Origin: Acidobacteriaceae bacterium
GTDB taxonomy: Bacteria > Acidobacteriota > Terriglobia > Terriglobales > Acidobacteriaceae
DNA: 64,000 nt
NCBI GenBank assembly: GCA_027449545.1
Contig: DAIDLI010000138.1
Location: 7,977-71,976 of the forward strand
Reading direction: 5' to 3'
The translations under genes were made by a program, and so were the position numbers. This document shows, piece by piece, positions 1-64,000 of this stretch; within the stretch, counting starts at the first letter, position 1; the number at the start of each line of letters is the position of its first letter. Under the pieces are notes generated by a model. It was not told the origin of the DNA. It saw only the letters and a program-made list of their open reading frames with translations, and did not search any database.

Positions 1-308
1 TTGACCTTGGCCAGGCGGCCGGGGTGGGTATGAAGCTGATGGGTGTTTGCCCCCTTGGGGCAAAGATGTCCGCGCGAGATGGGCGAGGCCGGATCGCCTT
101 CGATCGAAACGAGTTTTCCGTCCTTATGGAAGATCAACTGTCCGCAGCCAACCCCGCAGTAAGGGCAGATGGAACGCGTAACCTCCGCGCCCGCAGTCTT
201 CGGCTTCAGCGTGCGGGTTCGCTCGCTCCAGGACTCCTCGCCGTTGCCATTCGAGCCGTTCTGAATCTGGCGGATCACGGGCCAGCGCATCAGCAGATCT
301 TTGAGCAT
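1..308 (-). CDS. Formate dehydrogenase-type molybdopterin oxidoreductase alpha subunit, N-terminal part (runs off window edge)
   Basis: Not in the ORF track. Manual translation from ATG 308: MLKDLLMRWPVIRQIQ...TRSICPYCGVGCGQLIFHKDGKLVSIEGDPASPISRGHLCPKGA, with a CxxCxxxC...C [4Fe-4S] motif. GAGGT RBS. Lies directly downstream of selB. Confidence 0.85.
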   Translation of the reverse strand, partial: MLKDLLMRWPVIRQIQNGSNGNGEESWSERTRTLKPKTAGAEVTRSICPYCGVGCGQLIFHKDGKLVSIEGDPASPISRGHLCPKGANTHQLHTHPGRLAKV

Positions 309-398
309 GCAGAGATACCTCGCCGGAGCTTTTGCGCTCCAGTGGAGGAGGATGCTTGAGCCGGCGAAAGCCGTTGCTCCGACGCGCTATTGCTATGT

Positions 399-2318
399 TC
401 AGACCACCACCCGGACGCCCGCGGTACCGGGCTGAGTTCGAGTGATGTGATTGCGGTCCAGCAGTTCGAGCAGCGGAATGGCATGCTTGCGGGTGAGGCC
501 GGTAAAGCTCTTGAAGCGCGCCACATCGAACTGCTCCCCGCGGAAGGCCTGCAATTTTTCAGAAAGTCCTGCCACTGCCTCGCAGTGAATGAACAAATCA
601 TCCGATCCCAGCCGCAGCAGTCTCCTGGTGCGGAGCAGGAGCGTGACGGTTGCGTGCATCTGCTTCTCCGTGAGCTTGAGGCGCTCCGCGACCTCGCGCA
701 GAAGAGGCGGAGCGACGCCGGCCATGCGGTATTCGCGTTCCACCACGGCCATTCGCTTGGCTTCCACCTCGGGAGTGCCGGAGGATTCGGGAAGGGAAAG
801 AATCTCCGCACCGGACAGCTTGCCTGCTGCAATCAGACGCCGCACGCTGAAGCCAAACACACACTCACCGAGGCCCGAGCGGGAATGCAATTCTGCGCGG
901 CCGAGGGTGTGGTTCCTCGCCGCAGTGAGCGCATGCAACAGCACGGCTTCTGCCTGGGTGATTGCGACGGCGCTAAGATAGAAACCTTCGGCTTCTCGGG
1001 CGGCGATGATTTCACCCCTTCGCACCAGCGGCTCCACAATTCTGCGCACCGCGTCTGTTTTGAGTCCTGTCTCACGCGCCAGTTCGAGCGTGCTGATCCC
1101 GGCCGTTCCGCGCCTGCCGATGCGGAGGGCCAGTTGCTGCTCCCTATCCGCATCGCGAACTTGCAGCAGCCATGCCAAGGAGTCCGCTTTGCGTTGCCGG
1201 CGCGGGGCAGCGATCTCGAGCACGCGGCCGCCTCCGAGGGTGGCTGGCGGCGAAGGCTGCCGCAGCACAAAGCGATCGCCGGGAACGAGCACCTGGGGAG
1301 TTTGGAGTTGCAGACGCACCAGCGCCGTTCCGCCTGCGGGGGTAGTCTCCGCGCGATATAGAAGCACCGTGGCAGCAACGTCTCCCGCGAAGGCATGCAG
1401 GCGCACGGAAGCGCGGTGCCGCAAGGGCCTGACGTGCGGCAGGAGATGTATCTCCGCGTCAAGCGTCTGCGTCGCGCTCAGGGTATGCTCGGGAACCAGC
1501 ATCTGTCCGCGCCACACCTCGCGGTGCTCAACCCCGCTGAGGTTCAGCGCCACCCGGCTGGGCGCGGATGCCCGGCTCACGGCGCTGCCGTGCACTTGAA
1601 TCCCTCGTGCCCGGACGCGCGTGTCTCCCGGCAAAAGCGACATCATGCTTCCCGCCTCAACCGCGCCGCATTGCAGCGTTCCTGTCACCACGGTCCCAAA
1701 CCCACGCATCGCGAAGGATCGATCAGGAGGCAGACGCGGCACAAAGTCCTGTCCGCGCGCGGGAATCCGGCCGGCCAATCTCGCCAGTTCGCAGCGCAGT
1801 GCCTCGATTCCCTGCCCTGTTACCACGGAAACCGGCACCACTGTCGCGTCACGCAGGAAGGTTGAACGTAGCCAGCTTCTCACTTCGCCCAGAGTCGATT
1901 CCATCCGCTCCGCATCCACGGCATCGCTCTTGCTCAGCACCACAAGACCTTGCTCGATGCCGAGCAGAGAACAGATGTCGAGATGCTCGCGCGTCTGAGC
2001 TTTCACCCCTTCATCCGCGGCAATCACCAGCATCACCGCCTCGATGCCGCCAGCACCCGCCAGCATGTTGCGGATGAAAGCATGATGCCCCGGTACATCG
2101 ATCAGGCTCACCTGGAACTGCGCCCCTGTTGCGCCGCTCAAGCGCATGGCGGCAAAACCGAGATCGATGGTGATTCCGCGCTTTTTCTCTTCCGGCAGAC
2201 GATCGGTGTCAGCGCCTGTGAGTGCCCGCACCAGCGCGGTTTTCCCGTGGTCGATGTGCCCGGCGGTCCCGATGATGACGGATCGCACCGCATCCGGTTG
2301 CGACGAGGCGGCTTTCAT
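399..2318 (-). CDS. selB: Selenocysteine-specific elongation factor SelB
   Basis: [17 protein letters not shown] and DVPGH GTPase motifs. C-terminal winged-helix region ends ...[14 protein letters not shown]. Confidence 0.97.
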
Positions 2319-3751
2319 GCCGGCAGCTCCAGTTTCACCAAATGAGCGGCAAGCGTTTCGTCCTCCTCCGGAAACACCGTGCGCAGATCCAGCAGCACCT
2401 CACCGCGCCGGGTGCGGGCAATCACCGGCGGATCCATTTGCCGCAAGGCCTTCAGCAGGTATTCTTCGCTCATCGCCGGGTGCCGCAGCGCCACGGCGAA
2501 TCCCCGCAGCACCGCTCCTGGAGTCGTGCCGCCACCGATCACGCTGCGCACCGGCACCACCTTCGCTTCCAGAGGCGATGCCTCCAAATGATCCACCAGC
2601 TTCTGGCAACGAGTTCGCAGTTCGGGTGCGGTGATAAGCATCATGGCGATCGCAGGCAGTGTCTGCTCCTGGTCCGCGAGATAAGCCAGCAGGGTTGCCT
2701 CGAGCGCCGCATAGGTGAGCTTGCCGGGACGAAAGGCCCTGGCCAGCGGATTCGTTCTCATCTGTTCGATCAGCCTGCATTGTCCGACCAGCAACCCGCA
2801 TTGCGGGCCTCCCAACAGCTTGTCGCCGCTCGCTGCAACCAGGCTGACTCCGCTCGCCACACTGCGGATCCAGTTGGACTGCTCGCCCATCCCGATCTCC
2901 GCCAGGCGCACCACACAACCGGTGCCCTGGTCCTCGAAGACTGGAATAGCCGCTTCGCGTCCGAGAGCGACTAATTCGTCCAGGCTGGGCTGTGCGGTGA
3001 AGCCTTCAATTCGAAAATTGGAGCGGTGGACACGCAGGATCAGCCGAGTCTCCGGGGTGATGGCGCGCGCGTAATCGGCAATGCGCGTGCGATTGGTGGT
3101 GCCCACTTCGCGCAGGATCGCGCCCGACTTGCGCAGAATTTCGGGAATGCGGAATCCGCCGCCGATCTCCACCAGTTCGCCCCGCGAGACGATGACTTCT
3201 CCGCCCTCGGCCAGCGAGTTCAGCGCCAGAAAGGTTGCACCCGCACAATTGTTGAGCACCATGGCTGCGTAGCGGGAGGGGTCGAGGTCTGCGCCCCGCG
3301 CGGCGAGCACGCGCAGAATTAGCGCCTCGGCGTGATCGTCCCTGCGTCCGCGCTTTCCGGTGTGCAGATCGAATTCGAGATTGCTGTAGCCCGCCGCCAC
3401 CTGAGTCAGGTTGCGAATCGCAGCCTGGCTCAAAGGCGCGCGGCCGAGATTGGTCTGCAAAATCACTCCGGTGGCGTTGATCACGCGCCGCAGAGAGGGG
3501 CGGCTTGTGCGCTGCGCTTGTTCGGCGATGGCCCGATCCAGTTCCCGCAGGCGCGCCTGCAATCCGGCCTCATTCAGCAGCCCGTCCAATATCTCCCGGC
3601 GGATCGCATCCAGCACATGCCGCGCAGCCGCGGCCACCACCTCGCGCGGCCAGCGGTCCAGCAGCGCCCGCGCAGGTTCACCGTCGAGCAGGCGGCCAAG
3701 CTGCGGCAACTGCCGGCAGAGATCTTCGGTCTGTGCCACATCCTTCAGCAA
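2315..3751 (-). CDS. selA: L-seryl-tRNA(Sec) selenium transferase (start uncertain; TTG 3751 chosen)
   Basis: [29 protein letters not shown] and [10 protein letters not shown] (PLP lysine). Stop overlaps the selB ATG; start overlaps the selD stop. Confidence 0.95.
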
Positions 3752-4839
3752 AGTACGATCCGTGGAGCGCCTTCCATCACGCTGCCGATCTCTGCTGCCG
3801 GGTACCCCTGGGCGCACAGGTCGCTCACCAATGCGTCTGTCACCTCGGGATCAGCCGAGATGAGCAGGCCTCCCGCGGTTTGGGGATCGAACAGCAGCGT
3901 CCGTAACTCGTCCTTCACCGGGCCCGCGGTTTCCACCATGCATTCGGCAAAATCCCGATTGGCGCGCAACCCCGCAGGGATGGTGCCCATCGCAATGCAT
4001 TCCAGCGCTCCCTCCAGAACCGGCACAGCCTCCGTCGCAATGGCCAAGCGCACGCCGCTGGCAAGCGCCATCTCTCGGGCGTGGCCGATGAATCCAAAGC
4101 CGGTCACATCCGTCATTCCGTGCACATGGCCGTTCCAGCGGGCCAGAACCTCTGCGGCGTGCCGGTTGAGCATGGTCATGGATTCGATCGCCGCCTCGAT
4201 CCAGCGGGAATCGGCGCGACCCGCCTTCAGCGCAGTGGTGATGACGCCCGTGCCCAGCCGCTTGGTGAAGATCAGCTTGTCTCCGGGGCGCGCGCCGGCG
4301 TTGGTCAGAAGCTTGTCGGGATGCACCATACCGGTGACCGCATAGCCGAACTTGATCTCGGCGTCGCGCACGCTGTGCCCCCCCAGCACCACGCAGCCAG
4401 CTTCGCGCATGGTTTCGAGACCACCCAGCATGATCTTCTCCAGAATCCGCAGATCGCCGTCTGCGGGAAAACAGACCATGCTCAGCGCGGTGAGGGCGGT
4501 TCCTCCCATCGCGTACACATCGCTGAGGGCATTCGTGGCGGCGATCCTGCCGAAGGTGAAGGGATCATCGACCATCGGGGTGAAGAAATCGACTGTCTGC
4601 ACCAGCGCCCGGTCAGGGGCGATGCGAAAGACACCGGCGTCGTCGGCGTTGTCGAACCCGACCAGCAGGTCCGGATGGCTTTGCTTCGGCAGCCGGGACA
4701 AAACGGAGTTCAGCAGCCCGGGGGCCAGCTTGCTGGCGCACCCCCCAGCCCGCGTCGTTTGCGTGAGATGAACAGTTTCCGGAGTGCCCGCATCTAAGAC
4801 TGGGTTGTCGACTGGGTTGTCTTCCGTTATCGACGACAT
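3745..4839 (-). CDS. selD: Selenide, water dikinase (selenophosphate synthetase), Cys form
   Basis: AGGCASKL active-site motif (TGC codon), DDAGV, QTVDFFTP, NALSDVYAMGG, DPQTAGGLL. Confidence 0.96.
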   Translation of the reverse strand: MSSITEDNPVDNPVLDAGTPETVHLTQTTRAGGCASKLAPGLLNSVLSRLPKQSHPDLLVGFDNADDAGVFRIAPDRALVQTVDFFTPMVDDPFTFGRIAATNALSDVYAMGGTALTALSMVCFPADGDLRILEKIMLGGLETMREAGCVVLGGHSVRDAEIKFGYAVTGMVHPDKLLTNAGARPGDKLIFTKRLGTGVITTALKAGRADSRWIEAAIESMTMLNRHAAEVLARWNGHVHGMTDVTGFGFIGHAREMALASGVRLAIATEAVPVLEGALECIAMGTIPAGLRANRDFAECMVETAGPVKDELRTLLFDPQTAGGLLISADPEVTDALVSDLCAQGYPAAEIGSVMEGAPRIVLC

Positions 4840-4913
4840 GAAAACTCTGATGCCGCTGCAGCTCCCCCTGGCTGTCCCAACGCAGTTGCATCACCAATTT
4901 CGAGCAACTTTGC

Positions 4914-5008
4914 GGAAGCGCCTGGGTTCTGGTGATCCCCCCGGTCTTCAAAACCGGTGGTCGTTCTTCACGGGCGACGGTGTGTTCGACTCACACGCGC
5001 TTCCGCCA
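4914..5008 (+). tRNA. selC: tRNA-Sec (anticodon UCA)
   Basis: 95 nt. 8-bp acceptor stem GGAAGCGC/GCGCTTCC, anticodon arm CCGGT-CTTCAAA-ACCGG, long variable arm, T arm GTGTG-TTCGACT-CACAC, discriminator G, encoded CCA. Confidence 0.97.
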
Positions 5009-5393
5009 TCTCTCCGGTTGCTGACCGCCTCCAACGGTGATTCGTACTGAAGATGGAAAGCGATGGGGAGACCTGCCTGGCATCGAACCGGCAGCCCGTC
5101 CCATGCACGGCGCGCCGGTCGCGCGGAATCGGAGAACCTCCCCGAATCTCCGGCTTTTCGGGCGGATCCTCCCTCCGTAAGCTAAATCACCAGTTTCTGT
5201 GATCCATTGCACCGCATTGCCTCGGACACCTCATTACGATGTGTCGCATGCATTGCGTACCGCGCTCGCTCAGGTTGATTATGGCTTCGAACGTGAGCGG
5301 CATGGAGGGGGCAGAACTCCGCCAGGATCCGATCGGCTGCGTGCGCCATGGGGGAGGAAGAAGCTTCGCTTGATTTACGGAAACGGAGGAGAT

Positions 5394-6473
5394 ATGTACC
5401 GGATTCCGATCTTCCTTGCACTTGCACTACCTGGCGCAGTCCTTGCGCAGAATCTTAGCGAAACCTCAGTTCCTGCATCGCCAGTGGCCGCAGAAACAAC
5501 CGTGACTACGGACGCACCGGCACGGACATCGAGCGATCGAGGAGTGCTCTCGTACACCGATCTCAACGCCAACGTCAACAGCATCGGCCACATGGTCACC
5601 ACCGGCGTCGGCCTGGGCTATCAGTTCAACCAGAATGTAAGCGTGGATGCATACGTGCCGTTCTACTATGTGTCGGCAACCGCCACCACCACGAACTCCA
5701 CGGGAGGAACTGAAAACGTCACAACCACGGATCAGGGGATCGGCGATCCATCCTTCGCTCTTACGCTGTCGTTCCCGAATCAGGTGCTGGATTACACATC
5801 CCGGGTGACCACCTGGGTTCCGGTGGCCGATATGAACAGCGGCTTCACCACCGGATCGGTGCTGGTGGACTGGACCAGTCATTTCAGCAGGCCGGTGGGC
5901 CGTTTGCTGCCGTTCGGGCAATTGGACATCGCGAACACTGCTCCTGAGACTCCGCTCTTCCTTCTCCCCTACACGGCGGAAGGCTTCAATGCGCGCTTTG
6001 AGGCGGGGTCCTACGCTTCGCTGACAAGGATCTTCAGCACAGGTGCCTCGTTCTACTACGTTCTTCCCTCCGGGAGCCAAACCCTCTATAGCCGTGAGAT
6101 TCACAATCCGGCTATGGGGAACGGCGGAAGCGGTGGGGGGGCAGCATCTTTCGTCAGAACTCTCGGCACCGGAACCGGCAGCGGCTCTGGAAGTGGCTCC
6201 GGAAGTGGTAGCGGAGACGGCAGTGGATCCGGGAGCGGGTCCGGCAGTGGATCCGGAACCGGCAGCCCCAACCGAAACGGGTTCATGACCCAGCAGGTGA
6301 CCGTAGGTAATGACCTTACCCGTGATCATGGGATCGCAGCCTGGTTTACAGCCGAGATTACGCGGTTCGTCGATCTGCAGGTTGGGTATGACCACAGCTA
6401 CGGGTATGACCTCAACACGGTGTCCTTTGGCTTGAGGGCCAATCTTTCGCGCGCCTTTGGCCGCAGGCAATGA
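5394..6473 (+). CDS. Exported, probable outer-membrane beta-barrel protein with Gly/Ser-rich insert
   Basis: GGAGGA RBS before ATG 5394, signal peptide, amphipathic aromatic-rich strands, (GS)n tract at about 6165-6266. Confidence 0.65.
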   Translation: MYRIPIFLALALPGAVLAQNLSETSVPASPVAAETTVTTDAPARTSSDRGVLSYTDLNANVNSIGHMVTTGVGLGYQFNQNVSVDAYVPFYYVSATATTTNSTGGTENVTTTDQGIGDPSFALTLSFPNQVLDYTSRVTTWVPVADMNSGFTTGSVLVDWTSHFSRPVGRLLPFGQLDIANTAPETPLFLLPYTAEGFNARFEAGSYASLTRIFSTGASFYYVLPSGSQTLYSREIHNPAMGNGGSGGGAASFVRTLGTGTGSGSGSGSGSGSGDGSGSGSGSGSGSGTGSPNRNGFMTQQVTVGNDLTRDHGIAAWFTAEITRFVDLQVGYDHSYGYDLNTVSFGLRANLSRAFGRRQ

Positions 6474-6518
6474 TGCGAGTCCGACTGGAGATTTGACCGC
6501 GGCTAAGGACGTTCACTC

Positions 6519-8363
6519 GTGAGGTCCAGAATCCTCATCTCGATGGCTGGCCTTGTGGCTGCGGGCATATTGATCCTTCTTGGCTGGAGCGGCTTTGCCC
6601 AGCACGGAAATGCCGCAGCAGCAGATATGCTGCTGCGCCTGGAACAAGGACGGCGTGGATTCTCCACTGCAAATGTGATTTTGCTGTCCATCGACGACGA
6701 GACGGTCCGCCGCTATGGTCCCCTGCCGATCGACCGTGCGGTCCTGGCCAAGGCCCTGGATCGGGTGGCAAGCGGCTCGCCGTCCGTCTTGGTTATAGAT
6801 ATGTTGCTGTCTGAGAAGACCACTCCGGCTGCTGATGCCAGCCTGGCCGATGCGCTTTCCAGGTTTCCCAAACTCGTCCTGGCAACCGCTCTGGAGATCC
6901 CGGCGGGCAGCAGACCACCCCAGTGGATCGCGCCTCTTCCTGAGTTTCGGGTTCACGCAAGCGCCCTCGGACACGTCCACATCGAACCGGATCCTGATGG
7001 TGTGGCTCGCACTCTTCTCCTCTCCAAGAGCAACGGCGACCAGCGCCGCTGGGCACTCGGCTTTGAGGCATTTCGTCTGCAGACTGGAAGGCAGGACCCT
7101 GTCCTTGAATCGGCGGATGCTCTGCGGGTAGGCCCCTATCGGGTTCCTGCGGCCCGTTTCAATCATCGATTATTGTGGATCCACTATGCCGGCCCGGAGG
7201 GAACCTTTCGGCATGTCTCTTTAGCAAATGTGCTTGATGGCCGGGAGCCGGTCTCTAATTTCCGCGGAAAGGTCGTGATTCTCGGGGTTACGGCACAGGG
7301 CGCGGGCGGAGCTGGCGACCGCATCTTCACGCCCTTCTCCGCCGGCCTGGGGATGAGCGGAATTGAGATCCATGCCAATGTCTTCCTCACGCTGGCGGAT
7401 GGCGCCTATCTGGTGCCTCTGAACCCGCTTCAGGAATTGCTGTCGGTGCTGACGATTGCCGCGTTGATGGCCGCGGCCTTGTGGTGGCGGCAAGGCCGCC
7501 TCCTGATTTCCTTCGCGATGAGCGGCGTGGTGCTCATTCCCTTGCTGGCGTACGTGCTATTCCGGAGGGGCATTGTCGTGCCCCTGGCCTCCTGGATCAT
7601 TGTGCAGATCGCCGCCTCGCTGCTTGCGTTTCTAGTGCACACAGCATTCGTCCGGCGTCGGCTCCGCGAGGCCATCCTTGGGCAAAAGAACTATGCGTTT
7701 CGGCTTCAGGCGGTGGCCCATGAAATCAAAACTCCCCTCACTGCCATCGATGCTTCCAGCCAATTGATGGCTGAAGCAGACATCCCGGAGCGCAAGAAGG
7801 AAGAGATTGCACAGCGGATTCGAGGCGAGGCGGGGCGGCTGTCCGGGGTCGTGACCACCTTCCTGGACGTCGAGCGCATTGCATCCGGCGCGCTGAAGCT
7901 GCGACGCCAGCAGGTCGATCTCGCCAAGGTCGCCGCCGAGGCCAGTGAGCGCGCCGCCCTGCTGGCGCTGAAGAAGAACATCGCAATCGAGAAGGATCTC
8001 GCTCCCGCGACCGTGGCCGCGGATGAGGAGTTGCTCCAGTTCGCCATTTATAACCTGCTCGTGAACGCGATCAAGTTCAGTTCGGAAGCCAGTTCGGTTC
8101 GGATCACCGTTCGTTCGTCCTCGCAGGGCGCGCGCCTGGATGTGAGCGATCGGGGGTGCGGCATCGAGCCCGCCGCGCAGAAGCATATCTTTGAGCCCTT
8201 CTACCGAGCTAAACCGCGGGGTGAAGGCCAACCCGGAACGGGTGTCGGATTGGCTCTGGTGCATGAGATTGTCACCCAGCATGGAGGCAGAGTGGAAGTG
8301 GCCAGCGAACCGGGAAAAGGATCGAGGTTCACGGTCGTGCTTCCGCGAGAGGGGATGGAATGA
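6519..8363 (+). CDS. CHASE2-domain sensor histidine kinase
   Basis: CHASE2-like periplasmic region (IDDETVRRYGPLP, GVEIHAN-like GIEIHAN), three TM helices, H-box AHEIKTPL, N-box NAIKFS, DRGCGI, GTGVGL. Confidence 0.9.
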   Translation: MRSRILISMAGLVAAGILILLGWSGFAQHGNAAAADMLLRLEQGRRGFSTANVILLSIDDETVRRYGPLPIDRAVLAKALDRVASGSPSVLVIDMLLSEKTTPAADASLADALSRFPKLVLATALEIPAGSRPPQWIAPLPEFRVHASALGHVHIEPDPDGVARTLLLSKSNGDQRRWALGFEAFRLQTGRQDPVLESADALRVGPYRVPAARFNHRLLWIHYAGPEGTFRHVSLANVLDGREPVSNFRGKVVILGVTAQGAGGAGDRIFTPFSAGLGMSGIEIHANVFLTLADGAYLVPLNPLQELLSVLTIAALMAAALWWRQGRLLISFAMSGVVLIPLLAYVLFRRGIVVPLASWIIVQIAASLLAFLVHTAFVRRRLREAILGQKNYAFRLQAVAHEIKTPLTAIDASSQLMAEADIPERKKEEIAQRIRGEAGRLSGVVTTFLDVERIASGALKLRRQQVDLAKVAAEASERAALLALKKNIAIEKDLAPATVAADEELLQFAIYNLLVNAIKFSSEASSVRITVRSSSQGARLDVSDRGCGIEPAAQKHIFEPFYRAKPRGEGQPGTGVGLALVHEIVTQHGGRVEVASEPGKGSRFTVVLPREGME

Positions 8364-9745
8364 GCCACAAACTTCCTGTACTCCTGGTGGATGACGAGGA
8401 AGGGATCACCTTTCCGATCGCTATATTCCTGGAGGCCAAAGGCTACTCGGTCACCACCGTTAACAGCGGAAGGGAAGCCCTGGGTCTGGCCTCGGCCGGG
8501 CAATTCAAACTAATTATTACGGACATTTACATCGACCGCGTTACCGGCCTGGACATTTTGAACGCGGCGAAAAGGGCAATGCCCTCCTGCGCCGTGATCC
8601 TGATGACCGCTAAGGGCTCCATCCGGACGACCGTCGAGGCGGAATCGAGCGGCGCATTCGATTACCTCGCCAAGCCGATCGATCTGAACGATCTGCTGCA
8701 CGTGCTGCAGCGCGCAGAGCAATCATGGGAGACGCTGGAACCCGCGCCGTCGGAGACCATTGCAGACAATGAAATGTTGGGGTCGGCACCCGTTATGGTG
8801 CGGTTATACAAGGAGATCGCACGCGCGGCGCGCTCCCAGGCGACGGTGCTGATCCGCGGCGAAACCGGGAGCGGAAAAGAGCTGGTAGCGCGCGCGATCC
8901 ACTCTGCCAGTGCCAACGCGCGACAGCCGTTTCTGCCCGTGGATTGCGCAGCCATTCCCGAGAACCTGTGGGAAAGCGAGCTGTTCGGCTCCACACGCGG
9001 CGCATTTACCAGTGCGGAACGAGATCGCGCCGGCATCCTCGAAGAAGCTCACGAAGGCACGGTCTTCCTGGATGAGATTGGGGAGATTCCTATCTCTTTC
9101 CAGGCAAAGCTGCTCCGCCTCCTGGAAGCCAAAGCCTATCGTCCGGTAGGCGCGAGCACCGCAAAGGCGGTGAAGGCGCGGATTCTGGCGGCCACGCATC
9201 GCCACCTGGAGGCAATGATCCAAGCCGGAGACTTCCGCGCCGACCTCTACCACCGCTTGAACGTGCTGCAAATCGAGGTGCCGCCTCTGCGCGAGCGGAC
9301 GCAGGATATTCCTCTGCTGGCACACCGTTTTCTGGCCGATGCCAATGCTCGACTGGGGCGCAGCGCGCGGCTGGAGCCGGCCGCCCTCGCCGTGCTTGAA
9401 AGTTACGGATGGCCGGGCAATGTTCGCGAGTTGAAGAACGTCATCGAGCGCATGGTGGCAATGTCCTCTCCCGGTCCCTTGCGAGCGGAAGAAGTTGAGC
9501 AGGTCCTGATTGCCGCCACTCCGCAGATGCCGGTGGCCGTCACCGCCCGAACCTTGGAAGAAGCGGAAAAAGAGCATGTGCTGGAGGCGCTCCGAGCGTG
9601 TGGAGGAAATCGGTCCCTGGCGGCTGAACGCCTCAACATTCAACGCCGGACTCTCTACAAGAAGCTTGATCGCTGGGGTCTTTTGCACGAAGGGCACACC
9701 CCTGAGCCCAAAACGCAGGGATCCGGACACCCGCAGAAATCCTGA
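8360..9745 (+). CDS. NtrC-family sigma54-dependent response regulator
   Basis: Receiver domain (LLVDDE...TD...K), Walker A GETGSGKE, GAFTSA loop, Walker B FLDEIGE, Fis-type HTH. Start overlaps the kinase stop (ATGA). Confidence 0.95.
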   Translation: MSHKLPVLLVDDEEGITFPIAIFLEAKGYSVTTVNSGREALGLASAGQFKLIITDIYIDRVTGLDILNAAKRAMPSCAVILMTAKGSIRTTVEAESSGAFDYLAKPIDLNDLLHVLQRAEQSWETLEPAPSETIADNEMLGSAPVMVRLYKEIARAARSQATVLIRGETGSGKELVARAIHSASANARQPFLPVDCAAIPENLWESELFGSTRGAFTSAERDRAGILEEAHEGTVFLDEIGEIPISFQAKLLRLLEAKAYRPVGASTAKAVKARILAATHRHLEAMIQAGDFRADLYHRLNVLQIEVPPLRERTQDIPLLAHRFLADANARLGRSARLEPAALAVLESYGWPGNVRELKNVIERMVAMSSPGPLRAEEVEQVLIAATPQMPVAVTARTLEEAEKEHVLEALRACGGNRSLAAERLNIQRRTLYKKLDRWGLLHEGHTPEPKTQGSGHPQKS

Positions 9746-9780
9746 AGCTTTTCTTTTCAGCAATTTGCATCCTCACGGTT

Positions 9781-9797
9781 TTGGCATTCAGCGTGCC
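9781..9797 (+). promoter_or_regulatory. Candidate sigma54 (-24/-12) promoter
   Basis: TTGGCATTCAGCGTGCC: GG (9783-84), N10, GC (9795-96). 21 nt before the FecR-gene ATG and just downstream of a sigma54 activator gene. Confidence 0.6.
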
Positions 9798-9817
9798 CTA
9801 TAGAAAGCGAGGCTACG

Positions 9818-10495
9818 ATGTCCCGAACTCACTACAAAGTCGTCGCTGCGGTTGTCCTGTTCATCCTGGCTCTGCCCCTCTTCGGGCAGAACCAGATCAC
9901 AGGACAACTGTCGGCGGTAAAAGGCAACGTCAGCCTGATACGCGATCAGGGCCAGCCTGTGCTCCTGCACGCAAGCGACAAAGTTCATTCTGGCGATGCA
10001 ATCCTCACGGATACCAAATCTTCCGCGACGATGAGATTGCTAGATGGGAGCACTGTCCGCATTTACCCCATGTCTCATGTGGAAGTGCGTTCCGAGAGCG
10101 GCGATTGGAAGGAGTTCCTCCATGTCGTGCTCGGTAACGTGCGGTTCCAGATCGAGAAACTGAGTGGCCGCCCGAACCCCAAAGTCGTCACCACACCAAC
10201 GGCAATCATCGCTGTGCGGGGAACGATCTTTGCGGTGGCAGTGAAGCAGAACGGGGACACCCAGGTGGGTTTGCAGCAAGGACTGGTCGCGGTCGCAAGC
10301 CTGCTCCAGCCGGAGCAACAGCTCCTCGTTCGGCCAGGACAGGAGCTCTGGGTGCGCCAGGGAGAAGGCCCTACCCAGCCCCACCGGATGCATCGGCCCA
10401 TGCCAGGGCTCGCTGCGCCCGGTTCATCTGGATTCGGCATGAGGGGCCCAAGCGGGGCAAAGCACCCAATGACTACGGGCAGGCACGGGCCATAG
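9818..10495 (+). CDS. Exported FecR-domain protein
   Basis: Signal peptide, GDAILTDTKSSATMRLLDGSTVRIYP, TPTAIIAVRGTIFAV, and a Met/Gly/His/Pro-rich tail. Confidence 0.8.
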   Translation: MSRTHYKVVAAVVLFILALPLFGQNQITGQLSAVKGNVSLIRDQGQPVLLHASDKVHSGDAILTDTKSSATMRLLDGSTVRIYPMSHVEVRSESGDWKEFLHVVLGNVRFQIEKLSGRPNPKVVTTPTAIIAVRGTIFAVAVKQNGDTQVGLQQGLVAVASLLQPEQQLLVRPGQELWVRQGEGPTQPHRMHRPMPGLAAPGSSGFGMRGPSGAKHPMTTGRHGP

Positions 10496-10542
10496 TGTAG
10501 TGAGTTCGAGACACCGCCCTCACATCCAAACGGAGGTGAGCC

Positions 10543-11211
10543 ATGAAAGCACTCGTAAAAGGACTCTTGATTGCAAGTCTTCTGACCGTTCCAGTCTTGG
10601 CGCCGGCACAGCATCGAGGTGGCGGAGGTGGTGCCAGCCGAGGCGCCGGAGTAGGCACGATGCAACGCGACCAGCTCCGGATCCATGATCGGCTGCACGC
10701 CCAGGATCAGCTGAAGACGAAAGATCAGTTGCGGACCCGGGATCGTGATCGGCTGCATACACAGGATCAGCTGCAAACCCAGGATCAGCTGAAGACGAAG
10801 GATCAGACCAGGGATCAGCTGAAGGATCGCGACCGGCTTCACACCCAGGATCAGGTCGTCACAGCCGACCAACTGCTGACCAAGGATCAGCTGAAGACCA
10901 AGGACCAGACCAAGGATCAGCTGAGAGACCCGATCCAGGACCGTGACCGCCTCAACACGCAGGACACCCTGCTCACGGCCGACCAACTGCTGACCACGGA
11001 CCAGTTGAAGACCAAGGACCAGACCAAGGATCAGCTGAGAGATCCCATCCAGGACCGCGACCGCCTCAACACGCAGGACACTCTGCTCACGGCCGACCAA
11101 CTGCTGACCACAGATCAGCTGAAGACCAAGGATCAAACCAAGGACCAGATCAAGGACCCGACGAAGGATCAGCTGAGGGATCCCGACCAACTGCGCATTC
11201 ACGATCGCTGA
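10543..11211 (+). CDS. Secreted low-complexity repeat protein (DQLKTK / DRDRL repeats)
   Basis: GGAGG RBS, signal peptide, Gly-rich linker, then about 170 aa of D/Q/L/K/T/R repeats. Confidence 0.85.
   Translation: MKALVKGLLIASLLTVPVLAPAQHRGGGGGASRGAGVGTMQRDQLRIHDRLHAQDQLKTKDQLRTRDRDRLHTQDQLQTQDQLKTKDQTRDQLKDRDRLHTQDQVVTADQLLTKDQLKTKDQTKDQLRDPIQDRDRLNTQDTLLTADQLLTTDQLKTKDQTKDQLRDPIQDRDRLNTQDTLLTADQLLTTDQLKTKDQTKDQIKDPTKDQLRDPDQLRIHDR
10825..11166 (+). repeat. Coding tandem repeat, 3 x 114 nt (38 aa)
   Basis: Units start at 10825, 10939 and 11053 (DRDRL[HN]TQD..TADQLLT.DQLKTKDQTKDQ..DP..). Confidence 0.85.
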
Positions 11212-11397
11212 TCACAGCGGACCAGCTGCAAATGAAGGATCCGCCGCAAGCGCGAATGCAGCAGGAAATCCGCGCCCGCACCGCCGGTAACAACCCGGCG
11301 GGAGCGGGGACTGGCGAACGAGGAACAAATCCCGAGCAAGCAAGCGGGGGAGTGAGAGTAGAAAAAAACGAAACGTGTCTTTTCCTATCGTTGCAAA

Positions 11398-11426
11398 AGC
11401 CCGCTGGAAACAGCGGGCTCTTTTTT
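11398..11426 (+). terminator. Intrinsic terminator
   Basis: AGCCCGCTG-GAAA-CAGCGGGCT followed by CTTTTTT. Confidence 0.85.
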
Positions 11427-11508
11427 CGAGTTTTCAGGCTCGATTCAACTGAGCGCGCGTACCGCAAAACGACTGCTCCCAAAGCCGCGCTATGCTGGAG
11501 CATAGACG

Positions 11509-12315
11509 ATGCAGTCGCAACATCCATCGAAAGCGCCGCAGTTGTGGCTGGCCTATCCGGCCGATCTGCGCGATCCGGGTGCGATCGCGGAGTGCCGCGC
11601 GCTGCTTAGCGAGGAAGAGCAGGCGCGCGCGCAGCGGTTTCACTTCGAGCGCGATCGCCGCGCTTTTGTGGCGGGTCGCGCCCTGGCACGAATCGCGCTT
11701 TCCCATGCGCATCCGCTGCCGCCGCATTCATGGGAATTCAGGAATAACCCCTACGGAAAGCCCTCCGTTGAGCCGGAGTGCGGATTGCGGTTCAATATTG
11801 CCAACTGCGCAGAACTGGTGGTCTGCCTGCTCGCGCCCGACTCCGAGGTGGGCGTGGATGCGGAGCCGTTCGCGCGGGCCGGGCAAATCATGGGCATCGC
11901 GTCGAAGGTATTTTCCGCGACAGAGCTGGCACAGATGACGGCACTCCATGATTCGGAACAGCCGGACCGCGCTCTGTCGCTCTGGGTGTTGAAGGAAGCC
12001 TACGTGAAGGCGCGAGGCCTGGGGCTTTCCCTGCCGCTGGAAGAATTTTCGTTTGTCTTTGAAAGCGACGGCTCCATCCGGCTCGCAATGCACGCCGGTC
12101 TGGATGACCGGCCGGAACGGTGGCGTTTCTGCCTGTTCGATCGCGCCGATCATCGCGTGGCGCTGATGGTGGAGAACGCGAGCAGCCAGGCCCCTCGTTT
12201 GGAGGAATTGCACTCCGCGGCGGCTGGCGTGGAAGTATGGGAGGCGCGGCCGCCGCACAGTCCCGGGATGCGTCTGAGCGTTCCAGGACCGCAATGGTTT
12301 TCCGCCGCGCCCTGA
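11509..12315 (+). CDS. Sfp-type 4'-phosphopantetheinyl transferase
   Basis: NPYGKP, VGVDAE, WVLKEAYVKARGLGL. Convergent with the PKS. Confidence 0.93.
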   Translation: MQSQHPSKAPQLWLAYPADLRDPGAIAECRALLSEEEQARAQRFHFERDRRAFVAGRALARIALSHAHPLPPHSWEFRNNPYGKPSVEPECGLRFNIANCAELVVCLLAPDSEVGVDAEPFARAGQIMGIASKVFSATELAQMTALHDSEQPDRALSLWVLKEAYVKARGLGLSLPLEEFSFVFESDGSIRLAMHAGLDDRPERWRFCLFDRADHRVALMVENASSQAPRLEELHSAAAGVEVWEARPPHSPGMRLSVPGPQWFSAAP

Positions 12316-12327
12316 CCGGCGCGAGAG

Positions 12328-15300
12328 TTATTTTGCAGCTGCCGCTTCCTGCTCCGCCAGCAGCGCCTTCAAAGTCCCGGCAAAGGTCGTGACGTACGGC
12401 TCGAACAGCATCACCATGTGCTGGGTGGGCACCTCGATGATCTCCACACCGCCCAGCGCGAGATCCTTCCAGCCCAGGGTCGGGTCGTCGATCCTGCCCA
12501 GAACCTCGGGGCCACGGTCGGCGGCGCGCACCTGCGTGATCTTTCCGGGGAATGGCTTGAAGGTGTACTTGTCGAGCACGCGCCAGTGGATGCGCGAGAT
12601 CCAGTGAAAACGCAGCGCAGGCGGAAGCGTGCGGCCCAGCTTGCGATACACCTTGCCGGCCATGGGAAAGACATAGGCGCTTGTGAACTCGTCCCAGAAA
12701 TAACGCGCTTTTTCGCGCATCTTGCGCGACAAATAGCGATATCCTTCCCGGCGAATGTTGCCCCAGAACTTTTGCAGCTTCACCTCAGTACCAAAGTGTT
12801 GCCCACTGCCGGGAACGCGCACATCGAACATCAGCACGGCGGCCGGCATGATGCCCTGCTCATGAAGCTGCCGCGCCATCTCGTAGAGAACAAAGCCGCC
12901 ATAGGAGGCGCCGCCGAGCAGGTAAGGTCCGCTGGGGTAGAACTCGCGCATCTCGCGAATGTAGAGCGCGGCCATCTCCTCGATGGTGAGGTCCTCTCGC
13001 TCGGGCTCCGCCACCAGCGGCGACTGGAAGGCGTAGAAGGGCTGATCGGATCCCAAAGCGCGGGCCAGTTGCTGGTAGAAGAGAACGTCTCCGCCCACCG
13101 CATGCACGCAGAAGAGCGGCGGCCGGCCGCCGTTGGGCTGAATGGGAACCAGAGCCTTCCATGCCTTCTTTTCCGTGGGGGCATGATCTGCGGAGGGCTT
13201 GCGCGATCGATCGATGACAGCGGCGAGCTGGCGCACGGTCCGCGCCTCAAACAGCGTGGCGAGTTCAAGGTCTGCCCGAAATGCCCTTTTGATCTTGGCG
13301 ATCAACCGCACGCCGGTAAGCGAATGGCCGCCCAGCTCGAAGAAGTCGTCGTCAGTGCCAACCTGCTCCACACCCAGCAATTCCCGCCACCACGTTGCCA
13401 GCGTGGCTTCGGTGCCGCCCAGCTCGATCTGCGCCGGAGATGCGTCCGTGCGAGAGGCGGGCAAGGAGAAAGCTGGCGATGGCGCGGGCCGTGTCAGCGG
13501 CTCGCCCAAAGCAACCACGGCCGCTGGCGTATGCGCCTGCAGGATGCGGGTGAGTACCTGAACGCCGGCATCCGGAGCAATGCCGGTCCGCACGGGAACG
13601 TCGAAGGGACGATCGGCGAGCGCGTGTGCCGAGCGCTGCTGAAGCAGCATTGCCGGGTCCACGATGCGCCGCATCGTGAAGCCTTCGATCTCCGCCAGAA
13701 TTTCCCCCTGCTCGTCGAAGACGGTGATGTCGAAGGTCTCCACTTCGCTGCGCCGGCCGCGGCTCTCGCACGCGCGGATGTGACTGAACAGGCACGCGGG
13801 AAGGCGCCGGTAGACGCGCAGATGGCGATAGGTGATAGGCAAGAAGAGATCGTCGCAGCGGTCGTAATCGTGGGTCAGATACAGGCATGCGCCGGTGGCC
13901 ATATCGAGCAGCGCCGGATGCTGGCGATGGTCGGCGACGTCGGCGGCGAACTGCGGGTCGAGCTCAATCTCAGTCAGAGCCTCGCCCTGGCCGAGATACA
14001 GTTTGCGCAGCGAATGCCAGCGCGGGCCGAAGCTCAGGCGAATTTCCTGGCGGGTATGTCGATCGCCGCAAAAGACAATCTCGCGATTGCGGCAACGCGC
14101 CGCGATAGTGCTGCGATCGACGGGGGATCCTGGGCGGGTGCGGCACGCGGCCACGCTACCGGTGGAGTGCTGAATCCAATCTTGATCGCGCGATAGAACG
14201 GCAAACCGGAAGCTATGGCCACCCGATCCCTCTTCTCCATCGCGCTGCAACTGCACCCGCACCTCTCTGCTTTCGCCGTCGGCAACCGCCAGGGGCGCCT
14301 CGAAAAAGACATCGCGGAATTCGATGGCGCGGTGCGCGGAGTGGCGCGCCCATGCGCCGGCCACCAACTCAAGCTGCGCGGTGCCGGGCATGATCGCGGG
14401 GCCTTCCTTGACGCGGTGCTCGGCGAGCGCCCAATGATCGCGGCTGGAAAAACGTCCGGCAAAGACCATGCGATCGGGCGCGTCGAGCAGGCGCTCCTGC
14501 AGCCAGGGATGCGGCGAGAAGGCGCGCGCCGCCATGCCCACCTCGCGCCATGCGCCCCAGTTCACAACCTGGACGGACCCCTTGCGGCTGAGCGCGAAGG
14601 CATCCAGGAATGCATTGGCCGCGGCATAATCCACCTGGCCGGCAGGCGGATCAATGGAGCTGATCGAAGAGAACAGCACCAGGCTGCGCAGCGGAATGCC
14701 CTGAAGTGCCTGCTCCAGAACCAGCGTGCCCTGCACTTTGGGAGCAAGCACCCGGGCCGCGCTCTCCGCGGATTTGAGCAGCAGCGGAGCGTCGTCAAGA
14801 ACTCCCGCGGCGTGCAAGACACCGTCCATCCCCCCGAAGCGCTCTTGCGCCAGCGCCACTGCGGCGCGCATCTGTGCCAGATCGGTCACATCGGCTTGCG
14901 CGACGGCAAGGCCACCGCCCAGAGACCGGATCTCAATGAGCTTGCGCAGCCGTTTGCGGTCCTGCTCGCTCAGCCCGGGAGCCTGCAGTGCCGTCTCCCA
15001 TGCGGACTGCGGCGGCAGGGGCGTGCGCCCTACCAGCACCAGGCGCGCCTGGAAGGTACGAGCGAGGTGTTCGGCAACCTCCAAGCCGAGTGCGCCCAGT
15101 CCTCCGGTGATGAGATACACGCCGCCTGCCCGCAGGCGCGGACGATCGGCTGCCGTGCCCAAGTCGTAGCCTTCGAGCGCTTCAACAAAACGCTCGCTGC
15201 GGCGATAGGCCACGGTCAGGTTGCCGGCAGCGCAGGTTTCGGCGAGAACGGTCTGCGCATAGCGGGCGGGCTCGGCTTCGTCCCAGTCCAGATCCACGGC

Positions 15301-18300
15301 CTGGCACGTGAAGCCCGGCAGCTCCTTGTGCAGGGTGCGGGCCACGCCGAACAGCACCGCGCGCTCCGGCGTGCCGATCGTCTCATCCTCCACCTGCTGA
15401 AGCGCATTGGAGACAATGGTCATCACCACGCTGGATGCATCGTTGGCGGCAAGGGCCTGAGCGAGAAACAACGGACTGTAAAAGCATCGTGCGAGCGTGT
15501 CGTCGAGCGGCGTGTCGTTGCCGCGTGCAACAACCGCCCACAGATGGATGATGCGTGAAGGCGAGCAGCCGGCGTTGGCGAGATCGGCGGCGAGGGCTTC
15601 ATAATCCCCGTGCTGAGCCGGCCGCAGCACCACATTGTCATCTTTGAGCGGCTGGTAATGCGCTCCGGCAGCCACCATCACTACCCGCTCGCCGCGCCTG
15701 CGCAGCGCGGCAGAGAGCGCCTCGCCGAGGCCGAGCGCATCGTGGAAGATGAGCCACGGGCCTACGCTCGCAGGTGAAGATTCAGACAGCGGCGTTGCCT
15801 TCCAAGTGCGGCGATAGAGCGCGACCGGCTCTGGACCACGCCCAGGTTCGGCCGGCGGCGCGGTGGCCGGCGTAGGCAGTTCGACGCGGTCCGGTTCGAT
15901 CCAGAATCGCTGATGCTCGAAGGGGTAGGCAGGCAAGGAGACGCGCTGCACGGAGCAGGGTACATGCAAGCGCGCAAAATCGAGATCGACGCCCGCGGAC
16001 CAGAGCTGGCCGAGCGTCTGCAATGCAAAGCGCAGGGCGGGGGCGTTCTCGCGAGGATGCGGCAGGGTTGCGTAAGCGCGCGTATGGGCGCCCCCCTGCA
16101 TGCGCGCCAGGCTGGTGAGCACGTTGCCCGGGCCGCACTCGATGAGCACCTGGTCCGGATTGTGCAAGATCTCTGTGAGGTTCTCGCTGAAGCGCACCGT
16201 GGAGCGCACATGCCGCGCCCAGTACGCAGGATCGGTGGCCTCCTCCGCTTGAATCCAGGTGCCGGTCACGTTCGAGAGATAGGGGATGCGCGGCGGATGC
16301 AGCTTCACGCTCCGCAACCGCTCCTCGAAGTCTGCCAGCATCGGTTCCATCATTGCGGAGTGGAAGGCATGCGAGGTGACGAGGCGGCGGGTGAGGATGG
16401 ATTGCTTCGCCAGCGACTCCTCGAGCGCGGCGATCTCCGCAAACGGGCCGGAGACAACGCACAGGTCAGGATGGTTGATGGCGGCGATGGAAAGTGAGCC
16501 GGCGAGCTGCAACTTCTCTGGCGCGAGCGGAACCGAGAGCATTGCACCGGGCGGCAGGCCAGCGATCATGCGGCCGCGCGCGGCAACCAGCCCCAGCGCA
16601 TCTTGCAGCGAGAAGACGCCGGCAAGGCAGGCAGCCACATATTCACCCAGACTGTGCCCCCCCATCGCCGCGGGCTGAACATCGTGCGCCATCCACCACT
16701 GTGCCAGCGCATACTCCAGCGCGAAGAGCGCCGGTTGCGTGAGCCAGGTCTGGCTAAGGCGCTCGGATGCAGATTCTTTCTCCGCCTCGCCGGGATAGAT
16801 GGCTGCGATCAGGTCCAGGCCAAGCGGTTCGCGCAAAATGCGCGCGCAGGTGTCGAGTGCATCCCGAAAGACCGGCTCGTGCTCGTACATCTCGCGGCCC
16901 ATATCCACGTACTGCGATCCCTGGCCCGAGAAGAGGAAGACAATGCCGGGCGCGGTGCGCGGCATGACTCCCTTTGCAATCTTGCGAGGATCGAGACCGG
17001 CCAGCTCGGCGCGCGCTTGTGGCGTATCTTCGACCACTACCGCGCGGCGGTGCGGAAATGCCTGCCGCCCGATCTGGCAGGTGAAGGCGACATCCGCAAG
17101 GTGCACATCCGGATGTTCGGCAACGTGTTCGGCCAGGCGCGCAAAGGCGCGATCGGCGGCAGATTCGGTTTTGGCTGAGACGGTGAGAAGTTGATACGGC
17201 TGCTGCGTCCGAATGAGCTCCGGCGGCGGGGGTGCTTCCAGAACTACGTGCGCATTGGTGCCGCCGATGCCGAGCGCGGTCACGCCGGCGCGGCGCGGCC
17301 GGTCATCCGCGGGCCAGTCGTGAAGCCGGTCGTTCACATAGAACGGGCTGTCCGCGATCTCGATCCGCGGATTGATGCGCTCGAAGTGCAGGCTGGCAGG
17401 CATCTGCGCGTGCTTCAGCGCGAGAGCTGTCTTGATCAGGCCGCTAACCCCCGCAGCCGCGTCCAGATGGCCGAGATTGGATTTCAGCGAGCCAAGCCCA
17501 CAGAACCCGGCGCGCGCGGTGGAGCGGCGAAAGGCTTGGGTGAGCGCTCGCACCTCGATGGGATCGCCCACCACAGTGCCGGTGCCGTGCGCCTCTATGT
17601 AGCTAATCTCGTCGGCGCCGACGCCCGCGAATTCGAGGGCCTCGGCGATGACCTCAGCCTGGCCCTCCACGCTCGGCGCAAGATACCCAACCTTGCGCGC
17701 GCCGTCGTTGTTGATTGCCGAACCGAGAATGACGGCGTGAATCTGATCGCGATCGGCGAGCGCCTCGTCCAGCCGGCGCAGCACCACAATGCCCAGGCCG
17801 CTGGCAAAGACAGTGCCGCTCGAGGACGCATCGAAGGAACGGCAATGCCCGTCGCGCGAGAGAATCTCGCCCTCGCGGTACATGTACCCCTGCCCGTGCG
17901 GTACCTCGATGGTGACGCCACCGGCGAGCGCCATGTCGCACTCGAAGTTGAGCAGGCTCTGACAGGCCAGGTGGACGGCCACCAGCGAGGTGGAACAGGC
18001 CGTCTGCACGTTGATGCTGGGACCGCGCAGGTCGAGCTGGTAGCTGACCCGCGTGGACAGCACATCCTTATCGTTGCCGGTCTGCTTGAGCTGGAAGAGA
18101 CCTGCCGAAGCGACGAGCCCGCGATTGGCAAGCAGGTTGTGGATCAGGTAACTGTTCAGACCAGAGCCGGCAAAAACGCCGATGGAGCCGCCCGCCCGCT
18201 GAAAAGCGCTGGGGGGATGGCCGGCATCTTCGAGTGCCTCCCACGCGCACTCCAGAAAGTGCCGGTGCTGCGGGTCCATGATGGATGCGTCGCGAGGACT

Positions 18301-18534
18301 GAAGCCGAAAAAACCGGCATCGAACATCGGCACGTCATCGAGAACGGCGGCCCGCTTTACATAACCCGCAGTGGCAAGTTCTTCTGGCGCGACGCCGTTG
18401 GCAAGCAGTTCCGCATCGCTGAGGTCACGGATCGATTCCACGCCGTCGCGCAGGTTGCGCCACAGCTCGGCGACCGAGCGCGCCCCGGGGAAGCGGCCGG
18501 CCATTCCAACGATCGCGACTGCCGAAGACTTCAT
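12328..18534 (-). CDS. Single-module type I PKS: KS-AT-KR(with nested DH)-ACP-TE
   Basis: KS TACSTS/HGTGT/KSNLGH; AT GHSLG and HAFH; KR GGLGALG, LDD, YAAAN; DH EHRV..G..IMP and HPALLD; ACP GGHSL; TE GASYGG. Start moved to ATG 18534 (GGAG RBS). Confidence 0.93.
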   Translation of the reverse strand: MKSSAVAIVGMAGRFPGARSVAELWRNLRDGVESIRDLSDAELLANGVAPEELATAGYVKRAAVLDDVPMFDAGFFGFSPRDASIMDPQHRHFLECAWEALEDAGHPPSAFQRAGGSIGVFAGSGLNSYLIHNLLANRGLVASAGLFQLKQTGNDKDVLSTRVSYQLDLRGPSINVQTACSTSLVAVHLACQSLLNFECDMALAGGVTIEVPHGQGYMYREGEILSRDGHCRSFDASSSGTVFASGLGIVVLRRLDEALADRDQIHAVILGSAINNDGARKVGYLAPSVEGQAEVIAEALEFAGVGADEISYIEAHGTGTVVGDPIEVRALTQAFRRSTARAGFCGLGSLKSNLGHLDAAAGVSGLIKTALALKHAQMPASLHFERINPRIEIADSPFYVNDRLHDWPADDRPRRAGVTALGIGGTNAHVVLEAPPPPELIRTQQPYQLLTVSAKTESAADRAFARLAEHVAEHPDVHLADVAFTCQIGRQAFPHRRAVVVEDTPQARAELAGLDPRKIAKGVMPRTAPGIVFLFSGQGSQYVDMGREMYEHEPVFRDALDTCARILREPLGLDLIAAIYPGEAEKESASERLSQTWLTQPALFALEYALAQWWMAHDVQPAAMGGHSLGEYVAACLAGVFSLQDALGLVAARGRMIAGLPPGAMLSVPLAPEKLQLAGSLSIAAINHPDLCVVSGPFAEIAALEESLAKQSILTRRLVTSHAFHSAMMEPMLADFEERLRSVKLHPPRIPYLSNVTGTWIQAEEATDPAYWARHVRSTVRFSENLTEILHNPDQVLIECGPGNVLTSLARMQGGAHTRAYATLPHPRENAPALRFALQTLGQLWSAGVDLDFARLHVPCSVQRVSLPAYPFEHQRFWIEPDRVELPTPATAPPAEPGRGPEPVALYRRTWKATPLSESSPASVGPWLIFHDALGLGEALSAALRRRGERVVMVAAGAHYQPLKDDNVVLRPAQHGDYEALAADLANAGCSPSRIIHLWAVVARGNDTPLDDTLARCFYSPLFLAQALAANDASSVVMTIVSNALQQVEDETIGTPERAVLFGVARTLHKELPGFTCQAVDLDWDEAEPARYAQTVLAETCAAGNLTVAYRRSERFVEALEGYDLGTAADRPRLRAGGVYLITGGLGALGLEVAEHLARTFQARLVLVGRTPLPPQSAWETALQAPGLSEQDRKRLRKLIEIRSLGGGLAVAQADVTDLAQMRAAVALAQERFGGMDGVLHAAGVLDDAPLLLKSAESAARVLAPKVQGTLVLEQALQGIPLRSLVLFSSISSIDPPAGQVDYAAANAFLDAFALSRKGSVQVVNWGAWREVGMAARAFSPHPWLQERLLDAPDRMVFAGRFSSRDHWALAEHRVKEGPAIMPGTAQLELVAGAWARHSAHRAIEFRDVFFEAPLAVADGESREVRVQLQRDGEEGSGGHSFRFAVLSRDQDWIQHSTGSVAACRTRPGSPVDRSTIAARCRNREIVFCGDRHTRQEIRLSFGPRWHSLRKLYLGQGEALTEIELDPQFAADVADHRQHPALLDMATGACLYLTHDYDRCDDLFLPITYRHLRVYRRLPACLFSHIRACESRGRRSEVETFDITVFDEQGEILAEIEGFTMRRIVDPAMLLQQRSAHALADRPFDVPVRTGIAPDAGVQVLTRILQAHTPAAVVALGEPLTRPAPSPAFSLPASRTDASPAQIELGGTEATLATWWRELLGVEQVGTDDDFFELGGHSLTGVRLIAKIKRAFRADLELATLFEARTVRQLAAVIDRSRKPSADHAPTEKKAWKALVPIQPNGGRPPLFCVHAVGGDVLFYQQLARALGSDQPFYAFQSPLVAEPEREDLTIEEMAALYIREMREFYPSGPYLLGGASYGGFVLYEMARQLHEQGIMPAAVLMFDVRVPGSGQHFGTEVKLQKFWGNIRREGYRYLSRKMREKARYFWDEFTSAYVFPMAGKVYRKLGRTLPPALRFHWISRIHWRVLDKYTFKPFPGKITQVRAADRGPEVLGRIDDPTLGWKDLALGGVEIIEVPTQHMVMLFEPYVTTFAGTLKALLAEQEAAAAK

Positions 18535-18545
18535 CCCAGCTCCTG

Positions 18546-20385
<1,840 letters not shown>

Positions 20386-20408
<23 letters not shown>

Positions 20409-22146
20409 GAAAATTCTCCAGGAACAGGTGTTCGATGCCGGTGCCGAGAAAGGTCTCAATGGCCTCTTCCGGCGTGTTGACGATGGGCTGCCCCTTCACG
20501 TTAAAGCTGGTGTTGAGCACCATCTGCCGGCCGGTGGTCTCGCCTACAGCCTGGAGCAGCGCGTGAAACTCGGGATTGTCGCTGCGACTGACCGTTTGCA
20601 GGCGCGCCGAGCCGTTCACATGCGTGATGGCCGGCAGCAGGTTACGCATCTCCGGGCGTACCTGCACGATCGAGATCATGTACGGAAACTGCGCGCCCTC
20701 GGCCACTTCGAACCAGCGGTGCGCCTCTTCCACGGCGCAGGCCGGGGCAAAGGGGCGGAATGCCTCGCGCTTCTTCACCATAGCATTGATGCGGTCGCGC
20801 ATCTCGGGATGACCGGGATCGGCGAGAATGCTGCGATTGCCGAGCGCGCGCGGCCCGTACTCCATGCGCCCGCGGTGCCAGGCCAGGACGCGGCCGTCGG
20901 CGATCAGCCGGGCCGCGCATGCGCAGGTGTCTTCCAGCGACTCGTAACGCTTCCAGGTGATGCGGCCGTCGAAGCGATGAAGCGCGGCCACCACCTCGCT
21001 GGGATCGTATTGCGGTCCCAGGAGCGGCGCGGGAAAGCGCTTGTTGGGCACCGGGTGTTGCAGAGAGCTGCGATAGAGAGCGGCGCCAAGAGCAATGCCG
21101 TCGTCGCCGGCCACTGGCTGAACATAGATTTCGTCAAACAGCCCGGAGCGAACCAGCTTGCCGTTGGCGGTGCAGTTGAGGGCCACGCCGCCGGCCAGGG
21201 CCAGCTTGTTCAGCCCGGTTTCGCGCGCAAAGTGCTCGCAGATGTGCATCACCACCCGCTCCAGACACTCCTGCAGCGCGGCGGCCACGTCTTCGTGATT
21301 CGCGTTCACGCTCTGCTCGGGAGCCCGGCGCGCGATGAGATTCTCATCCAGATAAGCCCGCGTGGCGCTGTAGGTCTCGCGCTCCTCGCGGGTGCGGTTG
21401 AGCTTCAGTATGGGAATGCGAATGGTGCCGTCGCGACAAAGCTCGACCGCCTTCTCGAAGAAGCCGCGATAACGGGCCGGATCGCCGTAAGGCGCCAGAC
21501 CCATGATCTTGTACTCGTCGGAATTGAAATCGAAGCCCAGGTGCAGGGTCACCAGCGAGTAGAGCACGCCGATCGAGTCATTGGCCCCGATGGTGCGCAG
21601 CTTCTCAAGCTGGCCATCGTGAAAGTCATAGGCGGTGAGGCTCTCCGTTTCGCCCATCGCGTCATTCACCACCACCAGGCACTCGTCCCAGCCGGAGGTC
21701 CAGGCCGCACTGGCGGCGTGCGCCAGATGATGCCCAACCTGGTGAACCCGCTCCAGCGGAAACCCGGGCAGATCGCGTACCACCTGCCTCAGCAGCACCT
21801 GCTTTGAGAAGACATGCTCATAGAGTGCTTGGGAGGTCTCATCCTGCTGGTAGAGGCCGCGGTAGGGCGCGTAGTCGAAACCGTGGGCAATCTCGTCGAT
21901 CTCCTCGAGACCGATGCCAGCCTGCTTCAGGCAGAAGTGGATGGCGTTGACTGGAAAATCGCCGGTGTGCTTCCTGCCGGTGAAGCGTTCCTCTTCGGCC
22001 GCAGCCACCACCTGCCCGTCAATGACCAGCGCGGCGGCAGCGTCCATGCCCTGGGCGATGCGGTACTCGCGCGGCTCCAGCCCGGGGAAACGGGCGCGCT
22101 TGAAGCTCATCGCGTTTTCGAGGCCGCTGATCCCAATGATCTTCAT
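20386..22146 (-). CDS. Carbamoyltransferase, CmcH/NodU family
   Basis: AAAEEERF, HHLAHAASA, EYKIMGLAPYG, LAGGVALNCTANG, EYGPRALGNRSILADP, LNTSFNVKGQPIV. Confidence 0.95.
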
Positions 22147-22839
22147 AATGTTTCCTCGTGGCAGTGCTGGGGCCTGGAGAATTCAGCCCTCATCCACCCC
22201 GGAAGGCCAGGGGCCCTCACTTGCTCTTCGCTGCTGCCCGTCGCCGCCCGGTAATCCACTGCAAGGAAGAAAGCAGACGAAGGGCTCCACTACACAGACT
22301 AGATCGGCCTGAGAGACGAAGATATAACCTCTTCGCGCCAATCAAATAACAGAAACGGCATTCCGGCAAGGGAACACTGGTAACTGAAAGTAACATGCGG
22401 GGTAACGAAGGCCGAGTGGTCCTCCCCCGCTCCCCAGGGCGGCTGCTTCGCCGACGGACAGCACTGGCAGTGTAAGCTAGCCGCCGAGGAGAGCGGCTGG
22501 CGGGTCCGGATTTGGGGGTCTGCAGTCTGAATCCCCGCCGAACCGAACGGGTTCCGCTTTCCCTACCAGGAGGCACTGGCACTGTCAGAACAGGAGGGCA
22601 TCGATCCTGAGAAATTCGTTGCCTTTGCAAATTGTCGTTCAGCGTATGGCCTGAACCGGAATTTGTTCTTTACGGGGCTTTTCACGCCGCAAGGCCTACT
22701 CTGGCCCAGCAACTGGGGGTGCTCTTCTGAGAGGCTCACGGGCCCTGCTGGAGGCACAGCGTGCCGGCAGGGCCGCGCAAGAGTTCCGGCGTCGCTTTCG
22801 CAAGGAGCGAGAGGGACAGGCGCGGCGGTTATGCTGCTC

Positions 22840-24144
22840 CTACGGTTGCTGCGCCCAGAAGTCGCCGATCCAGTCCAGATTCTGCTCGTGATTGCCTGAG
22901 GAGTTCAGGACGCAGGTGGAATCACAGAAGAGCGGGTTCAGCACCCACGGCTGAATCGCATAGGGGCTATTGGGATTGCCGCTTGACAGAATATTTTTTC
23001 GATTCTGCACCATTGCATAGGTCGCAACGCTGAAATTGTTGCTACTGAAGAAGCTCTCCGATTGGGCCAAGAAGTTTTGGACGCCGTTTTGCGAGAGTGC
23101 GCGGTCGGTGAAATACGTCGGGTGCTCAGCATCGCCGAACTTGAGGAAGTCATACCACTCGGTATTCGGCACGCCTCCGGAGGTGATGGCGCAGTTGATG
23201 AATCCCAGCACAGACTCGCTGCCTGTCACATCGACGTAACATTGCCCCGGATCCGGATAGTCGGCGAGAAACGTCGAGCTCAGGCTGTCGCTCAGGTAAT
23301 TCTCAAAATAGTTAACGAGCGAGAACTCCGAACTCATCATCTTCTTCTTGGCTCCGAATACCGATTGGGCGTATTGAACAGCCGCCACGAGACCACCCGT
23401 CGGATCCGTTCCTTCCGCGCCGTTGTTCCCATTGAACGACGATACGTGGAGATGCAGGTCGATGCCGGTGACTCCGCTAGTGTTTGCGGCATACTGCATG
23501 AGTTCGTTGACCGGAGTGGTCTGGAAGCTGGCTTTCTCCAGATTGTTGAAGGCTCCCACGTAAAGCGGTATCGCGGACCCAGTAATGCTCTTGCCGGCAT
23601 TGGCATGGTTATAGGCGATGTCGCTGTTGGTGATGTTCTCGTAAAAAGTGGTGACAGCCTGCGAGGTGGGCGCATTGGTGATGAATGGCTCATTGCCGGA
23701 CACCAACTGGCTCAGGCTGGGATACACATAATCGAGCACCCTGTTGGTGCACGTTTGCAGGGTGGTGTACTCTGTGCTGCTCGTATCCGTCGGCGGTGTT
23801 CCTCCTCCCCACTCGCTGAAGTCATACTTCAAGTTCAGCGCGAGCCGATATTGCGAATAGCTTTTGTGGATCGTGTTGATCTCGGTCAGGTTGGGATCTG
23901 ACTGCACGGTGGAGACAGCACAAGTGCCATCTCGCTTCAGAAGCGCGGTGATGTCATAGAAGCCACGAATCCATGTCGTTTTGGAATTCGTTACATCGGT
24001 GATATTGAAGGCGGTGAAGGTGCCGTTGTAGTTGACGCCCATGGAGGTTTGGGCAGCAGCAGGTTGGGAGGGGATGGCGCATCCCAGCGTCATCAGCGCG
24101 CAGCCCAGTGCGACCGCGGAACTTGTCCGAAACAGAGCTCTCAT
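22840..24144 (-). CDS. Secreted uncharacterised glycoside-hydrolase-like TIM barrel (clan GH-A-like), paralog 1
   Basis: Signal peptide, GVNYNG, WIRGF, GNEPF, GIDLHLHV, SEFSLV. Start moved to ATG 24144 (GGAG RBS). Confidence 0.6.
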   Translation of the reverse strand: MRALFRTSSAVALGCALMTLGCAIPSQPAAAQTSMGVNYNGTFTAFNITDVTNSKTTWIRGFYDITALLKRDGTCAVSTVQSDPNLTEINTIHKSYSQYRLALNLKYDFSEWGGGTPPTDTSSTEYTTLQTCTNRVLDYVYPSLSQLVSGNEPFITNAPTSQAVTTFYENITNSDIAYNHANAGKSITGSAIPLYVGAFNNLEKASFQTTPVNELMQYAANTSGVTGIDLHLHVSSFNGNNGAEGTDPTGGLVAAVQYAQSVFGAKKKMMSSEFSLVNYFENYLSDSLSSTFLADYPDPGQCYVDVTGSESVLGFINCAITSGGVPNTEWYDFLKFGDAEHPTYFTDRALSQNGVQNFLAQSESFFSSNNFSVATYAMVQNRKNILSSGNPNSPYAIQPWVLNPLFCDSTCVLNSSGNHEQNLDWIGDFWAQQP

Positions 24145-24431
24145 ATGGCTTCTCCATTCAGAGGCGTAGAAACGCAAGGGTCTTCTTCGCCTCAGTGGTG
24201 GTGGTGTTGCATACACGTGGTGGCATGAAGTCTTGTGTGTTTTCTACAACTGCTGGTGGTGCTGCCCAACCAATCACTGTTTCCAGGAGCGGCGAGTTTT
24301 GCTCCGAGTTGTGCAGAGAAGCGGTGTTGCATCCTCAGCGGGGTCCGCGAGCAGCCAGGCGCAGGAAATGCTCACCCCAGGCGATTGCGCTCCCTACGGC
24401 GAAATATGAACAGATTCACAATGCCCCGGTG

Positions 24432-26042
24432 CTACGGAATATAAGGATTGGGCGGCGTCCCTCCGTGACGGTAAGGCGCGTACCAGTTGTGCTGGCTGGA
24501 CCATTTAGTGTGGTACTTGCGATTCTGGGGGCCGGTGGGCAGGCTGTCCTGCGAGCGAATCACCCACATGGCGAGTTCGGCCATTAACTGCGCCTGGATT
24601 TCTGCATGCTCGCGCTGTCCGAAGAGGTTCGTCAGTTCGCAGGGATCGCTGCGCAGGTTGTAAAGCTGGCCGTAACCCATCATGTCGTAGACGAGCTTCC
24701 ACTCGCCCATGCGCACCATCTTCTGAGATCCGCTCTGCGTGACTTCGTTTAACTCGTCCCAGGAGCCGGCGCGGCGCGGATCATGCGCAATCGAGGTGGG
24801 GATGTGGTCGGTATCCTCGTAGTAAAGACCGCCCAGCCCCGCGCTGGCGTAAATGCTGCGGAACTCCTCGCGGGGAAAATCCTGCCCCTGCAGCAGCGGC
24901 CAAAGGCTGCGGCCTTGCACGCCGTGCGGAATCTCGGCGCCCATGGCTTCACAGAAGGTGGGCATGAGGTCGGCCATGGAGGTAAAGACCTGCTCGACCG
25001 TTCGGGAGGGCTTCACTCCATAACCCCACCAGATCTGCGGCGTGTGGGTAAGGTCCTCATACAGCCCCACGCCCTTGCGGCCCAGACCATAATCCATCAC
25101 GTAATCGCCATGATCCGCTGTGAAGACGACCAGTGTCTTTCGAGCGAGGTTGCTCTTTTCCAGGTGACCATTCAGACGGGCGATCTGGTCGTCGATCATG
25201 CGCAGAGCACCGAGATAGTTGGAGACGTAGCGCCTCCACTTGTTTTCGGTGTCCGGGAAATGATCCTGCTGCAGCCGGTATTCCCAGCGCGCGCGCGGGC
25301 CCATGTTCTTGAGCGCTTCAGGCCCAGCGCAGCGTGGAGGAACCGCTTGGGGCGGGAACATGTTCCAATAGGGGGCCGGCACCTGCTCAGGATCGTGAGG
25401 CTCGGGAAAGCTCACCTGCAAGAGGAATGGCTGATCGCCGCTGCCGTCGATAAAGTCGATCGCTTCGGTGACGATACGGTATGGAATCTGCGTGCGAAGC
25501 GGATACGGGCTGGGCTCCTCGGCCATGTTGAAGTGCAAGTCCTTGAGCCACTCTTCGTAGGCCTTCACGTCAGGCGGCGCATCCGGAGGAATGTAACCGC
25601 CTTGGTGGGTGAACTCGCGCCACACGTCCACGTCAGCGGGCTTGAGATAGGTGTGATTCTTACCGGCGAGCCCGGTTCGATAGCCGCGGGCTTTTGCCAC
25701 CTGATACAAATCCTGCGAGAAGAACGCCTGATGCGCGTCGAGATTCATGCGCACGCGGGTGGCGTCGGGCCAACGGCCGGTCAGCATCGAAACGCGGCTG
25801 GGGACGCAGGCGGGCTGGGTGCAGTAGTTATGCTGAAAGCCGATGCCGCGCCCCTGCAAGCGATCGAGCGAGGGGCTTGTATCCAGAGGGTATCCGAGGG
25901 CTTTGCTCAGTCCATAGCGGCGCTGATCGGCAATGATGAAGATTAGGTTCGGCTTCTCGACCGTTTCCGCTGCCTGAGCGGGCGGGATCGCCTGCGACGC
26001 AATCGTTAATCCCGCCATCTTCACAAAATCCCGTCGCTGCAT
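24432..26042 (-). CDS. Tat-exported Cys-type sulfatase
   Basis: MQRRDFVK Tat motif, IIADQ, CVPSR(VSMLTG), FTADHG, GRKG. Confidence 0.92.
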   Translation of the reverse strand: MQRRDFVKMAGLTIASQAIPPAQAAETVEKPNLIFIIADQRRYGLSKALGYPLDTSPSLDRLQGRGIGFQHNYCTQPACVPSRVSMLTGRWPDATRVRMNLDAHQAFFSQDLYQVAKARGYRTGLAGKNHTYLKPADVDVWREFTHQGGYIPPDAPPDVKAYEEWLKDLHFNMAEEPSPYPLRTQIPYRIVTEAIDFIDGSGDQPFLLQVSFPEPHDPEQVPAPYWNMFPPQAVPPRCAGPEALKNMGPRARWEYRLQQDHFPDTENKWRRYVSNYLGALRMIDDQIARLNGHLEKSNLARKTLVVFTADHGDYVMDYGLGRKGVGLYEDLTHTPQIWWGYGVKPSRTVEQVFTSMADLMPTFCEAMGAEIPHGVQGRSLWPLLQGQDFPREEFRSIYASAGLGGLYYEDTDHIPTSIAHDPRRAGSWDELNEVTQSGSQKMVRMGEWKLVYDMMGYGQLYNLRSDPCELTNLFGQREHAEIQAQLMAELAMWVIRSQDSLPTGPQNRKYHTKWSSQHNWYAPYRHGGTPPNPYIP

Positions 26043-26066
26043 GCTTCTGCCTCCTCCCCGGATACA

Positions 26067-27209
26067 CTACTCGCGCGCAAGCTGATGAAAAGCTTGGAGC
26101 CAGTAGGGGTTCGTCGGAGCCGGAGCGCCAGGCGACTGGCGCACCGTGCGCCGGGCGTAAACACTGTTGAGAAGCCACGGGACCGATTTGGGACCGAATG
26201 GGTGGGTCATAGATCCACCCTGCTCAAAGCCGTAGGTCGCTACGGCGAGTTGCTGCGTATTCCGGAACAGCTTCAACTCGTCCTGGAGATACGACTTTTG
26301 TGCGGCAAACCAGGGACTGTTCTGAAGAAGGGCATTCCACTCTTCTTGGCCGTATGGCGCCTGGATGGCAGCGTTGATGGCCTGCCACATACGCGTGTCG
26401 GCGGGAACGCCATAACGCTTGGCGAAGGCTGCGGGGACGCGATCGTTCAGATGCGCCTTCCAGTACCAGACGAGGGAAAACTCGGTGACCAGAAACTGCT
26501 GATCCGGGCGGATACTCTTCACCGCATCTTGGACGAAAGGAACTGAATCCTGGAATGACGAGACATGGGGATGGAGATCTACGCCCTGAATCTCCGGGGT
26601 TGCTTTGACGAACGCGAACCAACGCTTGACCCAACGCTGCTGGCGCACTTGAGGGTCATTGAGCTTGTTCAACGCGCCCATAAAGATTTCTGTGGAACAG
26701 GGCGCACTGCAATGCTGCTGCCGGAAGGCGATCACCTCGTGGGCCATCGCTTCGTAAAACGGATTGAGGCGTGTGTCTCGCTGATCTTCCGGCGTCTCCC
26801 AGTAAGGCTCGTTGCCGATTTCCAGGATGTCGACTTTGCCCATCACGCGGGACAGAATTGCATTCAGGGTCGCCACTGTCTTCTCGTACCGAGGAGTTCC
26901 GGGCAGCGGCACTCCAGTTCGGCGGAAGTTCCATTTGAACGTCAGGATGACATGATATCCGCGTGCTTTGGCGTCGAGACTATCGGCAACGGCCGGAGCC
27001 GAATCAACATCCGCGCTCGTTTCGCGATTCAATGCGATGAAGCCGCGAATCCAATGAACCTCGGCATGATTCAGATCGGAGTAATGAATGTCTTGGTATT
27101 CCCCATTGAAGTTTGCGCCCAGCGCTCCGCTGACCGGCGCCGCATGAGCGCAGAGCGTGCCGGCGAAGAAGGCCAATGCCGCCCAGTTCCACCACTGCTT
27201 CGTTTTCAT
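26067..27209 (-). CDS. Secreted uncharacterised glycoside-hydrolase-like TIM barrel (clan GH-A-like), paralog 2
   Basis: Signal peptide, GANFNG, WIRGF, GNEPY, GVDLHPHV, TEFSLV. Confidence 0.6.
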   Translation of the reverse strand: MKTKQWWNWAALAFFAGTLCAHAAPVSGALGANFNGEYQDIHYSDLNHAEVHWIRGFIALNRETSADVDSAPAVADSLDAKARGYHVILTFKWNFRRTGVPLPGTPRYEKTVATLNAILSRVMGKVDILEIGNEPYWETPEDQRDTRLNPFYEAMAHEVIAFRQQHCSAPCSTEIFMGALNKLNDPQVRQQRWVKRWFAFVKATPEIQGVDLHPHVSSFQDSVPFVQDAVKSIRPDQQFLVTEFSLVWYWKAHLNDRVPAAFAKRYGVPADTRMWQAINAAIQAPYGQEEWNALLQNSPWFAAQKSYLQDELKLFRNTQQLAVATYGFEQGGSMTHPFGPKSVPWLLNSVYARRTVRQSPGAPAPTNPYWLQAFHQLARE

Positions 27210-27267
27210 CTCTGATTCGTCTCCAATCAAATCCCCGCGCAGTTGATCTACAAACGAAGATCGGTTG

Positions 27268-27298
27268 GCGCTGCCGCCAAGGCATCTTGCGGCAGCGC
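27268..27298. other. Intercistronic hairpin downstream of the TBDR gene
   Basis: GCGCTGCCGC(C)AAG-GCAT-CTTGCGGCAGCGC inverted repeat with no U-tract. Confidence 0.5.
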
Positions 27299-27313
27299 GA
27301 TGCGATTTCCAGT

Positions 27314-30300
27314 CTAGAAAAACACTTGCAGAGCGCCCTGCAATTCCCGCGGCGGCGGGGAGAGGATGGTATTGGTGATGTGGCCGAACAGAGGCGTGTT
27401 CATGGACGTGTCCGGCATATTGAAATGCGGCGTGTTGAAGAGGTTGAAGGCTTCTACTCGGAACTGTGCATGCCAGTTCTCATGGATCGGAAAATCTCTT
27501 TCCAAGCTGAAGTCAATGTTGTGGATGCCCGGGCCGCGCACTGCACCATCGGTGCGGCCGATATTGCCAAGGGTATAAGCGGCCGGGAGGCTGAATGCGC
27601 TGGTATTGAACCATTCATCCACCTTGTCTCCATTGGAGCGCGAGCCTGACAGGTGTGGTTCCACACCTGCCACCGCGTTGGGGCGGTTTCCAAGCCCGGT
27701 AACCGGGGCGAAGAATGCCAGCGGCCATCCGCTCTGCTCGATGACAATCGCCGATGCGTTCCAGCCGCTGACCAGGGCATTCGGGAGGCCATGAAGATTG
27801 CTGCCCACCAGTTGTCCGCGGCCAAAGGGAAGCTGCGCCACGACATTCGCAATCAGAGAGTTGGGCGTGTCAGTCTCCGAGAGAGACTTCTCCGCCGCGA
27901 GATCGTAGTAGTTTTGTACGTTGGTGGTATTCGAAGGGCCGATCGGAGCTTCAGCATTTTGCACGTTCGACAACCACTTGCTGTAGGTGTAGGCGAGGAG
28001 GAAGTCGACTCCGTGCGAAGTCCGCTTGTTCAGCTTGACCTGCAATGCCTGGTAGTTGGAACCACCCCAGGTGGAATTGATGATGGTAACGCCCGTGTAC
28101 TGCGGATAGGGACGCAGGAGCTGCTGCTGCGGGACTTTGGGCTGCGACAGCAATCCCACCTTCACATCGGATTGGAATGGATTCGCAACCGGCTGCTGGA
28201 GAGCCGTGCCCAGACTGAGATAGCTGGGGTTGAGTTGGTTCAGATCAAAGGGCGCAGTGAGGTGAATTCCGCGGGTGCCTACGTACGAAACATCCAGGAG
28301 CGTAGACCACGGGAACTGCCGCTGGACGCCCACATTCCATTCATAGGACTGGGGACTCTGCGGGTTATGATCCCAGAAGCTGATCGACTGACCGAGTTGG
28401 GTTCCGGCTCCGGCTGTGGAACCGGTGGGTTGAACCAGGCCGTTGGGATAGGGATTGCTCAGGAGATTGTACGGAGTGAGCCCGCCGTCCACCGAGGTCA
28501 CCCACGATGAGGTGGAGCTAAATCCCGTACTGGGGGCATAACCCACCGCGTTGTTGCTGATTTCGAGCGGGGCGTAAACAGTTCCGAAACCGCCGCGAAA
28601 CACGGTGGATTGATTCAAGGAATAGGAGAGCCCGACCCTGGGATCAAACTGAGCGGTATTCCACACGTAGACATTGCTCGGCTGACCATCGACGCCAGCA
28701 AAGATGAGGCCGCCGGTCAGGTTGGGAAACTGGCTGTTGGCTGCAGGACTCGGCATGGAGGGATCAAAGTAGTTGAGGCGGTTATGACGGTCGGTGTAGG
28801 GACTCTCCGTCTCGTACCGCAGGCCCGCATCGATGGTGAGCTTCGGAGTCACCTGGAAGGTGTCCTGAGCGTAGCCCGCAAAGTAGAAGTCCTTCAAGCT
28901 GTTGCCGGCGCTGATGGGAATCGAGCCGCCTGAACCGGCCCCCAGCAGCAGGCTGGCCATGGCGTCACCCGCCGTTGGGCTTACCGTCACTGGATTGGGG
29001 CCTTGGGTTGGGGCGCGCGTAAAGGAGTAGGTGCCGGAACTGGCAAGGGCATTAAAGATATTGATGAAGTGCATTCGAACATCTGTGCCCACGACGACGG
29101 TATGCCGTCCATGAATCCAGGTGAGCGAAGACAACAGCGCATGGGAGTCATTGCCGTTGGATAGATAACTTTGCCCCGACATGTTGCCGTACGCGACCAT
29201 CTGCAACGTGGGGAACATCGGTATCTGGATATTGCTGGTGAGGGAGGACGGGAAGCCAAGCGTTGCGCTGTTGAAGCCATAGCTCAGCGTCTGCCGAATC
29301 TGATACCAGCGCGCATAGCCGTAGTTGAGAGTGAAGAGCAGATTGGGGCTCAGGGTGAAGGTATTGTTCTGTGAGAACGACCAGTTGTCGAGCTTGGTGG
29401 TGCCGATGGCGCCCTGCCCAGGAGAGGCGAGGTTGCCGTAGGTGTTCGGCTGGGTTTGTGTCGTCAGCATCCAGCCCAGGCGCCCGAAGAGGCGGTAGGT
29501 GTCGTTCGCATATTCATCCAGTCGGGCGCTGCCTGCATTCTGGTTGAGGGTCAGAGGAGCGTTGCTGATGAAGTTGTTCGCATTTGTAAAGTTTGCCCCG
29601 GTTTTATTGGGCTGCGGATAGAACTTGATCAGGTTCTGCGCAACCGGATCCCATAGCGAAGAAGAAATCTTGTTGCCCTGGAACGCGGTGCGGATGTACT
29701 GCCCGGGATGATTCGGATCCGGCTGAGTCGAGAAGGGATTATAGATCGTAATTGGCTTGCCTGCCGCGTTCATCAGGCCGCTGAAGTCGCCTTGCCTCTC
29801 CGCAGCCGTAGGCACCGTGGTCTGAAAGGTTACGCCCTGGATGCGGCTGGTTCCCTGATAGGAGACAAAGAAGAAGGTCTTGTTGTGGCCGTTGTAGATC
29901 CGAGGGATGAGGACAGGGCCGCCCGCGGAAAAGCCATATTGATTCATTTTGAAGGGCGGAATGCTCAGGCCTGCGCCCTTGTTGAAGTATTCGTTGGCAT
30001 CGAGCGCCGAGTTGCGCAGAAATTCGAAGATGTTGCCGTGAAACTGATTGCTGCCCTGTTTGGTGGTGACATTGATGACGCCCCCCGCGAAGCGCCCATA
30101 TTCCGCGGGCAGGTTGTCGCTCTCGACCTTGAACTCCTGGGTGTCGTCGACGGTGGGGATGGTTGTGATCTGATCGAAGAAACCGGCGGTAGAGGGCACG
30201 CCATCGATGAGAAATTCGTTGCTTTGCGCCCGTTCGCCGTTAATGGACAGATTGGTATCGAAGGTCGTGTTCGACGGCACGTCACCAAAGATTCCGTTGG

Positions 30301-30913
30301 CGGCACGATTAAAGGTCACGCCAGGCGTTAATTGGATTAGACGGAAGGTGCTTCTGCCATTCAAGGCAAGGTTCGCGATGGTGTGCGCCGGAAGCACCTG
30401 ACCCACCGACGAAGTTTCAGTGTCGAGCAAGGGCGGTGCTCCGGAAACGGTAACCGTCTGCGCTGCCTGCCCTACCTGAAGAGCCATGTCGATGCGGGCG
30501 ACCTGCGACACCACCAGGGTGATGCCGCTCCGGACCGCGGTTTGAAAACCAGCCTTGGACACTTGCACTTCATAGTCGGCTCCTGGGGGCAGAAGAGGGA
30601 CCACATAGCCGCCTCGGGAATCGGTGTGCACGGAGATGTGGATGCCTCGCGAGGGCTCGGCAACCGTCACGCTGGCGCCGGGAATAATTGCTCCGGTGCC
30701 ATCGGAGATGATTCCGGTGATCTCCGCGGTCTGCTGCTGAGCACGCAGTGTGCCGCCCAATGCCAAGGTGAAGAGTGACACCATCAGCAGGCGAACGATG
30801 GCCCAAGCGAGCCGTGCAGATGCCGGATGCTCGGCTACGGGGATGGTTGTTCCGGCCGGGCAGTGTCTCACCGTGCGATTCGGATTGCCAGAGCGGATGA
30901 ATCGTGGATCCAT
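27314..30913 (-). CDS. TonB-dependent receptor-like protein (carboxypeptidase-regulatory N-domain + barrel)
   Basis: GIISDGTGAIIPGA N-domain, EFKVESDNLPAEYGR, C-terminal FRVEAFNLFNTPHF...ALQVFF. GGAGG RBS at ATG 30913. Confidence 0.9.
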   Translation of the reverse strand: MDPRFIRSGNPNRTVRHCPAGTTIPVAEHPASARLAWAIVRLLMVSLFTLALGGTLRAQQQTAEITGIISDGTGAIIPGASVTVAEPSRGIHISVHTDSRGGYVVPLLPPGADYEVQVSKAGFQTAVRSGITLVVSQVARIDMALQVGQAAQTVTVSGAPPLLDTETSSVGQVLPAHTIANLALNGRSTFRLIQLTPGVTFNRAANGIFGDVPSNTTFDTNLSINGERAQSNEFLIDGVPSTAGFFDQITTIPTVDDTQEFKVESDNLPAEYGRFAGGVINVTTKQGSNQFHGNIFEFLRNSALDANEYFNKGAGLSIPPFKMNQYGFSAGGPVLIPRIYNGHNKTFFFVSYQGTSRIQGVTFQTTVPTAAERQGDFSGLMNAAGKPITIYNPFSTQPDPNHPGQYIRTAFQGNKISSSLWDPVAQNLIKFYPQPNKTGANFTNANNFISNAPLTLNQNAGSARLDEYANDTYRLFGRLGWMLTTQTQPNTYGNLASPGQGAIGTTKLDNWSFSQNNTFTLSPNLLFTLNYGYARWYQIRQTLSYGFNSATLGFPSSLTSNIQIPMFPTLQMVAYGNMSGQSYLSNGNDSHALLSSLTWIHGRHTVVVGTDVRMHFINIFNALASSGTYSFTRAPTQGPNPVTVSPTAGDAMASLLLGAGSGGSIPISAGNSLKDFYFAGYAQDTFQVTPKLTIDAGLRYETESPYTDRHNRLNYFDPSMPSPAANSQFPNLTGGLIFAGVDGQPSNVYVWNTAQFDPRVGLSYSLNQSTVFRGGFGTVYAPLEISNNAVGYAPSTGFSSTSSWVTSVDGGLTPYNLLSNPYPNGLVQPTGSTAGAGTQLGQSISFWDHNPQSPQSYEWNVGVQRQFPWSTLLDVSYVGTRGIHLTAPFDLNQLNPSYLSLGTALQQPVANPFQSDVKVGLLSQPKVPQQQLLRPYPQYTGVTIINSTWGGSNYQALQVKLNKRTSHGVDFLLAYTYSKWLSNVQNAEAPIGPSNTTNVQNYYDLAAEKSLSETDTPNSLIANVVAQLPFGRGQLVGSNLHGLPNALVSGWNASAIVIEQSGWPLAFFAPVTGLGNRPNAVAGVEPHLSGSRSNGDKVDEWFNTSAFSLPAAYTLGNIGRTDGAVRGPGIHNIDFSLERDFPIHENWHAQFRVEAFNLFNTPHFNMPDTSMNTPLFGHITNTILSPPPRELQGALQVFF

Positions 30914-31068
30914 TGGTTCTGCCTCCTGAAAAGTAGTGCAATCGTCTACATGAGCAAGAATCCCTAGATGATTTCCCGCCCTTCGGGCCAGGAATCGCGA
31001 GATTCTCAATGTGAATGCGGCTACCAAGCCCGTCCAGACCGCTGGCTCGATGGGATTTTGAGTTGCTT

Positions 31069-31127
31069 CATGTAAGCGTTTACATGTTTCGAGACATTTT
31101 ATACCGCCATTGCTGTACGGGTGTCAA
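31069..31127 (-). promoter_or_regulatory. Sigma70-type promoter plus LacI-type operator for TBDR 30913
   Basis: Minus strand TTGACA (31127-22), N18, TATAAA (31103-098). Operator TGTAA-GCGT-TTACA at 31071-31084. Confidence 0.7.
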
Positions 31128-31319
31128 GGGGGCTTCCTGCCTTGCTCCACGCTCACCTGCGGCCCTGCTTTGCTACGAGCCGTCGAATGGCTCTGCGCCT
31201 TGTTGGTCTTGTCTTGTCGCAGGACACGGAGCCAGCGAAGCAGGTTGAATCCCGTGTCGTTCTCAGGCTATCAGGGGAATCGCCCTGCCCTTCATGGAAT
31301 CGGCGCGGCTCTTGGGTAA

Positions 31320-31357
31320 TGTAATGGTTTACATGATTGCGCGAGGCGAGTTATGCT
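31320..31357 (+). promoter_or_regulatory. LacI-type operator overlapping candidate promoter of the sulfatase
   Basis: TGTAA-TGGT-TTACA at 31320-31333 overlaps TTTACA-N18-TATGCT. Confidence 0.6.
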
Positions 31358-31392
31358 GAATGGCGTCAGCATTCAGTGAAAGGACACGCAGC

Positions 31393-33096
31393 GTGGATCG
31401 TCGTACTTTTTTTGGCATTTCAGCAGGGGCGTTGTTCAGCGGCGCATTGCCCGGCAGCCCCTCCCCCGCCCAGGAAGCCGGCAAACGGCTGCGCTTTACC
31501 AACCAGAGAACCGGCCAGGGTCCGTTCCAGAACGCGGATCGTTCGCGTCCACCGCACATGCTGCTCATCAGCGCGGATATGGTTGGGCCCGATCTTTACC
31601 ATCCCTCGCGGCCCTTCTCCAGCCACGTGCAAATCCCTTCCATTCGCTCTCTGATGCAGGATGGGGTGTTCTTTTCGAACGCCTTCTGCACGGTGCCGCT
31701 TTGTTCTCCGTCCCGCGCCTCGTATTTGACCGGCCGGTACAGCTACGTGCAGGGCAACAGCGAACGCGCGCCCGAGGGCCTGGAAGCGGAACTTCGACCC
31801 GATGACACGATCTTCCCGGAATACCTGAAGGCCGCCGGCTATATTACCCGTCAGGTGGGCAAATGCCATGTAGGCGAGCAGAAATTCATCGACGCCTTCG
31901 GAGATAACGATCAGGCATGGAACCGCTGGTCGCCGCCGGTATTCGATGATGACGATTTCCTCGCCTACCAGCGCCGGATGGGGGTCAAGCCGCAGAAGTA
32001 CTCCCGGGAAATCGTCTTCAGCATGCAGGACCGCAAGACGCCGGGCAACTCAGTGGGCGGTTGGGTAGTGCAGGAGGATGGCAAACCTTTTCCGCTGGAA
32101 GCTCAGTACAGCTATTACCTAGGGCAAAAGGCCATTGCCACCCTTGAGAACCTGGTGGATAACGGGGACCTGGAGCACCAGCCGCTGTACCTGCAGCTCG
32201 ATATCTTCGATCCTCATCAACCCTTCTCGGTGCCGGCCGGGTTTGAGAAGCGGGAACGGGAACTGCGCAAGGTGATCACGGTTCCCGAGTCGTGGCAGGC
32301 TGCCAAGGAGCACAATTTCAAGCGTGCCCCCGGCGAGCCCGAGATCGTCGATATCTATCGCCGTTACTGGGGCATTTATGACCCGCAAAAGCTGATCGAT
32401 TATCGCGTGGCCTATGCGCTGCAGATGGAAGTAGTGGACCGGGTGATTGGCATGGTTCTGACCAAGCTTAAGGATCTCGGCCTGTACGATGACATGGTGA
32501 TCGCTTTTATCTCCGATCACGGCGAAATGAGCGGGCGGCGGGCGATTGTGGACAAGGGAGTGTACCTGTATCCCGATGTTGTCCGGGTTCCGTTCGTGCT
32601 TAAGCCACCTGCCCAGATGAAGCGGCCGCAGACGAAGATTGCATCTCCGGTCTCCCTGCTGGACGTGTCGCAGTCTCTGCTCGATTTCGCCGGCATTCAG
32701 GCAGAAGCGAAGTTCGATGGCGTATCGCTGGTGCCGGTCATCGCGTCCGGCCAGGGGACGGAAGAGCGCACGCTGTTGTTCTTCGGGGGATGGCACGTGG
32801 GCGTGAACTTCGACTGCGGGATCCAGCATCGCGCATCGGATGGCCGGCGGTATTTGTATTCCTACAATTGCACTTCGACTGTAGACGAACTCTTCGATCT
32901 GGACAGCGTCGATGCGGTCAATCTGGTCGGTGATCCGCGCTATGCCCAGGTGCACAATGAGATGATTCGCGTGCTGGGCGCTGCTCTCCAAGCGGATCCT
33001 CGGTGGATCGGATTCTGGTCGGAGTTCCGCCTGGCGCACTTCAACGACTTGCCCACCTCGGAAGGCGATATGCAGATGTTCGCGGTGTCGTCGTAG
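31393..33096 (+). CDS. Tat-exported Cys-type sulfatase
   Basis: GTG start, DRRTFFG Tat motif, ISADM, CSPSR(ASYLTG), GKCH, ISDHG, VDKG. Confidence 0.9.
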   Translation: MDRRTFFGISAGALFSGALPGSPSPAQEAGKRLRFTNQRTGQGPFQNADRSRPPHMLLISADMVGPDLYHPSRPFSSHVQIPSIRSLMQDGVFFSNAFCTVPLCSPSRASYLTGRYSYVQGNSERAPEGLEAELRPDDTIFPEYLKAAGYITRQVGKCHVGEQKFIDAFGDNDQAWNRWSPPVFDDDDFLAYQRRMGVKPQKYSREIVFSMQDRKTPGNSVGGWVVQEDGKPFPLEAQYSYYLGQKAIATLENLVDNGDLEHQPLYLQLDIFDPHQPFSVPAGFEKRERELRKVITVPESWQAAKEHNFKRAPGEPEIVDIYRRYWGIYDPQKLIDYRVAYALQMEVVDRVIGMVLTKLKDLGLYDDMVIAFISDHGEMSGRRAIVDKGVYLYPDVVRVPFVLKPPAQMKRPQTKIASPVSLLDVSQSLLDFAGIQAEAKFDGVSLVPVIASGQGTEERTLLFFGGWHVGVNFDCGIQHRASDGRRYLYSYNCTSTVDELFDLDSVDAVNLVGDPRYAQVHNEMIRVLGAALQADPRWIGFWSEFRLAHFNDLPTSEGDMQMFAVSS

Positions 33097-33186
33097 CTCG
33101 CGCACCCGTGCATTTGCATGCCGATGCACGGGTACGCTGATCCCAGTCCCCGCTCCGACAGAAACACGATCAAGAACAGCCCCCTG

Positions 33187-33224
33187 AAAAAAGGCCGCAG
33201 CCACTGTGTCCAGTGACTGCGGCC
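33187..33224 (-). terminator. Intrinsic terminator for the minus-strand TBDR
   Basis: GGCCGCAG-CCACTG-TGTC-CAGTG-A-CTGCGGCC preceded on + by AAAAAA, which gives a U-tract on the minus strand. Confidence 0.7.
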
Positions 33225-33240
33225 GGGGGGTGTTCGGCTT

Positions 33241-36200
33241 TCAGAACGACAGGGTCGCTGCGAGTTGAACGATGCGGGCGTCTTTCTGGGTGCTGGTTAC
33301 TTCACCAAAGGTACCGCTGGTCACGCCATTGCTGGGATTGGCAAACTGCGCATGGTTCCAAGCGTTGAAGAATTCGCCGCGCACGGCAAAGCGCATGTCT
33401 TCATGAATCGGAAAGTCCTTGTGGACCCCCATATCCCAGTTGTTGATTCCCGGACCCGTGAGGATATCGAAACCGGAGGTTCCGTAGTACCAGCTTTGGC
33501 CGCTGGTATTATGCGGGTCCGTAGCCGGGTTCACAAAGCAGGCCGAGTTCGCCGTGCTGTCGACGCCTGTAAAGATCCAGTACATGCCATTGGACCTGAG
33601 ATTCTTGTTCTGCAATTCGTTTCTTCCGTTGCAATAGCGGTCTGCCCGGATGTTGGCGGGCGACCAGTTGGTATTGTTGGGCGCACTTACCGAGAATGGA
33701 TTGCCCTTCTGCATGGTGGTGATTGCGTCTACGCTCCAGCCGCCGATCGCGCCGTCGAGGATGCGGTTCATCCCGGCGCCAATTCTCTTCCCCCGGCCGA
33801 CAGGAAGCTGCCATACGGCACTGACCACCAGCGACTGGGGAACGTTGGAGGTTGTCGGTCCCCAGTCACAGCGGAAGCAACTCTTGTCCTGATTCAGGGT
33901 TCCGATGCCGCCTTCCGCTCCGTCCGAGAGTGACTTCTGCCATGTGTAATTGGCCAGGACGCTCAGGCCATTGCTGAATTGCCGCTGGAATTTCACCAGC
34001 AAGGCGTTATAGCTGCCATTCGCGATGCTGTTGATCTCCTGCATATAGGAGTACTGCGGGTAGAAGGGGTTCTTCGTCAGGTCGTAGGTCTGCACTCCAG
34101 GCGAGGAGCCATCCCACGGATCCCAGTTCTTCTGCAGGTGGTGCGCTTCGTTGCCGATGTATGCGACATCCAGCAAGTAGGCGGTCGCAAAGGTGCGCTG
34201 CACGTCCAGGTTCCACTGCGATATCATGGGCGGCCGCATGTTGGATGCCAGGTACTGGACGGCGCCGCCGATGGTGGGCACCTCAGCCGCAGTGATGGCG
34301 CCTACGGCCACCGGTGGCATGGCATTGACTCCCATCACATAGGTCGGCGTTGGCTTGGAGGTGACGTTGCTGACCTGGTTGTTGACGGAGATGTACTGCG
34401 ACACCACGGCGTATTGGGATGTGAGGTCGTATTGGGTGGTGTAGTAGAGCCCCCATCCGGCGCGCAGAACCGTGTTTTTGAGAAGTGTGGGCTGCCAGGT
34501 GAAGCCCACGCGCGGAGCCACGCTGTTCAATGCCATCGAGAAGCTCTCAGGACTGGCGGTCCCCAAAGCTGCAAAGGTCTCGAGACCCGTGGTGAAATCA
34601 AAGCTGTGGATGAGATTACGATTCGTCTGGTCCGGAGGGTTGGGGGGCGTATTGATGAAATAGGCAAGGGCCAGGTTGGCGGTGAAGTGCTGGCTCAGCT
34701 TCCAGGTGTCTTGTATGTAGGGCTCAAATGTGGTCCAGCGGAAGTGCGTCCTGGGCATCGCAATGGACTGAGCATTGGTGAGATCGCCGAGGAGGAAGTC
34801 GGCAAAGGCACTGCCTGTGCCGGCCACCTGCGAAACCGTCCCGTTGGCATTCAGCTTGGTTTGCGCGGTATACACATCATTGAAGTTGAACACGCCCCGA
34901 GCGTTGGCGTTGGCACTGGACTGCACACTGCGGGTATAGGCGAGATCACCGCCGATTTTGATCTGGTGGTTTCCGTGCAGCCAGCTGAATCCTTCGTGGA
35001 CTTGGTAGACGTTGTCAATATCCCCCAGCAGACCGGTGGAGGTACCGAAACCCGAAAATCCTGCGATGTTGATGCCGGGCACTCCATTCGCGTCGCCCGT
35101 GCCCGTGATTCCGAGTTGCGTTTGGACACCCGCAATCGAGCTTCCCTGGGAGTACACCGAGTCTCGTACAATGCCAGCGTTCAGCGAATTCACTTTGGTC
35201 GGGCTCAGCGTCCAAGTCCAGCCCACAGTGCCAAACTCCGTGTCGAGCGGATAGGCGATGCCTTGCGCGGGAAACAATCCAGGAGAACTCCCCGGCGAAT
35301 TGAGCCACGAACCCTGCCCGAAGAGTTGATTGTTGGCGTTGATGCTGGCGTCCAGCCGGATGGTGAACTGATCGGAGTCGAGGGTGGCTTCCGGGTTCCC
35401 GCTCACGTTGTTGCCTGCCCCCAGGGTCGAACCGGGAAGATAGTAGGCCAGCAGGCCGCTTGCGGTTTTGTTGATTCGATCGGCGGGAATTTTGTTTTCA
35501 GGAAACTGCTGGCGAAGTCCGGTGCTAGGGTCGTATGTCGCCGGATCATAAATCGGGGTCGAAAGAGCAGAAAAGTCACCGGAGAACATCGCAGCGGTAG
35601 GCGTGTACGCTGAGCGGTAGCTCGATTGAGTCTGGCGGTATCCTTCGTAATTCCCAAAGTAGAAGAGCTTGTTCTTCATAATCGGGCCGCCGAGGCTGAT
35701 GCCGAACTGGTTCTGGTGATAAGGTCCGTTCGGGGTGGTGGCAAAGTAGTTGCGCGCTTCCATCTGGTTGTTGCGGACATACTCGTAGAGATCGCCGTGA
35801 ATGCTGTTGGTTCCTCCTTTGGTGATCACGTCGATGATGCCCGGGTTTGTTCCCATATCCGGCATGAAGAAGCCGTAGTGCACTTCAAACTGATCGATTG
35901 CGTCCATGGAGAGGTTCAGCGATGTATTGCCGGCGCGCGATCCGACCGTCTGGATGCCGTCGATGAGGTACATGGTGAAGTCCGGCTCGTTGCCGCTGAT
36001 ATTGATCGACATGCCGGGATGGCCCGTCTGCCCAACAGCACCGGCGGCGGCGCCCGCGTTGGTCTGGGTGGCGCCGGAAAGCAGCCCCAACTGTAGGAAG
36101 TTTCTGCCGTTGAGGGGCAGTTGCTGCACGCTTTGCGGCCCGATAACATTGCCGAGATCGTTGGATTGCGTCTCCAGCAGGTTGGCCAGACCATGCGCCT

Positions 36201-36570
36201 CCACGGTGACGGTCTGCGCGGCTTGCGCGATATTCAGAGATGCGTTCTCCGTAGCGTGTTGTCCAACAATAATGTTGAATCCAGTAACCTTGTAGGTGGC
36301 AAATCCCTGCTTGGAGACCTCGAGGGAATATACACCTGGCTGTACGGCAGGAAACGAATAGTTTCCCGAGACGTCCGACAGGGTCTTTATCCGAACACCT
36401 GTTTTGTCGTTGATAAGGATTACATCCGCAGCCGGCAAAACGGCTCCGGACGCGTCCGCGACTGTCCCCTGGATGGATGAATTAACGCTTTGCGCCCGGG
36501 CAAGGGATAGGGTGAATGCCAGGAGCACGATTGCGGGAAAGACCGTGAAGAATCGCGCCTTTCGAGTCAT
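33241..36570 (-). CDS. TonB-dependent receptor-like protein
   Basis: Signal peptide, GTVADASGAVLPAA, LPLNGRNFLQL, C-terminal RGEFFNAWNHAQF...AATLSF. Confidence 0.9.
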   Translation of the reverse strand: MTRKARFFTVFPAIVLLAFTLSLARAQSVNSSIQGTVADASGAVLPAADVILINDKTGVRIKTLSDVSGNYSFPAVQPGVYSLEVSKQGFATYKVTGFNIIVGQHATENASLNIAQAAQTVTVEAHGLANLLETQSNDLGNVIGPQSVQQLPLNGRNFLQLGLLSGATQTNAGAAAGAVGQTGHPGMSINISGNEPDFTMYLIDGIQTVGSRAGNTSLNLSMDAIDQFEVHYGFFMPDMGTNPGIIDVITKGGTNSIHGDLYEYVRNNQMEARNYFATTPNGPYHQNQFGISLGGPIMKNKLFYFGNYEGYRQTQSSYRSAYTPTAAMFSGDFSALSTPIYDPATYDPSTGLRQQFPENKIPADRINKTASGLLAYYLPGSTLGAGNNVSGNPEATLDSDQFTIRLDASINANNQLFGQGSWLNSPGSSPGLFPAQGIAYPLDTEFGTVGWTWTLSPTKVNSLNAGIVRDSVYSQGSSIAGVQTQLGITGTGDANGVPGINIAGFSGFGTSTGLLGDIDNVYQVHEGFSWLHGNHQIKIGGDLAYTRSVQSSANANARGVFNFNDVYTAQTKLNANGTVSQVAGTGSAFADFLLGDLTNAQSIAMPRTHFRWTTFEPYIQDTWKLSQHFTANLALAYFINTPPNPPDQTNRNLIHSFDFTTGLETFAALGTASPESFSMALNSVAPRVGFTWQPTLLKNTVLRAGWGLYYTTQYDLTSQYAVVSQYISVNNQVSNVTSKPTPTYVMGVNAMPPVAVGAITAAEVPTIGGAVQYLASNMRPPMISQWNLDVQRTFATAYLLDVAYIGNEAHHLQKNWDPWDGSSPGVQTYDLTKNPFYPQYSYMQEINSIANGSYNALLVKFQRQFSNGLSVLANYTWQKSLSDGAEGGIGTLNQDKSCFRCDWGPTTSNVPQSLVVSAVWQLPVGRGKRIGAGMNRILDGAIGGWSVDAITTMQKGNPFSVSAPNNTNWSPANIRADRYCNGRNELQNKNLRSNGMYWIFTGVDSTANSACFVNPATDPHNTSGQSWYYGTSGFDILTGPGINNWDMGVHKDFPIHEDMRFAVRGEFFNAWNHAQFANPSNGVTSGTFGEVTSTQKDARIVQLAATLSF

Positions 36571-36650
36571 TTTCTTTGGATCCTCCAATCAAATTGAGCC
36601 CGTACACGTCGCTCGCGCAGAGCGGAACGAAGACGCGTACTATGCGGATG

Positions 36651-36709
36651 ATGTAATCGGTTACATTTCGTTGGAAGTTCTTATACCGCCGTCAGTACAT
36701 GGCTGTCAA
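36651..36709 (-). promoter_or_regulatory. Sigma70-type promoter plus LacI-type operator for TBDR 36570
   Basis: Minus strand TTGACA (36709-04), N18, TATAAG (36685-80). Operator TGTAA-TCGG-TTACA at 36652-36665. Confidence 0.7.
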
Positions 36710-36849
36710 GAGGCTCTCAGGAGATGCCGCCTGGTACAGTGCCGCGACGTTTGCGAGCCGAGCAGACGGCTTGACAGAAAGGGCGCACAGGCACCCGAGC
36801 GCGCCTGCAGCCAGGAACGAACTGGGGCGAGCGTGACGCTATGCTCCGC

Positions 36850-38928
36850 TTAGTGGACAGGCACGCGGATCACCGTCACACTCTCATGAGGCAAGGTCAT
36901 AGTGAGTAGACCGGCTGATGGTGCAGGAAGCGTGACCGGCTGGGGCACAACGTGCTCCGGTTCGACCTCGTCGTTGCGCTCGTAGCGGTTGGCGGCTTTG
37001 ATTTGTTCGGCATGGGATGGGCCGGATGGATGCAATTGTCCGAGATCGAAACGGGTGGGCACATCCTGGTCGAGGCTGCGATTGACGCAGAGCAGGGTCA
37101 GAGTGCGACCGTCCGCGCTGCGCGTGGCAACAACATCGATGTACGGAATATTCTGCACATCGTTCAGGGGACTGACACCACCGGCAACGTTGTAGCTGCC
37201 GGAATCGCTGGCAACCGGCAGCACCGTGTCCCCTTTCACTGCCGTGTACATCTTGAAGACATAGTATGCGGGAACTGCATAGACCTGTCCGCGCCGCTCC
37301 CAGATACCGGCGAATTCCATGAGGCCCGTCATATCCGTGATCTTGACCTGTTCCGTATGGCGCAGAATGGTGTTGAGAAAGCCGGCGGCCAGCACCGCTC
37401 CGCCTTCATTCATCCAGCTCGGGCTTTCGTTGGTGAAATTGCGCTCGCCGTATCCCCGGCTGTTGAAGAGCCACTCGGTGACCGCGAAGTGCACTTTACC
37501 GCGCAGCGCCGGGTGTGAGTCGACCTGCTCCTGGACCTTATCGAAGTACGGCCCCACAGCGTACGGCACAGCATACGCCGCGGCGGCGACGAAGGCGGGC
37601 GTGGCCGGCGTCATCACGGGGTGGTTCACGTTGCGGATGAAATGGAGCGAAAGATAGTTGAAGGTGCCGGGGGGATCGGTCAACTGTGCGGCATTCCATC
37701 TTCCGTTGGTGATGGGACCAAGGCCGGTGGCAATGATCGGCGCATTGGGATCGATCGCGCGGACAGCCTTGCTGAAGGCCAGTGTCTTGGCAGCGATTTC
37801 ATCCACGGTGGGATAGCCCACCTGCCATTTGCCCCAGAGTTCGTTGCCAAGTTCATAGATCACCGGCCCGTGGTCATGCTCGCCGATGTAGCGGACCCAG
37901 TCAGCAGCTTCCTGTGGCGTTCCGCTGCCCATGTTCAGATCAAACTGGGGGGTAGCGCCGATGAGCTTGCAGAGTTCCAGGAACTCATCCGTGCCGAACT
38001 GGTTGTACTCGGGAATGCCCCAGGCAATGTTCTTCATGGTGATGCGCTTGTCGATAGGGCCAATGCCGTCGCGCCAGTGGTAATACGAACTGAAGTTCCC
38101 TCCAAAGCGCAATTCGGTTGCGTGCATTGCCTTGGCCATGGCCACAGCGTCGGGATCGAGAACGCCGATGGCATCCGCAGGCATCAGCGAAAGTTCGTCC
38201 ACATCGACACGCTCGGTGCCGGCAACGGCCACCGCAAAATCCACCGGCTGCAGGCGGCGCACCTCGCCGGGTTGCAGTTGCAAAGTGGCAGTATATTTCG
38301 TCCATTTGTCTGCGCCGGCGTCTACGCTGCCCTCGGCCAGTGTCTTGCCGTTTTCAGGATCGCGCAACAGCACCTTCACCTGCGAAGCTCCACCCACATG
38401 CTTGGCATAGAACGAGACATGGTAGGTCAGCTCGCGCTGCACGGGCAGATAGACACGCTGCATGATGCCGACCTGTTGGCCTGGCGTTCCCATGATCTCC
38501 AGAGACTGCCAGCTATTCGCGGCGTCTCCCGCATGCAATTCATAGCGATTGCCTGCGGCGGAATTCAGTGGCTGCCAGGGTAGGGGAATCCCTGTTGCGT
38601 TCGAGGACTCGATCAGTTCCGGCTGATCGCGGAACATCTTCTCCAAATTCGTATGGTTCCACAGGCCGGCTTCCAGGCTGCCGTTGGTAAGAATTTCTGC
38701 GACGATGCCATGGTTGATGGAATCGCCAATGGGTTCAAGAAAGGTTCCGAAGACGGTGGCCGGGATACGCTCAGTTCCGTGGTCGCTGACGCGCACTGTC
38801 ACGACCGGCGGCATGGGCTTGGCTACGGTAATTTGCCCCGGAGCAACCGAGGCGGCAACGAGGAAGATGGCCAGCACCAGCAGAGGGAAGCGGTAGATAT
38901 TGAAACGGGCGAGACGGCGCAGAGACAT
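36850..38928 (-). CDS. Secreted alpha-L-arabinofuranosidase-like GH51 enzyme
   Basis: FGTFLEPIG, RFGGNF..YHWRDGIGP, FGTDEFL, LGNELWG (acid/base), TEW (nucleophile). Start at ATG 38928 (GAAGGA RBS). Confidence 0.88.
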   Translation of the reverse strand: MSLRRLARFNIYRFPLLVLAIFLVAASVAPGQITVAKPMPPVVTVRVSDHGTERIPATVFGTFLEPIGDSINHGIVAEILTNGSLEAGLWNHTNLEKMFRDQPELIESSNATGIPLPWQPLNSAAGNRYELHAGDAANSWQSLEIMGTPGQQVGIMQRVYLPVQRELTYHVSFYAKHVGGASQVKVLLRDPENGKTLAEGSVDAGADKWTKYTATLQLQPGEVRRLQPVDFAVAVAGTERVDVDELSLMPADAIGVLDPDAVAMAKAMHATELRFGGNFSSYYHWRDGIGPIDKRITMKNIAWGIPEYNQFGTDEFLELCKLIGATPQFDLNMGSGTPQEAADWVRYIGEHDHGPVIYELGNELWGKWQVGYPTVDEIAAKTLAFSKAVRAIDPNAPIIATGLGPITNGRWNAAQLTDPPGTFNYLSLHFIRNVNHPVMTPATPAFVAAAAYAVPYAVGPYFDKVQEQVDSHPALRGKVHFAVTEWLFNSRGYGERNFTNESPSWMNEGGAVLAAGFLNTILRHTEQVKITDMTGLMEFAGIWERRGQVYAVPAYYVFKMYTAVKGDTVLPVASDSGSYNVAGGVSPLNDVQNIPYIDVVATRSADGRTLTLLCVNRSLDQDVPTRFDLGQLHPSGPSHAEQIKAANRYERNDEVEPEHVVPQPVTLPAPSAGLLTMTLPHESVTVIRVPVH

Positions 38929-39026
38929 GGAACTTCCTTCCGAACCAGCGATCTTCGCTGAAGTTCTGTCCTCATTCATGGGCGGCCGGAACCTGGCAGG
39001 ATGCTTCGGTTCATCGGGCGCACCTA

Positions 39027-39078
39027 TGTAAACGATTGCATCACCGGCAAGAGTAATTTTCGCTTTTGCCCTTGTCAA
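39027..39078 (-). promoter_or_regulatory. Sigma70-type promoter plus LacI-type operator for GH51
   Basis: Minus strand TTGACA (39078-73), N17, TACTCT (39055-50). Operator TGTAA-ACGA-TTGCA at 39027-39040. Confidence 0.65.
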
Positions 39079-39182
39079 GTCCTGCAGGGTTGCCACAACG
39101 GCCTTGCCGCTACCGCCGCTTCCGAATTCGGCTAAGGGCGGCTAAGGTATGCGCCGAGCAGCCGGAGGTATCCGCTCCGGCC

Positions 39183-40193
39183 TCAGCGGCGGCGCCGCCG
39201 GGCCGGACTGGCCGTTGATTCCCGGATCACGAGATGGGGATGCAGGATAAGTTCAGGGAGAGCGTTTCCCTCCTGGAGTGCATTCTGCAGCAAGGCAAAA
39301 GCGCGCGCGGCGAGTTCCCGGCGGGGATGGCGGATAGTGGTCAGGGGCGGAGAAACCATCGACGCAATGGGCAGATCATCGAAGCCGATCAGGGAAATAT
39401 CTTCGGGAACCCGAATGCCAGCCTCATGAGCTGCCTGTAACGCACCCACCGCCATCAGATCATTGGTAGCGAGCACTGCGGTAGGGCGCGGACTGCGCGC
39501 CAGCAGCTCACGCATGGCGCTCCGGCCGCCCTCTACGTGCATGTCTCCGGCAACGATCCGTTCCGGGCCTAGATGCACCCCATGCGCCTGCGATACGGTC
39601 TTGAAAGCAGCTTTGCGGTCTTGAGCCGAGCTGAGCTGTGGCGGCCCGGCAATAAACCCGAAGTCGCGGTGCCCCAGAAAGAGGAGATGGTCCATCGCTT
39701 CGCGGTAGCCGGTCGCGTACTCGACCAGCACATTCGGATATCTGGCCGCGAGCTGGCGCTGGTTCATGAGCACGATGGGAACGCCCAGCTTCATTGGCTG
39801 GCGTAAGAACCGTTCGTCGATCTCCGAGGTCATGATGGCGATCGCATCGACCCGCCGCTCGATCATCCTCCGAATACAGCTATCCAGGCGCTCCAATTCA
39901 TAATTGGTGTGCGTGAAAATGACGCCGATTCCATGGGCCGCCGCGAGCGATTCAAATGCATCGATCAACTCCGGGAAGAAGGGATTATTCACATCGGAGA
40001 TGATCAGACCGAACAAGCGAGTGCGCCCCACGCGCAGGCTGCGCGCGCTGGAATTGGGGACATAATTCATTTCTTCGATGGCCTTGCGGACCCGCGCCAT
40101 CGTACGCTCGCTTACTCGAGGAAAGCCATTCATTACCCGCGAGACGGTCGCTGTCGAAACGCCTGCGCGCTTGGCAACCTGCAGAATGTCCAT
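39183..40193 (-). CDS. LacI-family transcriptional regulator
   Basis: ILQVAKRAGVSTATVSRV HTH, YVPN, NPFFPEL, IGFDD, PPLTTI. Confidence 0.95.
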   Translation of the reverse strand: MDILQVAKRAGVSTATVSRVMNGFPRVSERTMARVRKAIEEMNYVPNSSARSLRVGRTRLFGLIISDVNNPFFPELIDAFESLAAAHGIGVIFTHTNYELERLDSCIRRMIERRVDAIAIMTSEIDERFLRQPMKLGVPIVLMNQRQLAARYPNVLVEYATGYREAMDHLLFLGHRDFGFIAGPPQLSSAQDRKAAFKTVSQAHGVHLGPERIVAGDMHVEGGRSAMRELLARSPRPTAVLATNDLMAVGALQAAHEAGIRVPEDISLIGFDDLPIASMVSPPLTTIRHPRRELAARAFALLQNALQEGNALPELILHPHLVIRESTASPARRRRR

Positions 40194-40486
40194 AGAAAGC
40201 TACCGTTCCGCATCTTGCTTTGCTGCACACGTTCAGGGGCACAGAAAACGCGTGCAATGCCTCAAAGCCGCCTCGGATGCGACGATGTCTATTACCTGCA
40301 AGAGTTTAGCATATGGGCATCGTGCCGTATTTTTGGCCATATTTGTAGATTTTCTGGCTCCAGGCACCCCTGATCGGGCTGCTTGGAAAGCGGAACGAGA
40401 CAGGTCGCTTCTCAGGAGAAGAGGCTAGAATACCCTCGGCCCGCAAGTCTTCAGGATACGTCGGGCAACGCGTTCGGGCATCTTAG

Positions 40487-41035
40487 CTTGCGATCCCATG
40501 GCGTCCAGTCACACGCTCGACGCAGGAGATCGAATGCTCCGTAGGTTCCGAGCCACTACGACCGATTCCGCGCTGGTGCCACGCCCCGCGCCTCACGCTC
40601 AATGGTTCCCCGCTCGTCTACTCGCTGCCCATCCGCGCGCATTGGACTTCCAAGGTCATCCCCAGGTACTCTACGGAAGCGTTCCCCTGCTGGGAAGCAA
40701 CTCCGGAAAGCGATTGGAACTACAGCCTGGCTCTCGATCAAGCCACGCTGAAGAGGGTTACGGTCAAGAAACAGCCGCTTGCGCCCAGCCAGCCCCTCGA
40801 CCCCTGGGAAAATCCTCCCATCGCCCTGGTGGTCCCGGCGCGAAAGATCGCGGACTGGAAGCTGCAAAGCAATCCCGAAGATCTCAAACAGCAGTTCACG
40901 CCTTCTCTGCCGGACCTGGATGCATCCGAGGTCAGTGCCACCGAGGAGCAAATCACACTGGAGCCTTACGGATCTACCAAGCTGCGGGTAACGATCTTCC
41001 CTCACCTGAAGGGCACGCGAGAAGACCATGCTTGA
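40487..41035 (+). pseudogene. C-terminal remnant of a GH127/DUF1680-like glycosidase
   Basis: Stop-bounded open frame (TAG at 40484) with no plausible start. Reads ...PIPRWCHAPRLTLNGSPLVYSLPI...WNYSL...DPWENPPI...EQITLEPYGSTKLRVTIFP. Confidence 0.6.
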
Positions 41036-41081
41036 GTGGGCGGGGTTGCACCGGAGCCTTGCCGCGAGAGGAGAACGGCGA

Positions 41082-41927
41082 ATGAAAGGGGATCTAGCAG
41101 AGAGTATGCGTGCTTACCGGACCGAGCAGTTCATTGTGGTGGAGCAGGATGGGAAGTTCTATCCGCTAGAGGGGCTGTCGTGGGATGAGCTGTTGCGCGG
41201 CGGCGACGTGCATGAGCGGGCGCGGGCTGCGCTTCGCATCCGGGCCATCGATTTCGACCCGGCCGCAGTGCTGGCGCCCATTGTCAGCCAGGAGGTATGG
41301 GCCGCAGGCGTCACTTACTACCGCAGCCGCGATGCGCGCATGCGCGAATCAAAAAACGCAGGTGGAGGCGATTTTTACGCGCGTGTCTACGATGCGCCGC
41401 GGCCCGAGCTTTTCTTCAAAGCCACCGGCCGGCGAGTCGTGGGTCCTGGCGCCGCCGTACGCATCCGCAGCGACGCCCGCTGGTCGGTGGCCGAGCCAGA
41501 GCTGACTCTGCTTGCCAATCCGCAGGGTGAGATCGTCGGCTACACCATCGGGAATGACATGAGTTCCCGCGACATCGAGGGCGAAAACCCGCTCTACCTT
41601 CCCCAGGCAAAGGTGTACGACGGCAGTTGCGCATTGGGCCCCTGCGTCCTGCTGACGCCCGAACCATTGCCGAAATCGACGGCGATTTCCATTGCAATTC
41701 TGCGGGGTGGCCGCGAGGCCTACGCGGGGAGCACCACGCTCCATGAACTCAAGCGCGAGCCCAAAGAACTGTTGGAGTATCTGTTCCGCGACAACAGCTT
41801 CCCTGACGGCGTATTCCTCATGACCGGAACCGGCCTGGTGCCCGGAGACGAATTCACGCTGGAGAGCGGCGATCAAATCCGCATCTCGATCCAGGGGATC
41901 GGGACGCTCGCGAACTACGTCGCGTAG
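41082..41927 (+). CDS. Fumarylacetoacetate-hydrolase-family protein, 2-keto-3-deoxy-pentonate dehydratase-like (start uncertain)
   Basis: [52 protein letters not shown]. Confidence 0.85.
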
Positions 41928-42025
41928 CGGACTCTGGCTCCAAGCGATTGCGGGATCGAGCTTGCCGTTTCGCTTCGCGATTTCAGCGATTCCGAGGTAA
42001 CTCTCCGAGCAGTTGGTAGGCGTGC

Positions 42026-44209
42026 CTATGGCTGGCCGGAGGCCGAGCCGATCTTGCGCAGCGCCGCCTGGATCTCCGGATTGGCCATGAAGTTTTTCCA
42101 GACGAGCCCGGTGCGATGGTTCTCAATCATCACCGCCATGGGTGCCTGATTCAGCCCCATGGTGATGTTTGAGTACCAGTTTCTCTGCAAATTGAACGCA
42201 TCGCGGAAGCCGTAGATACTCCACACCTGCGCGCCCAGGTCGCGGTAGAAGTGCTTCAGCGCAGCCATGGACGCCGCTGGCGTATAGGCCATAGCGCTGA
42301 TGGCGCCGGTGGGCGCGATGGTGCCGTCGTCGAGACGGGGCGTGGCCTCGTAGGGGACATAGCCATGCGGCCCATCGACGGCGGTCAGACCCCAGTCGTC
42401 CGCGCCGTAGCCCTTCCAATGGTTCGGGTTGTGCATGCAGTAGGCACGATTGATGCGCGCCTGGCTGCGATTCTGATCGAAGTAATTGGTAAAGCGATCG
42501 CGAAACGCGTGCGGGTCGAAGCCCATGAAGGAATAGTCGGTGAAGAACAGCGGTCCGCCGGTTCCGCCGCCCACCGGCAGGGTGATACCGTAGTAGCTTT
42601 TTCCGTTGGCGTATGGATTGCCGACTCCTTCCCCGACCCAGCCGCTGTAGTAGTCGCTTGCGGGAATGGAATGAGCCGGCGAAGCGATCGCCTCGATGTA
42701 GGTGACCATCACCTCATTCCATCCGGTCAGCCGGTTGGCGATGTAGAAGGCATAATCCGGTGACCAATGCCAGTAGAGGGCATCGCGCCGGGGAGTTGCG
42801 CGAAACCAGTTCCAGTCCACGCCCTCCCACAGGCGGGTGATGCGGTCGTAGAGTTCGCGTCCCGATGCGCCGTCGGCCTTGAAGTATTGCCGGGCCGCGA
42901 GCAGGCCTTCCATCAGGAAGGCAGTCTCTACAAGATCCGCTCCGTTGTCGTAGATGCCGAACGTGGGCATGACATGGCCGGTGACGCCGGAGAGGAAGTG
43001 CGGCCAGGCGCCATGGAAGCGGTCGGCACGCGCCAGAAAGGCTGTGATCTTGAGCAGGCGATCGACGGCTTGCTGGCGGGTGATAAAGCCGCGCTCGGCG
43101 CCCACCATGATGGCCATCACGCCAAAGCCGCTGGCGCCCAGCGCGATCATGTCGTCGTTGCCGGGCTGGTTTTCGCGGGCCATGCCGGAGTGCGGCTCCG
43201 CGGCCTCCCAGTAGTAGCGGAATGAAGCCTCCTCGACCATGGTCAGCAATTCGTCATCGGTCATGGGATGCGTGGAGGCGGTGGCCCCAGCGGAAGGCGC
43301 CGACTCCAGCAGCGACGAGGTCCGGGCCATCACCCGGTAGGAGGCGGTCATGTGCGGGTTGCCGGTGTAATCGCAGTAGCGGTCGACGCCGGCGCGCTGC
43401 ACGCCGATGGGCTGGAATGGGCCGCCCCCTTCCGAGCGGTAAATCACGTACTGCGCCAGGTTCGGATCATCCACCGCCTTCCAGGTGATGTCGATGTGCC
43501 GCTCGTAGCCCTTTGCGGCCACATTTTGAGGCGTCGGGGGTGCAGTTTCATTGGCTACAGGGTCGTTCTCAATCCGGATGTCATCCAGATACAGAGTGTG
43601 CGCGGTGTTGTCCGCAGCGCCCTGCACGAAGAGCAGGGTGTTCAGGCGGTGCGGTTCCAGGGGATGCACGGAGGCTGTTCGGAAGGCAGCCAAGGGAATC
43701 CGCATGCGCGTCCACTTGCCCGCGGCAAGATTGTGCGCGAACTCGCCCACGGCCAGAGGATGGCTGAAGTTCCCGGCGGTGTCGCGGACGGCCAGGCGGG
43801 GCAGATCCTGTGCGCGCAAGCCTTCGGCGGAGTAGACCCACAACCACAGATCGTCGCCCGGGAAGAGCAGGGTGCGGTTTCTCCACTTCTTGAGGTCGAC
43901 CTCCGCAACCCACCCCCCGTTCGGCGCCGAACGCCATTGCAGCTCCAGCGCATTGGGGCCGCTGATAAATTCCTTCGTTTCTATCGGCAGCTTGCCATCC
44001 TCCAGCAGCAGTGTGCTGGGGGCGCTGGCCTGGCCGCGCGAGTAGAAGTAGCTGCCGGGAGAAAGGCTGTTGTCGAAGAAGTCCTGTTGGGAATAATTCT
44101 GATCGGCCCGGGCAGGGGCTGCGGCTCCCAGACATGCCAGCAGCAGCACGGCACAGTGCAACGCCCATCCGGCCAGCGGCAAGTTCAGCTTGCGTCGTTG
44201 CAATCTCAC
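42026..44209 (-). CDS. Secreted glucoamylase-like (GH144 beta-1,2-glucanase-like) enzyme with N-terminal accessory domains
   Basis: [59 protein letters not shown]. About 320 aa of N-terminal CBM-like and FnIII-like segments. Confidence 0.8.
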
Positions 44210-44295
44210 AGATCCCCCTTGACTTCACGGCTCTCTGGAGCGAGCAAAACGCTCTCCACTTAGAGTACAGGTTTCTGAACCTCACCTCCTGTATC

Positions 44296-44354
44296 TTGAC
44301 AAGAAACCCGCAGAGTGGTACGTAGTGTTACCACAATCAAGAAAATTGCGCAAT
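44296..44354 (+). promoter_or_regulatory. Candidate promoter and palindromes upstream of TBDR 44645
   Basis: TTGACA (44296), N17, TGn-TACGTA. Palindromes GTGGTA-N8-TACCAC and ATTGCGCAAT (44345-54). Confidence 0.4.
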
Positions 44355-44644
44355 CTGGGTGCGTGTTCGCTCCTGTAGCAGGAGGAGAGGTGAGTTATGT
44401 CACCAAGTCGCGCCAATGTTTCTCGCAGAGAAAGGAGGATTGACTTATCTTACTCATCGGCGCAAGCTCTTCGCTCCTGAAGCGACTTAGCAAGCGTGCT
44501 AACTCAGAATTGCGCAGGATCTGGAGATAAGAAGGCCAGTGACTTATCTCACTCGAGACCTTCCAATTTCTTCACTTACTGGTCTGGGCAGCTCCCGCCC
44601 GACGACTTTTGCATCGAGCGTGAATTCCAGCAAGGAGAGATTTC

Positions 44645-47600
44645 ATGATGCGAACGTCTCAATCTCATTCAGTTTCAGAGTTGTTCTGTCATCCTGCTTC
44701 ATCGTCCGCAGTCAGGCTGGGGACAGCTCTGCTGTTCCTGCTTGCCCTGCTGATGCTGGCTGCGCCAGTGCACGCTCAGTTCAATGCTTCGCTGCGTGGG
44801 ACGGTGACTGACACCACCGGCGCGGTGATCCCGAGCGCTACGGTCACGCTGACCAATACCGACACCGGCGCCAGCCAGACGACCATCTGCAACGACGAAG
44901 GCATTTACACCTTCAACGCTCTGCCGCCGGCGCATTACAGCCTGTCGGCGTCGCACACGGGATTCAAGACCAACGTGCTTTCCCATGTGCAGATCATCCC
45001 CGAGCAGGCGAACCTGCTCAACATCGAGTTGCAGGTCGGCACCGCAGAGGAAACCGTCACTGTCTCCGCGTTGACGCTTGGCCTGCCGACGGATACTCCG
45101 ACGCTGAGCTCGACCATCAGCAGCAATCAGATTCAGCACATGCCGTCCTATAACCGCGACATCTTTCAGCTCGCGCAGTTGACGCCGGGAGTCTTCGGCG
45201 ATGGGTCGCAGGGCAGCGGCGGCGGCACCTACAACCTGCCCGGCAACCAGGGACCGGGAGGTTCGGGCGGATCGCAGGCCGGCATCTTCCAGACCGAGAA
45301 TGGCCCTCAGATTCAGTCCCTGGGGGGCCAGTACGAAACCAACAGCATTACGGTTGACGGCGTCAGCACCGTGAGCGCGGTGTGGGGCGGCACCTCGGTC
45401 ATCACCCCCGGTGAAGACTCCGTGGAGAGCATGCACGTAGTTGCCAACAACTATGATGCCGAAGATGGCCGCTTCACCGGCGCCGACATTCAGGTGATGA
45501 CGAAGAGCGGCAGCAATGACCTGCACGGTAGCGCCTTCTTCAAGGTTTCGCGGCCTGGTTTGAACGCCTACCAGCGTTGGAACGGCGTCGCTTCCAACAT
45601 CACGGCCCCGAGCACCAACCCCAACGGCACGCCCACCACCTCCGCGCAACGGGCGGCGATTCGCGGCGTCAACCGCGACCCGAGCCGGTTCAATAACTTG
45701 GGCGCCGCGCTGGGCGGCCCATTCTGGAAGAACAAGCTCTTCGGGTTCTTCAGCTTCGAGAGCAGTCCGCTCTCGGCCAGCACCACCGGCCAGGGCTGGT
45801 ATGAGACCTCACAGTTCCACGGGTTGACCGGCATCGGCCCGGTCGCCCAGAAGTATCTAGCCTTCCAGGGAGAGGGTGTGGCTCCGGGCAGCACCATCAT
45901 CGCGCGGACCTGCGCTTCCATCGGGTTGACGGAGGGCGTGAACTGCACCACCCTCTCGGGCGGGCTGGACCTCGGCTCTCCGCTCACCACCGGCGTGGGC
46001 AACCAGGACCTGACCTACGGTGGTAACTCCTATAATCCTGGTGTGGGCAGCGGCCTGGACGGCATCCCCGATCTCGCCTACTACAACACCGTCACACCGA
46101 CGTCCGTCTCGCAGGTGCAATACAACGGGCGGGTCGATGCCAACGTGACCGAAAAGGACCGTCTGACCTTCACCCTCTACTGGGTTCCGGTCAGCAGCAC
46201 CTTCTTCAACGGCCCGGCGCGCGCAGCCAACCTGTGGCACCACTCGCAGGTGAACGACGCCTTTTCGTTTATCTGGAACCACACCTTCACGCCGACGTTG
46301 CTCAACCAGGCGCGCGTGAACGCCGCGGGCTGGCGCTGGAATGAGATCTCCAGCAACCCCCAGGAGCCATTCGGCCTGCCGCAAGCCAGGATCGACAACC
46401 TGGGCACGGCGGATATGGGCAACGCCTACTTCGGCGCGCCCGGTCCCAGCCAGTTCAACCAGTGGACCTATGACTACAACGATGTGCTGACCAAGGTTCT
46501 GGGGCGGCACAACATCAAAGTCGGCGGCGACCTCACCCGACTGTATTACCTGAACAATGCGGTCTATGCCGCCCGGCCCAACTTCAACTTCCACAACCTC
46601 TGGGCGTTCGCGAATGATGCCGCCTATGCGGAGAGCGGCGAGTTCGACTCCAAGACAGGCGTCCCCTTCTCCAATCGCCAGGACAACCGCGTCAACATCT
46701 GGGGCTTCTTTGTCCAGGACGACTTCAAGATCCGTCCTAACCTGACCATCAGCGCCGGGCTGCGCTGGTCGTACTTCGGCGCCTATTATGCCAAGCAGAA
46801 CAACCTGGACGTGGTGCAGTTGGGTTCGGGGGCCAATCCCCTCGAGGGACTCAACATCCGGGTCGGAGGCAGTCTGGCTACGCCGCAGAAGAGCAACTGG
46901 GGTCCGCAGATCGGATTCTCCTGGGCGCCCGAACATGCCGATGGCAAGCTGGTGCTGCGCGGCGGCTTTGGCATCAACTACAACCAGAACGAGATCGCCA
47001 TCCTGGCCAACGGCTACGGAAACCCGCCCAACGCGGTGCAGCCCAACTTCACCTGCACGTATCCGTTCCCAAGCCCGAAATGTGCGGGGACCGGCATTCT
47101 TTACGGCACAGCCACCAGCATCAACTCGCTGTTTGGGTATCCGCCCAATCCGGCGGCGATTACTCAATTCAGCAGCGCGAATCTGCCTCTGAGCGGGTCG
47201 ACCCGCATCACCGGCTTCCCTTCGCATCCCAAGACCATCGTCAACTACCACTATTCTCTGGAAGCCGATTACGAGTTGCCGTATGACACCATGGCTACAC
47301 TCGGCTACCAGGGAAGCCAGATGCGGCATCTGCTCATCCAGAACAACTGGAACGCGATCGCCGCATCCTATGCCCTGCCCTTGAACCCGGCGGTCAACTT
47401 TCTTGACTTCTACGACAACGCCGGCAATGGCAACTACAACGCCATGATCGCCACCGTGAACCACAACTTCGCCAAAGGCTTCCAGGCCGCCGCGCAGTAC
47501 ACCTGGGCCAAAGCAATGGATGAGAACTCCGGTCCGTATTCGATGGATTTCTATCCTTACAACACCCACCTGGCCTATGGGCGCTCCGATTACAACGTGC

Positions 47601-48244
47601 AGAACGCCTTCAAACTCTACGGGCTGTGGCAGCCGACCTTGTTCCGCGGCAACGGCATGCTGGAGAGGATCGCCGGCGGCTGGACGCTGGGCGGCATCTG
47701 GAACTGGCATACCGGCTTCCCGTGGAACCCGGTTTACAACGTGGTGGGGAACGTCTACTACGGCAGCAGCGGTTACGCCCAACTACGCCCGGCTGCTTAC
47801 CTGGGCGGCGCGGGAACCAGCACCGCCAACAAGAACTTCCAGGGCTTCGGCGGCATCAACCCCAACTACAGCGGGGATGGTTCGAAGTACTTCCAGGCTC
47901 CGCCCTACGTCACCGGACCGGCGTTTCCTCAGACCTCGGCTCCGCCCGCGCCAGGCATCCGCCGCAACAGCCTGAACGGCCCGAGCTATAACAACGTGGA
48001 CGCCAGCCTGACGAAGGCCTTCGGTATGCCCAACATGCGGGTGCTGGGCGAGAATGCCAACTTCTCGATCCGCATGGACATCTACAACCTGTTCAATGAG
48101 ACGAACATCAACACTCAATCCATCGACAAAACCTTGGGCTCGGTAACCTCGGGCGGCGTAGTGACCCCGAACTCCGACTTCGGTGTCGCCGGCAACGCCC
48201 TGGGTAGCCGCACCATTCAGTTGCAGGCGCGTTTCAGCTTCTAA
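44645..48244 (+). CDS. TonB-dependent receptor-like protein
   Basis: Signal peptide, GTVTDTTGAVIPSA, NNYDAEDGRF, C-terminal RTIQLQARFSF. Confidence 0.9.
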   Translation: MMRTSQSHSVSELFCHPASSSAVRLGTALLFLLALLMLAAPVHAQFNASLRGTVTDTTGAVIPSATVTLTNTDTGASQTTICNDEGIYTFNALPPAHYSLSASHTGFKTNVLSHVQIIPEQANLLNIELQVGTAEETVTVSALTLGLPTDTPTLSSTISSNQIQHMPSYNRDIFQLAQLTPGVFGDGSQGSGGGTYNLPGNQGPGGSGGSQAGIFQTENGPQIQSLGGQYETNSITVDGVSTVSAVWGGTSVITPGEDSVESMHVVANNYDAEDGRFTGADIQVMTKSGSNDLHGSAFFKVSRPGLNAYQRWNGVASNITAPSTNPNGTPTTSAQRAAIRGVNRDPSRFNNLGAALGGPFWKNKLFGFFSFESSPLSASTTGQGWYETSQFHGLTGIGPVAQKYLAFQGEGVAPGSTIIARTCASIGLTEGVNCTTLSGGLDLGSPLTTGVGNQDLTYGGNSYNPGVGSGLDGIPDLAYYNTVTPTSVSQVQYNGRVDANVTEKDRLTFTLYWVPVSSTFFNGPARAANLWHHSQVNDAFSFIWNHTFTPTLLNQARVNAAGWRWNEISSNPQEPFGLPQARIDNLGTADMGNAYFGAPGPSQFNQWTYDYNDVLTKVLGRHNIKVGGDLTRLYYLNNAVYAARPNFNFHNLWAFANDAAYAESGEFDSKTGVPFSNRQDNRVNIWGFFVQDDFKIRPNLTISAGLRWSYFGAYYAKQNNLDVVQLGSGANPLEGLNIRVGGSLATPQKSNWGPQIGFSWAPEHADGKLVLRGGFGINYNQNEIAILANGYGNPPNAVQPNFTCTYPFPSPKCAGTGILYGTATSINSLFGYPPNPAAITQFSSANLPLSGSTRITGFPSHPKTIVNYHYSLEADYELPYDTMATLGYQGSQMRHLLIQNNWNAIAASYALPLNPAVNFLDFYDNAGNGNYNAMIATVNHNFAKGFQAAAQYTWAKAMDENSGPYSMDFYPYNTHLAYGRSDYNVQNAFKLYGLWQPTLFRGNGMLERIAGGWTLGGIWNWHTGFPWNPVYNVVGNVYYGSSGYAQLRPAAYLGGAGTSTANKNFQGFGGINPNYSGDGSKYFQAPPYVTGPAFPQTSAPPAPGIRRNSLNGPSYNNVDASLTKAFGMPNMRVLGENANFSIRMDIYNLFNETNINTQSIDKTLGSVTSGGVVTPNSDFGVAGNALGSRTIQLQARFSF

Positions 48245-48269
48245 GCACGCTCTGAATGGACTTACCTAC

Positions 48270-48301
48270 GCGGCGGGTGTTCCAACTGGAACACCCGCCG
48301 C
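48270..48301. terminator. Perfect 15-bp inverted repeat after the TBDR (no U-tract)
   Basis: GCGGCGGGTGTTCCA-AC-TGGAACACCCGCCGC. Confidence 0.5.
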
Positions 48302-48438
48302 GGCATTCTCAAGCTCTTTCAGCACAAGTCCCGGCTCTCTCCGGTACACTTGCTGCGGGATTTTTCTTCCCTGCTCGACAACCATGACAAGCCAGGCTGC
48401 ATGGGCCCAGCGCTCGTCTGCCTGCTGCTGGAGGTTCT

Positions 48439-48957
48439 ATGGTCTCGCGCTTTGCGATTGCACTCGGAACTGCTGTTGCCCTTGCGCTGGGCGCTCTGAC
48501 GCCCGCGTTTGCCGCTGACAACCACGCCGCGACCGATTACGTTGTGATCGTTCGCCACGCCGAGATCAGCCGGCCCGCGGCACAGGCATGGAAGCGGGTA
48601 GGAAGCTATTGTGGGCTCTCCGAATGGCTGAGCGTCACCTGCACCTTGGAGTCCGGCAGTGGGGGCCTCGGCTCCGTGCGCTTGATCAACAACACCTTCG
48701 TGGAGGTGATGGTGGCGGAGTCTCCGCTGTCATATACCTATTGGCAGACGCAGGGAAGCATGGCGGCCTCTGGCTATCACGGCACGATTGCCATCGTGCC
48801 GCACGGGGGGCATCGCTCCGAGGTGATCTATACGCTGGTCTATAACCAGGCGGCGTTTCCCACCGAAGCGGAGCGCGCCGCACAGCGCGAGCGGCTCACG
48901 AAACGGTTCCAGGGCGCCTGCGACATGATCAAGAAGCTGGCCGAAGCGCAACCGTAA
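48439..48957 (+). CDS. Exported SRPBCC / polyketide-cyclase-like protein
   Basis: Signal peptide, AWKRVGSYCGLSEWL, GSVRLI, YHGTIAIVP. GGAGG RBS. Confidence 0.65.
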   Translation: MVSRFAIALGTAVALALGALTPAFAADNHAATDYVVIVRHAEISRPAAQAWKRVGSYCGLSEWLSVTCTLESGSGGLGSVRLINNTFVEVMVAESPLSYTYWQTQGSMAASGYHGTIAIVPHGGHRSEVIYTLVYNQAAFPTEAERAAQRERLTKRFQGACDMIKKLAEAQP

Positions 48958-48970
48958 TCGTACGGGCAGA

Positions 48971-49009
48971 AGACACGACAGCCGGCCGTGGAGGCCGGCT
49001 GTCGCGTCT
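48971..49009. terminator. Hairpin between convergent genes
   Basis: AGACACGACAGCCGGCC-GTGGA-GGCCGGCTGTCGCGTCT. Confidence 0.6.
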
Positions 49010-49021
49010 GGAGGCAGGTCC

Positions 49022-49813
49022 TTAAAACGATTTGTAGACCGGATTAAATTGGGGGCGCGGCATGCTGTCGATGTAGGCCGAGACGTCGTAGGACTGTTGC
49101 GGCGTGAGCGAGCCGGGGTTAGTTTGCGGCATGTTCTTGTAGACCCACGCGGCCATTTTGGGGGTATGGGACATGCCCGCGCCGTCGTTATAGGAATCGG
49201 GGCCCCAGACCGGGGGCATCACCGGCGGCATGCCACCGCCATTCACTCCATGACACATGGCGCAGCTCTGGTTGTAGATCTGCTTGCCGCGAGTCGCGTC
49301 ACCGGCCAGCTCCGGCAACTTCGCCAGACCGCGCTTGGCGTAGGGCTGACCGGGCTTCTGACCCTGCGCCAGGAACTGCATGTAGGCGATCATGGCCAGC
49401 ATCTCCGGACTTTTGGCCGGAAGCGGATGGCCGTTCTCACTGCGCACAAAGCACTCGTTGACCCGCTCCGTCAGCGTGATCACCCGGCCGGCGCGCTTGC
49501 TGTACGAAGGAAACAGACCCGCCACATCCTTCAAAGAAGAGGCATAGTCCTTGGTGCCGCTGTCGATGTGGCAGTCGCTGCACGACAATTTGTTACCAAC
49601 GTACGGAGCAGCAAGCTTCGGCGTCTGGTCGAAGATCATCTTGCCCCGGGCGGCCAGCGAGTTGGCGGGCGGATCGGCCTGAGCGGCTCCGGTCCGGCTC
49701 TCCTGGGCGGCTGCTGCATTGCGCGTGCAAACAGCAAGCCCCACTCCGATGGCAGTCGCGGGAATGAGACACAAAGCGATCATGCGCGCCGCTTGCGCGC
49801 GGCTAATGAACAT
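49022..49813 (-). CDS. tsdA: Diheme c-type cytochrome, thiosulfate dehydrogenase TsdA-like
   Basis: Two CxxCH motifs (CSDCH, CAMCH), RVNECFVRSENG with the TsdA-type heme-ligating Cys, WGPDSYNDGAGM, KNMP. Confidence 0.8.
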   Translation of the reverse strand: MFISRAQAARMIALCLIPATAIGVGLAVCTRNAAAAQESRTGAAQADPPANSLAARGKMIFDQTPKLAAPYVGNKLSCSDCHIDSGTKDYASSLKDVAGLFPSYSKRAGRVITLTERVNECFVRSENGHPLPAKSPEMLAMIAYMQFLAQGQKPGQPYAKRGLAKLPELAGDATRGKQIYNQSCAMCHGVNGGGMPPVMPPVWGPDSYNDGAGMSHTPKMAAWVYKNMPQTNPGSLTPQQSYDVSAYIDSMPRPQFNPVYKSF

Positions 49814-49819
49814 AGCTGC

Positions 49820-50776
49820 TTACTCCTGGTGCGGCACAGCCGCTACCGATTGAAATCCGAATTGATGATAGATGGCCTGCGCCTCGGGACTGCGCAGAAA
49901 CTCCAGCCATTGCGCCGCGATCTTCGCATGCGGCGCCCCTGTCACCACGCCGCCCGCGTAAATGGCCACCGTGTTTTGTGCCTGCGGAATCGGCACGCCG
50001 GCAATCGGGTTGTGGATGCTCTCCTGGAAGCGCACCTCCGAGGCCCAGGTCACGCCCGCATCGGCCTCGCCGCTCATGATCCGCATCGGCGTCTGGCGAT
50101 GGTGGATCTCGGTGAGCATGGTCTTGCCGGTCTTGACCTTGGTCTCGTAGACCGCCTTGTAGAGGCTCTCCCCTCCAGCCTTGCGCAGTGAGTTGGCAAT
50201 CTGGTTGGCGACGCCTTCCCACTGCGGATTGGGCATGGAAAGCCGCAGCTCCGGACGTCCCAGATCGTTCAGGGAATGGATGCCGTGCGGATTGCCGGCC
50301 TTGACCATGATCTCCAGATTGTTGGTCGCGTAAGGAACAACGTTCTGGACCTGTCCGTCCTTGTGCATCTCGCGCAGCACGCGTTCGCCGGCCTCGTACA
50401 CATCCGGCTGCACGGTGAGGCTGAGATTGCCCAATGTGAGCGTATTGCCCGCGGCCATCTGCCGGCGCAGGATGCCCGGCGGCAAGGTCTCATAGAAGAT
50501 GTGGCCTGCGAGCTCGGGGTGATGCGCTTCGAAGGCCGCGATCAGGTGGGGCAGCACGAAGAACTGGTTGCCGCCGATGAACAGCACCAGCCTGGCATCG
50601 GCGGGATTGCCGTGCAGGTCGGGAACGTTGTCCACGTCGGGCACGTGAAAGACATAGCCCTGGTTGCGCGCCGGATTGTTTTTCTGCCCGCTCCAGGGCG
50701 GACTGGCCTGTCCCGAGGCTCCGGCGCTGTGGCCGGCTGCAAACAACGCGCAGGCAAAGAATGCAAGCGATCTCAT
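49820..50776 (-). CDS. Periplasmic oxyanion (molybdate/sulfate/thiosulfate)-binding-like protein
   Basis: Signal peptide, NNLEIMVKAGNPHGI, MPNPQWEG, ADAGVTWASE, FLRSPEAQAIY..FGF (ModA-like fold). Confidence 0.7.
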   Translation of the reverse strand: MRSLAFFACALFAAGHSAGASGQASPPWSGQKNNPARNQGYVFHVPDVDNVPDLHGNPADARLVLFIGGNQFFVLPHLIAAFEAHHPELAGHIFYETLPPGILRRQMAAGNTLTLGNLSLTVQPDVYEAGERVLREMHKDGQVQNVVPYATNNLEIMVKAGNPHGIHSLNDLGRPELRLSMPNPQWEGVANQIANSLRKAGGESLYKAVYETKVKTGKTMLTEIHHRQTPMRIMSGEADAGVTWASEVRFQESIHNPIAGVPIPQAQNTVAIYAGGVVTGAPHAKIAAQWLEFLRSPEAQAIYHQFGFQSVAAVPHQE

Positions 50777-50798
50777 CTGCGATCTTCCTTCCGGTCAG

Positions 50799-51506
50799 TT
50801 ATGCCACGGTGATGTAGCTGAAGCGGCCGTCGGTCTGCAGCAGCGCAATCGCGGCTACCATCGAGGCCACCACGATGGTCCCTTCAATGGTGTGCGCCAG
50901 CATGTCTTTCACGATCTCTTCCGGCTTCTCCGTCATCTTGCGCAGCCGGATGAGGGCGCGCACCTGCTCCTCGGTTGCCGTGTGGCAGCTCAGGAACTGC
51001 ACGCCGCGATGGCGCAGGGTGGCCATATCGCGCGCCTGGTACATGGAGTCTTCGCTGTCCGGATTCTGCCCTGCCGCGTTGGCTGCCGTTCCCTTGTCTT
51101 TGCCCACAAAGAAATTGCGCACGGCGGGCTTGCCGGTCTCGGGATCGGTGACCTTGAGCCATTCGCCCACCTGGTACTTCTTCCAGACGTAATCGTCGTA
51201 GTTGAGCATGTTGGCCGGTCCATGCATCGCTACCGCAATCTTGACCTGCTGGCGCGGCACGCCGAAGCCGAACTCCAGCCCGTTCAGCGAGTTCTTCACG
51301 TTGTTGAGGAAGGCGCCATTGTTGATGTGGACGATGTCGTAGACCTGCTTGACGCGCGCGGGATCCTTAACCAGCGCCTCAAAGGTTGCCGGGTTCCAGT
51401 CGCCTGTCTTCCACACGAGTTGTCCCTCCGCGGCTCCGGTACCGGCTGCAGCCATTCCGAGCGCGGCTGCGCCGGAGACGAATGCCCTGCGAGTGAGATG
51501 CTGCAT
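50799..51506 (-). CDS. Tat-exported DsrE-like protein
   Basis: AAGGAGG RBS, LTRRAFVSG Tat motif, VAMHGPAN, GVQFLSCHTA. Confidence 0.6.
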   Translation of the reverse strand: MQHLTRRAFVSGAAALGMAAAGTGAAEGQLVWKTGDWNPATFEALVKDPARVKQVYDIVHINNGAFLNNVKNSLNGLEFGFGVPRQQVKIAVAMHGPANMLNYDDYVWKKYQVGEWLKVTDPETGKPAVRNFFVGKDKGTAANAAGQNPDSEDSMYQARDMATLRHRGVQFLSCHTATEEQVRALIRLRKMTEKPEEIVKDMLAHTIEGTIVVASMVAAIALLQTDGRFSYITVA

Positions 51507-51856
51507 TGTGATCCTCCTTGGAGATGCTGTTTTGATGGTGCGATGGGAACATCTGAAGCCCCGAATCTCGTGCGCCACCCGTGAGTTGAGCGGGCGGCAC
51601 GGGGAAGAGAGCGTGCGTCAGCCACGCGGAACGTCTTCTCTGTCATCATCCCGCCAGGAGTCTGCGGTGGTCCAATAACTCTTCCTAATGCCCCATAAGA
51701 CGCGGTGATGGAGCGGAAAGCGGCACGCGCCGCTGCTTTCCGTGTGATTTTCATCACCGACCCTCGGGGAACCGCGAACCGAAAATCGAGGAAAGTCCGC
51801 TGCGAGGACTACGGGGCCCCAAAACGACTCCAGATCGGGAGGAAGCAGGCCGCCTG

Positions 51857-53218
51857 ATGATCTCTCTACGTGTGCCGGCGAGAGCCTCGCGATCCCTGCC
51901 CGGCTCGATTCTCCTGCTGAGTTGCTGTCTCTCTGCCGTTGGAACGCCCTCTGTGCGGGCGGAAGACCTTCAGACGGACTACCAGAAGGCTGTTGCCAGT
52001 TCCCCGCACATTGCTCGGGCCCAAGCGGAACTGGATGCGGCACTTGCGGGCAAACCGCTGGCCCGCTCGGCGCTGCTTCCTCACCTGGATGCCTTTGCCA
52101 GCGGGGGCGAGAATACGGCCCGGGTGACAGGCTTTGGGCCGCAGACGCTCTCGACTGGCTACCACTCCGACGTATTCAGCGCCACGCTTACGCAATCCAT
52201 CTTCGATGGACAGGCGCGCGTGGCGGTTGCTCAGTCCGACAGTCGCATCCAGGCTGGCAGAGCGGCGCTGGCCTCGGCGGAACAGGATCTTGCCGTTGCG
52301 GTTGTGCAGGCCTACTTCAGCGTGCTGCGCACCCAGGCCGACCAGCGGGTTGCGCAAAATCAAAGCGATTTGCTCGCCAGCATTGACAAGGAGGCGAAGG
52401 CGCGACTCGATGCCGGCATGGGAGACATCATCGCGGTGCGCGAGGCACAGGCGCAGCTCGATGCCGCGCAAGCGGACGTCATCGCCGCAACCAACGCCAT
52501 CGAAGTGGCCAAGAGCCAGCTTCAAGAACTGACCCATCAGCCCGTGGGAGCGCTGCGCGATGTGAGCGATCTGAAGCCGGCCGGCCCGGAGCCGCCCAGC
52601 GCCGCGCCCTGGATCGCGTCTGCGCTGAAGAACCAGCCTCTGCTCCGCCAGAAGCAGGCGGAACTGAAGGCCGCCGAACAGCAGGCGGAGTTCGAGCGCC
52701 GCGCCTGGTGGCCCACGCTGAGCTTCACGGGGGCCGGGCAGCATAGCGCCGGCGCGCTGATCCCGCCGGTCGCCATGGATCAGATCGGCGGTTCGCTCAA
52801 CCTGTCGATTCCCATCTACGAGGGCGGCCGCATCCGCTCGCGTACGCGCCAGGCAGCGGCGCTTTCCAGAGCGACCCGCGCCGGCGTTGCCGAAACGGAA
52901 GACCAGATTCGCGTGGAGACGCAGATCGCCTTTGTCGATCTCCAGACCAGCGTGGCGCGCTACCAGGCGGCTCGGGCGGCGGTGGACTCCGCGCAAATCG
53001 CGCTCGATGCCACCCGCAAGGGCTATGAAATTGGCAGCCGCTCGATGATCGATCTGCTGACCGCCGCAAGCCAACTGGCCGCCGTGCAACGTACGTTTTC
53101 GCTGGCGCTGTACACGCAGCTTGTGGCGCGCGCGCAGCTCAAGGCAGCCGCGGGCGTGCTTTCCGCGCAGGACATTGAATCCATCAATACGCTGCTGACC
53201 GGCCCCGAGCGGCCATGA
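51857..53218 (+). CDS. TolC-family outer membrane efflux protein
   Basis: Signal peptide, two OEP-like repeats, YEIGSRSMIDLL. Confidence 0.9.
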   Translation: MISLRVPARASRSLPGSILLLSCCLSAVGTPSVRAEDLQTDYQKAVASSPHIARAQAELDAALAGKPLARSALLPHLDAFASGGENTARVTGFGPQTLSTGYHSDVFSATLTQSIFDGQARVAVAQSDSRIQAGRAALASAEQDLAVAVVQAYFSVLRTQADQRVAQNQSDLLASIDKEAKARLDAGMGDIIAVREAQAQLDAAQADVIAATNAIEVAKSQLQELTHQPVGALRDVSDLKPAGPEPPSAAPWIASALKNQPLLRQKQAELKAAEQQAEFERRAWWPTLSFTGAGQHSAGALIPPVAMDQIGGSLNLSIPIYEGGRIRSRTRQAAALSRATRAGVAETEDQIRVETQIAFVDLQTSVARYQAARAAVDSAQIALDATRKGYEIGSRSMIDLLTAASQLAAVQRTFSLALYTQLVARAQLKAAAGVLSAQDIESINTLLTGPERP

Positions 53219-54312
53219 GGAGCCTTATGCCTTCACGACGAAAAAAGGTCCTGGTGCTTCTGCTGCTCCTCGCGGCGGTCGCCGCTGCATGGACGGCCTG
53301 GCGGCGGACGCGCGCGCGGCGCGGACCCCAGCAAGCACTGACCCTCTACGGCAACATCGATATCCGGCAGGTGCAGCTTGCCTTTAACGCCAGCGAGCGA
53401 ATCCAGCAACTGCTGGTGGACGAAGGCAGCGCTGTGCATGCAGGCCAATTGCTGGGCCAGCTCGATCCAACACAGTTTTCCGACGCCGTTGCGCAGGACC
53501 AGGCCCGCATGGCCGCCCAGCAACAGGTCGTGAACCGCATGCTCGCCGGAAGCCGCCCGCAAGAGATCGCGGCGGCCCGCGCCGATCTGGCCGCGGCACA
53601 GTCCGACACCGCTGCTGCCGAGGCCAATCTCGCGAATGCAAAGCTGCTTTACCGTCGCCAGCAGACATTGGCCGGGCAGCAGTATGTTTCGCTGCAGGTG
53701 CGCGATGATGCGCAGCGCGCCCTGCTGGCCGCGCAGGCCACGCTCGCCGGAAGCAAACAGCGTGCCGCCGCGCGGGAACAAGCCCTCCAGCTTGCGCTGC
53801 TCGGGCCGCGCAAAGAAGACATCGCCGCCGCACAGGCCACCTTGCGCGCCGATGCAGCCGCGCTGGCCGTCGCCCAGCAGAGGCTCGCGGACACCCAGTT
53901 GTATGCGCCGAACGACGGCGTGATCGAAACCCGCATCCTCGAGACCGGGGACATCGCCGGCCCGCAGGCGCCCGTCTTCACGCTGGCGCTGGACAATCCC
54001 GTGTGGGCGCGGGTCTGGCTGCCCGAAACCCAGCTGGGCCAGGTCGCTCCCGGAATGCGCGCGACCATCACCGCCGACAGCTTCCCCGGCCAGCAGTTCG
54101 AAGCCTGGATCGGTTTCATCTCGCCCGTGGCGGAGTTCACACCGCGCAACGTGGAGACCACGGAGTTGCGCTCCCAGCTTGTGTACCGCGTGCGCGTCTT
54201 CGCCTGCAATCCCGACCATCGCCTGCGCCTGGGCATGCCGGTCACGGTCAGCATTCCCGTTACCGGAAATGCACCGCGGAAGGTGGGGACCGATCCCTGC
54301 GGAAAGCCCTGA
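53215..54312 (+). CDS. HlyD-family membrane fusion protein (YbhG-like)
   Basis: N-terminal TM, GNIDIRQVQLAF, LYAPNDGVI, ISPVAEFTPRNVET. Confidence 0.9.
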   Translation: MRSLMPSRRKKVLVLLLLLAAVAAAWTAWRRTRARRGPQQALTLYGNIDIRQVQLAFNASERIQQLLVDEGSAVHAGQLLGQLDPTQFSDAVAQDQARMAAQQQVVNRMLAGSRPQEIAAARADLAAAQSDTAAAEANLANAKLLYRRQQTLAGQQYVSLQVRDDAQRALLAAQATLAGSKQRAAAREQALQLALLGPRKEDIAAAQATLRADAAALAVAQQRLADTQLYAPNDGVIETRILETGDIAGPQAPVFTLALDNPVWARVWLPETQLGQVAPGMRATITADSFPGQQFEAWIGFISPVAEFTPRNVETTELRSQLVYRVRVFACNPDHRLRLGMPVTVSIPVTGNAPRKVGTDPCGKP

Positions 54313-54313
54313 G

Positions 54314-56047
54314 ATGGACGCCGTAGTGCTCAAGGATCTCGGCAAGACCTTCGGCAAGGGAGCGGCTGCCCGCGAAGCGATCCGCGATGTCTCGCTGAAG
54401 ATTCCCGCCGGCGGGGTCACCGCGCTGATCGGCCCCGACGGCGCAGGCAAGACCACGCTGCTGCGCCTGCTGGCCGGCGTGCTGGCGCCCACCCGGGGAG
54501 AACTGCGCGTGCTGGGCCTGAGCCTTCCGCAGGACGCGCTGGCGGTGCAGGCGCGCGCCGGTTACATGCCGCAGCGCTTCGGGCTCTACGAAGACCTCAC
54601 CGTGCAGGAAAACTTCGATCTCTTCGCCAGCCTGCGCGGCGTGCCCTACGACCAGCGCAGCCAGCGCTTCGACGAACTGCTGGCCCTGACGGCACTCGGC
54701 CCTTTCCGCCGCCGCAGAGCCGGACAGCTCTCCGGCGGCATGAAGCAGAAGCTGGGTTTGGCCTGCGCGCTGATTCAGCCTCTCGAGCTGTTGCTGCTCG
54801 ACGAGCCCAGCGTCGGCGTCGACCCGGTGTCGCGGCGCGAGCTGTGGAGCATCATCCGCCGCCAGGTGGCGGGAGGGCACGTCACCGTGCTGCTCAGCAC
54901 CGCGTACATGGACGAAGCGGAACGCTGCGACCACGTGATTTTGCTCCACGAGGGCAGAGTGCTGGCGCACGGAACACCTGGCGAGTTGCGCGCGCGATTC
55001 GAAGGCCACTCCTTTCTGCTGCACGCCCGGCAGGCCGGCGCGCGATCTCTCCAGGCGAGGGTTGCGCAGCTTCCGGGCGTGCTCGATGCCGCCATTCAGG
55101 CCGAGGCCGTGCGGATCGTGATGCGGCAGCCGCAGGCGCCGGTGCTTCCCGCCGGGCTTGCGACCGGCGCAGCGGCGGAACCCGTTCCCCCGCGCCTGGA
55201 GGATGCGTTCGTGAGCCTGCTCGCCGACAGCCACGCGCAGCCAGCGCCGCAGCGGGAAGGGGGCACTCACGGCGTCCGGGCCGGCGACACGGTCGTGGAG
55301 GTTCACGATCTCTGCCGCAACTTCGGCGACTTCGCAGCGGTCAAGCGGGTCACGTTCTCCGTCCGCCGCGGAGAGATCTTCGGACTGCTGGGAGCGAACG
55401 GCGCGGGCAAGTCGACCACCTTTCGCATGCTGTGCGGGTTACTGCCTTCGTCCTCGGGGACCCTGCGCGTGGCCGGGGTGGATCTGCGCACCGCCCGCGC
55501 CGCGGCTCGCGCGCGCATCGGCTATGTCTCGCAGAAGTTCTCGATGTACGGCAGCTTGAGCGTGCGGCAGAATCTTGCTTTCTTTGCGTCGGCCTACGGC
55601 TTGCGCGGACGGGACAGGGTGCAGCGCATCGAGTGGGCCCTGGAGGAGCTGGAACTCCGCGAATATCTCAGCGTGAATGCCGGCACTCTGCCCCTGGGCT
55701 ACAAACAGCGGCTGGCGCTGGCCTGCGCGCTCATGCACGAGCCCGAGATTCTGTTTCTCGACGAGCCCACATCCGGTGTCGATCCGCTGGCGCGGCGCGA
55801 GTTCTGGGCCAGGGTCAACGCGCTGGCCGAGGCCGGCACCACCTGCCTGGTGACGACACACTTCATGGAGGAGGCGGAGTACTGCGACCGCCTGGTCCTC
55901 ATGTCGCTGGGCGAAGTGCTGGCGGAGGGCACGCCCGCGGAGGTGCGGCGGGCGGCGCGCCGGCCCGATCTGCCCGAGCCCACCATGGAAGACGCCTTCA
56001 TCGCCCTCATTGAAGAGCACGAGAGAACCATGCGGAGGTCGGCATGA
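54314..56047 (+). CDS. Tandem-NBD ABC ATPase (YbhF-like)
   Basis: GPDGAGKTT, LSGGMKQK, LLLDEP; second NBD GANGAGKST, LPLGYKQR, LFLDEP. Confidence 0.93.
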   Translation: MDAVVLKDLGKTFGKGAAAREAIRDVSLKIPAGGVTALIGPDGAGKTTLLRLLAGVLAPTRGELRVLGLSLPQDALAVQARAGYMPQRFGLYEDLTVQENFDLFASLRGVPYDQRSQRFDELLALTALGPFRRRRAGQLSGGMKQKLGLACALIQPLELLLLDEPSVGVDPVSRRELWSIIRRQVAGGHVTVLLSTAYMDEAERCDHVILLHEGRVLAHGTPGELRARFEGHSFLLHARQAGARSLQARVAQLPGVLDAAIQAEAVRIVMRQPQAPVLPAGLATGAAAEPVPPRLEDAFVSLLADSHAQPAPQREGGTHGVRAGDTVVEVHDLCRNFGDFAAVKRVTFSVRRGEIFGLLGANGAGKSTTFRMLCGLLPSSSGTLRVAGVDLRTARAAARARIGYVSQKFSMYGSLSVRQNLAFFASAYGLRGRDRVQRIEWALEELELREYLSVNAGTLPLGYKQRLALACALMHEPEILFLDEPTSGVDPLARREFWARVNALAEAGTTCLVTTHFMEEAEYCDRLVLMSLGEVLAEGTPAEVRRAARRPDLPEPTMEDAFIALIEEHERTMRRSA

Positions 56048-57159
56048 GAACGATGCGTCTGACCGGGCTGATGCGCAAGGAGGTGCTGGAGATCTTCCGC
56101 GATCCGTCAAGCATCGCCATCGCCTTTCTGCTGCCTCTGGTGCTGCTGCTCATCTTCGGCTATGGGGTATCGCTGGATGCGCGCAGCATCGCGGTGGCCA
56201 CGGTGGTCGATCAGCCCACCGAGCTTACGGCATCCTTTCTGGCGCAGTTGCAGCATTCGCCGTGGTTCGATCCCATTCGCTATTCCGACTTCGGCGCGGC
56301 TGAGCACGCCGTGCTGCGCGGCGATGCGAGCGCCGTCCTATGGCTGCGCAGCGACTTCACGCGCGACTCCATCCGCGCCGGCAACGCGCCCGTGCACCTG
56401 GTCGTCAACGGCGTCGATCCCAACCAGGCGAGCATTATCCGCAACTACATCAACGGCGCCTTGCAGGTTTGGATGGCCCAACAGGCAGTGGCCAGCGGCG
56501 CTCCCATGTCGGTGCCGGTGCAGGCCGATACGCGCGTATGGTTCAACCCCGCTTTGCGCAGCCGCGAGTCGCTGATTCCCGGCCTCATCGCCATCCTCAT
56601 GACCCTGATCGGAGCCCTTCTGACGGCTCTGGTGATCTCCCGCGAGTGGGAGCGCGGAACCATGGAGGGCATCATGGTGACTCCGGTGGCGCGCACCGAG
56701 ATCCTGCTGGGCAAGCTGATCCCATACTTTGCGCTTGGTATGGGCGGCATGGCTCTCTCCACGGCCATGGCCGTCCTGCTCTTCGGTGTGCCGTTGCGCG
56801 GATCTCTGCTCGTCCTCGCCGCCGCGGCGGCGCTGTTTCTGCTGACCGCCCTGGGAATGGGACTGCTCATCTCGGTGATCGCGCGCAGCCAGTTTGTGGC
56901 CGCCATGATCGCCATCGTCACCACGTTTCTGCCGGCGTTCATCCTCTCCGGCTTTATCTTCGATATCCGCACCATGCCGCTTCCGCTTCAGGTGCTGACG
57001 CACATCATCGCGGCGCGCTACTTTGTCGCCATCCTGAAGAGCACGTTCCTGGCCGGCGATATTCCGATGCTGCTTCTGGCCAACGGAGCCGGAATGGCCG
57101 TTCTGTGCGCCGCGTTTCTGGGCATCGCGCTGGCGCGATTCCGCAAGAGGCTGGACTGA
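56044..57159 (+). CDS. ABC-2 permease (YbhS-like)
   Basis: RKEVLEIFRDP, WFNP, REWERGTME. Confidence 0.92.
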   Translation: MRTMRLTGLMRKEVLEIFRDPSSIAIAFLLPLVLLLIFGYGVSLDARSIAVATVVDQPTELTASFLAQLQHSPWFDPIRYSDFGAAEHAVLRGDASAVLWLRSDFTRDSIRAGNAPVHLVVNGVDPNQASIIRNYINGALQVWMAQQAVASGAPMSVPVQADTRVWFNPALRSRESLIPGLIAILMTLIGALLTALVISREWERGTMEGIMVTPVARTEILLGKLIPYFALGMGGMALSTAMAVLLFGVPLRGSLLVLAAAAALFLLTALGMGLLISVIARSQFVAAMIAIVTTFLPAFILSGFIFDIRTMPLPLQVLTHIIAARYFVAILKSTFLAGDIPMLLLANGAGMAVLCAAFLGIALARFRKRLD

Positions 57160-58277
57160 TGCGCGCCAGCCTGCAACGCATCTTCGCGCTCACCCTCAAA
57201 GAGCTGCTGGCGCTGCTGCGCGACGCGGCCAGCCGCGCGGTCTTGATCGGGCCGCCGCTCATTCAGCTCGTGGTCTTTGGTTATGCCGCTACCTTCGATC
57301 TCAAAGACATTCCCTTTGCGATCTACAACCAGGATGAGGGCCAGCTCTCCCGCGATCTGATCGCGCGGTTTACCGGCTCAACCAACTTTCAGTTACTGGC
57401 CGTGGCCCACGATCAGCGCGAGGTGACAAGCCTCATCGACAACCGCTCCGTGTTGTTCGCGCTCAGCATCGGGCCGGAATTCACCTCCGACCTGGAGCGC
57501 GGCCGCACCGCGCACGTCCAGCTCATCTTCGACGGCAGGGATTCCAACACCGCGGCCATTGCCAACGGCTACGCACAAGCCATCGTGACCGCATTCGACC
57601 GGAGCTGGAATCAGCAGCACGGCCGCAAGCCGCCGCCCGCCGTCCTGCTCGACCGGGCGTGGTTCAATCCCAACCTGCAATCGCGCTGGTTCATCGTGCC
57701 GGGCATCTGCGGCATTCTTACGCTTCTGGTCAGCATGCTGACCACCGGGCTGTCCGTGGCGCGCGAGCGCGAGCTGGGAACCTTCGATCAGTTGCTGGTG
57801 ACACCGTTGCATCCGGCGGAGATTCTGCCCGGCAAAGCGCTGCCGGGTTTCCTGGTAGGGACGTTCGAAGGGACGCTGATTATTGTCGTTGCGATCTTCT
57901 GGTTTCACGTGCCATTTACCGGAAGCCTGGCGGCGCTCTACTTCGGCCTGTTCTGCTTCCTGCTCTCGGCGGTGGGCATCGGGCTGATGATCTCGTCGCT
58001 GGCGGTTACGCAACAGCAGGGCCTGCTTGGCGTCTTCCTGTTCATGGTGCCGGCCATCGTGCTCTCGGGCTTTGCCACGCCCATTGCCAATATGCCGCCG
58101 GTGGTGCAGGCCATCACCCGGCTCGATCCGCTGCGCTACTTCCTGGTGATTCTGCGCGCGTGCTTTCTGGAGGGTGCCGATGCCTCCCTGCTGTGGCCGC
58201 AGTATCTGCCGCTGATCGCCATGGGCATCGTCAGCCTCATCGTCGCCGGGCAGCTCTTTCGCCGCCGCCTGGCCTGA
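57159..58277 (+). CDS. ABC-2 permease (YbhR-like)
   Basis: ATG overlaps the previous TGA. KELLALLRD, WFNPNL, RERELGTFDQL. Confidence 0.92.
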   Translation: MRASLQRIFALTLKELLALLRDAASRAVLIGPPLIQLVVFGYAATFDLKDIPFAIYNQDEGQLSRDLIARFTGSTNFQLLAVAHDQREVTSLIDNRSVLFALSIGPEFTSDLERGRTAHVQLIFDGRDSNTAAIANGYAQAIVTAFDRSWNQQHGRKPPPAVLLDRAWFNPNLQSRWFIVPGICGILTLLVSMLTTGLSVARERELGTFDQLLVTPLHPAEILPGKALPGFLVGTFEGTLIIVVAIFWFHVPFTGSLAALYFGLFCFLLSAVGIGLMISSLAVTQQQGLLGVFLFMVPAIVLSGFATPIANMPPVVQAITRLDPLRYFLVILRACFLEGADASLLWPQYLPLIAMGIVSLIVAGQLFRRRLA

Positions 58278-58307
58278 ACAAGGACGTCCATCCCAACCAA
58301 ATGGAAA

Positions 58308-58334
58308 GCCCGGTTCCGCGTCACGGAACCGGGC
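58308..58334. terminator. Hairpin between the convergent permease and dnaA
   Basis: GCCCGGTTCCG-CGTCA-CGGAACCGGGC. Confidence 0.55.
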
Positions 58335-58358
58335 CTCTACTGACTTGCTGACTCGCTG

Positions 58359-59762
58359 TTATCCGTTCAACACATCCTGCAGCTTGTTGATGGTGCGGTG
58401 CAGGTCCTTGTCGGTGCGGCGCTGCTCGTCGATCTTGGCGATCGAGTGCATGACGGTGGTGTGGTGCTTGTTGCCGAACTGGCGGCCGATCTCCGGCAGG
58501 CTGGCCTCGGTCATCTGCTTGGCCAGGTACATGGCAATCTGGCGCGGAACTACCACGTTGCGCGAGTTGTTCTTCTGCTTCAGATCGCTGACGCGCATGC
58601 CGAAGTTCTCGGCCACCGCGCGCTGGATCGCCTCAATGGTGACTTTGCGCACCTGCATGTCGATGAACTGCTTGAGGCACTGCTGAGTGGCGGCGAGCGT
58701 GATCTCCATGCGGTTGAGCTGGCACCATGCCACCAGCCGCACCAGCGCGCCCTCCAGCTCGCGCACGTTGGTGCGCACGTTGGAGGCGATAAACAGCGCC
58801 ACGTCGGTGGGCAGATGAACCTGCTCGCTCTCCGCCTTCTTCAGCAGGATGGCGACCTTGGTTTCCAGGTCGGGCGGCTGAATGTCGGCGATGAGGCCCC
58901 ACTCGAAGCGCGAGCGCAGCCGTTCTTCGATCTCGGTCAGTTCCTTGGGCGGCCGGTCGCTGGCGATCACCACCTGCTTCATATTCTCGTGCAGAGCGTT
59001 GAAGGTATGGAAGAACTCTTCCTGGGTCCGCTCCTTCTGCGAGATGAACTGGATATCGTCGATGAGCAGCACATCCACGGTGCGGAAGCGATCGCGGAAG
59101 CTGGTCATGCGATCGTTGCGGATGGAGTTGATCATCTCGTTGGTGAACTTCTCGGCCGAGACGTAGCAGATGTTGGCCACCGGTTGGCGGCGCTTCACGT
59201 CATGGCCGATGGCGTGCATCAGGTGGGTCTTGCCCATGCCCACGCCGCCATACAGGAACAAGGGATTGTAGGCCCGCGAGGGCCGCTCGGCTACCGCCAG
59301 CGCCGCGGCGCGCGCAAACTGATTGCCGTTGCCGATGACGAAGTTGTCGAATGTGTAGCGCGGATTGAGCTGCGCCGCGGTCGACCAGTCGAAGCGTGCC
59401 TGCTCGGGCGCGCGCGCCGGCGCCGGAGGCGCGGTGGGCGCATGCGCGGGAACGGGGCCGAAGCCTCCATCCTTGCGCTGCGGCGGGATCGAAGGATCTT
59501 CCTCCGCCGTCACGAAGCTGACGTCGTCGAGTTCCATTCCCTGCAGATCAATGGCTTCTTGAATCAGATCGCCGTACTTGTCGCCGATGTGCTGAAACTC
59601 GGGTGAGGGCACGCGCACGTACAGCGTCCGCCCCGCCTGGTGGCTGTAGCGCGTCGGCTTCAGCCAAGTCTCGAAGGACTGACGGATCACCTTCTTTTCC
59701 AGGGCCGACAGGATCTGTAGCCACGGATTCAAAACCGGAGCGGGAGAAGTAGCAAAGGGCAT
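58359..59762 (-). CDS. dnaA: Chromosomal replication initiator DnaA
   Basis: YNPLFLYGGVGMGKTHL, LLIDDIQF, RLRSRFEWGL, NVRELEGAL, PRQIAMYL, HTTVMHS. Confidence 0.98.
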   Translation of the reverse strand: MPFATSPAPVLNPWLQILSALEKKVIRQSFETWLKPTRYSHQAGRTLYVRVPSPEFQHIGDKYGDLIQEAIDLQGMELDDVSFVTAEEDPSIPPQRKDGGFGPVPAHAPTAPPAPARAPEQARFDWSTAAQLNPRYTFDNFVIGNGNQFARAAALAVAERPSRAYNPLFLYGGVGMGKTHLMHAIGHDVKRRQPVANICYVSAEKFTNEMINSIRNDRMTSFRDRFRTVDVLLIDDIQFISQKERTQEEFFHTFNALHENMKQVVIASDRPPKELTEIEERLRSRFEWGLIADIQPPDLETKVAILLKKAESEQVHLPTDVALFIASNVRTNVRELEGALVRLVAWCQLNRMEITLAATQQCLKQFIDMQVRKVTIEAIQRAVAENFGMRVSDLKQKNNSRNVVVPRQIAMYLAKQMTEASLPEIGRQFGNKHHTTVMHSIAKIDEQRRTDKDLHRTINKLQDVLNG

Positions 59763-60433
59763 CGTGCGAATCCTAACCAGCGCCTCTTTTTTTGGAGCTG
59801 TGAGCCGTTCACGGGCAGCTTACGGACAACAATTTCTCTGCAGCGGAATCCCTGCATCTCCGCTTTCGGGTCTCTGCTTTGCCGCCGATTTGCTGCGAAT
59901 CTGCCCCTGATAAAAATTTCGCGTGGGGGCCGTGAACAAGCCGTTCCGTGGGACGCTTCAAACTTTCTTGAACGGTCCCGATAGTAGCACATCTGGAACT
60001 CTTTGCAATCTCTCTTTCACAAAGTTTTCGAGGCGCGAAATGAGTTGCACCACGGCTGGTGAAAGCAGGCTTTTCTTGTTACCAGAGTCACTCAGAAAAC
60101 CCGGAGATTCCCGGTGTTTTCCGAAGCTTTTCGGTGAGCGGGTTGGTGCCGCTGTTTCGAGCGAAATTGCCGCTGCGGGTTCATCACAATCCCCCGCGCT
60201 GGTCAACAGTACTTTCTGGCCGTAGACCCGAATTACGTGCTCGTGGAGGGAACTCGCGCGCGGGAGTTGAGGCTCCGTTTGCAGTCGCTGCACGAGCGCG
60301 AAAGGTTCTGGAAGACTTCAGCATCCAACGGGACGCCTCCGTTCCCGCACTAGCCCGAATTCAGCTCCTGCGATATACTTGAAAATGCTGCCAAAGCAAC
60401 GATTCTCTTAAGACAAACAGGAGCGCATTTTCA
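59763..60433. promoter_or_regulatory. dnaA-rpmH divergent control region; possible oriC
   Basis: About 670 nt non-coding with only degenerate DnaA-box-like 9-mers (59931-39, 60013-21, 60180-88). TAGCCC-N17-TATACT at 60351-79 before rpmH. Confidence 0.4.
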
Positions 60434-60589
60434 ATGCCCAAGCGCACATTTCAACCCAATCGCCAACGCCGCCTGAAGAAGCACGGTTTCCGTTCGCGCA
60501 TGAAGACCAAGTCGGGCGCCGCTGTTCTCAGCCGCCGCCGCGCCACCGGCCGCAAGCGCGTTGCCGTCAGCGCAGGCTACCGCGACTAG
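60434..60589 (+). CDS. rpmH: 50S ribosomal protein L34
   Basis: Manual translation [51 protein letters not shown] (below the ORF-track cutoff). Confidence 0.97.
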
Positions 60590-60708
60590 TTCTTCCCGCC
60601 GCTTTGGCCTGCATGGAAAGCGAGCATTCATCGGACCGCCCTCCCCGGCATCCGCTCGTGCTGCAGGGAATGAGCTCCGGGAAACTGCTCCATGCAATGC
60701 AATTCCCA

Positions 60709-61134
60709 ATGAACCCAGCTTCCAAGCCAGACGCGCGCCAGACGCTCACGGGCGCGCGTCTATGCAAGCACGCCGACTATCAGCGCGCCTATGCCGCCGC
60801 GCGCAAGTTCCAGTCGCAATCCATGAGCTGGTTCCTGGCGCCGCAGCCGGCAGGGAACGACGCGCATCCGGCTCCCACTGCACCGCGGGTGGGTCTGACG
60901 GTGCCCAAGGCGCTGGGCAAAGCCCACGATCGCAATCGCATCAAGCGCCGCATGCGCGAGGTCTTGCGCCGTCATGCGGATCTGCTGCCGCAGGGCTGCG
61001 ACCTCATTCTGCATCCCCGCCGCAGCGTGCTCACTGTCGAGTTCGCCCGGCTGGAGGCGGAGACGGTGCGGGTTCTGCGCCAGGCAGCCACAGAGGCCAA
61101 ACGTGCCGCCAGCACCGCAGGTCCGGCGTCATGA
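60709..61134 (+). CDS. rnpA: Ribonuclease P protein component (start uncertain)
   Basis: [34 protein letters not shown]. Confidence 0.93.
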
Positions 61135-61421
61135 CGCGCCTGCTGCTGGCATTGCTCGCGTTCTACAAGCGCTGGCTTTCGCCCGCCGTGCACAGCATGG
61201 GCATGGGCGGATGCAAGTTTCTGCCCACCTGCTCGGAGTATGCGGCGGTAGCCATTGCCACGCACGGTCCGCTGCGCGGCTGCGCGATGGCAGCCTGGCG
61301 GCTCCTGCGCTGTCATCCCTTCTCGCCGGGAGGCCTGGACCCGGTTCCCCCGCGCCGGCAAGCGAGGCCAACCCACCGCTCGGGCGATTCCGGCAATTCG
61401 CGCCACGAGCCATTACCATAG
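61131..61421 (+). CDS. yidD: Membrane protein insertion efficiency factor YidD
   Basis: [36 protein letters not shown] overlap with rnpA. Confidence 0.93.
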
Positions 61422-61471
61422 AAGGAGCGGCGGCCTGACGGTTGCCTTTCCGATTCACAGGAAGTATTCCT

Positions 61472-63340
61472 TTGCCTGAAATTCGTAATCCTAATCTGCA
61501 ATCGCAGGGGCCTGGCGGTGGTGGCGGCGGTGACATGCGCGGCACCATGGTCTTCTGGCTGTTCCTGCTGCTGGTCTTCTTCGGCTACGAAACCTTCTTC
61601 AACCGGCCCAAGCCACCGGCTCCGGCAGCGCACCAGACCCAGACCAATTCCGCCACTCCCGCGATGCCGCCGCCGGCCCAGCCCCAGACTGGCAGCAGTG
61701 CCGCCGCCCAGCATTCTGCGGCCAAGCCGCCCGCGGCAACGCCGGCCATCACCGCCAGCGCGGAGTCCGAGACCACGGTTGAGAATGAGCTCTACAAGAT
61801 CGTCTTTACCAACCGCGGCGGCCAGGTCAAGCACTGGATCCTGAAGAAGTATTCCGATTCGCACGGCAAGCCGCTGGACATGGTGCAGGAGCAGATCGCC
61901 TCCCGCTACGGCTTCCCGCTGTCGCTCTACACCTACGATCCTTCTCTCACCTCGCAGCTGAACAACTCGCTCTACCAGGTCAGTGTCTCCGGCTCGCAGC
62001 CCACCGCCAGCGGCGCGATCATCGCGCCGGCTACCCTGACCTTCCGCTATGCCCAGAACGGCCTCAGCGTCACCAAGACGTTTTCCTTCAGTTCGAACTA
62101 CGTCATCGATGTGAAGACCGAGGTTACGCGCAACGGCCAGCCGGTGCGCGCGCTGGTGGCGTGGCCCGGCGGGCTGGGAGACATGGAGGAGTTCCGGCCC
62201 GGCTTCCATGGCGCGATCTTTACTTCCGCGGCCTCGCAGTTCGCCTGGTATCTGAACGGCAAGGCCGACACCACCAAGGCGGAAAAGGTCAGCGGCGACG
62301 CAACCCTCAATGAGCCCTACTCCTACGCGGCCATTGAAGACCTCTACTTTGCCGCGGCCTTCCTGCCCTACAACGTCGACAACACTTCTGTGGTTACGCT
62401 GCACCACGAGATTCAACTGCTAAGCAACCCCAGCGATGCCAGCAGTCAGAAGAAGCCGGCCCAGGTCATCGGACTGGCAATGGGCGACACCACGGGCGTA
62501 ACCCACCTGCGCCTCTTCGCCGGTCCTAAAGAGACCAGCGTGCTCAACTCCATCCACGCCACCGGCTCCGAAGGCCAGCAGAACGGCACCTCGCTCGCGC
62601 CGCTCCTGCACTTTGGCTGGTTCAGCATCATCGCCAAGCCGCTCTACCTGGCGGTGCGCTGGCTGCGCGGCGTGCTCGGCCCAGGCGCCAACAACTGGGG
62701 CTGGGCGATCGTGATCGTCGGCATCATCCTCAACCTGGTCACGCTGCCCTCGCGGTTGATGATGACCAAGTCGTCGCTCAAGATGATGCGCATCCAGCCC
62801 AAGGTGGATGCGATCAAGAACCGCTTCAAGAACCTGAAGGCCACCGACCCCAAACGCGCTGAGATGAACCAGGAGATGATGGCGCTCTATAAGGCCGAGG
62901 GCGTCAATATGTATGGCAGTTGCCTGCCCATGCTCATCCAGCTGCCGCTCCTGTACGCCATCTACGAGGTGCTGGAGAACGCCATCGAACTTCGCCAGGC
63001 ACACTGGCTCTGGATTCCGGATCTCTCCGGTCCCGACCCGACCTACGTGTTGCCCGGCCTGTTCATCCTCACCATGTTCCTGGTGCAGTACATCTCGCCC
63101 TCGCCGGGCATGGATCCGGCCCAGCGACGGATGATGGCCTTCGTGATGCCGGTTATCTTCGGCTTCACGCTCTTCCACTTCCCGTCCGGACTGGCCCTTT
63201 ACTGGTTCGTCGGCAACATCATCAACCTGATCATCCAGGTGGCCATCAACCGCTCCAGCATCGGCAAGGAGATGCATGCCATCGCCGCGCGACGAGCCGC
63301 CAAAAAATCCGGCCTCAAGACCATCCAGGGCCGCCGCTAA
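61472..63340 (+). CDS. yidC: Membrane protein insertase YidC
   Basis: FTNRGGQVKHW, HFGWFSIIAKPL, NWGWAI, GSCLPMLIQLP, PSGLALYW. TTG start. Confidence 0.96.
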   Translation: MPEIRNPNLQSQGPGGGGGGDMRGTMVFWLFLLLVFFGYETFFNRPKPPAPAAHQTQTNSATPAMPPPAQPQTGSSAAAQHSAAKPPAATPAITASAESETTVENELYKIVFTNRGGQVKHWILKKYSDSHGKPLDMVQEQIASRYGFPLSLYTYDPSLTSQLNNSLYQVSVSGSQPTASGAIIAPATLTFRYAQNGLSVTKTFSFSSNYVIDVKTEVTRNGQPVRALVAWPGGLGDMEEFRPGFHGAIFTSAASQFAWYLNGKADTTKAEKVSGDATLNEPYSYAAIEDLYFAAAFLPYNVDNTSVVTLHHEIQLLSNPSDASSQKKPAQVIGLAMGDTTGVTHLRLFAGPKETSVLNSIHATGSEGQQNGTSLAPLLHFGWFSIIAKPLYLAVRWLRGVLGPGANNWGWAIVIVGIILNLVTLPSRLMMTKSSLKMMRIQPKVDAIKNRFKNLKATDPKRAEMNQEMMALYKAEGVNMYGSCLPMLIQLPLLYAIYEVLENAIELRQAHWLWIPDLSGPDPTYVLPGLFILTMFLVQYISPSPGMDPAQRRMMAFVMPVIFGFTLFHFPSGLALYWFVGNIINLIIQVAINRSSIGKEMHAIAARRAAKKSGLKTIQGRR

Positions 63341-63360
63341 CCCAACCTCCATCAGCAGAC

Positions 63361-63402
63361 AAAAACCGGCGCATCGTGACTCCCACGATGCGCCGGTTTT
63401 TT
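63361..63402 (+). terminator. Intrinsic (possibly bidirectional) terminator
   Basis: AAAAACCGGCGCATCGTG-ACTCC-CACGATGCGCCGGTTTTTT. Confidence 0.85.
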
Positions 63403-63430
63403 GTTCCCCGTTCCCCTCGACTGCGCGAAC

Positions 63431-63451
63431 CTATTCCCTATTCCCTATTCC
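63431..63451. repeat. Heptamer tandem repeat (CTATTCC)x3
   Basis: Read directly from the sequence. Confidence 0.85.
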
Positions 63452-63469
63452 CTGCTTTATCGTTCTTCC

Positions 63470-64000
63470 ATGTCTCATCCCGTGGCTCATGCCTCGCACA
63501 GCGCTCTCGTGGAACCGCCCCATCCCTCGCCCGAAGCCGAAGAGATCTACCGCCGCTGGGTTCAGTTCCTCGATGACGAATTCGCACGCCATTCCTCCGC
63601 CGGGAGCCGTTCCGAGATCGTGCGCGACCAGCTCCACCATATCTACCTGGGCCGGCCGCACGGGGGAAAGATGGACGCCACCCTCACCTCGGAGCTGCCC
63701 GGCAATGTGATGTCGCTGTCGCTGGACCCCACCAACATCACGCTCGAGGCGGAACACTTTCCCGATGTCGACCGCGCCCGCTTCGCCCGCCTCAAGCCGC
63801 TCATCTGGTTCTGGAAGATGTTCGATCGCTCCGCCATCGGCCTCAACCACTGGCTGGGCCTGCGCGTTCGGGCCATGCTGGGCCGCCATATCTTCGAACA
63901 ACTCGGCGCCGGCGTGCGCATCTTCCACGGCGTGGACATCACTTACGGCTATAACCTTTCCATCGAGGATGGCGCGATCATTCGCCAATGCGCGCTGCTC
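63470..64000 (+). CDS. Left-handed beta-helix acyltransferase, partial (runs off window)
   Basis: Manual translation MSHPVAH...LKPLIWFWKMFDRS...IFEQLGAGVRIFHGVDITYGYNLSIEDGAII..., the onset of hexapeptide repeats. Confidence 0.75.
   Translation, partial: MSHPVAHASHSALVEPPHPSPEAEEIYRRWVQFLDDEFARHSSAGSRSEIVRDQLHHIYLGRPHGGKMDATLTSELPGNVMSLSLDPTNITLEAEHFPDVDRARFARLKPLIWFWKMFDRSAIGLNHWLGLRVRAMLGRHIFEQLGAGVRIFHGVDITYGYNLSIEDGAIIRQCALL

Follow-up and report, generated by a model that had tools for sequence, protein, structure and literature searches.

Described systems and the organization of the unit

Several described bacterial systems share components with the locus reported here. CorSR-curA of Myxococcus xanthus is a copper-responsive sigma-54 two-component system controlling a multicopper oxidase cluster (PMC3707914), while pairs of FecR and CHASE2 genes occur in the Burkholderia 'BiofilmReg' operon (PMC5192318) and in a CHASE2 adenylate cyclase cluster of Campylobacterota (PMC9239204). 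Further points of comparison are ZraPSR, which serves Escherichia coli and Salmonella in envelope and zinc stress, the FecIRA-type iron/cell-surface signaling systems and the functional-amyloid (Fap) system of Pseudomonas with its secretion pore FapF. The window analyzed here, a 64,000-nucleotide stretch of an Acidobacteriaceae contig (DAIDLI010000138.1), contains five co-oriented + strand ORFs (5394-11211), which make up a genuine and conserved unit, hitherto undescribed, found in Acidobacteria from soil and mine drainage. Its features are:

5186..5203, + strand: palindrome ATCAC-N8-GTGAT, sole exact copy in the window
5208-5215, + strand: TGCACYGA, following the palindrome
5235-5240, + strand: TAnnAT box, downstream of TGCACYGA
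5394..6473, + strand: outer-membrane beta-barrel, 359 aa, predicted signal peptide (AF2 model, Foldseek, family profile)
6519..8363, + strand: sensor histidine kinase (CHASE2, HisKA and HATPase_c by Pfam; hydropathy)
8360..9745, + strand: NtrC-family response regulator/sigma-54 activator (REC, AAA+, HTH_8)
9755..9767, + strand: IHF-like site TTTCAG-CAAT-TTG, between the activator stop codon and the -24 element
9782..9796, + strand: predicted sigma-54 promoter, -24 TGGCA/-12 GTGC, conserved in 13 loci
9818..10495, + strand: secreted FecR-domain protein, 225 aa (FecR, 52.8 bits, Pfam)
10543..11211, + strand: secreted repeat protein, 222 aa (tandem repeats, composition)
11207..11262, + strand: out-of-frame continuation of the 18-nt repeat past the stop codon, reading LITADQLQMKDPP in another frame
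11398..11426, + strand: intrinsic terminator closing the unit, AGCCCGCTG-GAAA-CAGCGGGCT then CTTTTTTCGA

The initial annotation had called the five co-oriented genes, the overlap of the kinase and regulator genes (4 nt, 8360-8363) and a single strong terminator at the end of the unit, all of which were recovered; the terminator, with a 9-bp stem containing 7 G-C pairs and a T-run, was the best match of a terminator scan. The unit is flanked upstream by selB, selA, selD and tRNA-Sec, and downstream by a PPTase gene followed by a PKS gene. In agreement with the same annotation, neither an ECF sigma factor nor a TonB-dependent receptor was found within ~5 kb, and literature and family searches recovered no named system of this composition, the FecR-CHASE2 pairing itself having already been noted in other phyla (PMC5192318, PMC9239204).

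Components of the unit

The kinase has an N-terminal TM helix, a periplasmic CHASE2 domain (144 bits, Pfam) and three TM segments, with HisKA and HATPase_c domains. Its orthologs are present in every locus with the module, and their CHASE2 domains are 61-77% identical across both gene orders described below (61-67% with the modules of metal islands). We know of no ligand for any CHASE2 domain. The activator combines Response_reg, Sigma54_activat (216 bits), AAA_lid_14 and HTH_8 domains and falls under all NCBIfam equivalog cut-offs; its GAFTGA motif reads GAFTSA, which counts against a sigma-54 reading. This arrangement is reminiscent of ZraPSR, in that the kinase gene is followed at once by that of an activator of the NtrC type (43% identity with E. 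coli ZraR) and a small secreted accessory protein is placed under a sigma-54 promoter, i.e. under the control of the system that it probably modulates. However, the sensor is a CHASE2 domain as opposed to the periplasmic domain of ZraS, the kinase and activator score 123 and 353 bits against ZraS and ZraR equivalog cut-offs of 479 and 760 bits, the LTXXQ and Metal_resist domains are absent, the genes all point the same way where those of ZraPSR diverge, and the unit additionally encodes a FecR protein and an outer-membrane barrel. CorS is likewise distinct in its HAMP-type architecture without CHASE2, and CorSR-curA lacks the FecR protein, the Gly/Met/His peptide and the barrel; its multicopper oxidase is paralleled where one follows the module in sister loci, but not in the window copy.

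The FecR-domain protein consists of a beta domain (approximately residues 25-175) and a Gly/Met-rich tail, with neither an anti-sigma N-domain nor a TM segment. In the window the tail is rich in Gly/Met/His/Pro (4 Met and 4 His per 50 residues), and an alignment of 13 orthologs revealed a conserved QPxRMxxxMPGL..G.GM.G pattern, the tails being Met-rich throughout (3-12 Met). Such Met/Gly-rich low complexity is suggestive, though no proof, of Cu(I)/Ag(I) binding. The 297 homologs bear only generic names. As in the Burkholderia and Campylobacterota pairs, the gene for a secreted FecR-domain protein lies beside one for a CHASE2 sensor, and this recurring adjacency suggests a conserved co-sensor pair. 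Those pairs differ in acting through an adenylate cyclase or an OmpR/CreB-type regulator where the window has a sigma-54 activator, in a FecR protein that bears LysM or has been assigned to the outer membrane, and in lacking the Met-rich tail, the low-complexity peptide and the FapF-like barrel.

The repeat protein begins with a predicted signal peptide and a Gly-rich stretch, which are followed by DQLKTK-type repeats encoded by 18-nt (6-aa) units nested within 114-nt units. Its 199 mature residues include D 38, Q 32, L 28, T 27, R 21 and K 17, with 1 Met and 6 His. No match was recovered in a Pfam search, BLASTP against ZraP gave an E-value of 0.42, and in the AF2 model a helix spans residues 37-110 with the remainder below pLDDT 50. 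Signal peptides had been claimed for the barrel, FecR and repeat proteins, and the N-terminus of each indeed combines a hydrophobic stretch with a basic residue and an A/G-x-Q motif, consistent with one. The accompanying claim of Gly/Met/His- or Gly/Ser-rich segments in all three stood for the Gly/Ser loop of the barrel and the FecR tail; the repeat protein is Gly-rich near its N-terminus only, and its bulk is not Gly/Ser-rich because the repeats are rich in D/Q/L/T/R/K.

The barrel has no Pfam match, and its family (499 cluster representatives) has no Pfam model. The AF2 model has a pLDDT of 70.6 (80-94 in the barrel core), and its Gly/Ser-rich loop, residues 237-299, is disordered. Foldseek searches recovered FapF first (5o67/5o65/5o68; E 5e-12 to 1e-9, TM ~0.6-0.65 on target), followed by the COG4313 channel 4rl8 (E 2.5e-8), and FapF was the sole, weak match of the family profile in the PDB (E 0.003), spanning the Y-N..D..VPV, GIGD and PTG region. 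The suspected FapF/COG4313 likeness thus held, with the GIGDPS...GFTTG segment that had prompted it falling on the FapF-aligned motifs, and PTG/STG motifs of the FapF type are retained in the family consensus (PMC5557850). By its modeled fold, and weakly by sequence profile, the barrel appears to be a remote relative of FapF; nevertheless, the two are only ~11% identical and share no Pfam model, and the window barrel lacks the plug helix and N-terminal coiled coil in its model and has a 60-residue disordered Gly/Ser insertion.

Regulatory regions

The GG-N10-GC promoter that had been placed after the activator and ahead of the two exported proteins is conserved. The element, TGGCAT-N6-GTGC, lies 22 nt upstream of the FecR gene ATG, its GG-N10-GC core being placed at 9783-9795. 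All 13 diverged orthologous spacers keep its GG and TGC unchanged and 10 nt apart, and in them the Shine-Dalgarno GAAAGCGAGGCTA and its distance from the element are also fixed. Although motifs of this type are not enriched in the window (5 found against 4.6 expected), the element is more than chance because its invariance and fixed spacing stand out from spacers that are otherwise 64% identical; it is also found in L099 and L100. Transcription is expected to start near 9806-9808, and the resulting leader of only ~11 nt counts against the sigma-54 reading. The consensus of IHF is WATCAR-N4-TTR, and the site at 9755-9767, where TCA and T never vary among the 13 spacers and the adjoining positions hardly do, may bind an IHF-type protein.

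Upstream of the barrel, a sigma-70 scan gave no match; the 5186-5240 region is a candidate operator and putative promoter of the barrel-kinase-activator operon, and in both gene orders its palindrome region is conserved ahead of whichever gene opens the regulatory operon. No enhancer site for the activator was identified, the palindrome not being repeated upstream of the sigma-54 promoter. In neither order is a conserved sigma-54 promoter found ahead of the barrel gene.

Gene orders and genomic context

Neighborhood comparison, which had been proposed as a check on the unit, revealed co-occurrence of these genes in ~20 Terriglobia loci with two gene orders. That of the window is seen with all five genes in L001, L002/L007, L006, L008, L013 and L019 and in part in L005, L010 and L018. 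In the sister loci (L003, L009, L021-L024, L027 and L028) the order is kinase, activator, FecR, Gly/Met/His peptide, barrel and Gly-zipper protein, often with a multicopper oxidase next. Here the peptide, which stands in place of the repeat protein, resembles the Gly/Met/His termini of E. coli ZraP, a likeness faintly shared by the window FecR tail and the N-terminus of the repeat protein. L099, L100 and L101 keep the kinase, activator, FecR and peptide but have no barrel, which is hence not obligatory for the module.

The sister modules are set among Czc/Cus RND pumps, CDF transporters, P-type ATPases and MerR: L003 has Cus/Czc RND pumps twice and a multicopper oxidase, L022 a P-type ATPase, multicopper oxidase, CDF transporter, MerR and RND pump, L028 CDF and RND, and L024 RND, OEP and a multicopper oxidase. 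Similarly, L099 is accompanied by CzcCBA and a P-type ATPase and L100 by two CzcCBA sets. No metal genes were found in the flanks of the window copy or its closest relatives L001, L002 and L008. Elsewhere, many barrel homologs sit in unrelated gene contexts; in distant clades the partner of the barrel is either a secreted protein whose N-terminus is rich in Gly/Met/His (L014, L016, L017, L033-L043, L080) or a DUF5666 protein rich in Gly/Met (L026).

Functional implications and alternatives

These observations lead us to propose, with about even confidence, that this is a Terriglobia/Acidobacteriaceae-specific sigma-54 two-component module for envelope or metal stress, with a logic like that of ZraPSR or CpxAR-CpxP, FecR as co-sensor and the barrel as an accessory. 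The barrel, kinase and activator genes would form a regulatory operon transcribed from the conserved upstream region with its palindromic operator. The CHASE2 domain, probably jointly with the FecR-domain protein, would sense a periplasmic signal, and the kinase would phosphorylate the activator, which with sigma-54, and probably an IHF-type bend, might fire the 9782-9796 promoter. This would drive the FecR gene, closing a feedback loop as with ZraP or CpxP, and the gene for the small secreted low-complexity protein. In the version seen in the window, a D/Q/L/K/T hexad-repeat polyampholyte could have arisen from the peptide, possibly as a periplasmic or surface polymer that binds cations or gives protection. 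The barrel gene would have relocated to the first position of the regulatory operon, and its product would act as an accessory outer-membrane channel for peptide or ions. The ancestral signal would most likely be soft-metal stress (copper/silver, perhaps zinc), which is favored because of the Gly/Met/His-rich peptide, frequent multicopper oxidase and metal-efflux islands of the sister loci. As the window copy lies outside any metal island, we infer its trigger, and given the low Met and His content of the repeat protein, its link to metals rests on orthology with the sister loci. Gene content, synteny, conservation of the promoter, the fold of the barrel and the genomic setting are direct results; the signal, the contact of FecR with CHASE2, the feedback loop and what the barrel conveys are proposals.

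Of the two hypotheses in the initial annotation, the ZraPSR-like circuit is the better supported, by the conserved promoter and the metal-island orthologs. The other, a functional amyloid or filament, retains only the likeness of the barrel to FapF/COG4313; other Fap or curli components are absent, three modules have no barrel, and an amyloid role finds no support in a repeat protein that is a highly charged D/Q/K/T polyampholyte modeled as a long helix plus disorder. A broader version appears unlikely to us, namely that the barrel is the central effector, exporting the disordered repeat protein or the Gly/Met/His peptide through the outer membrane to build a surface layer, filament, matrix or extracellular metal sponge, with the two-component system, for which a metal trigger would be compatible, only timing production. 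FapF, the closest solved relative by fold and profile, whose type of PTG/STG motifs the family consensus shares, is a channel for unfolded polypeptides, the second gene order places the barrel directly behind the peptide, distant clades repeat such pairings, and the repeat protein is predicted to be mostly non-globular. Yet the barrel-less L099, L100 and L101, the unrelated contexts of many homologs, the missing plug helix and coiled coil, and the absence of fapA-E and a FapD-like protease gene speak against dedicated export, as do the COG4313 relatives, which are channels rather than secretins, the unlikelihood of a charged polyampholyte forming amyloid and the lack of a conserved sigma-54 promoter at the barrel gene.

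Similarly improbable is that in the lineage of the window the module was re-purposed to answer an envelope signal other than metal, such as desiccation, low pH, Al/Fe/Ca load or surface contact, and that the repeat protein, instead of binding soft metals, protects in the manner of a hydrophilin or by binding Ca. The sensor domain remains 61-67% identical to the metal-island versions, the Met-rich FecR tail is kept and mine drainage holds close relatives of the window, against which must be set the loss of both the Met/His richness of the output and the metal-island context in this gene order, and the fast change in repeat number (130 to 222 aa among positional orthologs). Also in favor are similar secreted proteins of Proteobacteria, encoded by stand-alone genes, that begin with AQxRGG, contain D-x-L hexad repeats and are in some cases fused to EF hands. 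Finally, a FecIRA-type unit, or a chance adjacency of five unlinked genes, has a very small probability. The Pfam FecR domain and names such as 'ferric-dicitrate binding protein FerR' might evoke the former, but the ECF sigma factor and TonB-dependent transducer are missing, and the window protein, apparently free in the periplasm, lacks the cytoplasmic anti-sigma domain and TM helix and scores 26 bits against a FecR equivalog cut-off of 385. Synteny in ~20 loci with two gene orders, together with the conservation of the promoter, excludes chance adjacency.

Coverage of the unit was zero in three metatranscriptomes from a habitat holding relatives; DNA near-identical to the window occurs in metagenomes from mine drainage, groundwater and soil. 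The out-of-frame repeat continuation at 11207-11262 is, judging from its sequence, a relic of a longer C-terminus; a related mine-drainage strain has no indel at the repeat-protein stop, and in the relatives L008 and L013 the C-terminus is extended by a Q/N-rich segment.

Gene content and arrangements of the module

The module of the window comprises five co-oriented genes closed by one strong intrinsic terminator, as the initial annotation had proposed, and the kinase and regulator genes do overlap, sharing an ATGA. The N-termini of the barrel, the FecR-domain protein and the repeat protein resemble signal peptides.

Features of the module and its flanks in the window
399-2318, - strand: selB
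2315-3817, - strand: selA
3745-4839, - strand: selD
4914-5004, + strand: tRNA-Sec (Rfam, 74 bits)
5186-5203: palindrome ATCAC-N8-GTGAT, preceding the regulatory operon's first gene
5394-6473, + strand: barrel, 359 aa, no Pfam family
6519-8363, + strand: kinase, 614 aa (CHASE2, HisKA, HATPase_c)
8360-9745, + strand: response regulator, 461 aa (REC, Sigma54_activat, AAA_lid_14, HTH_8)
9782-9796: -24/-12 element TGGCAT-N6-GTGC, before the FecR and repeat-protein genes
9818-10495, + strand: FecR-domain protein, 225 aa
10543-11211, + strand: repeat protein, 222 aa, no family found
11398-11426, + strand: strong intrinsic terminator (9-bp stem with 7 G-C pairs, T-run)
11509-12315, + strand: Sfp-type phosphopantetheinyl transferase (PPTase), unrelated to the module
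12328-18804, - strand: polyketide synthase (PKS), 2158 aa, unrelated to the module, converging with the PPTase gene

Approximately 100 related loci were gathered from genome and metagenome collections together with individual look-ups, and their ORFs were surveyed by phmmer. Across these loci the module genes co-occur in three arrangements, which we term types A, B and C. About 68 close homologs of the barrel were recovered, all of them unnamed and all from Acidobacteriota.

Arrangements of the module genes (L numbers denote loci)
Type A: barrel, kinase, activator, FecR protein, DQLKTK-type repeat protein; window, L001, L002/L007, L006, L008, L013, L019, and partially L005, L010, L018
Type B: kinase, activator, FecR protein, Gly/Met/His-rich peptide, barrel, Gly-zipper protein and often a multicopper oxidase; L003, L009, L021-L024, L027, L028
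Type C: kinase, activator, FecR protein, Gly/Met/His-rich peptide, with the barrel missing; L099 6732-12691, L100 6703-13794, L101 6840-11230

The secreted peptide of type B is 110-155 aa long and the Gly-zipper protein about 280 aa, while the type C loci were traced via homologs of the FecR protein. Identity between the CHASE2 domain of the window kinase and those of type B is 61-67%, and the sensors are therefore orthologous. Comparison of the three types thus defines an invariant core: kinase, activator, FecR protein and a small low-complexity protein that is secreted. The barrel, which type C lacks, often accompanies this core without being obligatory. In L099 and L100 the module is followed by a DUF4382/DUF5666 lipoprotein, a family seen again in L009, L022, L026 and L028.

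A complete selenocysteine set (window 399-5004) lies immediately upstream of the module. The G+C content of the module (0.585-0.616 versus 0.63-0.667 in the flanks) hints at a possible acquisition beside the tRNA-Sec gene. An island integrated at tRNA-Sec was considered and rejected, as the G+C dip is present but att-like direct repeats were not found.

The CHASE2 kinase and the sigma-54 activator

The kinase shows a strong match to the CHASE2 domain (PF05226, 144 bits, residues 16-317) and has hydrophobic segments at residues 1-28 and about 303-380, i.e. one N-terminal and three after CHASE2. This is the layout of CHASE2 sensors, in which a TM helix at the N-terminal side and a TM bundle at the C-terminal side enclose a periplasmic domain that is fused to an output domain. 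CHASE2 is a widespread sensor domain for which we know of no ligand. The activator displays the NtrBC-class architecture (Pfam scores of 81, 216 and 54 bits for the REC, sigma-54 AAA+ and HTH_8 domains), with GETGSGKE as its Walker A motif. Its sigma-54 contact loop (residues ~210-222) reads GAFTSA, matching the canonical GAFTGA in five of six positions. This variant is retained in 10 of the 12 orthologs checked, the others having GAFTGA (L028) and GAYTSA (L100). With the NCBIfam models the kinase scores 123.5 bits against ZraS (cut-off 479) and the activator 353 bits against ZraR (cut-off 760), and AtoC and NtrC give higher scores. Hence, neither protein qualifies as an ortholog of its ZraPSR counterpart.

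A conserved sigma-54 promoter and other regulatory elements

The bare -24/-12 pattern is not enriched in the window, with five instances found against 4.6 expected. Support for the GG-N10-GC promoter that had been noted after the activator gene comes instead from its invariance in an alignment of the activator-FecR spacers of 13 orthologous loci. Against a mean column identity of 64%, the -24 GG and the -12 TGC are invariant in all 13 spacers, with a GG-to-GC gap of exactly 10 nt, and neither a conserved Shine-Dalgarno block (GAAAGCGAGGCTA) nor the start codon varies in its distance from the element. The same element is also present in two loci found later. About 30 nt upstream of it a further block (window 9755-9767), in which TCA and T are invariant among the 13 spacers, fits the IHF consensus, WATCAR-N4-TTR. 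The FecR and repeat-protein genes thus probably form one sigma-54 transcription unit, for which this footprint is the strongest evidence. No repeated palindrome was detected within the 300 nt upstream of this promoter in a search for enhancers, and the 64-kb window contains no rpoN. A second sigma-54 promoter was sought ahead of the barrel gene, where neither gene order shows a conserved one.

Downstream of the palindrome ATCAC-N8-GTGAT come TGCACYGA and, after a further 22 nt, a TAnnAT box. This block (window 5186-5240) is conserved before the first gene of the operon, be it the barrel in type A or the kinase in type B, and a barrel gene standing alone follows it in L020. The palindrome was rejected as the enhancer of the activator, since the sigma-54 promoter has no copy of it upstream, and it is therefore probably the site of a different regulator. 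A sigma-70 promoter scan of 4800-11700 gave no match, and the spacing of 22 nt is too long for a standard -35/-10 pair; hence, a promoter at the TGCAC block and TAnnAT box can be proposed only tentatively. In the type B order the stretch between the peptide and barrel genes contains a conserved G+C-rich hairpin that lacks a clear T-run (L003 8855-9000, and upstream of the barrel in L022, L021, L009 and L025). This hairpin may act as a partial terminator or as an RNA-stabilizing element setting the peptide-to-barrel ratio.

The FecR-domain protein

We know of no established role for free periplasmic FecR-domain proteins. In the window protein the signal peptide leads directly to the FecR domain (residues 61-157), unlike the anti-sigma factor of FecIRA, which also carries a TM helix and, N-terminally, a cytoplasmic anti-sigma domain. 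The window protein scores only 26 bits against the FecR equivalog model (cut-off 385). The ECF sigma factor and TonB-dependent transducer that neighbor FecR in such systems are likewise absent, as had already been noted, the flanks consisting of selB/selA/selD/tRNA-Sec, PPTase and PKS genes. The orthologs combine a well-conserved beta domain with a tail rich in Gly and Met (consensus QPxRMxxxMPGL..G.GM.G; 3-12 Met); that of the window has 4 Met and 4 His. A pairing of FecR and CHASE2 recurs in Burkholderia, where a LysM-FecR protein and a CHASE2 kinase are accompanied by a CreB-type regulator and a DUF4136 protein (PMC5192318), and in the CHASE2 cyclase clusters of Campylobacterota (PMC9239204). 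This recurrence argues for the FecR protein as a co-sensor of CHASE2.

The secreted peptides and the repeat protein

The peptides of types B and C (e.g. AQRGGGMGHGMGGSGMGSGHQMGGSH...) are similar in composition to both termini of E. coli ZraP (N-terminal HGGHGMW..., C-terminal ...GMGMGYGGCGGGGHMGMGHW), and lack its LTXXQ core. The repeat protein of the window retains an AQHRGGGGG...GTMQRDQ start, followed by 6-aa units (DQLKTK, DRLHTQ, LLTADQ) nested within 38-aa units, and the 199 residues of its mature part are dominated by D (38), Q (32), L (28), T (27), R (21) and K (17). Single-sequence AlphaFold predicts one long helix (residues 37-110, pLDDT 82-92) with low confidence elsewhere, which indicates that the protein is likely to be elongated and non-globular. 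Repeat number varies among relatives, which range from 130 to 222 aa. The 18-nt repeat of its gene runs past the stop codon in another frame (window 11207-11262; LITADQLQMKDPP...), and L008 and L013 possess a Q/N-rich C-terminal extension where the window protein stops. The out-of-frame repeat indicates an old frameshift or truncation that left it as a scar.

No Pfam or NCBIfam match was recovered for the repeat protein, and BLASTP against E. coli ZraP gave an E-value of 0.42. The hexads LLTADQ and LLTTDQ had prompted the idea of an LTXXQ protein, which was rejected as the relatives carry LKTKDQ hexads and show no similarity to ZraP. Thus, in contrast to ZraPSR, the output is not of the periplasmic ZraP/CpxP/Spy type, and the likeness is confined to the composition of the ZraP termini. 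Homolog searches with the repeat protein gave weak, composition-driven matches, and the three neighborhoods inspected were uninformative. A similar design is seen in proteobacterial secreted proteins (P0220-P0230; e.g. L096 3457-3963, Cognatiluteimonas profundi), with an AQxRGG... start, D-x-L hexad repeats (DRLKDQDKLHDQ) and a helical C-terminal domain with repeated LMTxxER motifs. These are encoded by stand-alone genes, and one group is fused to EF hands.

The barrel family and its relationship to FapF

An AlphaFold2 model built with 38 homologs (pLDDT 70.6, pTM 0.63) predicts strands with values of 80-94 and disorder in residues 1-45 and 237-299. DSSP assigns 14 strand segments, readable as 12 strands plus two bulges. 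Foldseek searches of the PDB recovered 18 FapF chains as the top hits (E 5e-12 to 1e-9, TM 0.57-0.66 on target), followed by a COG4313 channel (2.5e-8), the autotransporter EstA (~1e-7) and porins or other barrels (1e-6 or weaker). An exhaustive profile search yielded 499 cluster representatives for the family. A profile of the close family (A1) matched nothing in Pfam, NCBIfam or the PDB, and a broader one of 44 diverse members (A2) gave weak OMP_b-brl matches and otherwise no family in Pfam. Against the PDB the sole matches of A2 with E < 1 were FapF sequences (E 0.003 over 80 positions), spanning the Y-N..D..VPV, G-I-G-D and P-T-G blocks. The family consensus reads APTG....G.STG where the window protein has PVA....GFTTG; if the barrel is 12-stranded, this segment would lie in the loop of the PTG/STG motifs, and an extracellular loop would accommodate the Gly/Ser insertion. 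The model displays no plug helix, no coiled coil and no helix ahead of the first strand, in contrast to FapF proper with its N-terminal plug helix, periplasmic coiled coil and fapABCDE context, and no Fap genes occur in any locus examined. Thus, the resemblance to FapF/COG4313 barrels that had been noticed at the outset holds as remote homology, but not as membership in a Fap system.

Distant homologs of the barrel (25-35% identity) occur without a two-component system. In many cases the next gene encodes a secreted protein whose N-terminus is rich in Gly/Met/His and whose C-terminal domain is conserved (L014, L016, L017, L033-L043, L080). This protein is about 190 aa long (L014 6060-6629, L017 10913-11488, L016 4148-4840), and its C-terminal domain (...GFKNLGxFVAAVHVSHNLGIPF...) has no Pfam family. 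In another distant clade (L044-L094, e.g. L079 668-1045) the conserved downstream neighbor is a PilZ-domain protein, hinting at a possible c-di-GMP-linked role for that branch. The neighbors seen in this clade, namely the PilZ protein, a metallo-beta-lactamase-fold protein and GcvT, reveal no common theme.

Metal-resistance islands and potential functions of the module

Except for L101, all type B and C loci with enough flanking DNA are embedded among metal-resistance genes.

Metal-related genes at type B and C loci
L003: flanked by two Cus/Czc RND systems, multicopper oxidase present
L022: P-type ATPase fragment, multicopper oxidase, CDF transporter, MerR regulator, RND pump
L028: CDF transporter, RND pump
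L024: RND pump, OEP, multicopper oxidase
L099: CzcCBA, P-type ATPase
L100: two CzcCBA sets
L009: apparent P1B-ATPase fragment, judged by eye

The anatomy of the module follows the same logic as ZraPSR and CpxAR-CpxP: a kinase in the membrane, acting with its regulator, would control a small secreted accessory protein, and this protein probably feeds back on the sensor. ZraSR-ZraP and CorSR-curA, a copper-responsive system found in a cluster with a multicopper oxidase (PMC3707914), provide two precedents for sigma-54-dependent metal systems. Soft-metal stress is the probable ancestral signal, to judge from the metal-island context, the multicopper oxidase and the Met-rich segments of the FecR protein, the peptide and numerous loops of the barrels. 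For the window itself we infer a metal link only through orthology, because its output protein has lost the Met/His character and its flanks, like those of L001, L002 and L008, are not metal-related. Overall, we give a role in metal or envelope stress an even chance. These same type A features could also mean that the module was re-purposed for a non-metal signal, which appears unlikely given the orthologous sensors. Signaling of the FecIRA kind, or mere chance adjacency of the genes, is essentially excluded by the layout of the FecR protein and the recurrence of the gene set.

A model centered on export through the barrel draws on its affinity to FapF and on the secreted proteins encoded next to its distant homologs, and is rendered improbable by the type C loci, in which the barrel is missing. 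In a specific version, to which we assign a rather low likelihood, the family would be a non-amyloid branch of FapF-type exporters threading disordered metal-binding peptides (Gly/Met/His-rich, or the D/Q/K/T repeats of the window) to the cell surface as an extracellular metal sponge or a protective coat, upon induction in Terriglobia by a metal-sensing CHASE2/FecR/sigma-54 circuit. If true, this would supply the first assigned signal for CHASE2 and make FecR-domain proteins general co-sensors of this domain.

Consistent with the initial statement that no named system has this composition, the family libraries offer only generic names for the module proteins, and the full-text literature search turned up neither an account of a CHASE2/sigma-54/FecR module from Acidobacteria nor one that ties CHASE2 to metals. 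Two-component systems in which sigma-54 controls a periplasmic accessory protein are already known; what is new here is the set of players, namely CHASE2 as the sensor, a free FecR protein whose tail is rich in Met, low-complexity peptides that evolve fast and a so far unclassified barrel related to FapF. Were the metal link of the module to fail, it would stay a clean, conserved instance of that known kind of system. As the orthologous series places the CHASE2-FecR pair and its sigma-54 output inside metal-resistance islands, a soft-metal signal becomes testable, with the promoter at 9782-9796 as a concrete read-out for the CHASE2 signal. The barrel family, with about 500 cluster representatives and no Pfam model, is hereby defined outside the Pseudomonas amyloid systems. 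Acidobacteria are dominant yet poorly studied in soil and mine drainage, and the fast-evolving secreted peptides may be their metal-buffering output. Three mine-drainage metatranscriptomes gave zero coverage of the module; DNA near-identical to the window is present in metagenomes from mine drainage, groundwater, wastewater and soil.

Follow-up and report, generated by a model that had tools for sequence, protein, structure and literature searches.

A strictly alternating, charge-mixed repeat protein encoded by the fast-evolving last gene of an acidobacterial CHASE2/FecR sensor module

The gene at 10543..11211 of the 64,000-nt stretch of Acidobacteriaceae DNA analyzed here (the window) encodes a predicted secreted repeat protein in which Asp always occupies one of two alternating registers and Lys, Arg and Gln the other. 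The gene evolves fast and stands last in a conserved acidobacterial sensor module. By analogy with ZraP, and with a little less than an even chance of being right, the product may be a flexible periplasmic protein with an accessory or stress role, made as the output of the two-component system encoded beside it and thus ZraP-like without homology. The gene and its parts are:

10532..10537, + strand: Shine-Dalgarno sequence GGAGGT, 5 nt 5' of the ATG
10543..11211, + strand: repeat-protein gene, 222 aa plus stop (ORF call, SNPs)
10543..10611, + strand: signal peptide, aa 1-23, with A-P-A preceding the predicted cleavage site (sequence inspection; kept in orthologues)
10612..10665, + strand: Gly-rich mature N-terminus HRGGGGGASRGAGVGTMQ (orthologue comparison)
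10666..11208, + strand: alternating repeat region, aa 42-222, 181 aa, in 6-, 4- and 2-residue blocks
10669..10692, + strand: first DQLRIHDR, aa 43-50
10825..11166, + strand: three 38-aa (114-nt) macro-units, each beginning DRDRL (Tandem Repeats Finder, unit alignment)
11185..11208, + strand: second DQLRIHDR, aa 215-222, abutting the TGA stop; same stop in L003, a locus from an independent MAG
11208..11243, + strand: post-stop repeat remnant LITADQLQMKDP, about 12 codons in the +1 frame, in which the alternation register holds if one base is restored

SNPs were collected from public mine-drainage, soil and groundwater metagenome contigs. The 45 sites in the repeat gene comprise 36 synonymous and 9 non-synonymous changes in its frame. 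Read in the frame of an antisense ORF (10075..11202, 375 aa, 'LILGLQ' repeats), the same sites give 10 synonymous and 35 non-synonymous changes, including a stop, and this ORF, which also overlaps fecR, was rejected as a true gene. The last 61 codons differ from those of L003 at 8 positions, all of them synonymous (8/8). The synonymous excess is found in the frame of the repeat ORF (36/45) and not in that of the antisense shadow ORF (10/45), which identifies the repeat ORF as a true coding gene kept by purifying selection. The N-terminus (MKALVKGLLIASLLTVPVLAPAQ followed by HR) resembles a Sec signal peptide as judged by eye, with an MK..K n-region, the h-region GLLIASLLTVPVL and a small-x-small site (APA followed by Q). 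The first-pass annotation had called the protein secreted, and the presence of this signal and its retention in orthologues agree with that claim. Searches of Pfam (E ≤ 1), NCBIfam and PDB sequences with the repeat protein returned no match, and three metatranscriptomes of the same study contained no transcripts from 8300-11500.

Register A of the repeat region consists of Asp, Leu, Thr and Ile, and register B of Gln, Arg, Lys and His. Parity across aa 42-222 is without exception (Asp 38/38, Lys plus Arg 36/36, Gln 31/31) and Asp-Asp gaps are 2, 4 or 6 residues only; the best Asp parity fraction obtained by chance in 100,000 shuffles was 0.82. The two-faced D/L/T and Q/K/R pattern proposed in the first-pass annotation is borne out and is stricter than was described there. 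Gly is absent from the region, Asn occurs twice, and the four Pro residues of the protein do not reset the register. The three 38-aa units at 114-nt spacing were likewise recovered, as aa 95-132, 133-170 and 171-208. Tandem Repeats Finder reports the 114-nt period as 2.5 copies at 92% (10859-11148) and as 3.4 copies at 85%, with sub-periods of 18 and 12 nt, and units 2 and 3 differ by 10 synonymous and 4 non-synonymous codon changes. Copy number varies between strains, as had been anticipated: metagenome contigs carry length changes of +36, -24 and +6 nt, each a multiple of 6, and a comparison of orthologues in close relatives gave lengths of 130-301 aa with the register kept. Eight orthologues share the register (Asp 194/195, Lys/Arg 216/220), which makes it a property of the family. 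Part of this rule could stem from slippage in 6-nt steps and not from selection. A DNA-level role for the GATC (23) and CAGCTG (9 of the window's 15) sites was rejected; they are a by-product of GAT-CAG-CTG (Asp-Gln-Leu) coding, because the GAT:GAC ratio of 20:18 in the repeat gene matches the 132:114 of neighboring genes.

The DQLRIHDR peptides had been described as identical end caps. They do open and close the repeat region, and their coding sequences differ at 6/24 nt, all synonymous, but the capping role does not hold up for the closing copy. Repeat family D1 reaches 11262, beyond the stop. A 1-nt deletion that cut short a formerly longer repeat gene is implied because the +1-frame remnant after the stop keeps the register with one base restored. 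Since the repeat continues out of frame past the stop, the closing DQLRIHDR is probably an accident of truncation and not a capping motif. The post-stop +1 frame shows a weak likeness to the Gln/Asn-rich tails of intact orthologues (z = 1.5-3.0 against shuffles), and homology between them is a possibility; no DNA-level alignment of the post-stop region with those tails was found. Independent 3' truncations number at least three, consisting of the frameshift in the window gene, a TAG nonsense codon (L018/L022) and an IS insertion (L015), and could signal relaxed constraint.

The repeat protein has a charged fraction of 0.41 and a net charge of -0.01, with 38 Asp to 38 Lys/Arg in the mature chain. 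Its kappa of 0.04 is below that of all 200 shuffles (mean 0.156, minimum 0.08), and its hydropathy of 0.318 lies below the order/disorder boundary of 0.417. On the Das-Pappu classes and the Uversky plot, computed from sequence, these values are those of a disordered strong polyampholyte. The calculations describe the repeat chain as a neutral, maximally charge-mixed polyampholyte, and the disordered option in the first-pass annotation fits them. The beta-solenoid option finds no support: the repeats lack Gly/Asn turn positions and the Gly of an RTX beta-roll, and neither the Asp/Leu/Thr face nor the Gln/Lys/Arg face is hydrophobic. Structure prediction, which had been suggested as a check, was run twice with AlphaFold2 and returned helices of low to moderate confidence and no strands. 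The single-sequence run placed a helix at residues 37-110 (pLDDT 82-92), and the run with a shallow alignment placed helices at 42-109 and 114-202 (pLDDT 50-71, pTM 0.19).

Taken at face value, these models depict a rigid single α-helix rod acting as a periplasmic spacer or ruler. The modeled helix is non-amphipathic, with a hydrophobic moment of about 0 at 100 degrees, and would thus be monomeric and soluble. This explanation is nevertheless distinctly unlikely, as model confidence drops when the alignment is supplied and the four Pro residues occur without a register reset. Asp and Thr are poor helix formers, and stable single helices of the ER/K type are marked by dense opposite-charge pairs from i to i+4 (and i+3). 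With acidic residues confined to one parity and basic residues to the other, charged residues four positions apart in the repeat always carry the same charge; the register bars every opposite-charge pair from i to i+4 and yields Asp-Asp pairs at that spacing instead. Look-alike modules in other phyla also sit at a free N-terminus and not between two domains.

The only peak of the hydrophobic moment is at 180 degrees, the β period, and the register is maintained through Pro and over unit borders. Both features would be expected of a cross-β, polar-zipper or β-solenoid block whose two-faced strands stack into extracellular sheets or fibers, as a matrix or functional amyloid. Ladders of Gln and pairing of Asp with Lys, as in polar zippers, are chemically plausible. 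Like CsgA, FapC and the Perutz-type polar zippers (Asp-Arg repeats), the window protein appears to be secreted and has imperfect repeats, DRDR segments and many Gln, and it is two-faced if extended. Secreted or outer-membrane-type proteins are also encoded beside DQ-repeat genes in the window, in L004 and in L005, three contexts that are otherwise unrelated. These neighbors have no BLASTP similarity to one another, and a shared ancestry was rejected; the L005 neighbor alone has a family match, to the YaiO barrel. Assembly of this kind is very unlikely for a chain that is 41% charged and low in hydropathy and that lacks the Gly/Asn/Ser turn motifs and family matches of the curli (CsgA) and Fap (FapC) types. 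In-register stacks would align like charges, both AlphaFold2 runs were strand-free, and the Gly/Met/His-rich positional orthologues do not alternate. The neighboring genes are signaling genes, and no dedicated secretion channel genes were recognized at the window locus.

Those neighbors make up the remainder of the module:

5394..6473, + strand: first gene of the module, a 359-aa secreted, possibly outer-membrane protein (start and signal peptide examined)
6543..8363, + strand: CHASE2-domain sensor histidine kinase (Pfam CHASE2, HisKA, HATPase_c)
8360..9745, + strand: NtrC-type response regulator and σ54 activator (Pfam Sigma54_activat E=4e-64, Response_reg, HTH_8)
9782..9797, + strand: σ54-type promoter TGGCATtcagcGTGC (GG-N10-GC), 21 nt 5' of the fecR-like start codon
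9818..10495, + strand: exported FecR-domain protein, 225 aa (Pfam FecR E=5.5e-14)
11398..11429, + strand: intrinsic terminator with a 9-bp GC-rich stem, GAAA loop and T run, kept in L003

The activator has the layout of a receiver domain, a σ54 interaction AAA+ domain and a Fis-type HTH, and its gene ends directly 5' of the predicted promoter. The promoter (TGGCAT-N5-GTGC) is the sole match to TGGCAY-N5-KTGCH within the 64-kb window; its GG and TGC are invariant across six orthologous loci and its distance to the ribosome-binding site is fixed. No promoter-like site, including σ70-like sites, was found in the 47-nt gap between fecR and the repeat gene, and the predicted terminator closes the fecR-repeat transcription unit. 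An Rfam search of 4500-12500 returned tRNA-Sec only. The FecR-like protein has a tail rich in Met, His, Pro and Gly and 297 homologues at E ≤ 1e-10, for the most part from Acidobacteriota. CHASE2 sensor genes are paired with exported FecR-domain genes in the window and in the loci of relatives. The 359-aa protein carries a signal peptide (MYRIPIFLALALPGAVLA followed by QN) and a long Gly-Ser low-complexity insert, and it is conserved in position in L002, L017 and L018. Its C-terminal 62 aa resemble a protein encoded 3' of fecR in Bryobacterales (E=4e-6), and it has no Pfam family.

The gene order of the module is conserved among Acidobacteriaceae/Terriglobales relatives. A search with a FecR alignment found 28 related loci; a search with a single FecR sequence found none. 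The slot 3' of fecR is always filled by a small low-complexity signal-peptide protein with a strong ribosome-binding site, and its composition varies by clade: Asp/Gln/Leu/Lys/Thr hexads are characteristic of the window lineage, and more distant relatives have a Gly/Met/His-rich (also Asn-rich) secreted protein without alternation. The signal peptide and the Gly-rich stretch are the only part common to the two kinds of protein. One explanation for this pattern is a drifting low-complexity gene of little or no function, in which slippage makes repeats and the slot tolerates any secreted filler. The three 3' truncations, the frequent strain indels, the radical change of composition between clades and the small number of detectable relatives of the repeat protein (40 among 1.84 billion representative proteins) are all as drift would have it. 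Selection on the protein makes drift highly improbable, as SNPs favor synonymous changes 36:9, all 8 differences from L003 are synonymous and the DQLRIHDR peptides are identical despite 6 synonymous differences. The Asp register holds at 194/195 positions across orthologues, and the slot is never empty.

The composition of the positional orthologues bears on another candidate function, the binding of cations or minerals, in which the spaced Asp (and Thr) side would chelate Fe3+, Al3+ or Ca2+ or coat minerals in metal-rich acidic habitats. Met/His/Gly-rich sequences are typical of metal-binding tails, a Met-rich DUF5666 protein and a P-type ATPase are among the neighbors in L019, and the metagenome runs with the repeat sequence come from mine drainage, groundwater and soil. 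In other phyla, look-alike repeats occur in fusions with EF-hand pairs and with the ferritin-like DUF2202 domain. The balance of 38 Asp by 38 Lys/Arg, which compete with cations, argues against a simple polyanionic binder. The repeat protein is not enriched in His, Cys or Met, and no metal-related genes adjoin the module in the window lineage. A role in cation or mineral binding is thus rather improbable.

The look-alikes in Proteobacteria and other phyla (P0002-P0011, P0023, P0039, P0012, P0032) have the Asp repeat module at the N-terminus of exported proteins. They share a signal peptide and a Gly- or Pro/Thr-rich stretch followed by DQLxTxD or DRDRLxD repeats in strict Asp register, and the window N-terminus ('AQ-H/R-GGGGG...GTMQ') is akin to those of P0006, P0016 and P0022. 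The window protein differs in being repeat-only; the look-alikes carry a C-terminal PG_binding_1 domain, EF-hand pair, DUF2202 or an unnamed 53-aa helical domain, the last in at least 24 of 62 look-alike proteins. No 53-aa domain was detected when the window was searched in six frames with a profile, and a remnant of this proteobacterial domain 3' of the stop was rejected as nothing significant was returned there. Genomic contexts also differ from the window locus, and none of the weak look-alikes P0001, P0003, P0023 and P0029 has a CHASE2/FecR context. These likenesses raise the idea of an undescribed 'Janus strand' module, an extended chain with an acidic/aliphatic and a basic/amide side that would occur in several phyla and serve in Acidobacteriaceae as a σ54-controlled CHASE2 output. 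We regard it as unlikely, though worth stating. Such strands might form charge-complementary sheets or zip onto a periodic partner, for which an envelope polymer, a mineral surface or the β-sandwich of the FecR-like protein are candidates. Across phyla the module would be found alone or fused to peptidoglycan-binding, EF-hand, ferritin-like or the new 53-aa helical domains.

The reading as a flexible periplasmic accessory or stress protein draws on the layout of known systems. ZraP of E. coli/Salmonella is a small periplasmic protein made from a σ54 promoter under a neighboring kinase/activator pair in envelope stress, with feedback on its own system, and the window locus is alike in gene layout; CpxP and Spy are looser parallels. 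ZraP has a Gly-rich low-complexity segment, as does the window protein. With a conserved σ54-type promoter directly 3' of the activator gene, the window pair may be under a control like that of zraP. The differences are that ZraP is a folded helical oligomer and the window protein has no predicted core, that the window sensor is a CHASE2 kinase with a FecR-domain partner, and that ZraP, CpxP and Spy have no sequence similarity to the window protein. No LTXXQ (PF07813) or Metal_resist (PF13801) match was obtained with the repeat protein in Pfam even at E ≤ 1, nor in NCBIfam, and the LT(K/T/A)DQ strings in the repeats go unrecognized by the LTXXQ profile. ZraR drives the σ54 promoters of zraP, whose product is a chaperone of the periplasm and a repressor of ZraSR as well (PMC4987338).

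In Burkholderia, an operon with a link to biofilm switching combines a periplasmic FecR-domain protein, a CHASE2 kinase and a response regulator (PMC5192318). This 'BiofilmReg' operon (response regulator, LysM-FecR periplasmic protein, CHASE2 kinase and DUF4136 protein) shares with the window a periplasmic FecR-domain protein, a CHASE2 histidine kinase, a response regulator and one further exported protein. Its regulator is of the OmpR/CreB type and that of the window is a σ54 activator, its fourth gene encodes the DUF4136 protein and not a repeat protein, and the gene order also differs. In chain properties the window protein is close to strong, well-mixed polyampholyte disordered proteins and to periplasmic disordered stress proteins such as E. 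coli Asr: it is highly charged yet nearly neutral, its kappa is very low and its hydropathy is low, and it is predicted to be exported. Its net charge would become strongly positive at acid pH. Asr is rich in Lys, His and Ala and has neither acidic residues nor alternation, and disordered proteins rarely keep a residue-level register over 180 residues.

If the window protein is an accessory or stress protein of this kind, the CHASE2 kinase would activate the regulator, and σ54 RNA polymerase would co-transcribe the fecR-like and repeat genes. Both products would be exported by Sec. The mature repeat protein would be an extended, strongly hydrated chain because it has no hydrophobic core, is net-neutral and 41% charged, and has evenly mixed charges. 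When stretched, it would present Asp, Leu and Thr on one side and Lys, Arg and Gln on the other, through the Pro residues and all indels, and could bind envelope partners or ions along the extended strand. As the positional orthologues differ in composition, any specific binding by the Asp hexads could be weak or restricted to one clade. The protein may also feed back on the FecR-like/CHASE2 sensor, as ZraP does on ZraSR or CpxP on CpxAR.

CHASE2 is widespread as an extracellular sensor domain, but we know of no signal for it, and the FecR-domain protein often paired with it is to our knowledge equally unexplained. With five conserved genes and a predicted σ54 promoter, the locus forms a compact module of the Acidobacteriota. 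As its direct output appears to be two exported proteins, it offers a concrete handle on the signals and the tasks of CHASE2 systems. As a natural case of binary sequence patterning the repeat protein is unusually clean: a single register runs for about 180 residues and is preserved through indels and among orthologues. Similar alternating modules are also found in other phyla. If the register mirrors an extended state of the chain, either bound or assembled, the protein would represent a new kind of bacterial envelope module; if not, it would be a useful case of slippage and selection shaping low-complexity secreted proteins.

The repeat protein, unannotated, fast-evolving and of low complexity, is predicted to be exported and belongs to a conserved, uncharacterised acidobacterial signalling module. 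Its gene comprises the following features.

10543-11211 (+), repeat gene, ORF of 222 aa
5 nt before the ATG (+), GGAGGT ribosome-binding site of the repeat gene, read from the sequence

The ORF encodes a typical signal peptide (MKALVKGLLIASLLTVPVLAPAQ followed by HR), then an 18-aa Gly-rich stretch and finally 181 aa of repeats. The alternating pattern, the three 38-aa units at 114 nt (starting at aa 95, 133 and 171) and the DQLRIHDR at both ends (aa 43-50 and 215-222) described in the first-pass annotation were all found, and the alternation is stricter than was described. Tandem Repeats Finder gave a period of 114 nt (2.5 copies at 92%, 3.4 copies at 85%) with 18- and 12-nt sub-periods inside it. 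From aa 42 to the end, one register takes 38 of 38 Asp as well as 23 Leu, 22 Thr and 5 Ile; every one of the 36 Lys/Arg, 31 Gln and 5 His is in the other. Successive Asp in the repeat region are 6 residues apart 20 times, 4 apart 12 times and 2 apart 6 times, with no other spacing, and the Asp parity fraction did not exceed 0.82 in 100,000 shuffles. All four Pro residues of the repeats are in the basic register, and the alternation runs on through them unchanged. Across eight orthologues the register accommodates 194 of 195 Asp and 216 of 220 Lys/Arg.

The repeat ORF is a real coding gene under purifying selection, read on the + strand. Mine-drainage, soil, groundwater and wastewater metagenomes contain sequence near-identical to the locus, and their contigs, aligned to it, gave 45 SNP sites within the ORF. 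In the repeat-gene frame 36 are synonymous and 9 non-synonymous; the latter are conservative and keep acidic and basic residues in register (e.g. Q148K, T152K and A53T). The antisense ORF at 10075-11202 (-), 375 aa, was rejected as a gene: the same SNPs are 10 synonymous and 35 non-synonymous, including a stop. It is open because the Asp, Gln, Leu, Lys and Thr codons used give no stop codons on the reverse complement. It contains LILGLQ repeats, and gene finders could miscall it. The last 61 codons differ from an independent MAG (L003) at 8 nt, all synonymous, with a shared stop codon. Of the 24 nt of DQLRIHDR, 6 differ between its two copies, again all synonymously, and codon differences between the second and third 38-aa units are 10 synonymous and 4 non-synonymous. 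The conserved entity is the peptide sequence rather than the DNA. GATC occurs 23 times in the gene, and of 15 CAGCTG sites in the window 9 are here; both follow from GAT-CAG-CTG coding with unbiased GAT/GAC use and are therefore not evidence of a DNA-level element, which was rejected.

The suggestion that copy number varies by strain holds for array length. Public contigs carry indels of +36, -24 and +6 nt, each a multiple of 6, and orthologues in close relatives span 130, 142, 196, 198, 272 and 301 aa. Whole 114-nt units are not countable in these contigs, which are short-read assemblies with breaks inside the units. The macro-repeats themselves differ among orthologues, two of which (L017 and L026) have 26-aa units.

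The mature protein has 38 acidic and 38 basic residues. The repeat region has a charged fraction of 0.41, a net charge per residue of -0.01 and a kappa of 0.04, lower than in 200 of 200 shuffles (mean 0.156, minimum 0.08). Its normalised hydropathy is 0.318 versus an order/disorder boundary of 0.417, and its hydrophobic moment has a sole peak at 180 degrees and is about 0 at 100 degrees. AlphaFold2 without an alignment returned one long helix (residues 37-110, pLDDT 82-92; the rest <50), and with a 16-sequence alignment two helices (42-109 and 114-202, pLDDT 50-71, pTM 0.19). These helices are weak evidence because a helical repeat region would lack a hydrophobic side and, by the register rule, would have no i+4 salt bridges, its i+4 pairs being like-charged only. 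The β-solenoid proposed in the first-pass annotation found nothing in its support; neither run of this monomer predictor placed a strand in the protein.

The closing DQLRIHDR is best read as an internal repeat laid bare by truncation, because the repeat resumes out of frame behind the stop, intact orthologues are longer and other lineages are truncated too. The +1 frame beyond the TGA, LITADQLQMKDP, would be a further repeat in correct register if GAT-CGN-CTG regained one base. In intact orthologues (L017, L024-L026) the repeats lead into a Gln/Asn-rich tail of ~70 aa, to which the post-stop frame is marginally similar (z up to 3.0); no DNA-level alignment of the post-stop region to these tails was found. 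Together with the window frameshift, three independent 3' truncations were seen, the others in these related loci.

L018 6159-6330 and L022 3438-3600, in-frame TAG, behind which more repeats and the beginning of the Gln/Asn tail can still be read
L015 561-1221, transposase-bearing insertion sequence

The tail is evidently dispensable.

The repeat gene is the last of its module, which is arranged with its flanks as follows.

4914-5008 (+), tRNA-Sec gene, anticodon TCA (Rfam, 74 bits)
5394-6473 (+), called gene, start revised to 5394, 359-aa secreted protein with a long Gly-Ser insert
upstream of the repeat gene (+), called CHASE2 histidine kinase gene
upstream of the repeat gene (+), NtrC-type sigma-54 activator gene (Sigma54_activat, E=4e-64)
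between activator gene and fecR (+), sigma-54-type promoter TGGCATtcagcGTGC, pattern match
upstream of the repeat gene (+), exported FecR-domain protein gene (FecR, E=5.5e-14)
11398-11429, strong intrinsic terminator after the repeat gene
11509-12315 (+), 4'-phosphopantetheinyl transferase gene

TGGCATtcagcGTGC is the sole match to the sigma-54 promoter pattern in the 64-kb window. Six orthologous loci, when aligned, all keep its -24 GG and -12 TGC, always equally far from a conserved ribosome-binding site; no promoter-like site was found in the 47-nt fecR-repeat gap. The simplest reading is that the fecR-like and repeat genes form a sigma-54-dependent two-gene operon under the neighbouring kinase and activator. 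In a more distant locus (L021, identical to L031; 3675-5849) the fecR start and the activator stop overlap (TAGATG), and the two genes have no sigma-54 promoter between them; not every version of the module therefore has its promoter in this place. On the opposite strand, selD, selA and selB, which between them take up 399-2318, 2315-3817 and 3745-4839, adjoin tRNA-Sec; the module is thus closely preceded by a complete set of selenocysteine-insertion genes. The phosphopantetheinyl transferase gene and, from 12328-18804 (-) onward, those for a large polyketide synthase, an adenylation/carrier protein and a carbamoyltransferase form a secondary-metabolite cluster right behind the terminator; relatives do not have this cluster beside the module.

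For the FecR-like protein, 297 homologues were found at E<=1e-10. The gene position directly after fecR was surveyed in their neighbourhoods and in 28 loci from species genomes, and fell into three groups by FecR identity to the window.

66-74%, Acidobacterium, Acidobacteriaceae and Terracidiphilus MAGs, Asp-hexad protein
52-65%, Terriglobales and others, 111-155-aa signal-peptide protein rich in Gly/Met/His/Asn/Trp
39-47%, Bryobacterales and Solibacter, protein of ~390-400 aa with a Met/Pro/Gly-rich insert

In proteins of the middle group there is usually a short basic stretch with alternation, for instance DRNRNR or, in L029, HDRDRERRHDMDRDRNRDH; they share with the first group only the signal peptide and an 'AQ-(H/R)-G-G...' start. 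The C-terminus of the Bryobacterales/Solibacter protein resembles the window's 359-aa protein (E=4e-6). By these comparisons the slot is conserved and the sequence filling it is not. Secreted positional orthologues rich in Gly/Met/His/Trp/Asn follow fecR in several related loci.

L019 5748-6185
L020 5814-6281
L028-L031

Stretches in these proteins, e.g. GMGHGGGMGHGGGMGWGMGG and GGWGNHGNQGWGNQG, recall metal-binding octarepeat-like sequences. A Met-rich DUF5666 protein gene adjoins the slot region in L019 and L020, and L019 also carries a P-type ATPase and a DUF302 protein.

Pfam, NCBIfam and PDB contain no match to the repeat protein. A search of 1.84 billion representative proteins gave only 40 matches at E<=0.001, of which two are low-complexity artefacts from eukaryotes. 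The bacterial matches share one layout, in which a signal peptide and a Gly- or Pro/Thr-rich stretch precede DQLRTQD or DRDRLxD repeats that keep Asp in the register seen here. Many end in a C-terminal domain: a 53-aa helical domain, PG_binding_1, an EF-hand pair or DUF2202. The unnamed 53-aa domain (consensus AIYGSELMTEAERSQYREQMRSAKTEQEREAIRAQHREEMQERARERGVDIPD), without a Pfam or PDB match, occurs in at least 24 of 62 retrieved proteins, either fused behind the alternating Asp repeats or encoded by the next gene, as in L016 (5456-5800), where it is a separate gene after a repeat-only gene. Proteins have one or two copies of it, matching the pattern IYGSxLMTxxERxxYRxxMRxxKTxEERxxxRxEHHxxMQxRAxERG, and a Gly/Met-rich tail is often present (retrieved proteins P0002-P0011, P0016, P0019, P0021, P0022, P0034 and others). 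The alternating array thus behaves like a reusable module at the N-terminus of exported proteins. Genomic contexts of the look-alikes are not conserved. A secreted protein of 314-359 aa containing a long Gly/Ser(/Met)-rich insert is encoded next to a DQ-repeat gene in three contexts unrelated to one another.

L004 4847-5914, secreted neighbour
L005 6805-7749, secreted neighbour, a YaiO-type outer-membrane barrel
window 5394-6473, secreted neighbour

No pairwise similarity was found among the three, and the association may therefore be chance.

Shown directly are the purifying selection on this coding gene, its place in a conserved module, the conserved sigma-54-type promoter, the terminator and the sequence physics of the product. 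In the proposed mechanism, fecR and the repeat gene would be co-transcribed under the CHASE2 kinase/activator pair and the product exported by Sec, with the mature protein in the periplasm as an extended, hydrated, zwitterionic chain. Neither Pro nor indels break the register, which orthologues also keep; this points to a stretched working state with an Asp/Leu/Thr side and a Lys/Arg/Gln side that could bind a partner or ions along its length. With slightly less than even confidence, we read the repeat protein as an envelope accessory or stress protein, an output of the CHASE2 system and possibly its modulator. This role is favoured because of two analogies. ZraP of ZraPSR is a sigma-54-driven periplasmic chaperone that represses its own system (PMC4987338), and the repeat protein is likewise a predicted periplasmic output of a sigma-54 two-component system; in Burkholderia FecR is paired with CHASE2 (PMC5192318), as a FecR-domain protein is with the CHASE2 kinase here. 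A metal-related role is a possible alternative in view of the Met/His/Gly-rich positional orthologues and the mine-drainage habitat. The moderate interest of the accessory or stress protein proposed here has two main reasons, its unusually strict binary pattern and the testable output that its gene gives for a CHASE2 system.

Follow-up and report, generated by a model that had tools for sequence, protein, structure and literature searches.

P0004 and P0124, two paralogous proteins encoded in the 64,000-nucleotide stretch of Acidobacteriaceae DNA analyzed here (i.e., the window), are probably retaining glycosidases that act together with sulfatases on a sulfated glycan, and they would represent a clan GH-A family that is unclassified as judged by Pfam, NCBIfam and PDB sequences; this reading draws on structural models and on analogy with characterized enzymes. 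The family to which both proteins belong is a good candidate for a new enzyme family degrading sulfated sugar polymers.

Organization of the locus

The part of the window around the two genes contains the following features:

22840..24144, minus strand: P0124, clade-A paralogue, 434 aa, exported protein with a predicted (beta/alpha)8 fold; an exact 434-aa database entry exists
24432..26042, minus strand: S1 formylglycine-dependent sulfatase, 536 aa, with Tat signal RRDFVK and a C-V-P-S-R motif
26067..27209, minus strand: P0004, clade-B paralogue, 380 aa, exported protein with a predicted (beta/alpha)8 fold
27314..31027, minus strand: TonB-dependent receptor (CarboxypepD_reg, Plug and OMP_b-brl_4), directly upstream of P0004 and in the same orientation
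31360..33096, plus strand: second S1 sulfatase, 578 aa, divergently transcribed
33241..36588, minus strand: second TonB-dependent receptor
36850..39096, minus strand: homologue of GH51 alpha-L-arabinofuranosidases with a CBM4_9 module (Pfam; PDB GH51 arabinofuranosidases, E 1e-40)
39183..40193, minus strand: putative regulator of the LacI family, heading the locus

P0124 and P0004 thus flank a Tat-exported sulfatase, and all three genes lie downstream of a TonB-dependent receptor. The P0124 reading frame spans 22840..24216 (minus strand), with the likeliest start at the ATG at 24144, which is preceded by GGAG; the P0004 reading frame spans 26067..27230 (minus strand), with the likeliest start at the ATG at 27209. 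Both starts match the respective database entries. The sulfatase gene starts 24 bp past the P0004 stop codon, with the ribosome binding site GGAGGAGG in front of it. Its product carries the S1 sulfatase domain (PF00884, 2.6e-44; SGSH_C, 3e-12), contains A-C-V-P-S-R, i.e., the C-x-P-x-R formylglycine motif, and matches S1 sulfatases in the PDB with E values down to 2.5e-37; orthologues with 58-84% identity were found in loci of an Acidobacteriota MAG, a Sphingomonas MAG and Novosphingobium. In the nearest MAG locus (L005), the first TonB-dependent receptor is syntenic and an orthologue of the second sulfatase (83% identity) occupies the same place, while the second TonB-dependent receptor is missing from this otherwise syntenic MAG locus. 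The GH51 gene of the window is common across Acidobacteria (72-86% identity).

The original prediction of two paralogous secreted proteins flanking a sulfatase was borne out. P0004 and P0124 align over approx. 420 columns with 24% identity (E 5e-25, BLASTP), which is far above chance, and the gene between them encodes the PF00884 protein described above. All motifs that had been listed for the pair, i.e., G[VA]N[YF]NG, WIRGF, GNEP[FY], GA[FL]N.L, G[IV]DLH.HV, [ST]EFSLV, VATY and PW.LN, are present in both proteins in identical order. N-terminal Sec signal peptides were found in both paralogues (with cleavage probably at AAA|QTS in P0124, and at AHA|A in P0004) and in nearly all of their relatives, and some more distant relatives carry lipoprotein boxes. 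Paralogy and export signals are thus computed observations.

Predicted fold and candidate catalytic residues

The AlphaFold2 models of P0004 (pLDDT 92.4, pTM 0.89) and P0124 (pLDDT 90.2) both show a (beta/alpha)8 barrel with eight strand-helix units. The candidate catalytic residues are encoded as follows:

26808..26813, minus strand: N133-E134 codons of P0004, predicted acid/base; GNEP (132-135) directly follows strand 4 (128-131)
26481..26483, minus strand: E243 codon of P0004 (TEFS), predicted nucleophile, after strand 7 (238-242)
23689..23694, minus strand: N151-E152 codons of P0124, predicted acid/base; GNEP (150-153) directly follows strand 4 (146-149)
23326..23328, minus strand: E273 codon of P0124 (SEFS), predicted nucleophile, on strand 7 (268-275)

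A TIM barrel, a Glu preceded by Asn at the end of strand 4 and a Glu at the end of strand 7 are all present in the models, and the placement of NE after strand 4 and of E at strand 7 is, as far as the predicted structures go, the clan GH-A signature. Alignments of 61 and of 64 sequences, each covering the two clades, show G-N-E-P, H.H and E.S without variation. Further invariant residues (P0004 numbering) are R55, K92, H213, H215 and Y326, on or directly after strands 2, 3, 6 and 8, as well as W345, after strand 8.

Among the Foldseek matches listed for P0004, almost all belong to clan GH-A (GH10, PslG/GH39, GH35, GH53 and GH2; probability 1.00, E 2e-6 to 7e-5), while those listed for P0124 include GH5, GH1, PslG, GH10, GH30 and GH17 in addition to GH18. 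The GH5 and GH1 matches likewise reached a Foldseek probability of 1.00. The barrel models, the positions of the NEP and E(F/Y)S glutamates and these fold matches agree with the GH-A-like character that had been proposed from the sequence. The nearest solved folds are clan GH-A structures, i.e., GH10 xylanases (7ezo, 3ro8, 8bbi), PslG GH39 (5bx9, 4zn2, 9g17), a GH35 beta-galactosidase (4d1i, 8pej), a GH53 galactanase (7osk) and GH5 (8d89, 2jep), and similarity to the solved GH-A structures among the matches listed is moderate to remote (TM 0.38-0.53, rmsd 6-10 A, identity <=16%). The GH18 chitinases among the P0124 fold matches belong to a different clan, and these matches also include YKL-39, a non-catalytic chitinase-like lectin.

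P0004 and P0124 resemble clan GH-A enzymes in the predicted barrel with Asn-Glu after strand 4 and Glu at strand 7, in conserved Arg, His, Tyr and Trp residues on or just after barrel strands, and in being exported and encoded in glycan-catabolic loci. Unlike these nearest folds, however, they carry approx. 77 inserted helical residues between strand 7 and strand 8, with P0124 having the longer insertion, as well as a Lys where the strand-3 His is usual and a DLH.H motif after strand 6. A comparison of the family profile with a profile of the GH51 catalytic domain, the latter of low diversity, was not significant (hhalign probability 0.3%), so that the proposed GH-A homology is based on the predicted structures and on the positions of the motifs.

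Relationship to established glycoside hydrolase families

The description of the family as unnamed holds against Pfam-A, NCBIfam and PDB sequences. P0004 and P0124 had no Pfam match themselves, and an hmmscan of 65 members against Pfam-A found no match to a GH family (61 members at E<=1; P0069, P0073, P0097 and P0105 at E<=10), NCBIfam gave no match for the family, and no relevant match was found among PDB sequences at E<=10 using either phmmer or a 61-sequence profile. A strong match to an established GH family was thus not seen in these three libraries, and the nearest folds reach TM <=0.53. Moreover, a profile search of 1.84 billion representative proteins recovered only 392 relatives at E 1e-3, which indicates that no large GH family lies within profile reach. 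A literature search found no paper on the family, and public records mostly read "hypothetical protein", with an automatically assigned name, "Asl1-like glycosyl hydrolase" or "Cellulase GH5", in a few cases.

Individual families were considered as well. For GH5 (PF00150, Cellulase), no match was found among 61 members at E<=1, nor at E<=10 for P0097, which is named "Cellulase GH5" in UniProt. GH128 (PF11790, Asl1-like) proteins are small GH-A barrels, and the likeness to them consists of the UniProt entries of the family named "Asl1-like glycosyl hydrolase catalytic domain"; however, none of the 65 members matched PF11790, the three that bear the name (P0069, P0073 and P0105) had no match at E<=10, and the 50 top-ranked fold matches of each model included no GH128 structure. 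GH10, GH39, GH35 and GH53 gave neither a Pfam match nor a PDB-sequence match (E<=10), with structural identity of 8-16% and TM <=0.53 among the matches listed for P0004.

One alternative is that P0004 and P0124 are distant members of an established CAZy family, i.e., a divergent GH5, GH39 or GH128 subfamily or a recent family with neither Pfam model nor structure, in which case the unnamed status would reflect only the limits of the libraries searched (Pfam-A, NCBIfam and PDB). The few automatic UniProt names ([quoted passage not shown], "Cellulase (Glycosyl hydrolase family 5)") and the presence of PslG (GH39), GH10 and GH5 structures among the best fold matches point in this direction. Nevertheless, we regard this explanation as unlikely, given that the 65 members, including the four automatically named ones at E<=10, lack a Pfam-A GH match, that NCBIfam and PDB sequences (E<=10) gave none, that profile relatives are few, and that TM does not exceed 0.53 for any solved structure listed.

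Genomic context and fusion proteins

Neighborhoods were counted for 89 family genes, i.e., those of 78 loci plus the window. A sulfatase gene was present within 100 bp for 33 of these genes (in Acidobacteriota, Sphingomonadales and Niveispirillum) and within 10 kb for 51, and GH43 genes were found within 10 kb for 40. As many as five sulfatases occur in a single family locus, and a formylglycine-generating enzyme is encoded in 14 loci. An adjacent sulfatase is a recurrent feature of family genes in Acidobacteriota, Sphingomonadales, Steroidobacter, Catenovulum, actinomycetes and Bacteroides, and in five bacterial lineages the family has sulfatase as well as GH43 genes beside it. The adjoining sulfatases represent several S1 subfamilies rather than one co-evolving partner, and the GH43 partners are closest to arabinofuranosidase or arabinanase types. 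Pairs of one clade-A and one clade-B gene recur in Acidobacteriota, Sphingomonas, Sphingopyxis and Steroidobacter.

Sphingopyxis fribergensis shows a window-like layout (sulfatase-TBDR-sulfatase-member-sulfatase-member-GH43, followed by a sugar oxidation pathway). Other arrangements are GH2-GH51-ABC-LacI-member-sulfatase-ABC-LacI-GH43 in Nonomuraea and, in annotated records, GH43-arylsulfatase-TBDR-member-sulfatase-GH43 on a Catenovulum adriaticum plasmid and sulfatase-member-DUF1735-GH43-SusC-SusD in a Bacteroides finegoldii PUL, the member of which reaches an hhalign probability of 99.9%.

Natural fusions join a sulfatase to a member (P0301) and a member to GH43 (P0243). Further fusions combine a member with Laminin_G_3, RicinB or a T9SS tail, a member with a dockerin, and a PL6-like chondroitinase-B domain with a member; each fusion architecture was seen in no more than one or two contigs of metagenomic origin. 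The conserved linkage to sulfatases and GH43 and the fusions with them are computed observations. The recurrent sulfatase adjacency, together with the sulfatase-family and family-GH43 fusions, supports, as far as computation allows, the earlier proposal that the two proteins work with sulfatases on an imported glycan.

Approximately 40% of the family genes, mostly from Streptomyces and Pseudonocardiales, have neither a sulfatase nor a conserved neighbor, and sulfated substrates may therefore be a clade-specific specialization. The approx. 40% of genes that lack a nearby sulfatase also speak for the alternative that P0004 and P0124 act on a non-sulfated glycan (e.g., plant arabinan, arabinogalactan or a xylan backbone), with the sulfatases serving another substrate or sulfur scavenging and their linkage being a by-product of carbohydrate-gene clustering; GH43 and GH51 partners do work on ordinary plant arabinans, and the GH51 of the window is a common acidobacterial gene. 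Against this explanation, which we consider distinctly improbable, stand the close spacing (<=100 bp in 33 of 89), the sulfatase neighbors in organisms such as Nonomuraea, Catenovulum and Bacteroides, the multiple sulfatases and formylglycine-generating enzymes in the loci, and the existence of a sulfatase-member fusion protein. As a general background figure, a randomly picked gene in a genome with approx. ten sulfatases would have one of them within 10 kb in only a few percent of cases.

It is very improbable that P0004 and P0124 are non-catalytic glycan-binding barrels (surface or periplasmic pseudo-enzymes) or TIM-barrel enzymes with another chemistry (transglycosylase, esterase), as might be suggested by the YKL-39 fold match and by distant members that are lipoproteins like PUL surface glycan-binding proteins, since pseudo-enzymes typically lose catalytic residues whereas neither the two putative catalytic Glu nor the preceding Asn vary between or within the two deep clades. 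Moreover, the two fusions aligned retain H.H, the nucleophile Glu and N-E (GNEP in P0301, NEV in P0243), and being joined to lectin-type modules and secretion tails, as seen in this family, is typical of CAZyme modules that are catalytic.

Proposed function and substrate

Under the preferred reading, i.e., glycosidases working with sulfatases, P0004 and P0124 would be glycoside hydrolases that are exported and catalytically competent and that belong to a small unclassified family within the fold class of clan GH-A (4/7). The analogy with all characterized GH-A enzymes suggests that they would cut a glycosidic bond by retaining double displacement, with E134 (P0004) and E152 (P0124) as putative acid/base and E243 (P0004) and E273 (P0124) as putative nucleophile. 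They would act with the Tat-exported sulfatase encoded between them, either in the periplasm or on the cell surface. We infer hydrolytic activity, retaining stereochemistry and substrate identity as well as the following order of action: a sulfated glycan or its oligosaccharides would be imported via the adjacent TonB-dependent receptors, sulfate esters would be taken off by the sulfatases, the exposed linkages would be cut by P0004 and P0124, and arabinofuranosyl or similar side groups would be removed by GH51 (in the window) or GH43 (in other bacteria). As the two proteins fall into deeply separated clades (B and A, respectively), they probably have different linkage specificities.

The most likely substrate is a sulfated polymer with arabinose and/or galactose, for example a sulfated arabinogalactan or arabinan from algae or plants, or a sulfated exopolysaccharide of microbial origin. 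More tentatively, P0004 and P0124 could be founding members of a GH family that no classification recognizes, the Gram-negative and Bacteroides branches of which are specialized for linkages found in sulfated glycans with arabinose or galactose. Under this possibility, these branches might attack sulfated residues themselves, or they might work exclusively in tandem with a sulfatase, as suggested by the natural sulfatase fusion. If this possibility were true, the module of member, sulfatase and GH43 across phyla would be a hitherto unrecognized route for sulfated plant, algal or microbial polysaccharides, used by soil, mine-drainage, freshwater and gut bacteria; the sulfated polysaccharide pool is part of the poorly characterized ester-sulfate fraction of soil organic sulfur.

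Comparison with a Bacteroides plebeius system

In Bacteroides plebeius, PUL5 and PUL13, which include the BpS1_8 sulfatase and a GH43_24 exo-beta-1,3-galactanase, target a sulfated arabinogalactan-protein, present in a green alga as well as in wine, that carries sulfate on galactan and arabinose residues; desulfation is needed before the glycosidase acts (PMC8406133). The main text of that report does not mention the P0004/P0124 family. The loci described here are similar in combining TonB-dependent import with periplasmic S1 sulfatases and GH43 enzymes. Unlike in B. plebeius, however, the GH43 partners of the family are nearest to arabinofuranosidase or arabinanase types rather than GH43_24, and the hosts of the family loci are soil, mine-drainage and freshwater bacteria.

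Two paralogous secreted proteins flank an S1 sulfatase

Read as ORFs, three consecutive minus-strand genes occupy 22.8-27.3 kb of the window, behind a TonB-dependent receptor (TBDR) gene:

26067-27230, minus strand: ORF of P0004, the 380-aa clade-B paralogue; start most likely the ATG at 27209, after GGAG; an exact match to a protein-collection entry
24432-26042, minus strand: S1 sulfatase; start 24 bp past the P0004 stop, with GGAGGAGG upstream of the start
22840-24216, minus strand: ORF of P0124, the 434-aa clade-A paralogue; start most likely the ATG at 24144

The original prediction described the outer two genes as encoding paralogous secreted proteins around a sulfatase, and each part of this description was borne out. 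P0124 and P0004 align from end to end with 24% identity (BLASTP, E = 5e-25), and the eight motifs listed in the prediction occur in both proteins in identical order. Both carry N-terminal Sec signal peptides that end just ahead of the first barrel strand; Sec signal peptides were also found in nearly all relatives, and lipoboxes in some distant ones. A reading of P0124 as a lipoprotein (MTLGC) was dropped, as the Cys is missing from close orthologues, which have an A-x-A|QT cleavage site in common. The intervening enzyme matches PF00884 (E = 2.6e-44), with the formylglycine motif C-V-P-S-R and the Tat signal RRDFVK. A second sulfatase is encoded at 31360-33096; no gene for a formylglycine-generating enzyme was found within the window.

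Between the end of the sulfatase gene and the start codon of P0124 lie approx. 290 bp of non-coding DNA (24145-24431), as compared to 24 bp between P0004 and the sulfatase. P0124 may have its own promoter; a consensus scan of this spacer found no sigma-70-like site. A hairpin with a 7-bp stem followed by a T-run (27326-27343, minus strand) is located upstream of P0004, just inside the 3' end of the TBDR gene, and could attenuate read-through into the glycosidase-sulfatase genes.

The family is distinct from known sequence families

The original prediction also called the family unnamed, in agreement with our searches. Neither P0004 nor P0124 matched anything in Pfam-A or NCBIfam, and Pfam, searched with 61 aligned relatives (E cut-off of 1), gave no GH family, only weak matches to unrelated families (E of 0.025 or worse). 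Searches of PDB sequences at E up to 10, with phmmer and with the 61-sequence profile, gave no relevant match; the sole match (0.048), to a fly fibronectin-like fragment, was spurious. Literature searches yielded no paper dealing with the family, with its accessions or with its loci.

When 1.84 billion representative proteins were searched exhaustively with an HMMER profile, 392 matched at E 1e-3 and 174 at 1e-30. The family is thus small and, by sequence, stands apart from the large GH families. A pattern scan of one genome per species (185,579 species) detected relatives at 153 sites; the 79 loci kept come for the most part from Sphingomonadales, Steroidobacter, Micromonospora, Nonomuraea, Streptomyces, Saccharopolyspora and Pseudonocardia, with a few Hyphomicrobiales. 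An unannotated 433-aa neighbour of the Silvibacterium homologue, considered as a third paralogue, proved unrelated on testing.

We also weighed whether the family belongs to an existing CAZy family, as the automatic UniProt names of four relatives ("Asl1-like glycosyl hydrolase" or "Cellulase GH5") suggest. These four gave no Pfam match at E up to 10, and a comparison of the family profile with a purpose-built GH51 profile (hhalign) was not significant and provided no sequence-profile bridge to an established GH-A family. We consider such membership unlikely; judged by the Pfam-A, NCBIfam and PDB sequence libraries, the family is unclassified.

Predicted fold and active site

From the family alignments, AlphaFold2 gave confident models (P0004, pLDDT 92.4 and pTM 0.89; P0124, pLDDT 90.2 and pTM 0.88), both of them eight-fold beta/alpha barrels. 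The 4/7 superfamily (clan GH-A), which has the most common fold and mechanism of all glycosidases, is defined by Asn-Glu after strand 4 and Glu after strand 7. Both features were found at these positions in the predicted barrels, consistent with the proposal that the proteins are GH-A-like.

Strands of the predicted P0004 barrel and invariant residues
Strand 1, residues 29-33: G31
Strand 2, residues 53-59: R55, F57
Strand 3, residues 86-92: K92
Strand 4, residues 128-131: G132-N133-E134-P135 directly after
Strand 5, residues 174-180: G178
Strand 6, residues 207-212: H213, H215 directly after
Strand 7, residues 238-242: E243, S245 directly after
Strand 8, residues 321-327: Y326

W345, past strand 8, is also invariant, and P0124 shows the same pattern, with N151-E152 and E273. 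Among the Foldseek matches listed against the PDB, those of P0004 were almost all GH-A enzymes (GH10, PslG/GH39, GH35, GH53, GH2), and those of P0124 were GH5, GH1, PslG, GH10, GH30 and GH17 plus GH18 chitinases. These matches were remote (E 1e-6 to 1e-4, TM 0.38-0.53, identity of at most 16%); a helical insertion of approx. 77 residues between predicted strands 7 and 8 probably explains part of the structural distance. The putative link to GH-A is drawn from predicted structure and motif placement and not from sequence-profile homology, because the GH51 profile comparison was not significant.

Two deep clades and possible horizontal transfer

In a maximum-likelihood tree, the family divides deeply into clade A, the type of P0124, and clade B, the type of P0004; pairs of one A and one B member were seen in Acidobacteriota, Sphingomonas, Sphingopyxis and Steroidobacter. 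The acidobacterial clade-B protein is nested among Sphingomonas and Stakelama MAG sequences (100% SH-aLRT), and G+C over the sulfatase/glycosidase locus (22000-40000) is 0.574-0.604 as compared to 0.63-0.67 in the preceding 12-22 kb. Together, these data suggest that the module was transferred horizontally between Sphingomonadales and Acidobacteriota.

Pantoea sp. BAV 3049 (L003 / L060) carries one family gene, nearest to the sphingomonad copies and alone among the housekeeping genes recQ, pldA and corA; it looks like an isolated horizontal acquisition in an enterobacterium.

Genomic neighbours across lineages

To count neighbours, all ORFs of 83 fetched loci and the window were clustered, and conserved clusters were annotated.

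Conserved neighbours of family genes
S1 sulfatase: 45 loci (91 gene copies)
GH43: 34 loci
TonB-dependent receptor: 29 loci
GFO/IDH dehydrogenase: 16 loci
Formylglycine-generating enzyme: 14 loci
ILVD/EDD dehydratase: 11 loci

A sulfatase lies within 100 bp of 33 of the 89 family genes and within 10 kb of 51; for GH43, the corresponding numbers are 24 and 40. Sulfatase adjacency is near-universal in a Gram-negative subclade of 41 rows and is also found in Micromonospora, in Nonomuraea and in part of the Streptomyces. No adjacent sulfatase accompanies most copies from Streptomyces, Pseudonocardiales and rhizobia, which lie among unrelated housekeeping genes, and no conserved neighbours were seen in these sulfatase-less actinomycete and rhizobial loci. 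A search for a single co-evolving sulfatase partner found none: the adjacent sulfatases represent several S1 groups, which are 23-25% identical to the sulfatase of the window.

In the Acidobacteriota MAG that is the nearest relative, the genes are arranged as in the window (GH51, sulfatase, TBDR, clade-B member, sulfatase, clade-A member). The window's second TBDR gene (33241-36588) is missing from this otherwise colinear locus (L005) and is thus a recent insertion or loss. Sphingopyxis fribergensis has the order sulfatase-TBDR-sulfatase-member-sulfatase-member-GH43. Behind these genes come one for a carbohydrate esterase and a set for a dehydrogenase, lactonase, dehydratase and epimerase, which is typical of oxidative pentose or hexose catabolism. 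Nonomuraea has GH2-GH51-ABC-LacI-member-sulfatase-ABC-LacI-GH43. Two annotated records extend this pattern: a plasmid of Catenovulum adriaticum, from algae (GH43-arylsulfatase-hypothetical-TBDR-hypothetical-member...sulfatase-GH43), and a SusC/D locus of Bacteroides finegoldii (sulfatase-member-hypothetical-DUF1735-GH43-SusC-SusD), whose protein, WP_055279005, clearly belongs to the family (hhalign 99.9%, E 1e-34) and retains GNEP, LHVH and TEFS.

The Sphingomonadales GH43 partner (approx. 640 aa; L001 11119-13026, L034 11049-13001), which overlaps the family-gene stop by 4 bp in Sphingopyxis, has its GH43 domain in the second half of the chain, and its N-terminal half gives a further weak match of GH43 type (PDB 3kst, 4qqs); the protein has no close solved relative.

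Fusion proteins

Members also occur in multi-domain proteins, where they behave like catalytic CAZyme modules; each architecture was seen on one or two contigs and is supportive, not decisive. P0301 (1092 aa), encoded by a single continuous gene on a MAG contig, joins a sulfatase to a member, and P0243 joins a member to GH43; both retain the acid/base N-E (GNEP in P0301, NEV in P0243), H.H and the nucleophile Glu. Other members carry a Laminin_G_3 domain, RicinB, a T9SS sorting tail or a dockerin. The metagenomic P0285 (1914 aa) combines PL6-type chondroitinase-B/beta-helix, Ig-like and fn3 domains with a member at residues 1175-1536, an arrangement that would direct a lyase and a putative hydrolase at a single anionic polymer.

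Proposed function and substrate

We propose that the TBDRs would import a sulfated glycan or its fragments, that the Tat-exported sulfatase and the second sulfatase would remove sulfate esters in the periplasm, that P0004 and P0124 would hydrolyse glycosidic bonds by double displacement (acid/base E134/E152, nucleophile E243/E273), and that GH51 would remove arabinofuranosyl groups. The two paralogues are probably complementary in specificity, because the clades to which they belong are deeply split and are repeatedly found together. The invariant basic residues R55, K92, H213 and H215 near the predicted site would suit an anionic substrate, and the partner enzymes point to sulfated polymers with arabinose and/or galactose.

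The closest characterised system is the sulfated arabinogalactan-protein (AGP) apparatus of Bacteroides plebeius, where periplasmic S1_8 sulfatase action is required before GH43 cleavage; sulfated AGP was found in a green alga and in red wine (PMC8406133). The family's GH43 partners fall outside the exo-beta-1,3-galactanase subfamily of B. plebeius, their nearest PDB relatives being, weakly, of arabinofuranosidase or arabinanase types.

If activity is confirmed, clan GH-A would gain a new family of glycoside hydrolases, and a function would be given to a conserved "hypothetical protein" of polysaccharide utilisation loci (PULs) in gut Bacteroides, algae-associated Catenovulum and Sphingopyxis, soil actinomycetes and Acidobacteria. 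Bacterial catabolism of sulfated arabinogalactan-type polymers has so far been linked mainly through the one B. plebeius study (PMC8406133). The tight association with sulfatases, GH43 (GH51 in the window locus and Nonomuraea) and, in 14 loci, the sulfatase-maturing enzyme offers a concrete handle on sulfated glycans eaten by non-marine bacteria. The strong points of the case are the wide spread of the linkage to sulfatases and GH43, the fusions and tractable cultured hosts, including a gut Bacteroides PUL. The family is small, its single-domain members (approx. 350 residues) offer clear mutational targets, and some homologues belong to cultured strains. The question lends itself to direct testing.

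The window stretch is present in mine-drainage, groundwater and soil metagenomes (DNA runs only). Just past a LacI regulator, it also encodes a 727-aa protein (42026-44209, minus strand) with a PF10091 "putative glucoamylase" domain, which may be part of a neighbouring glucan locus.
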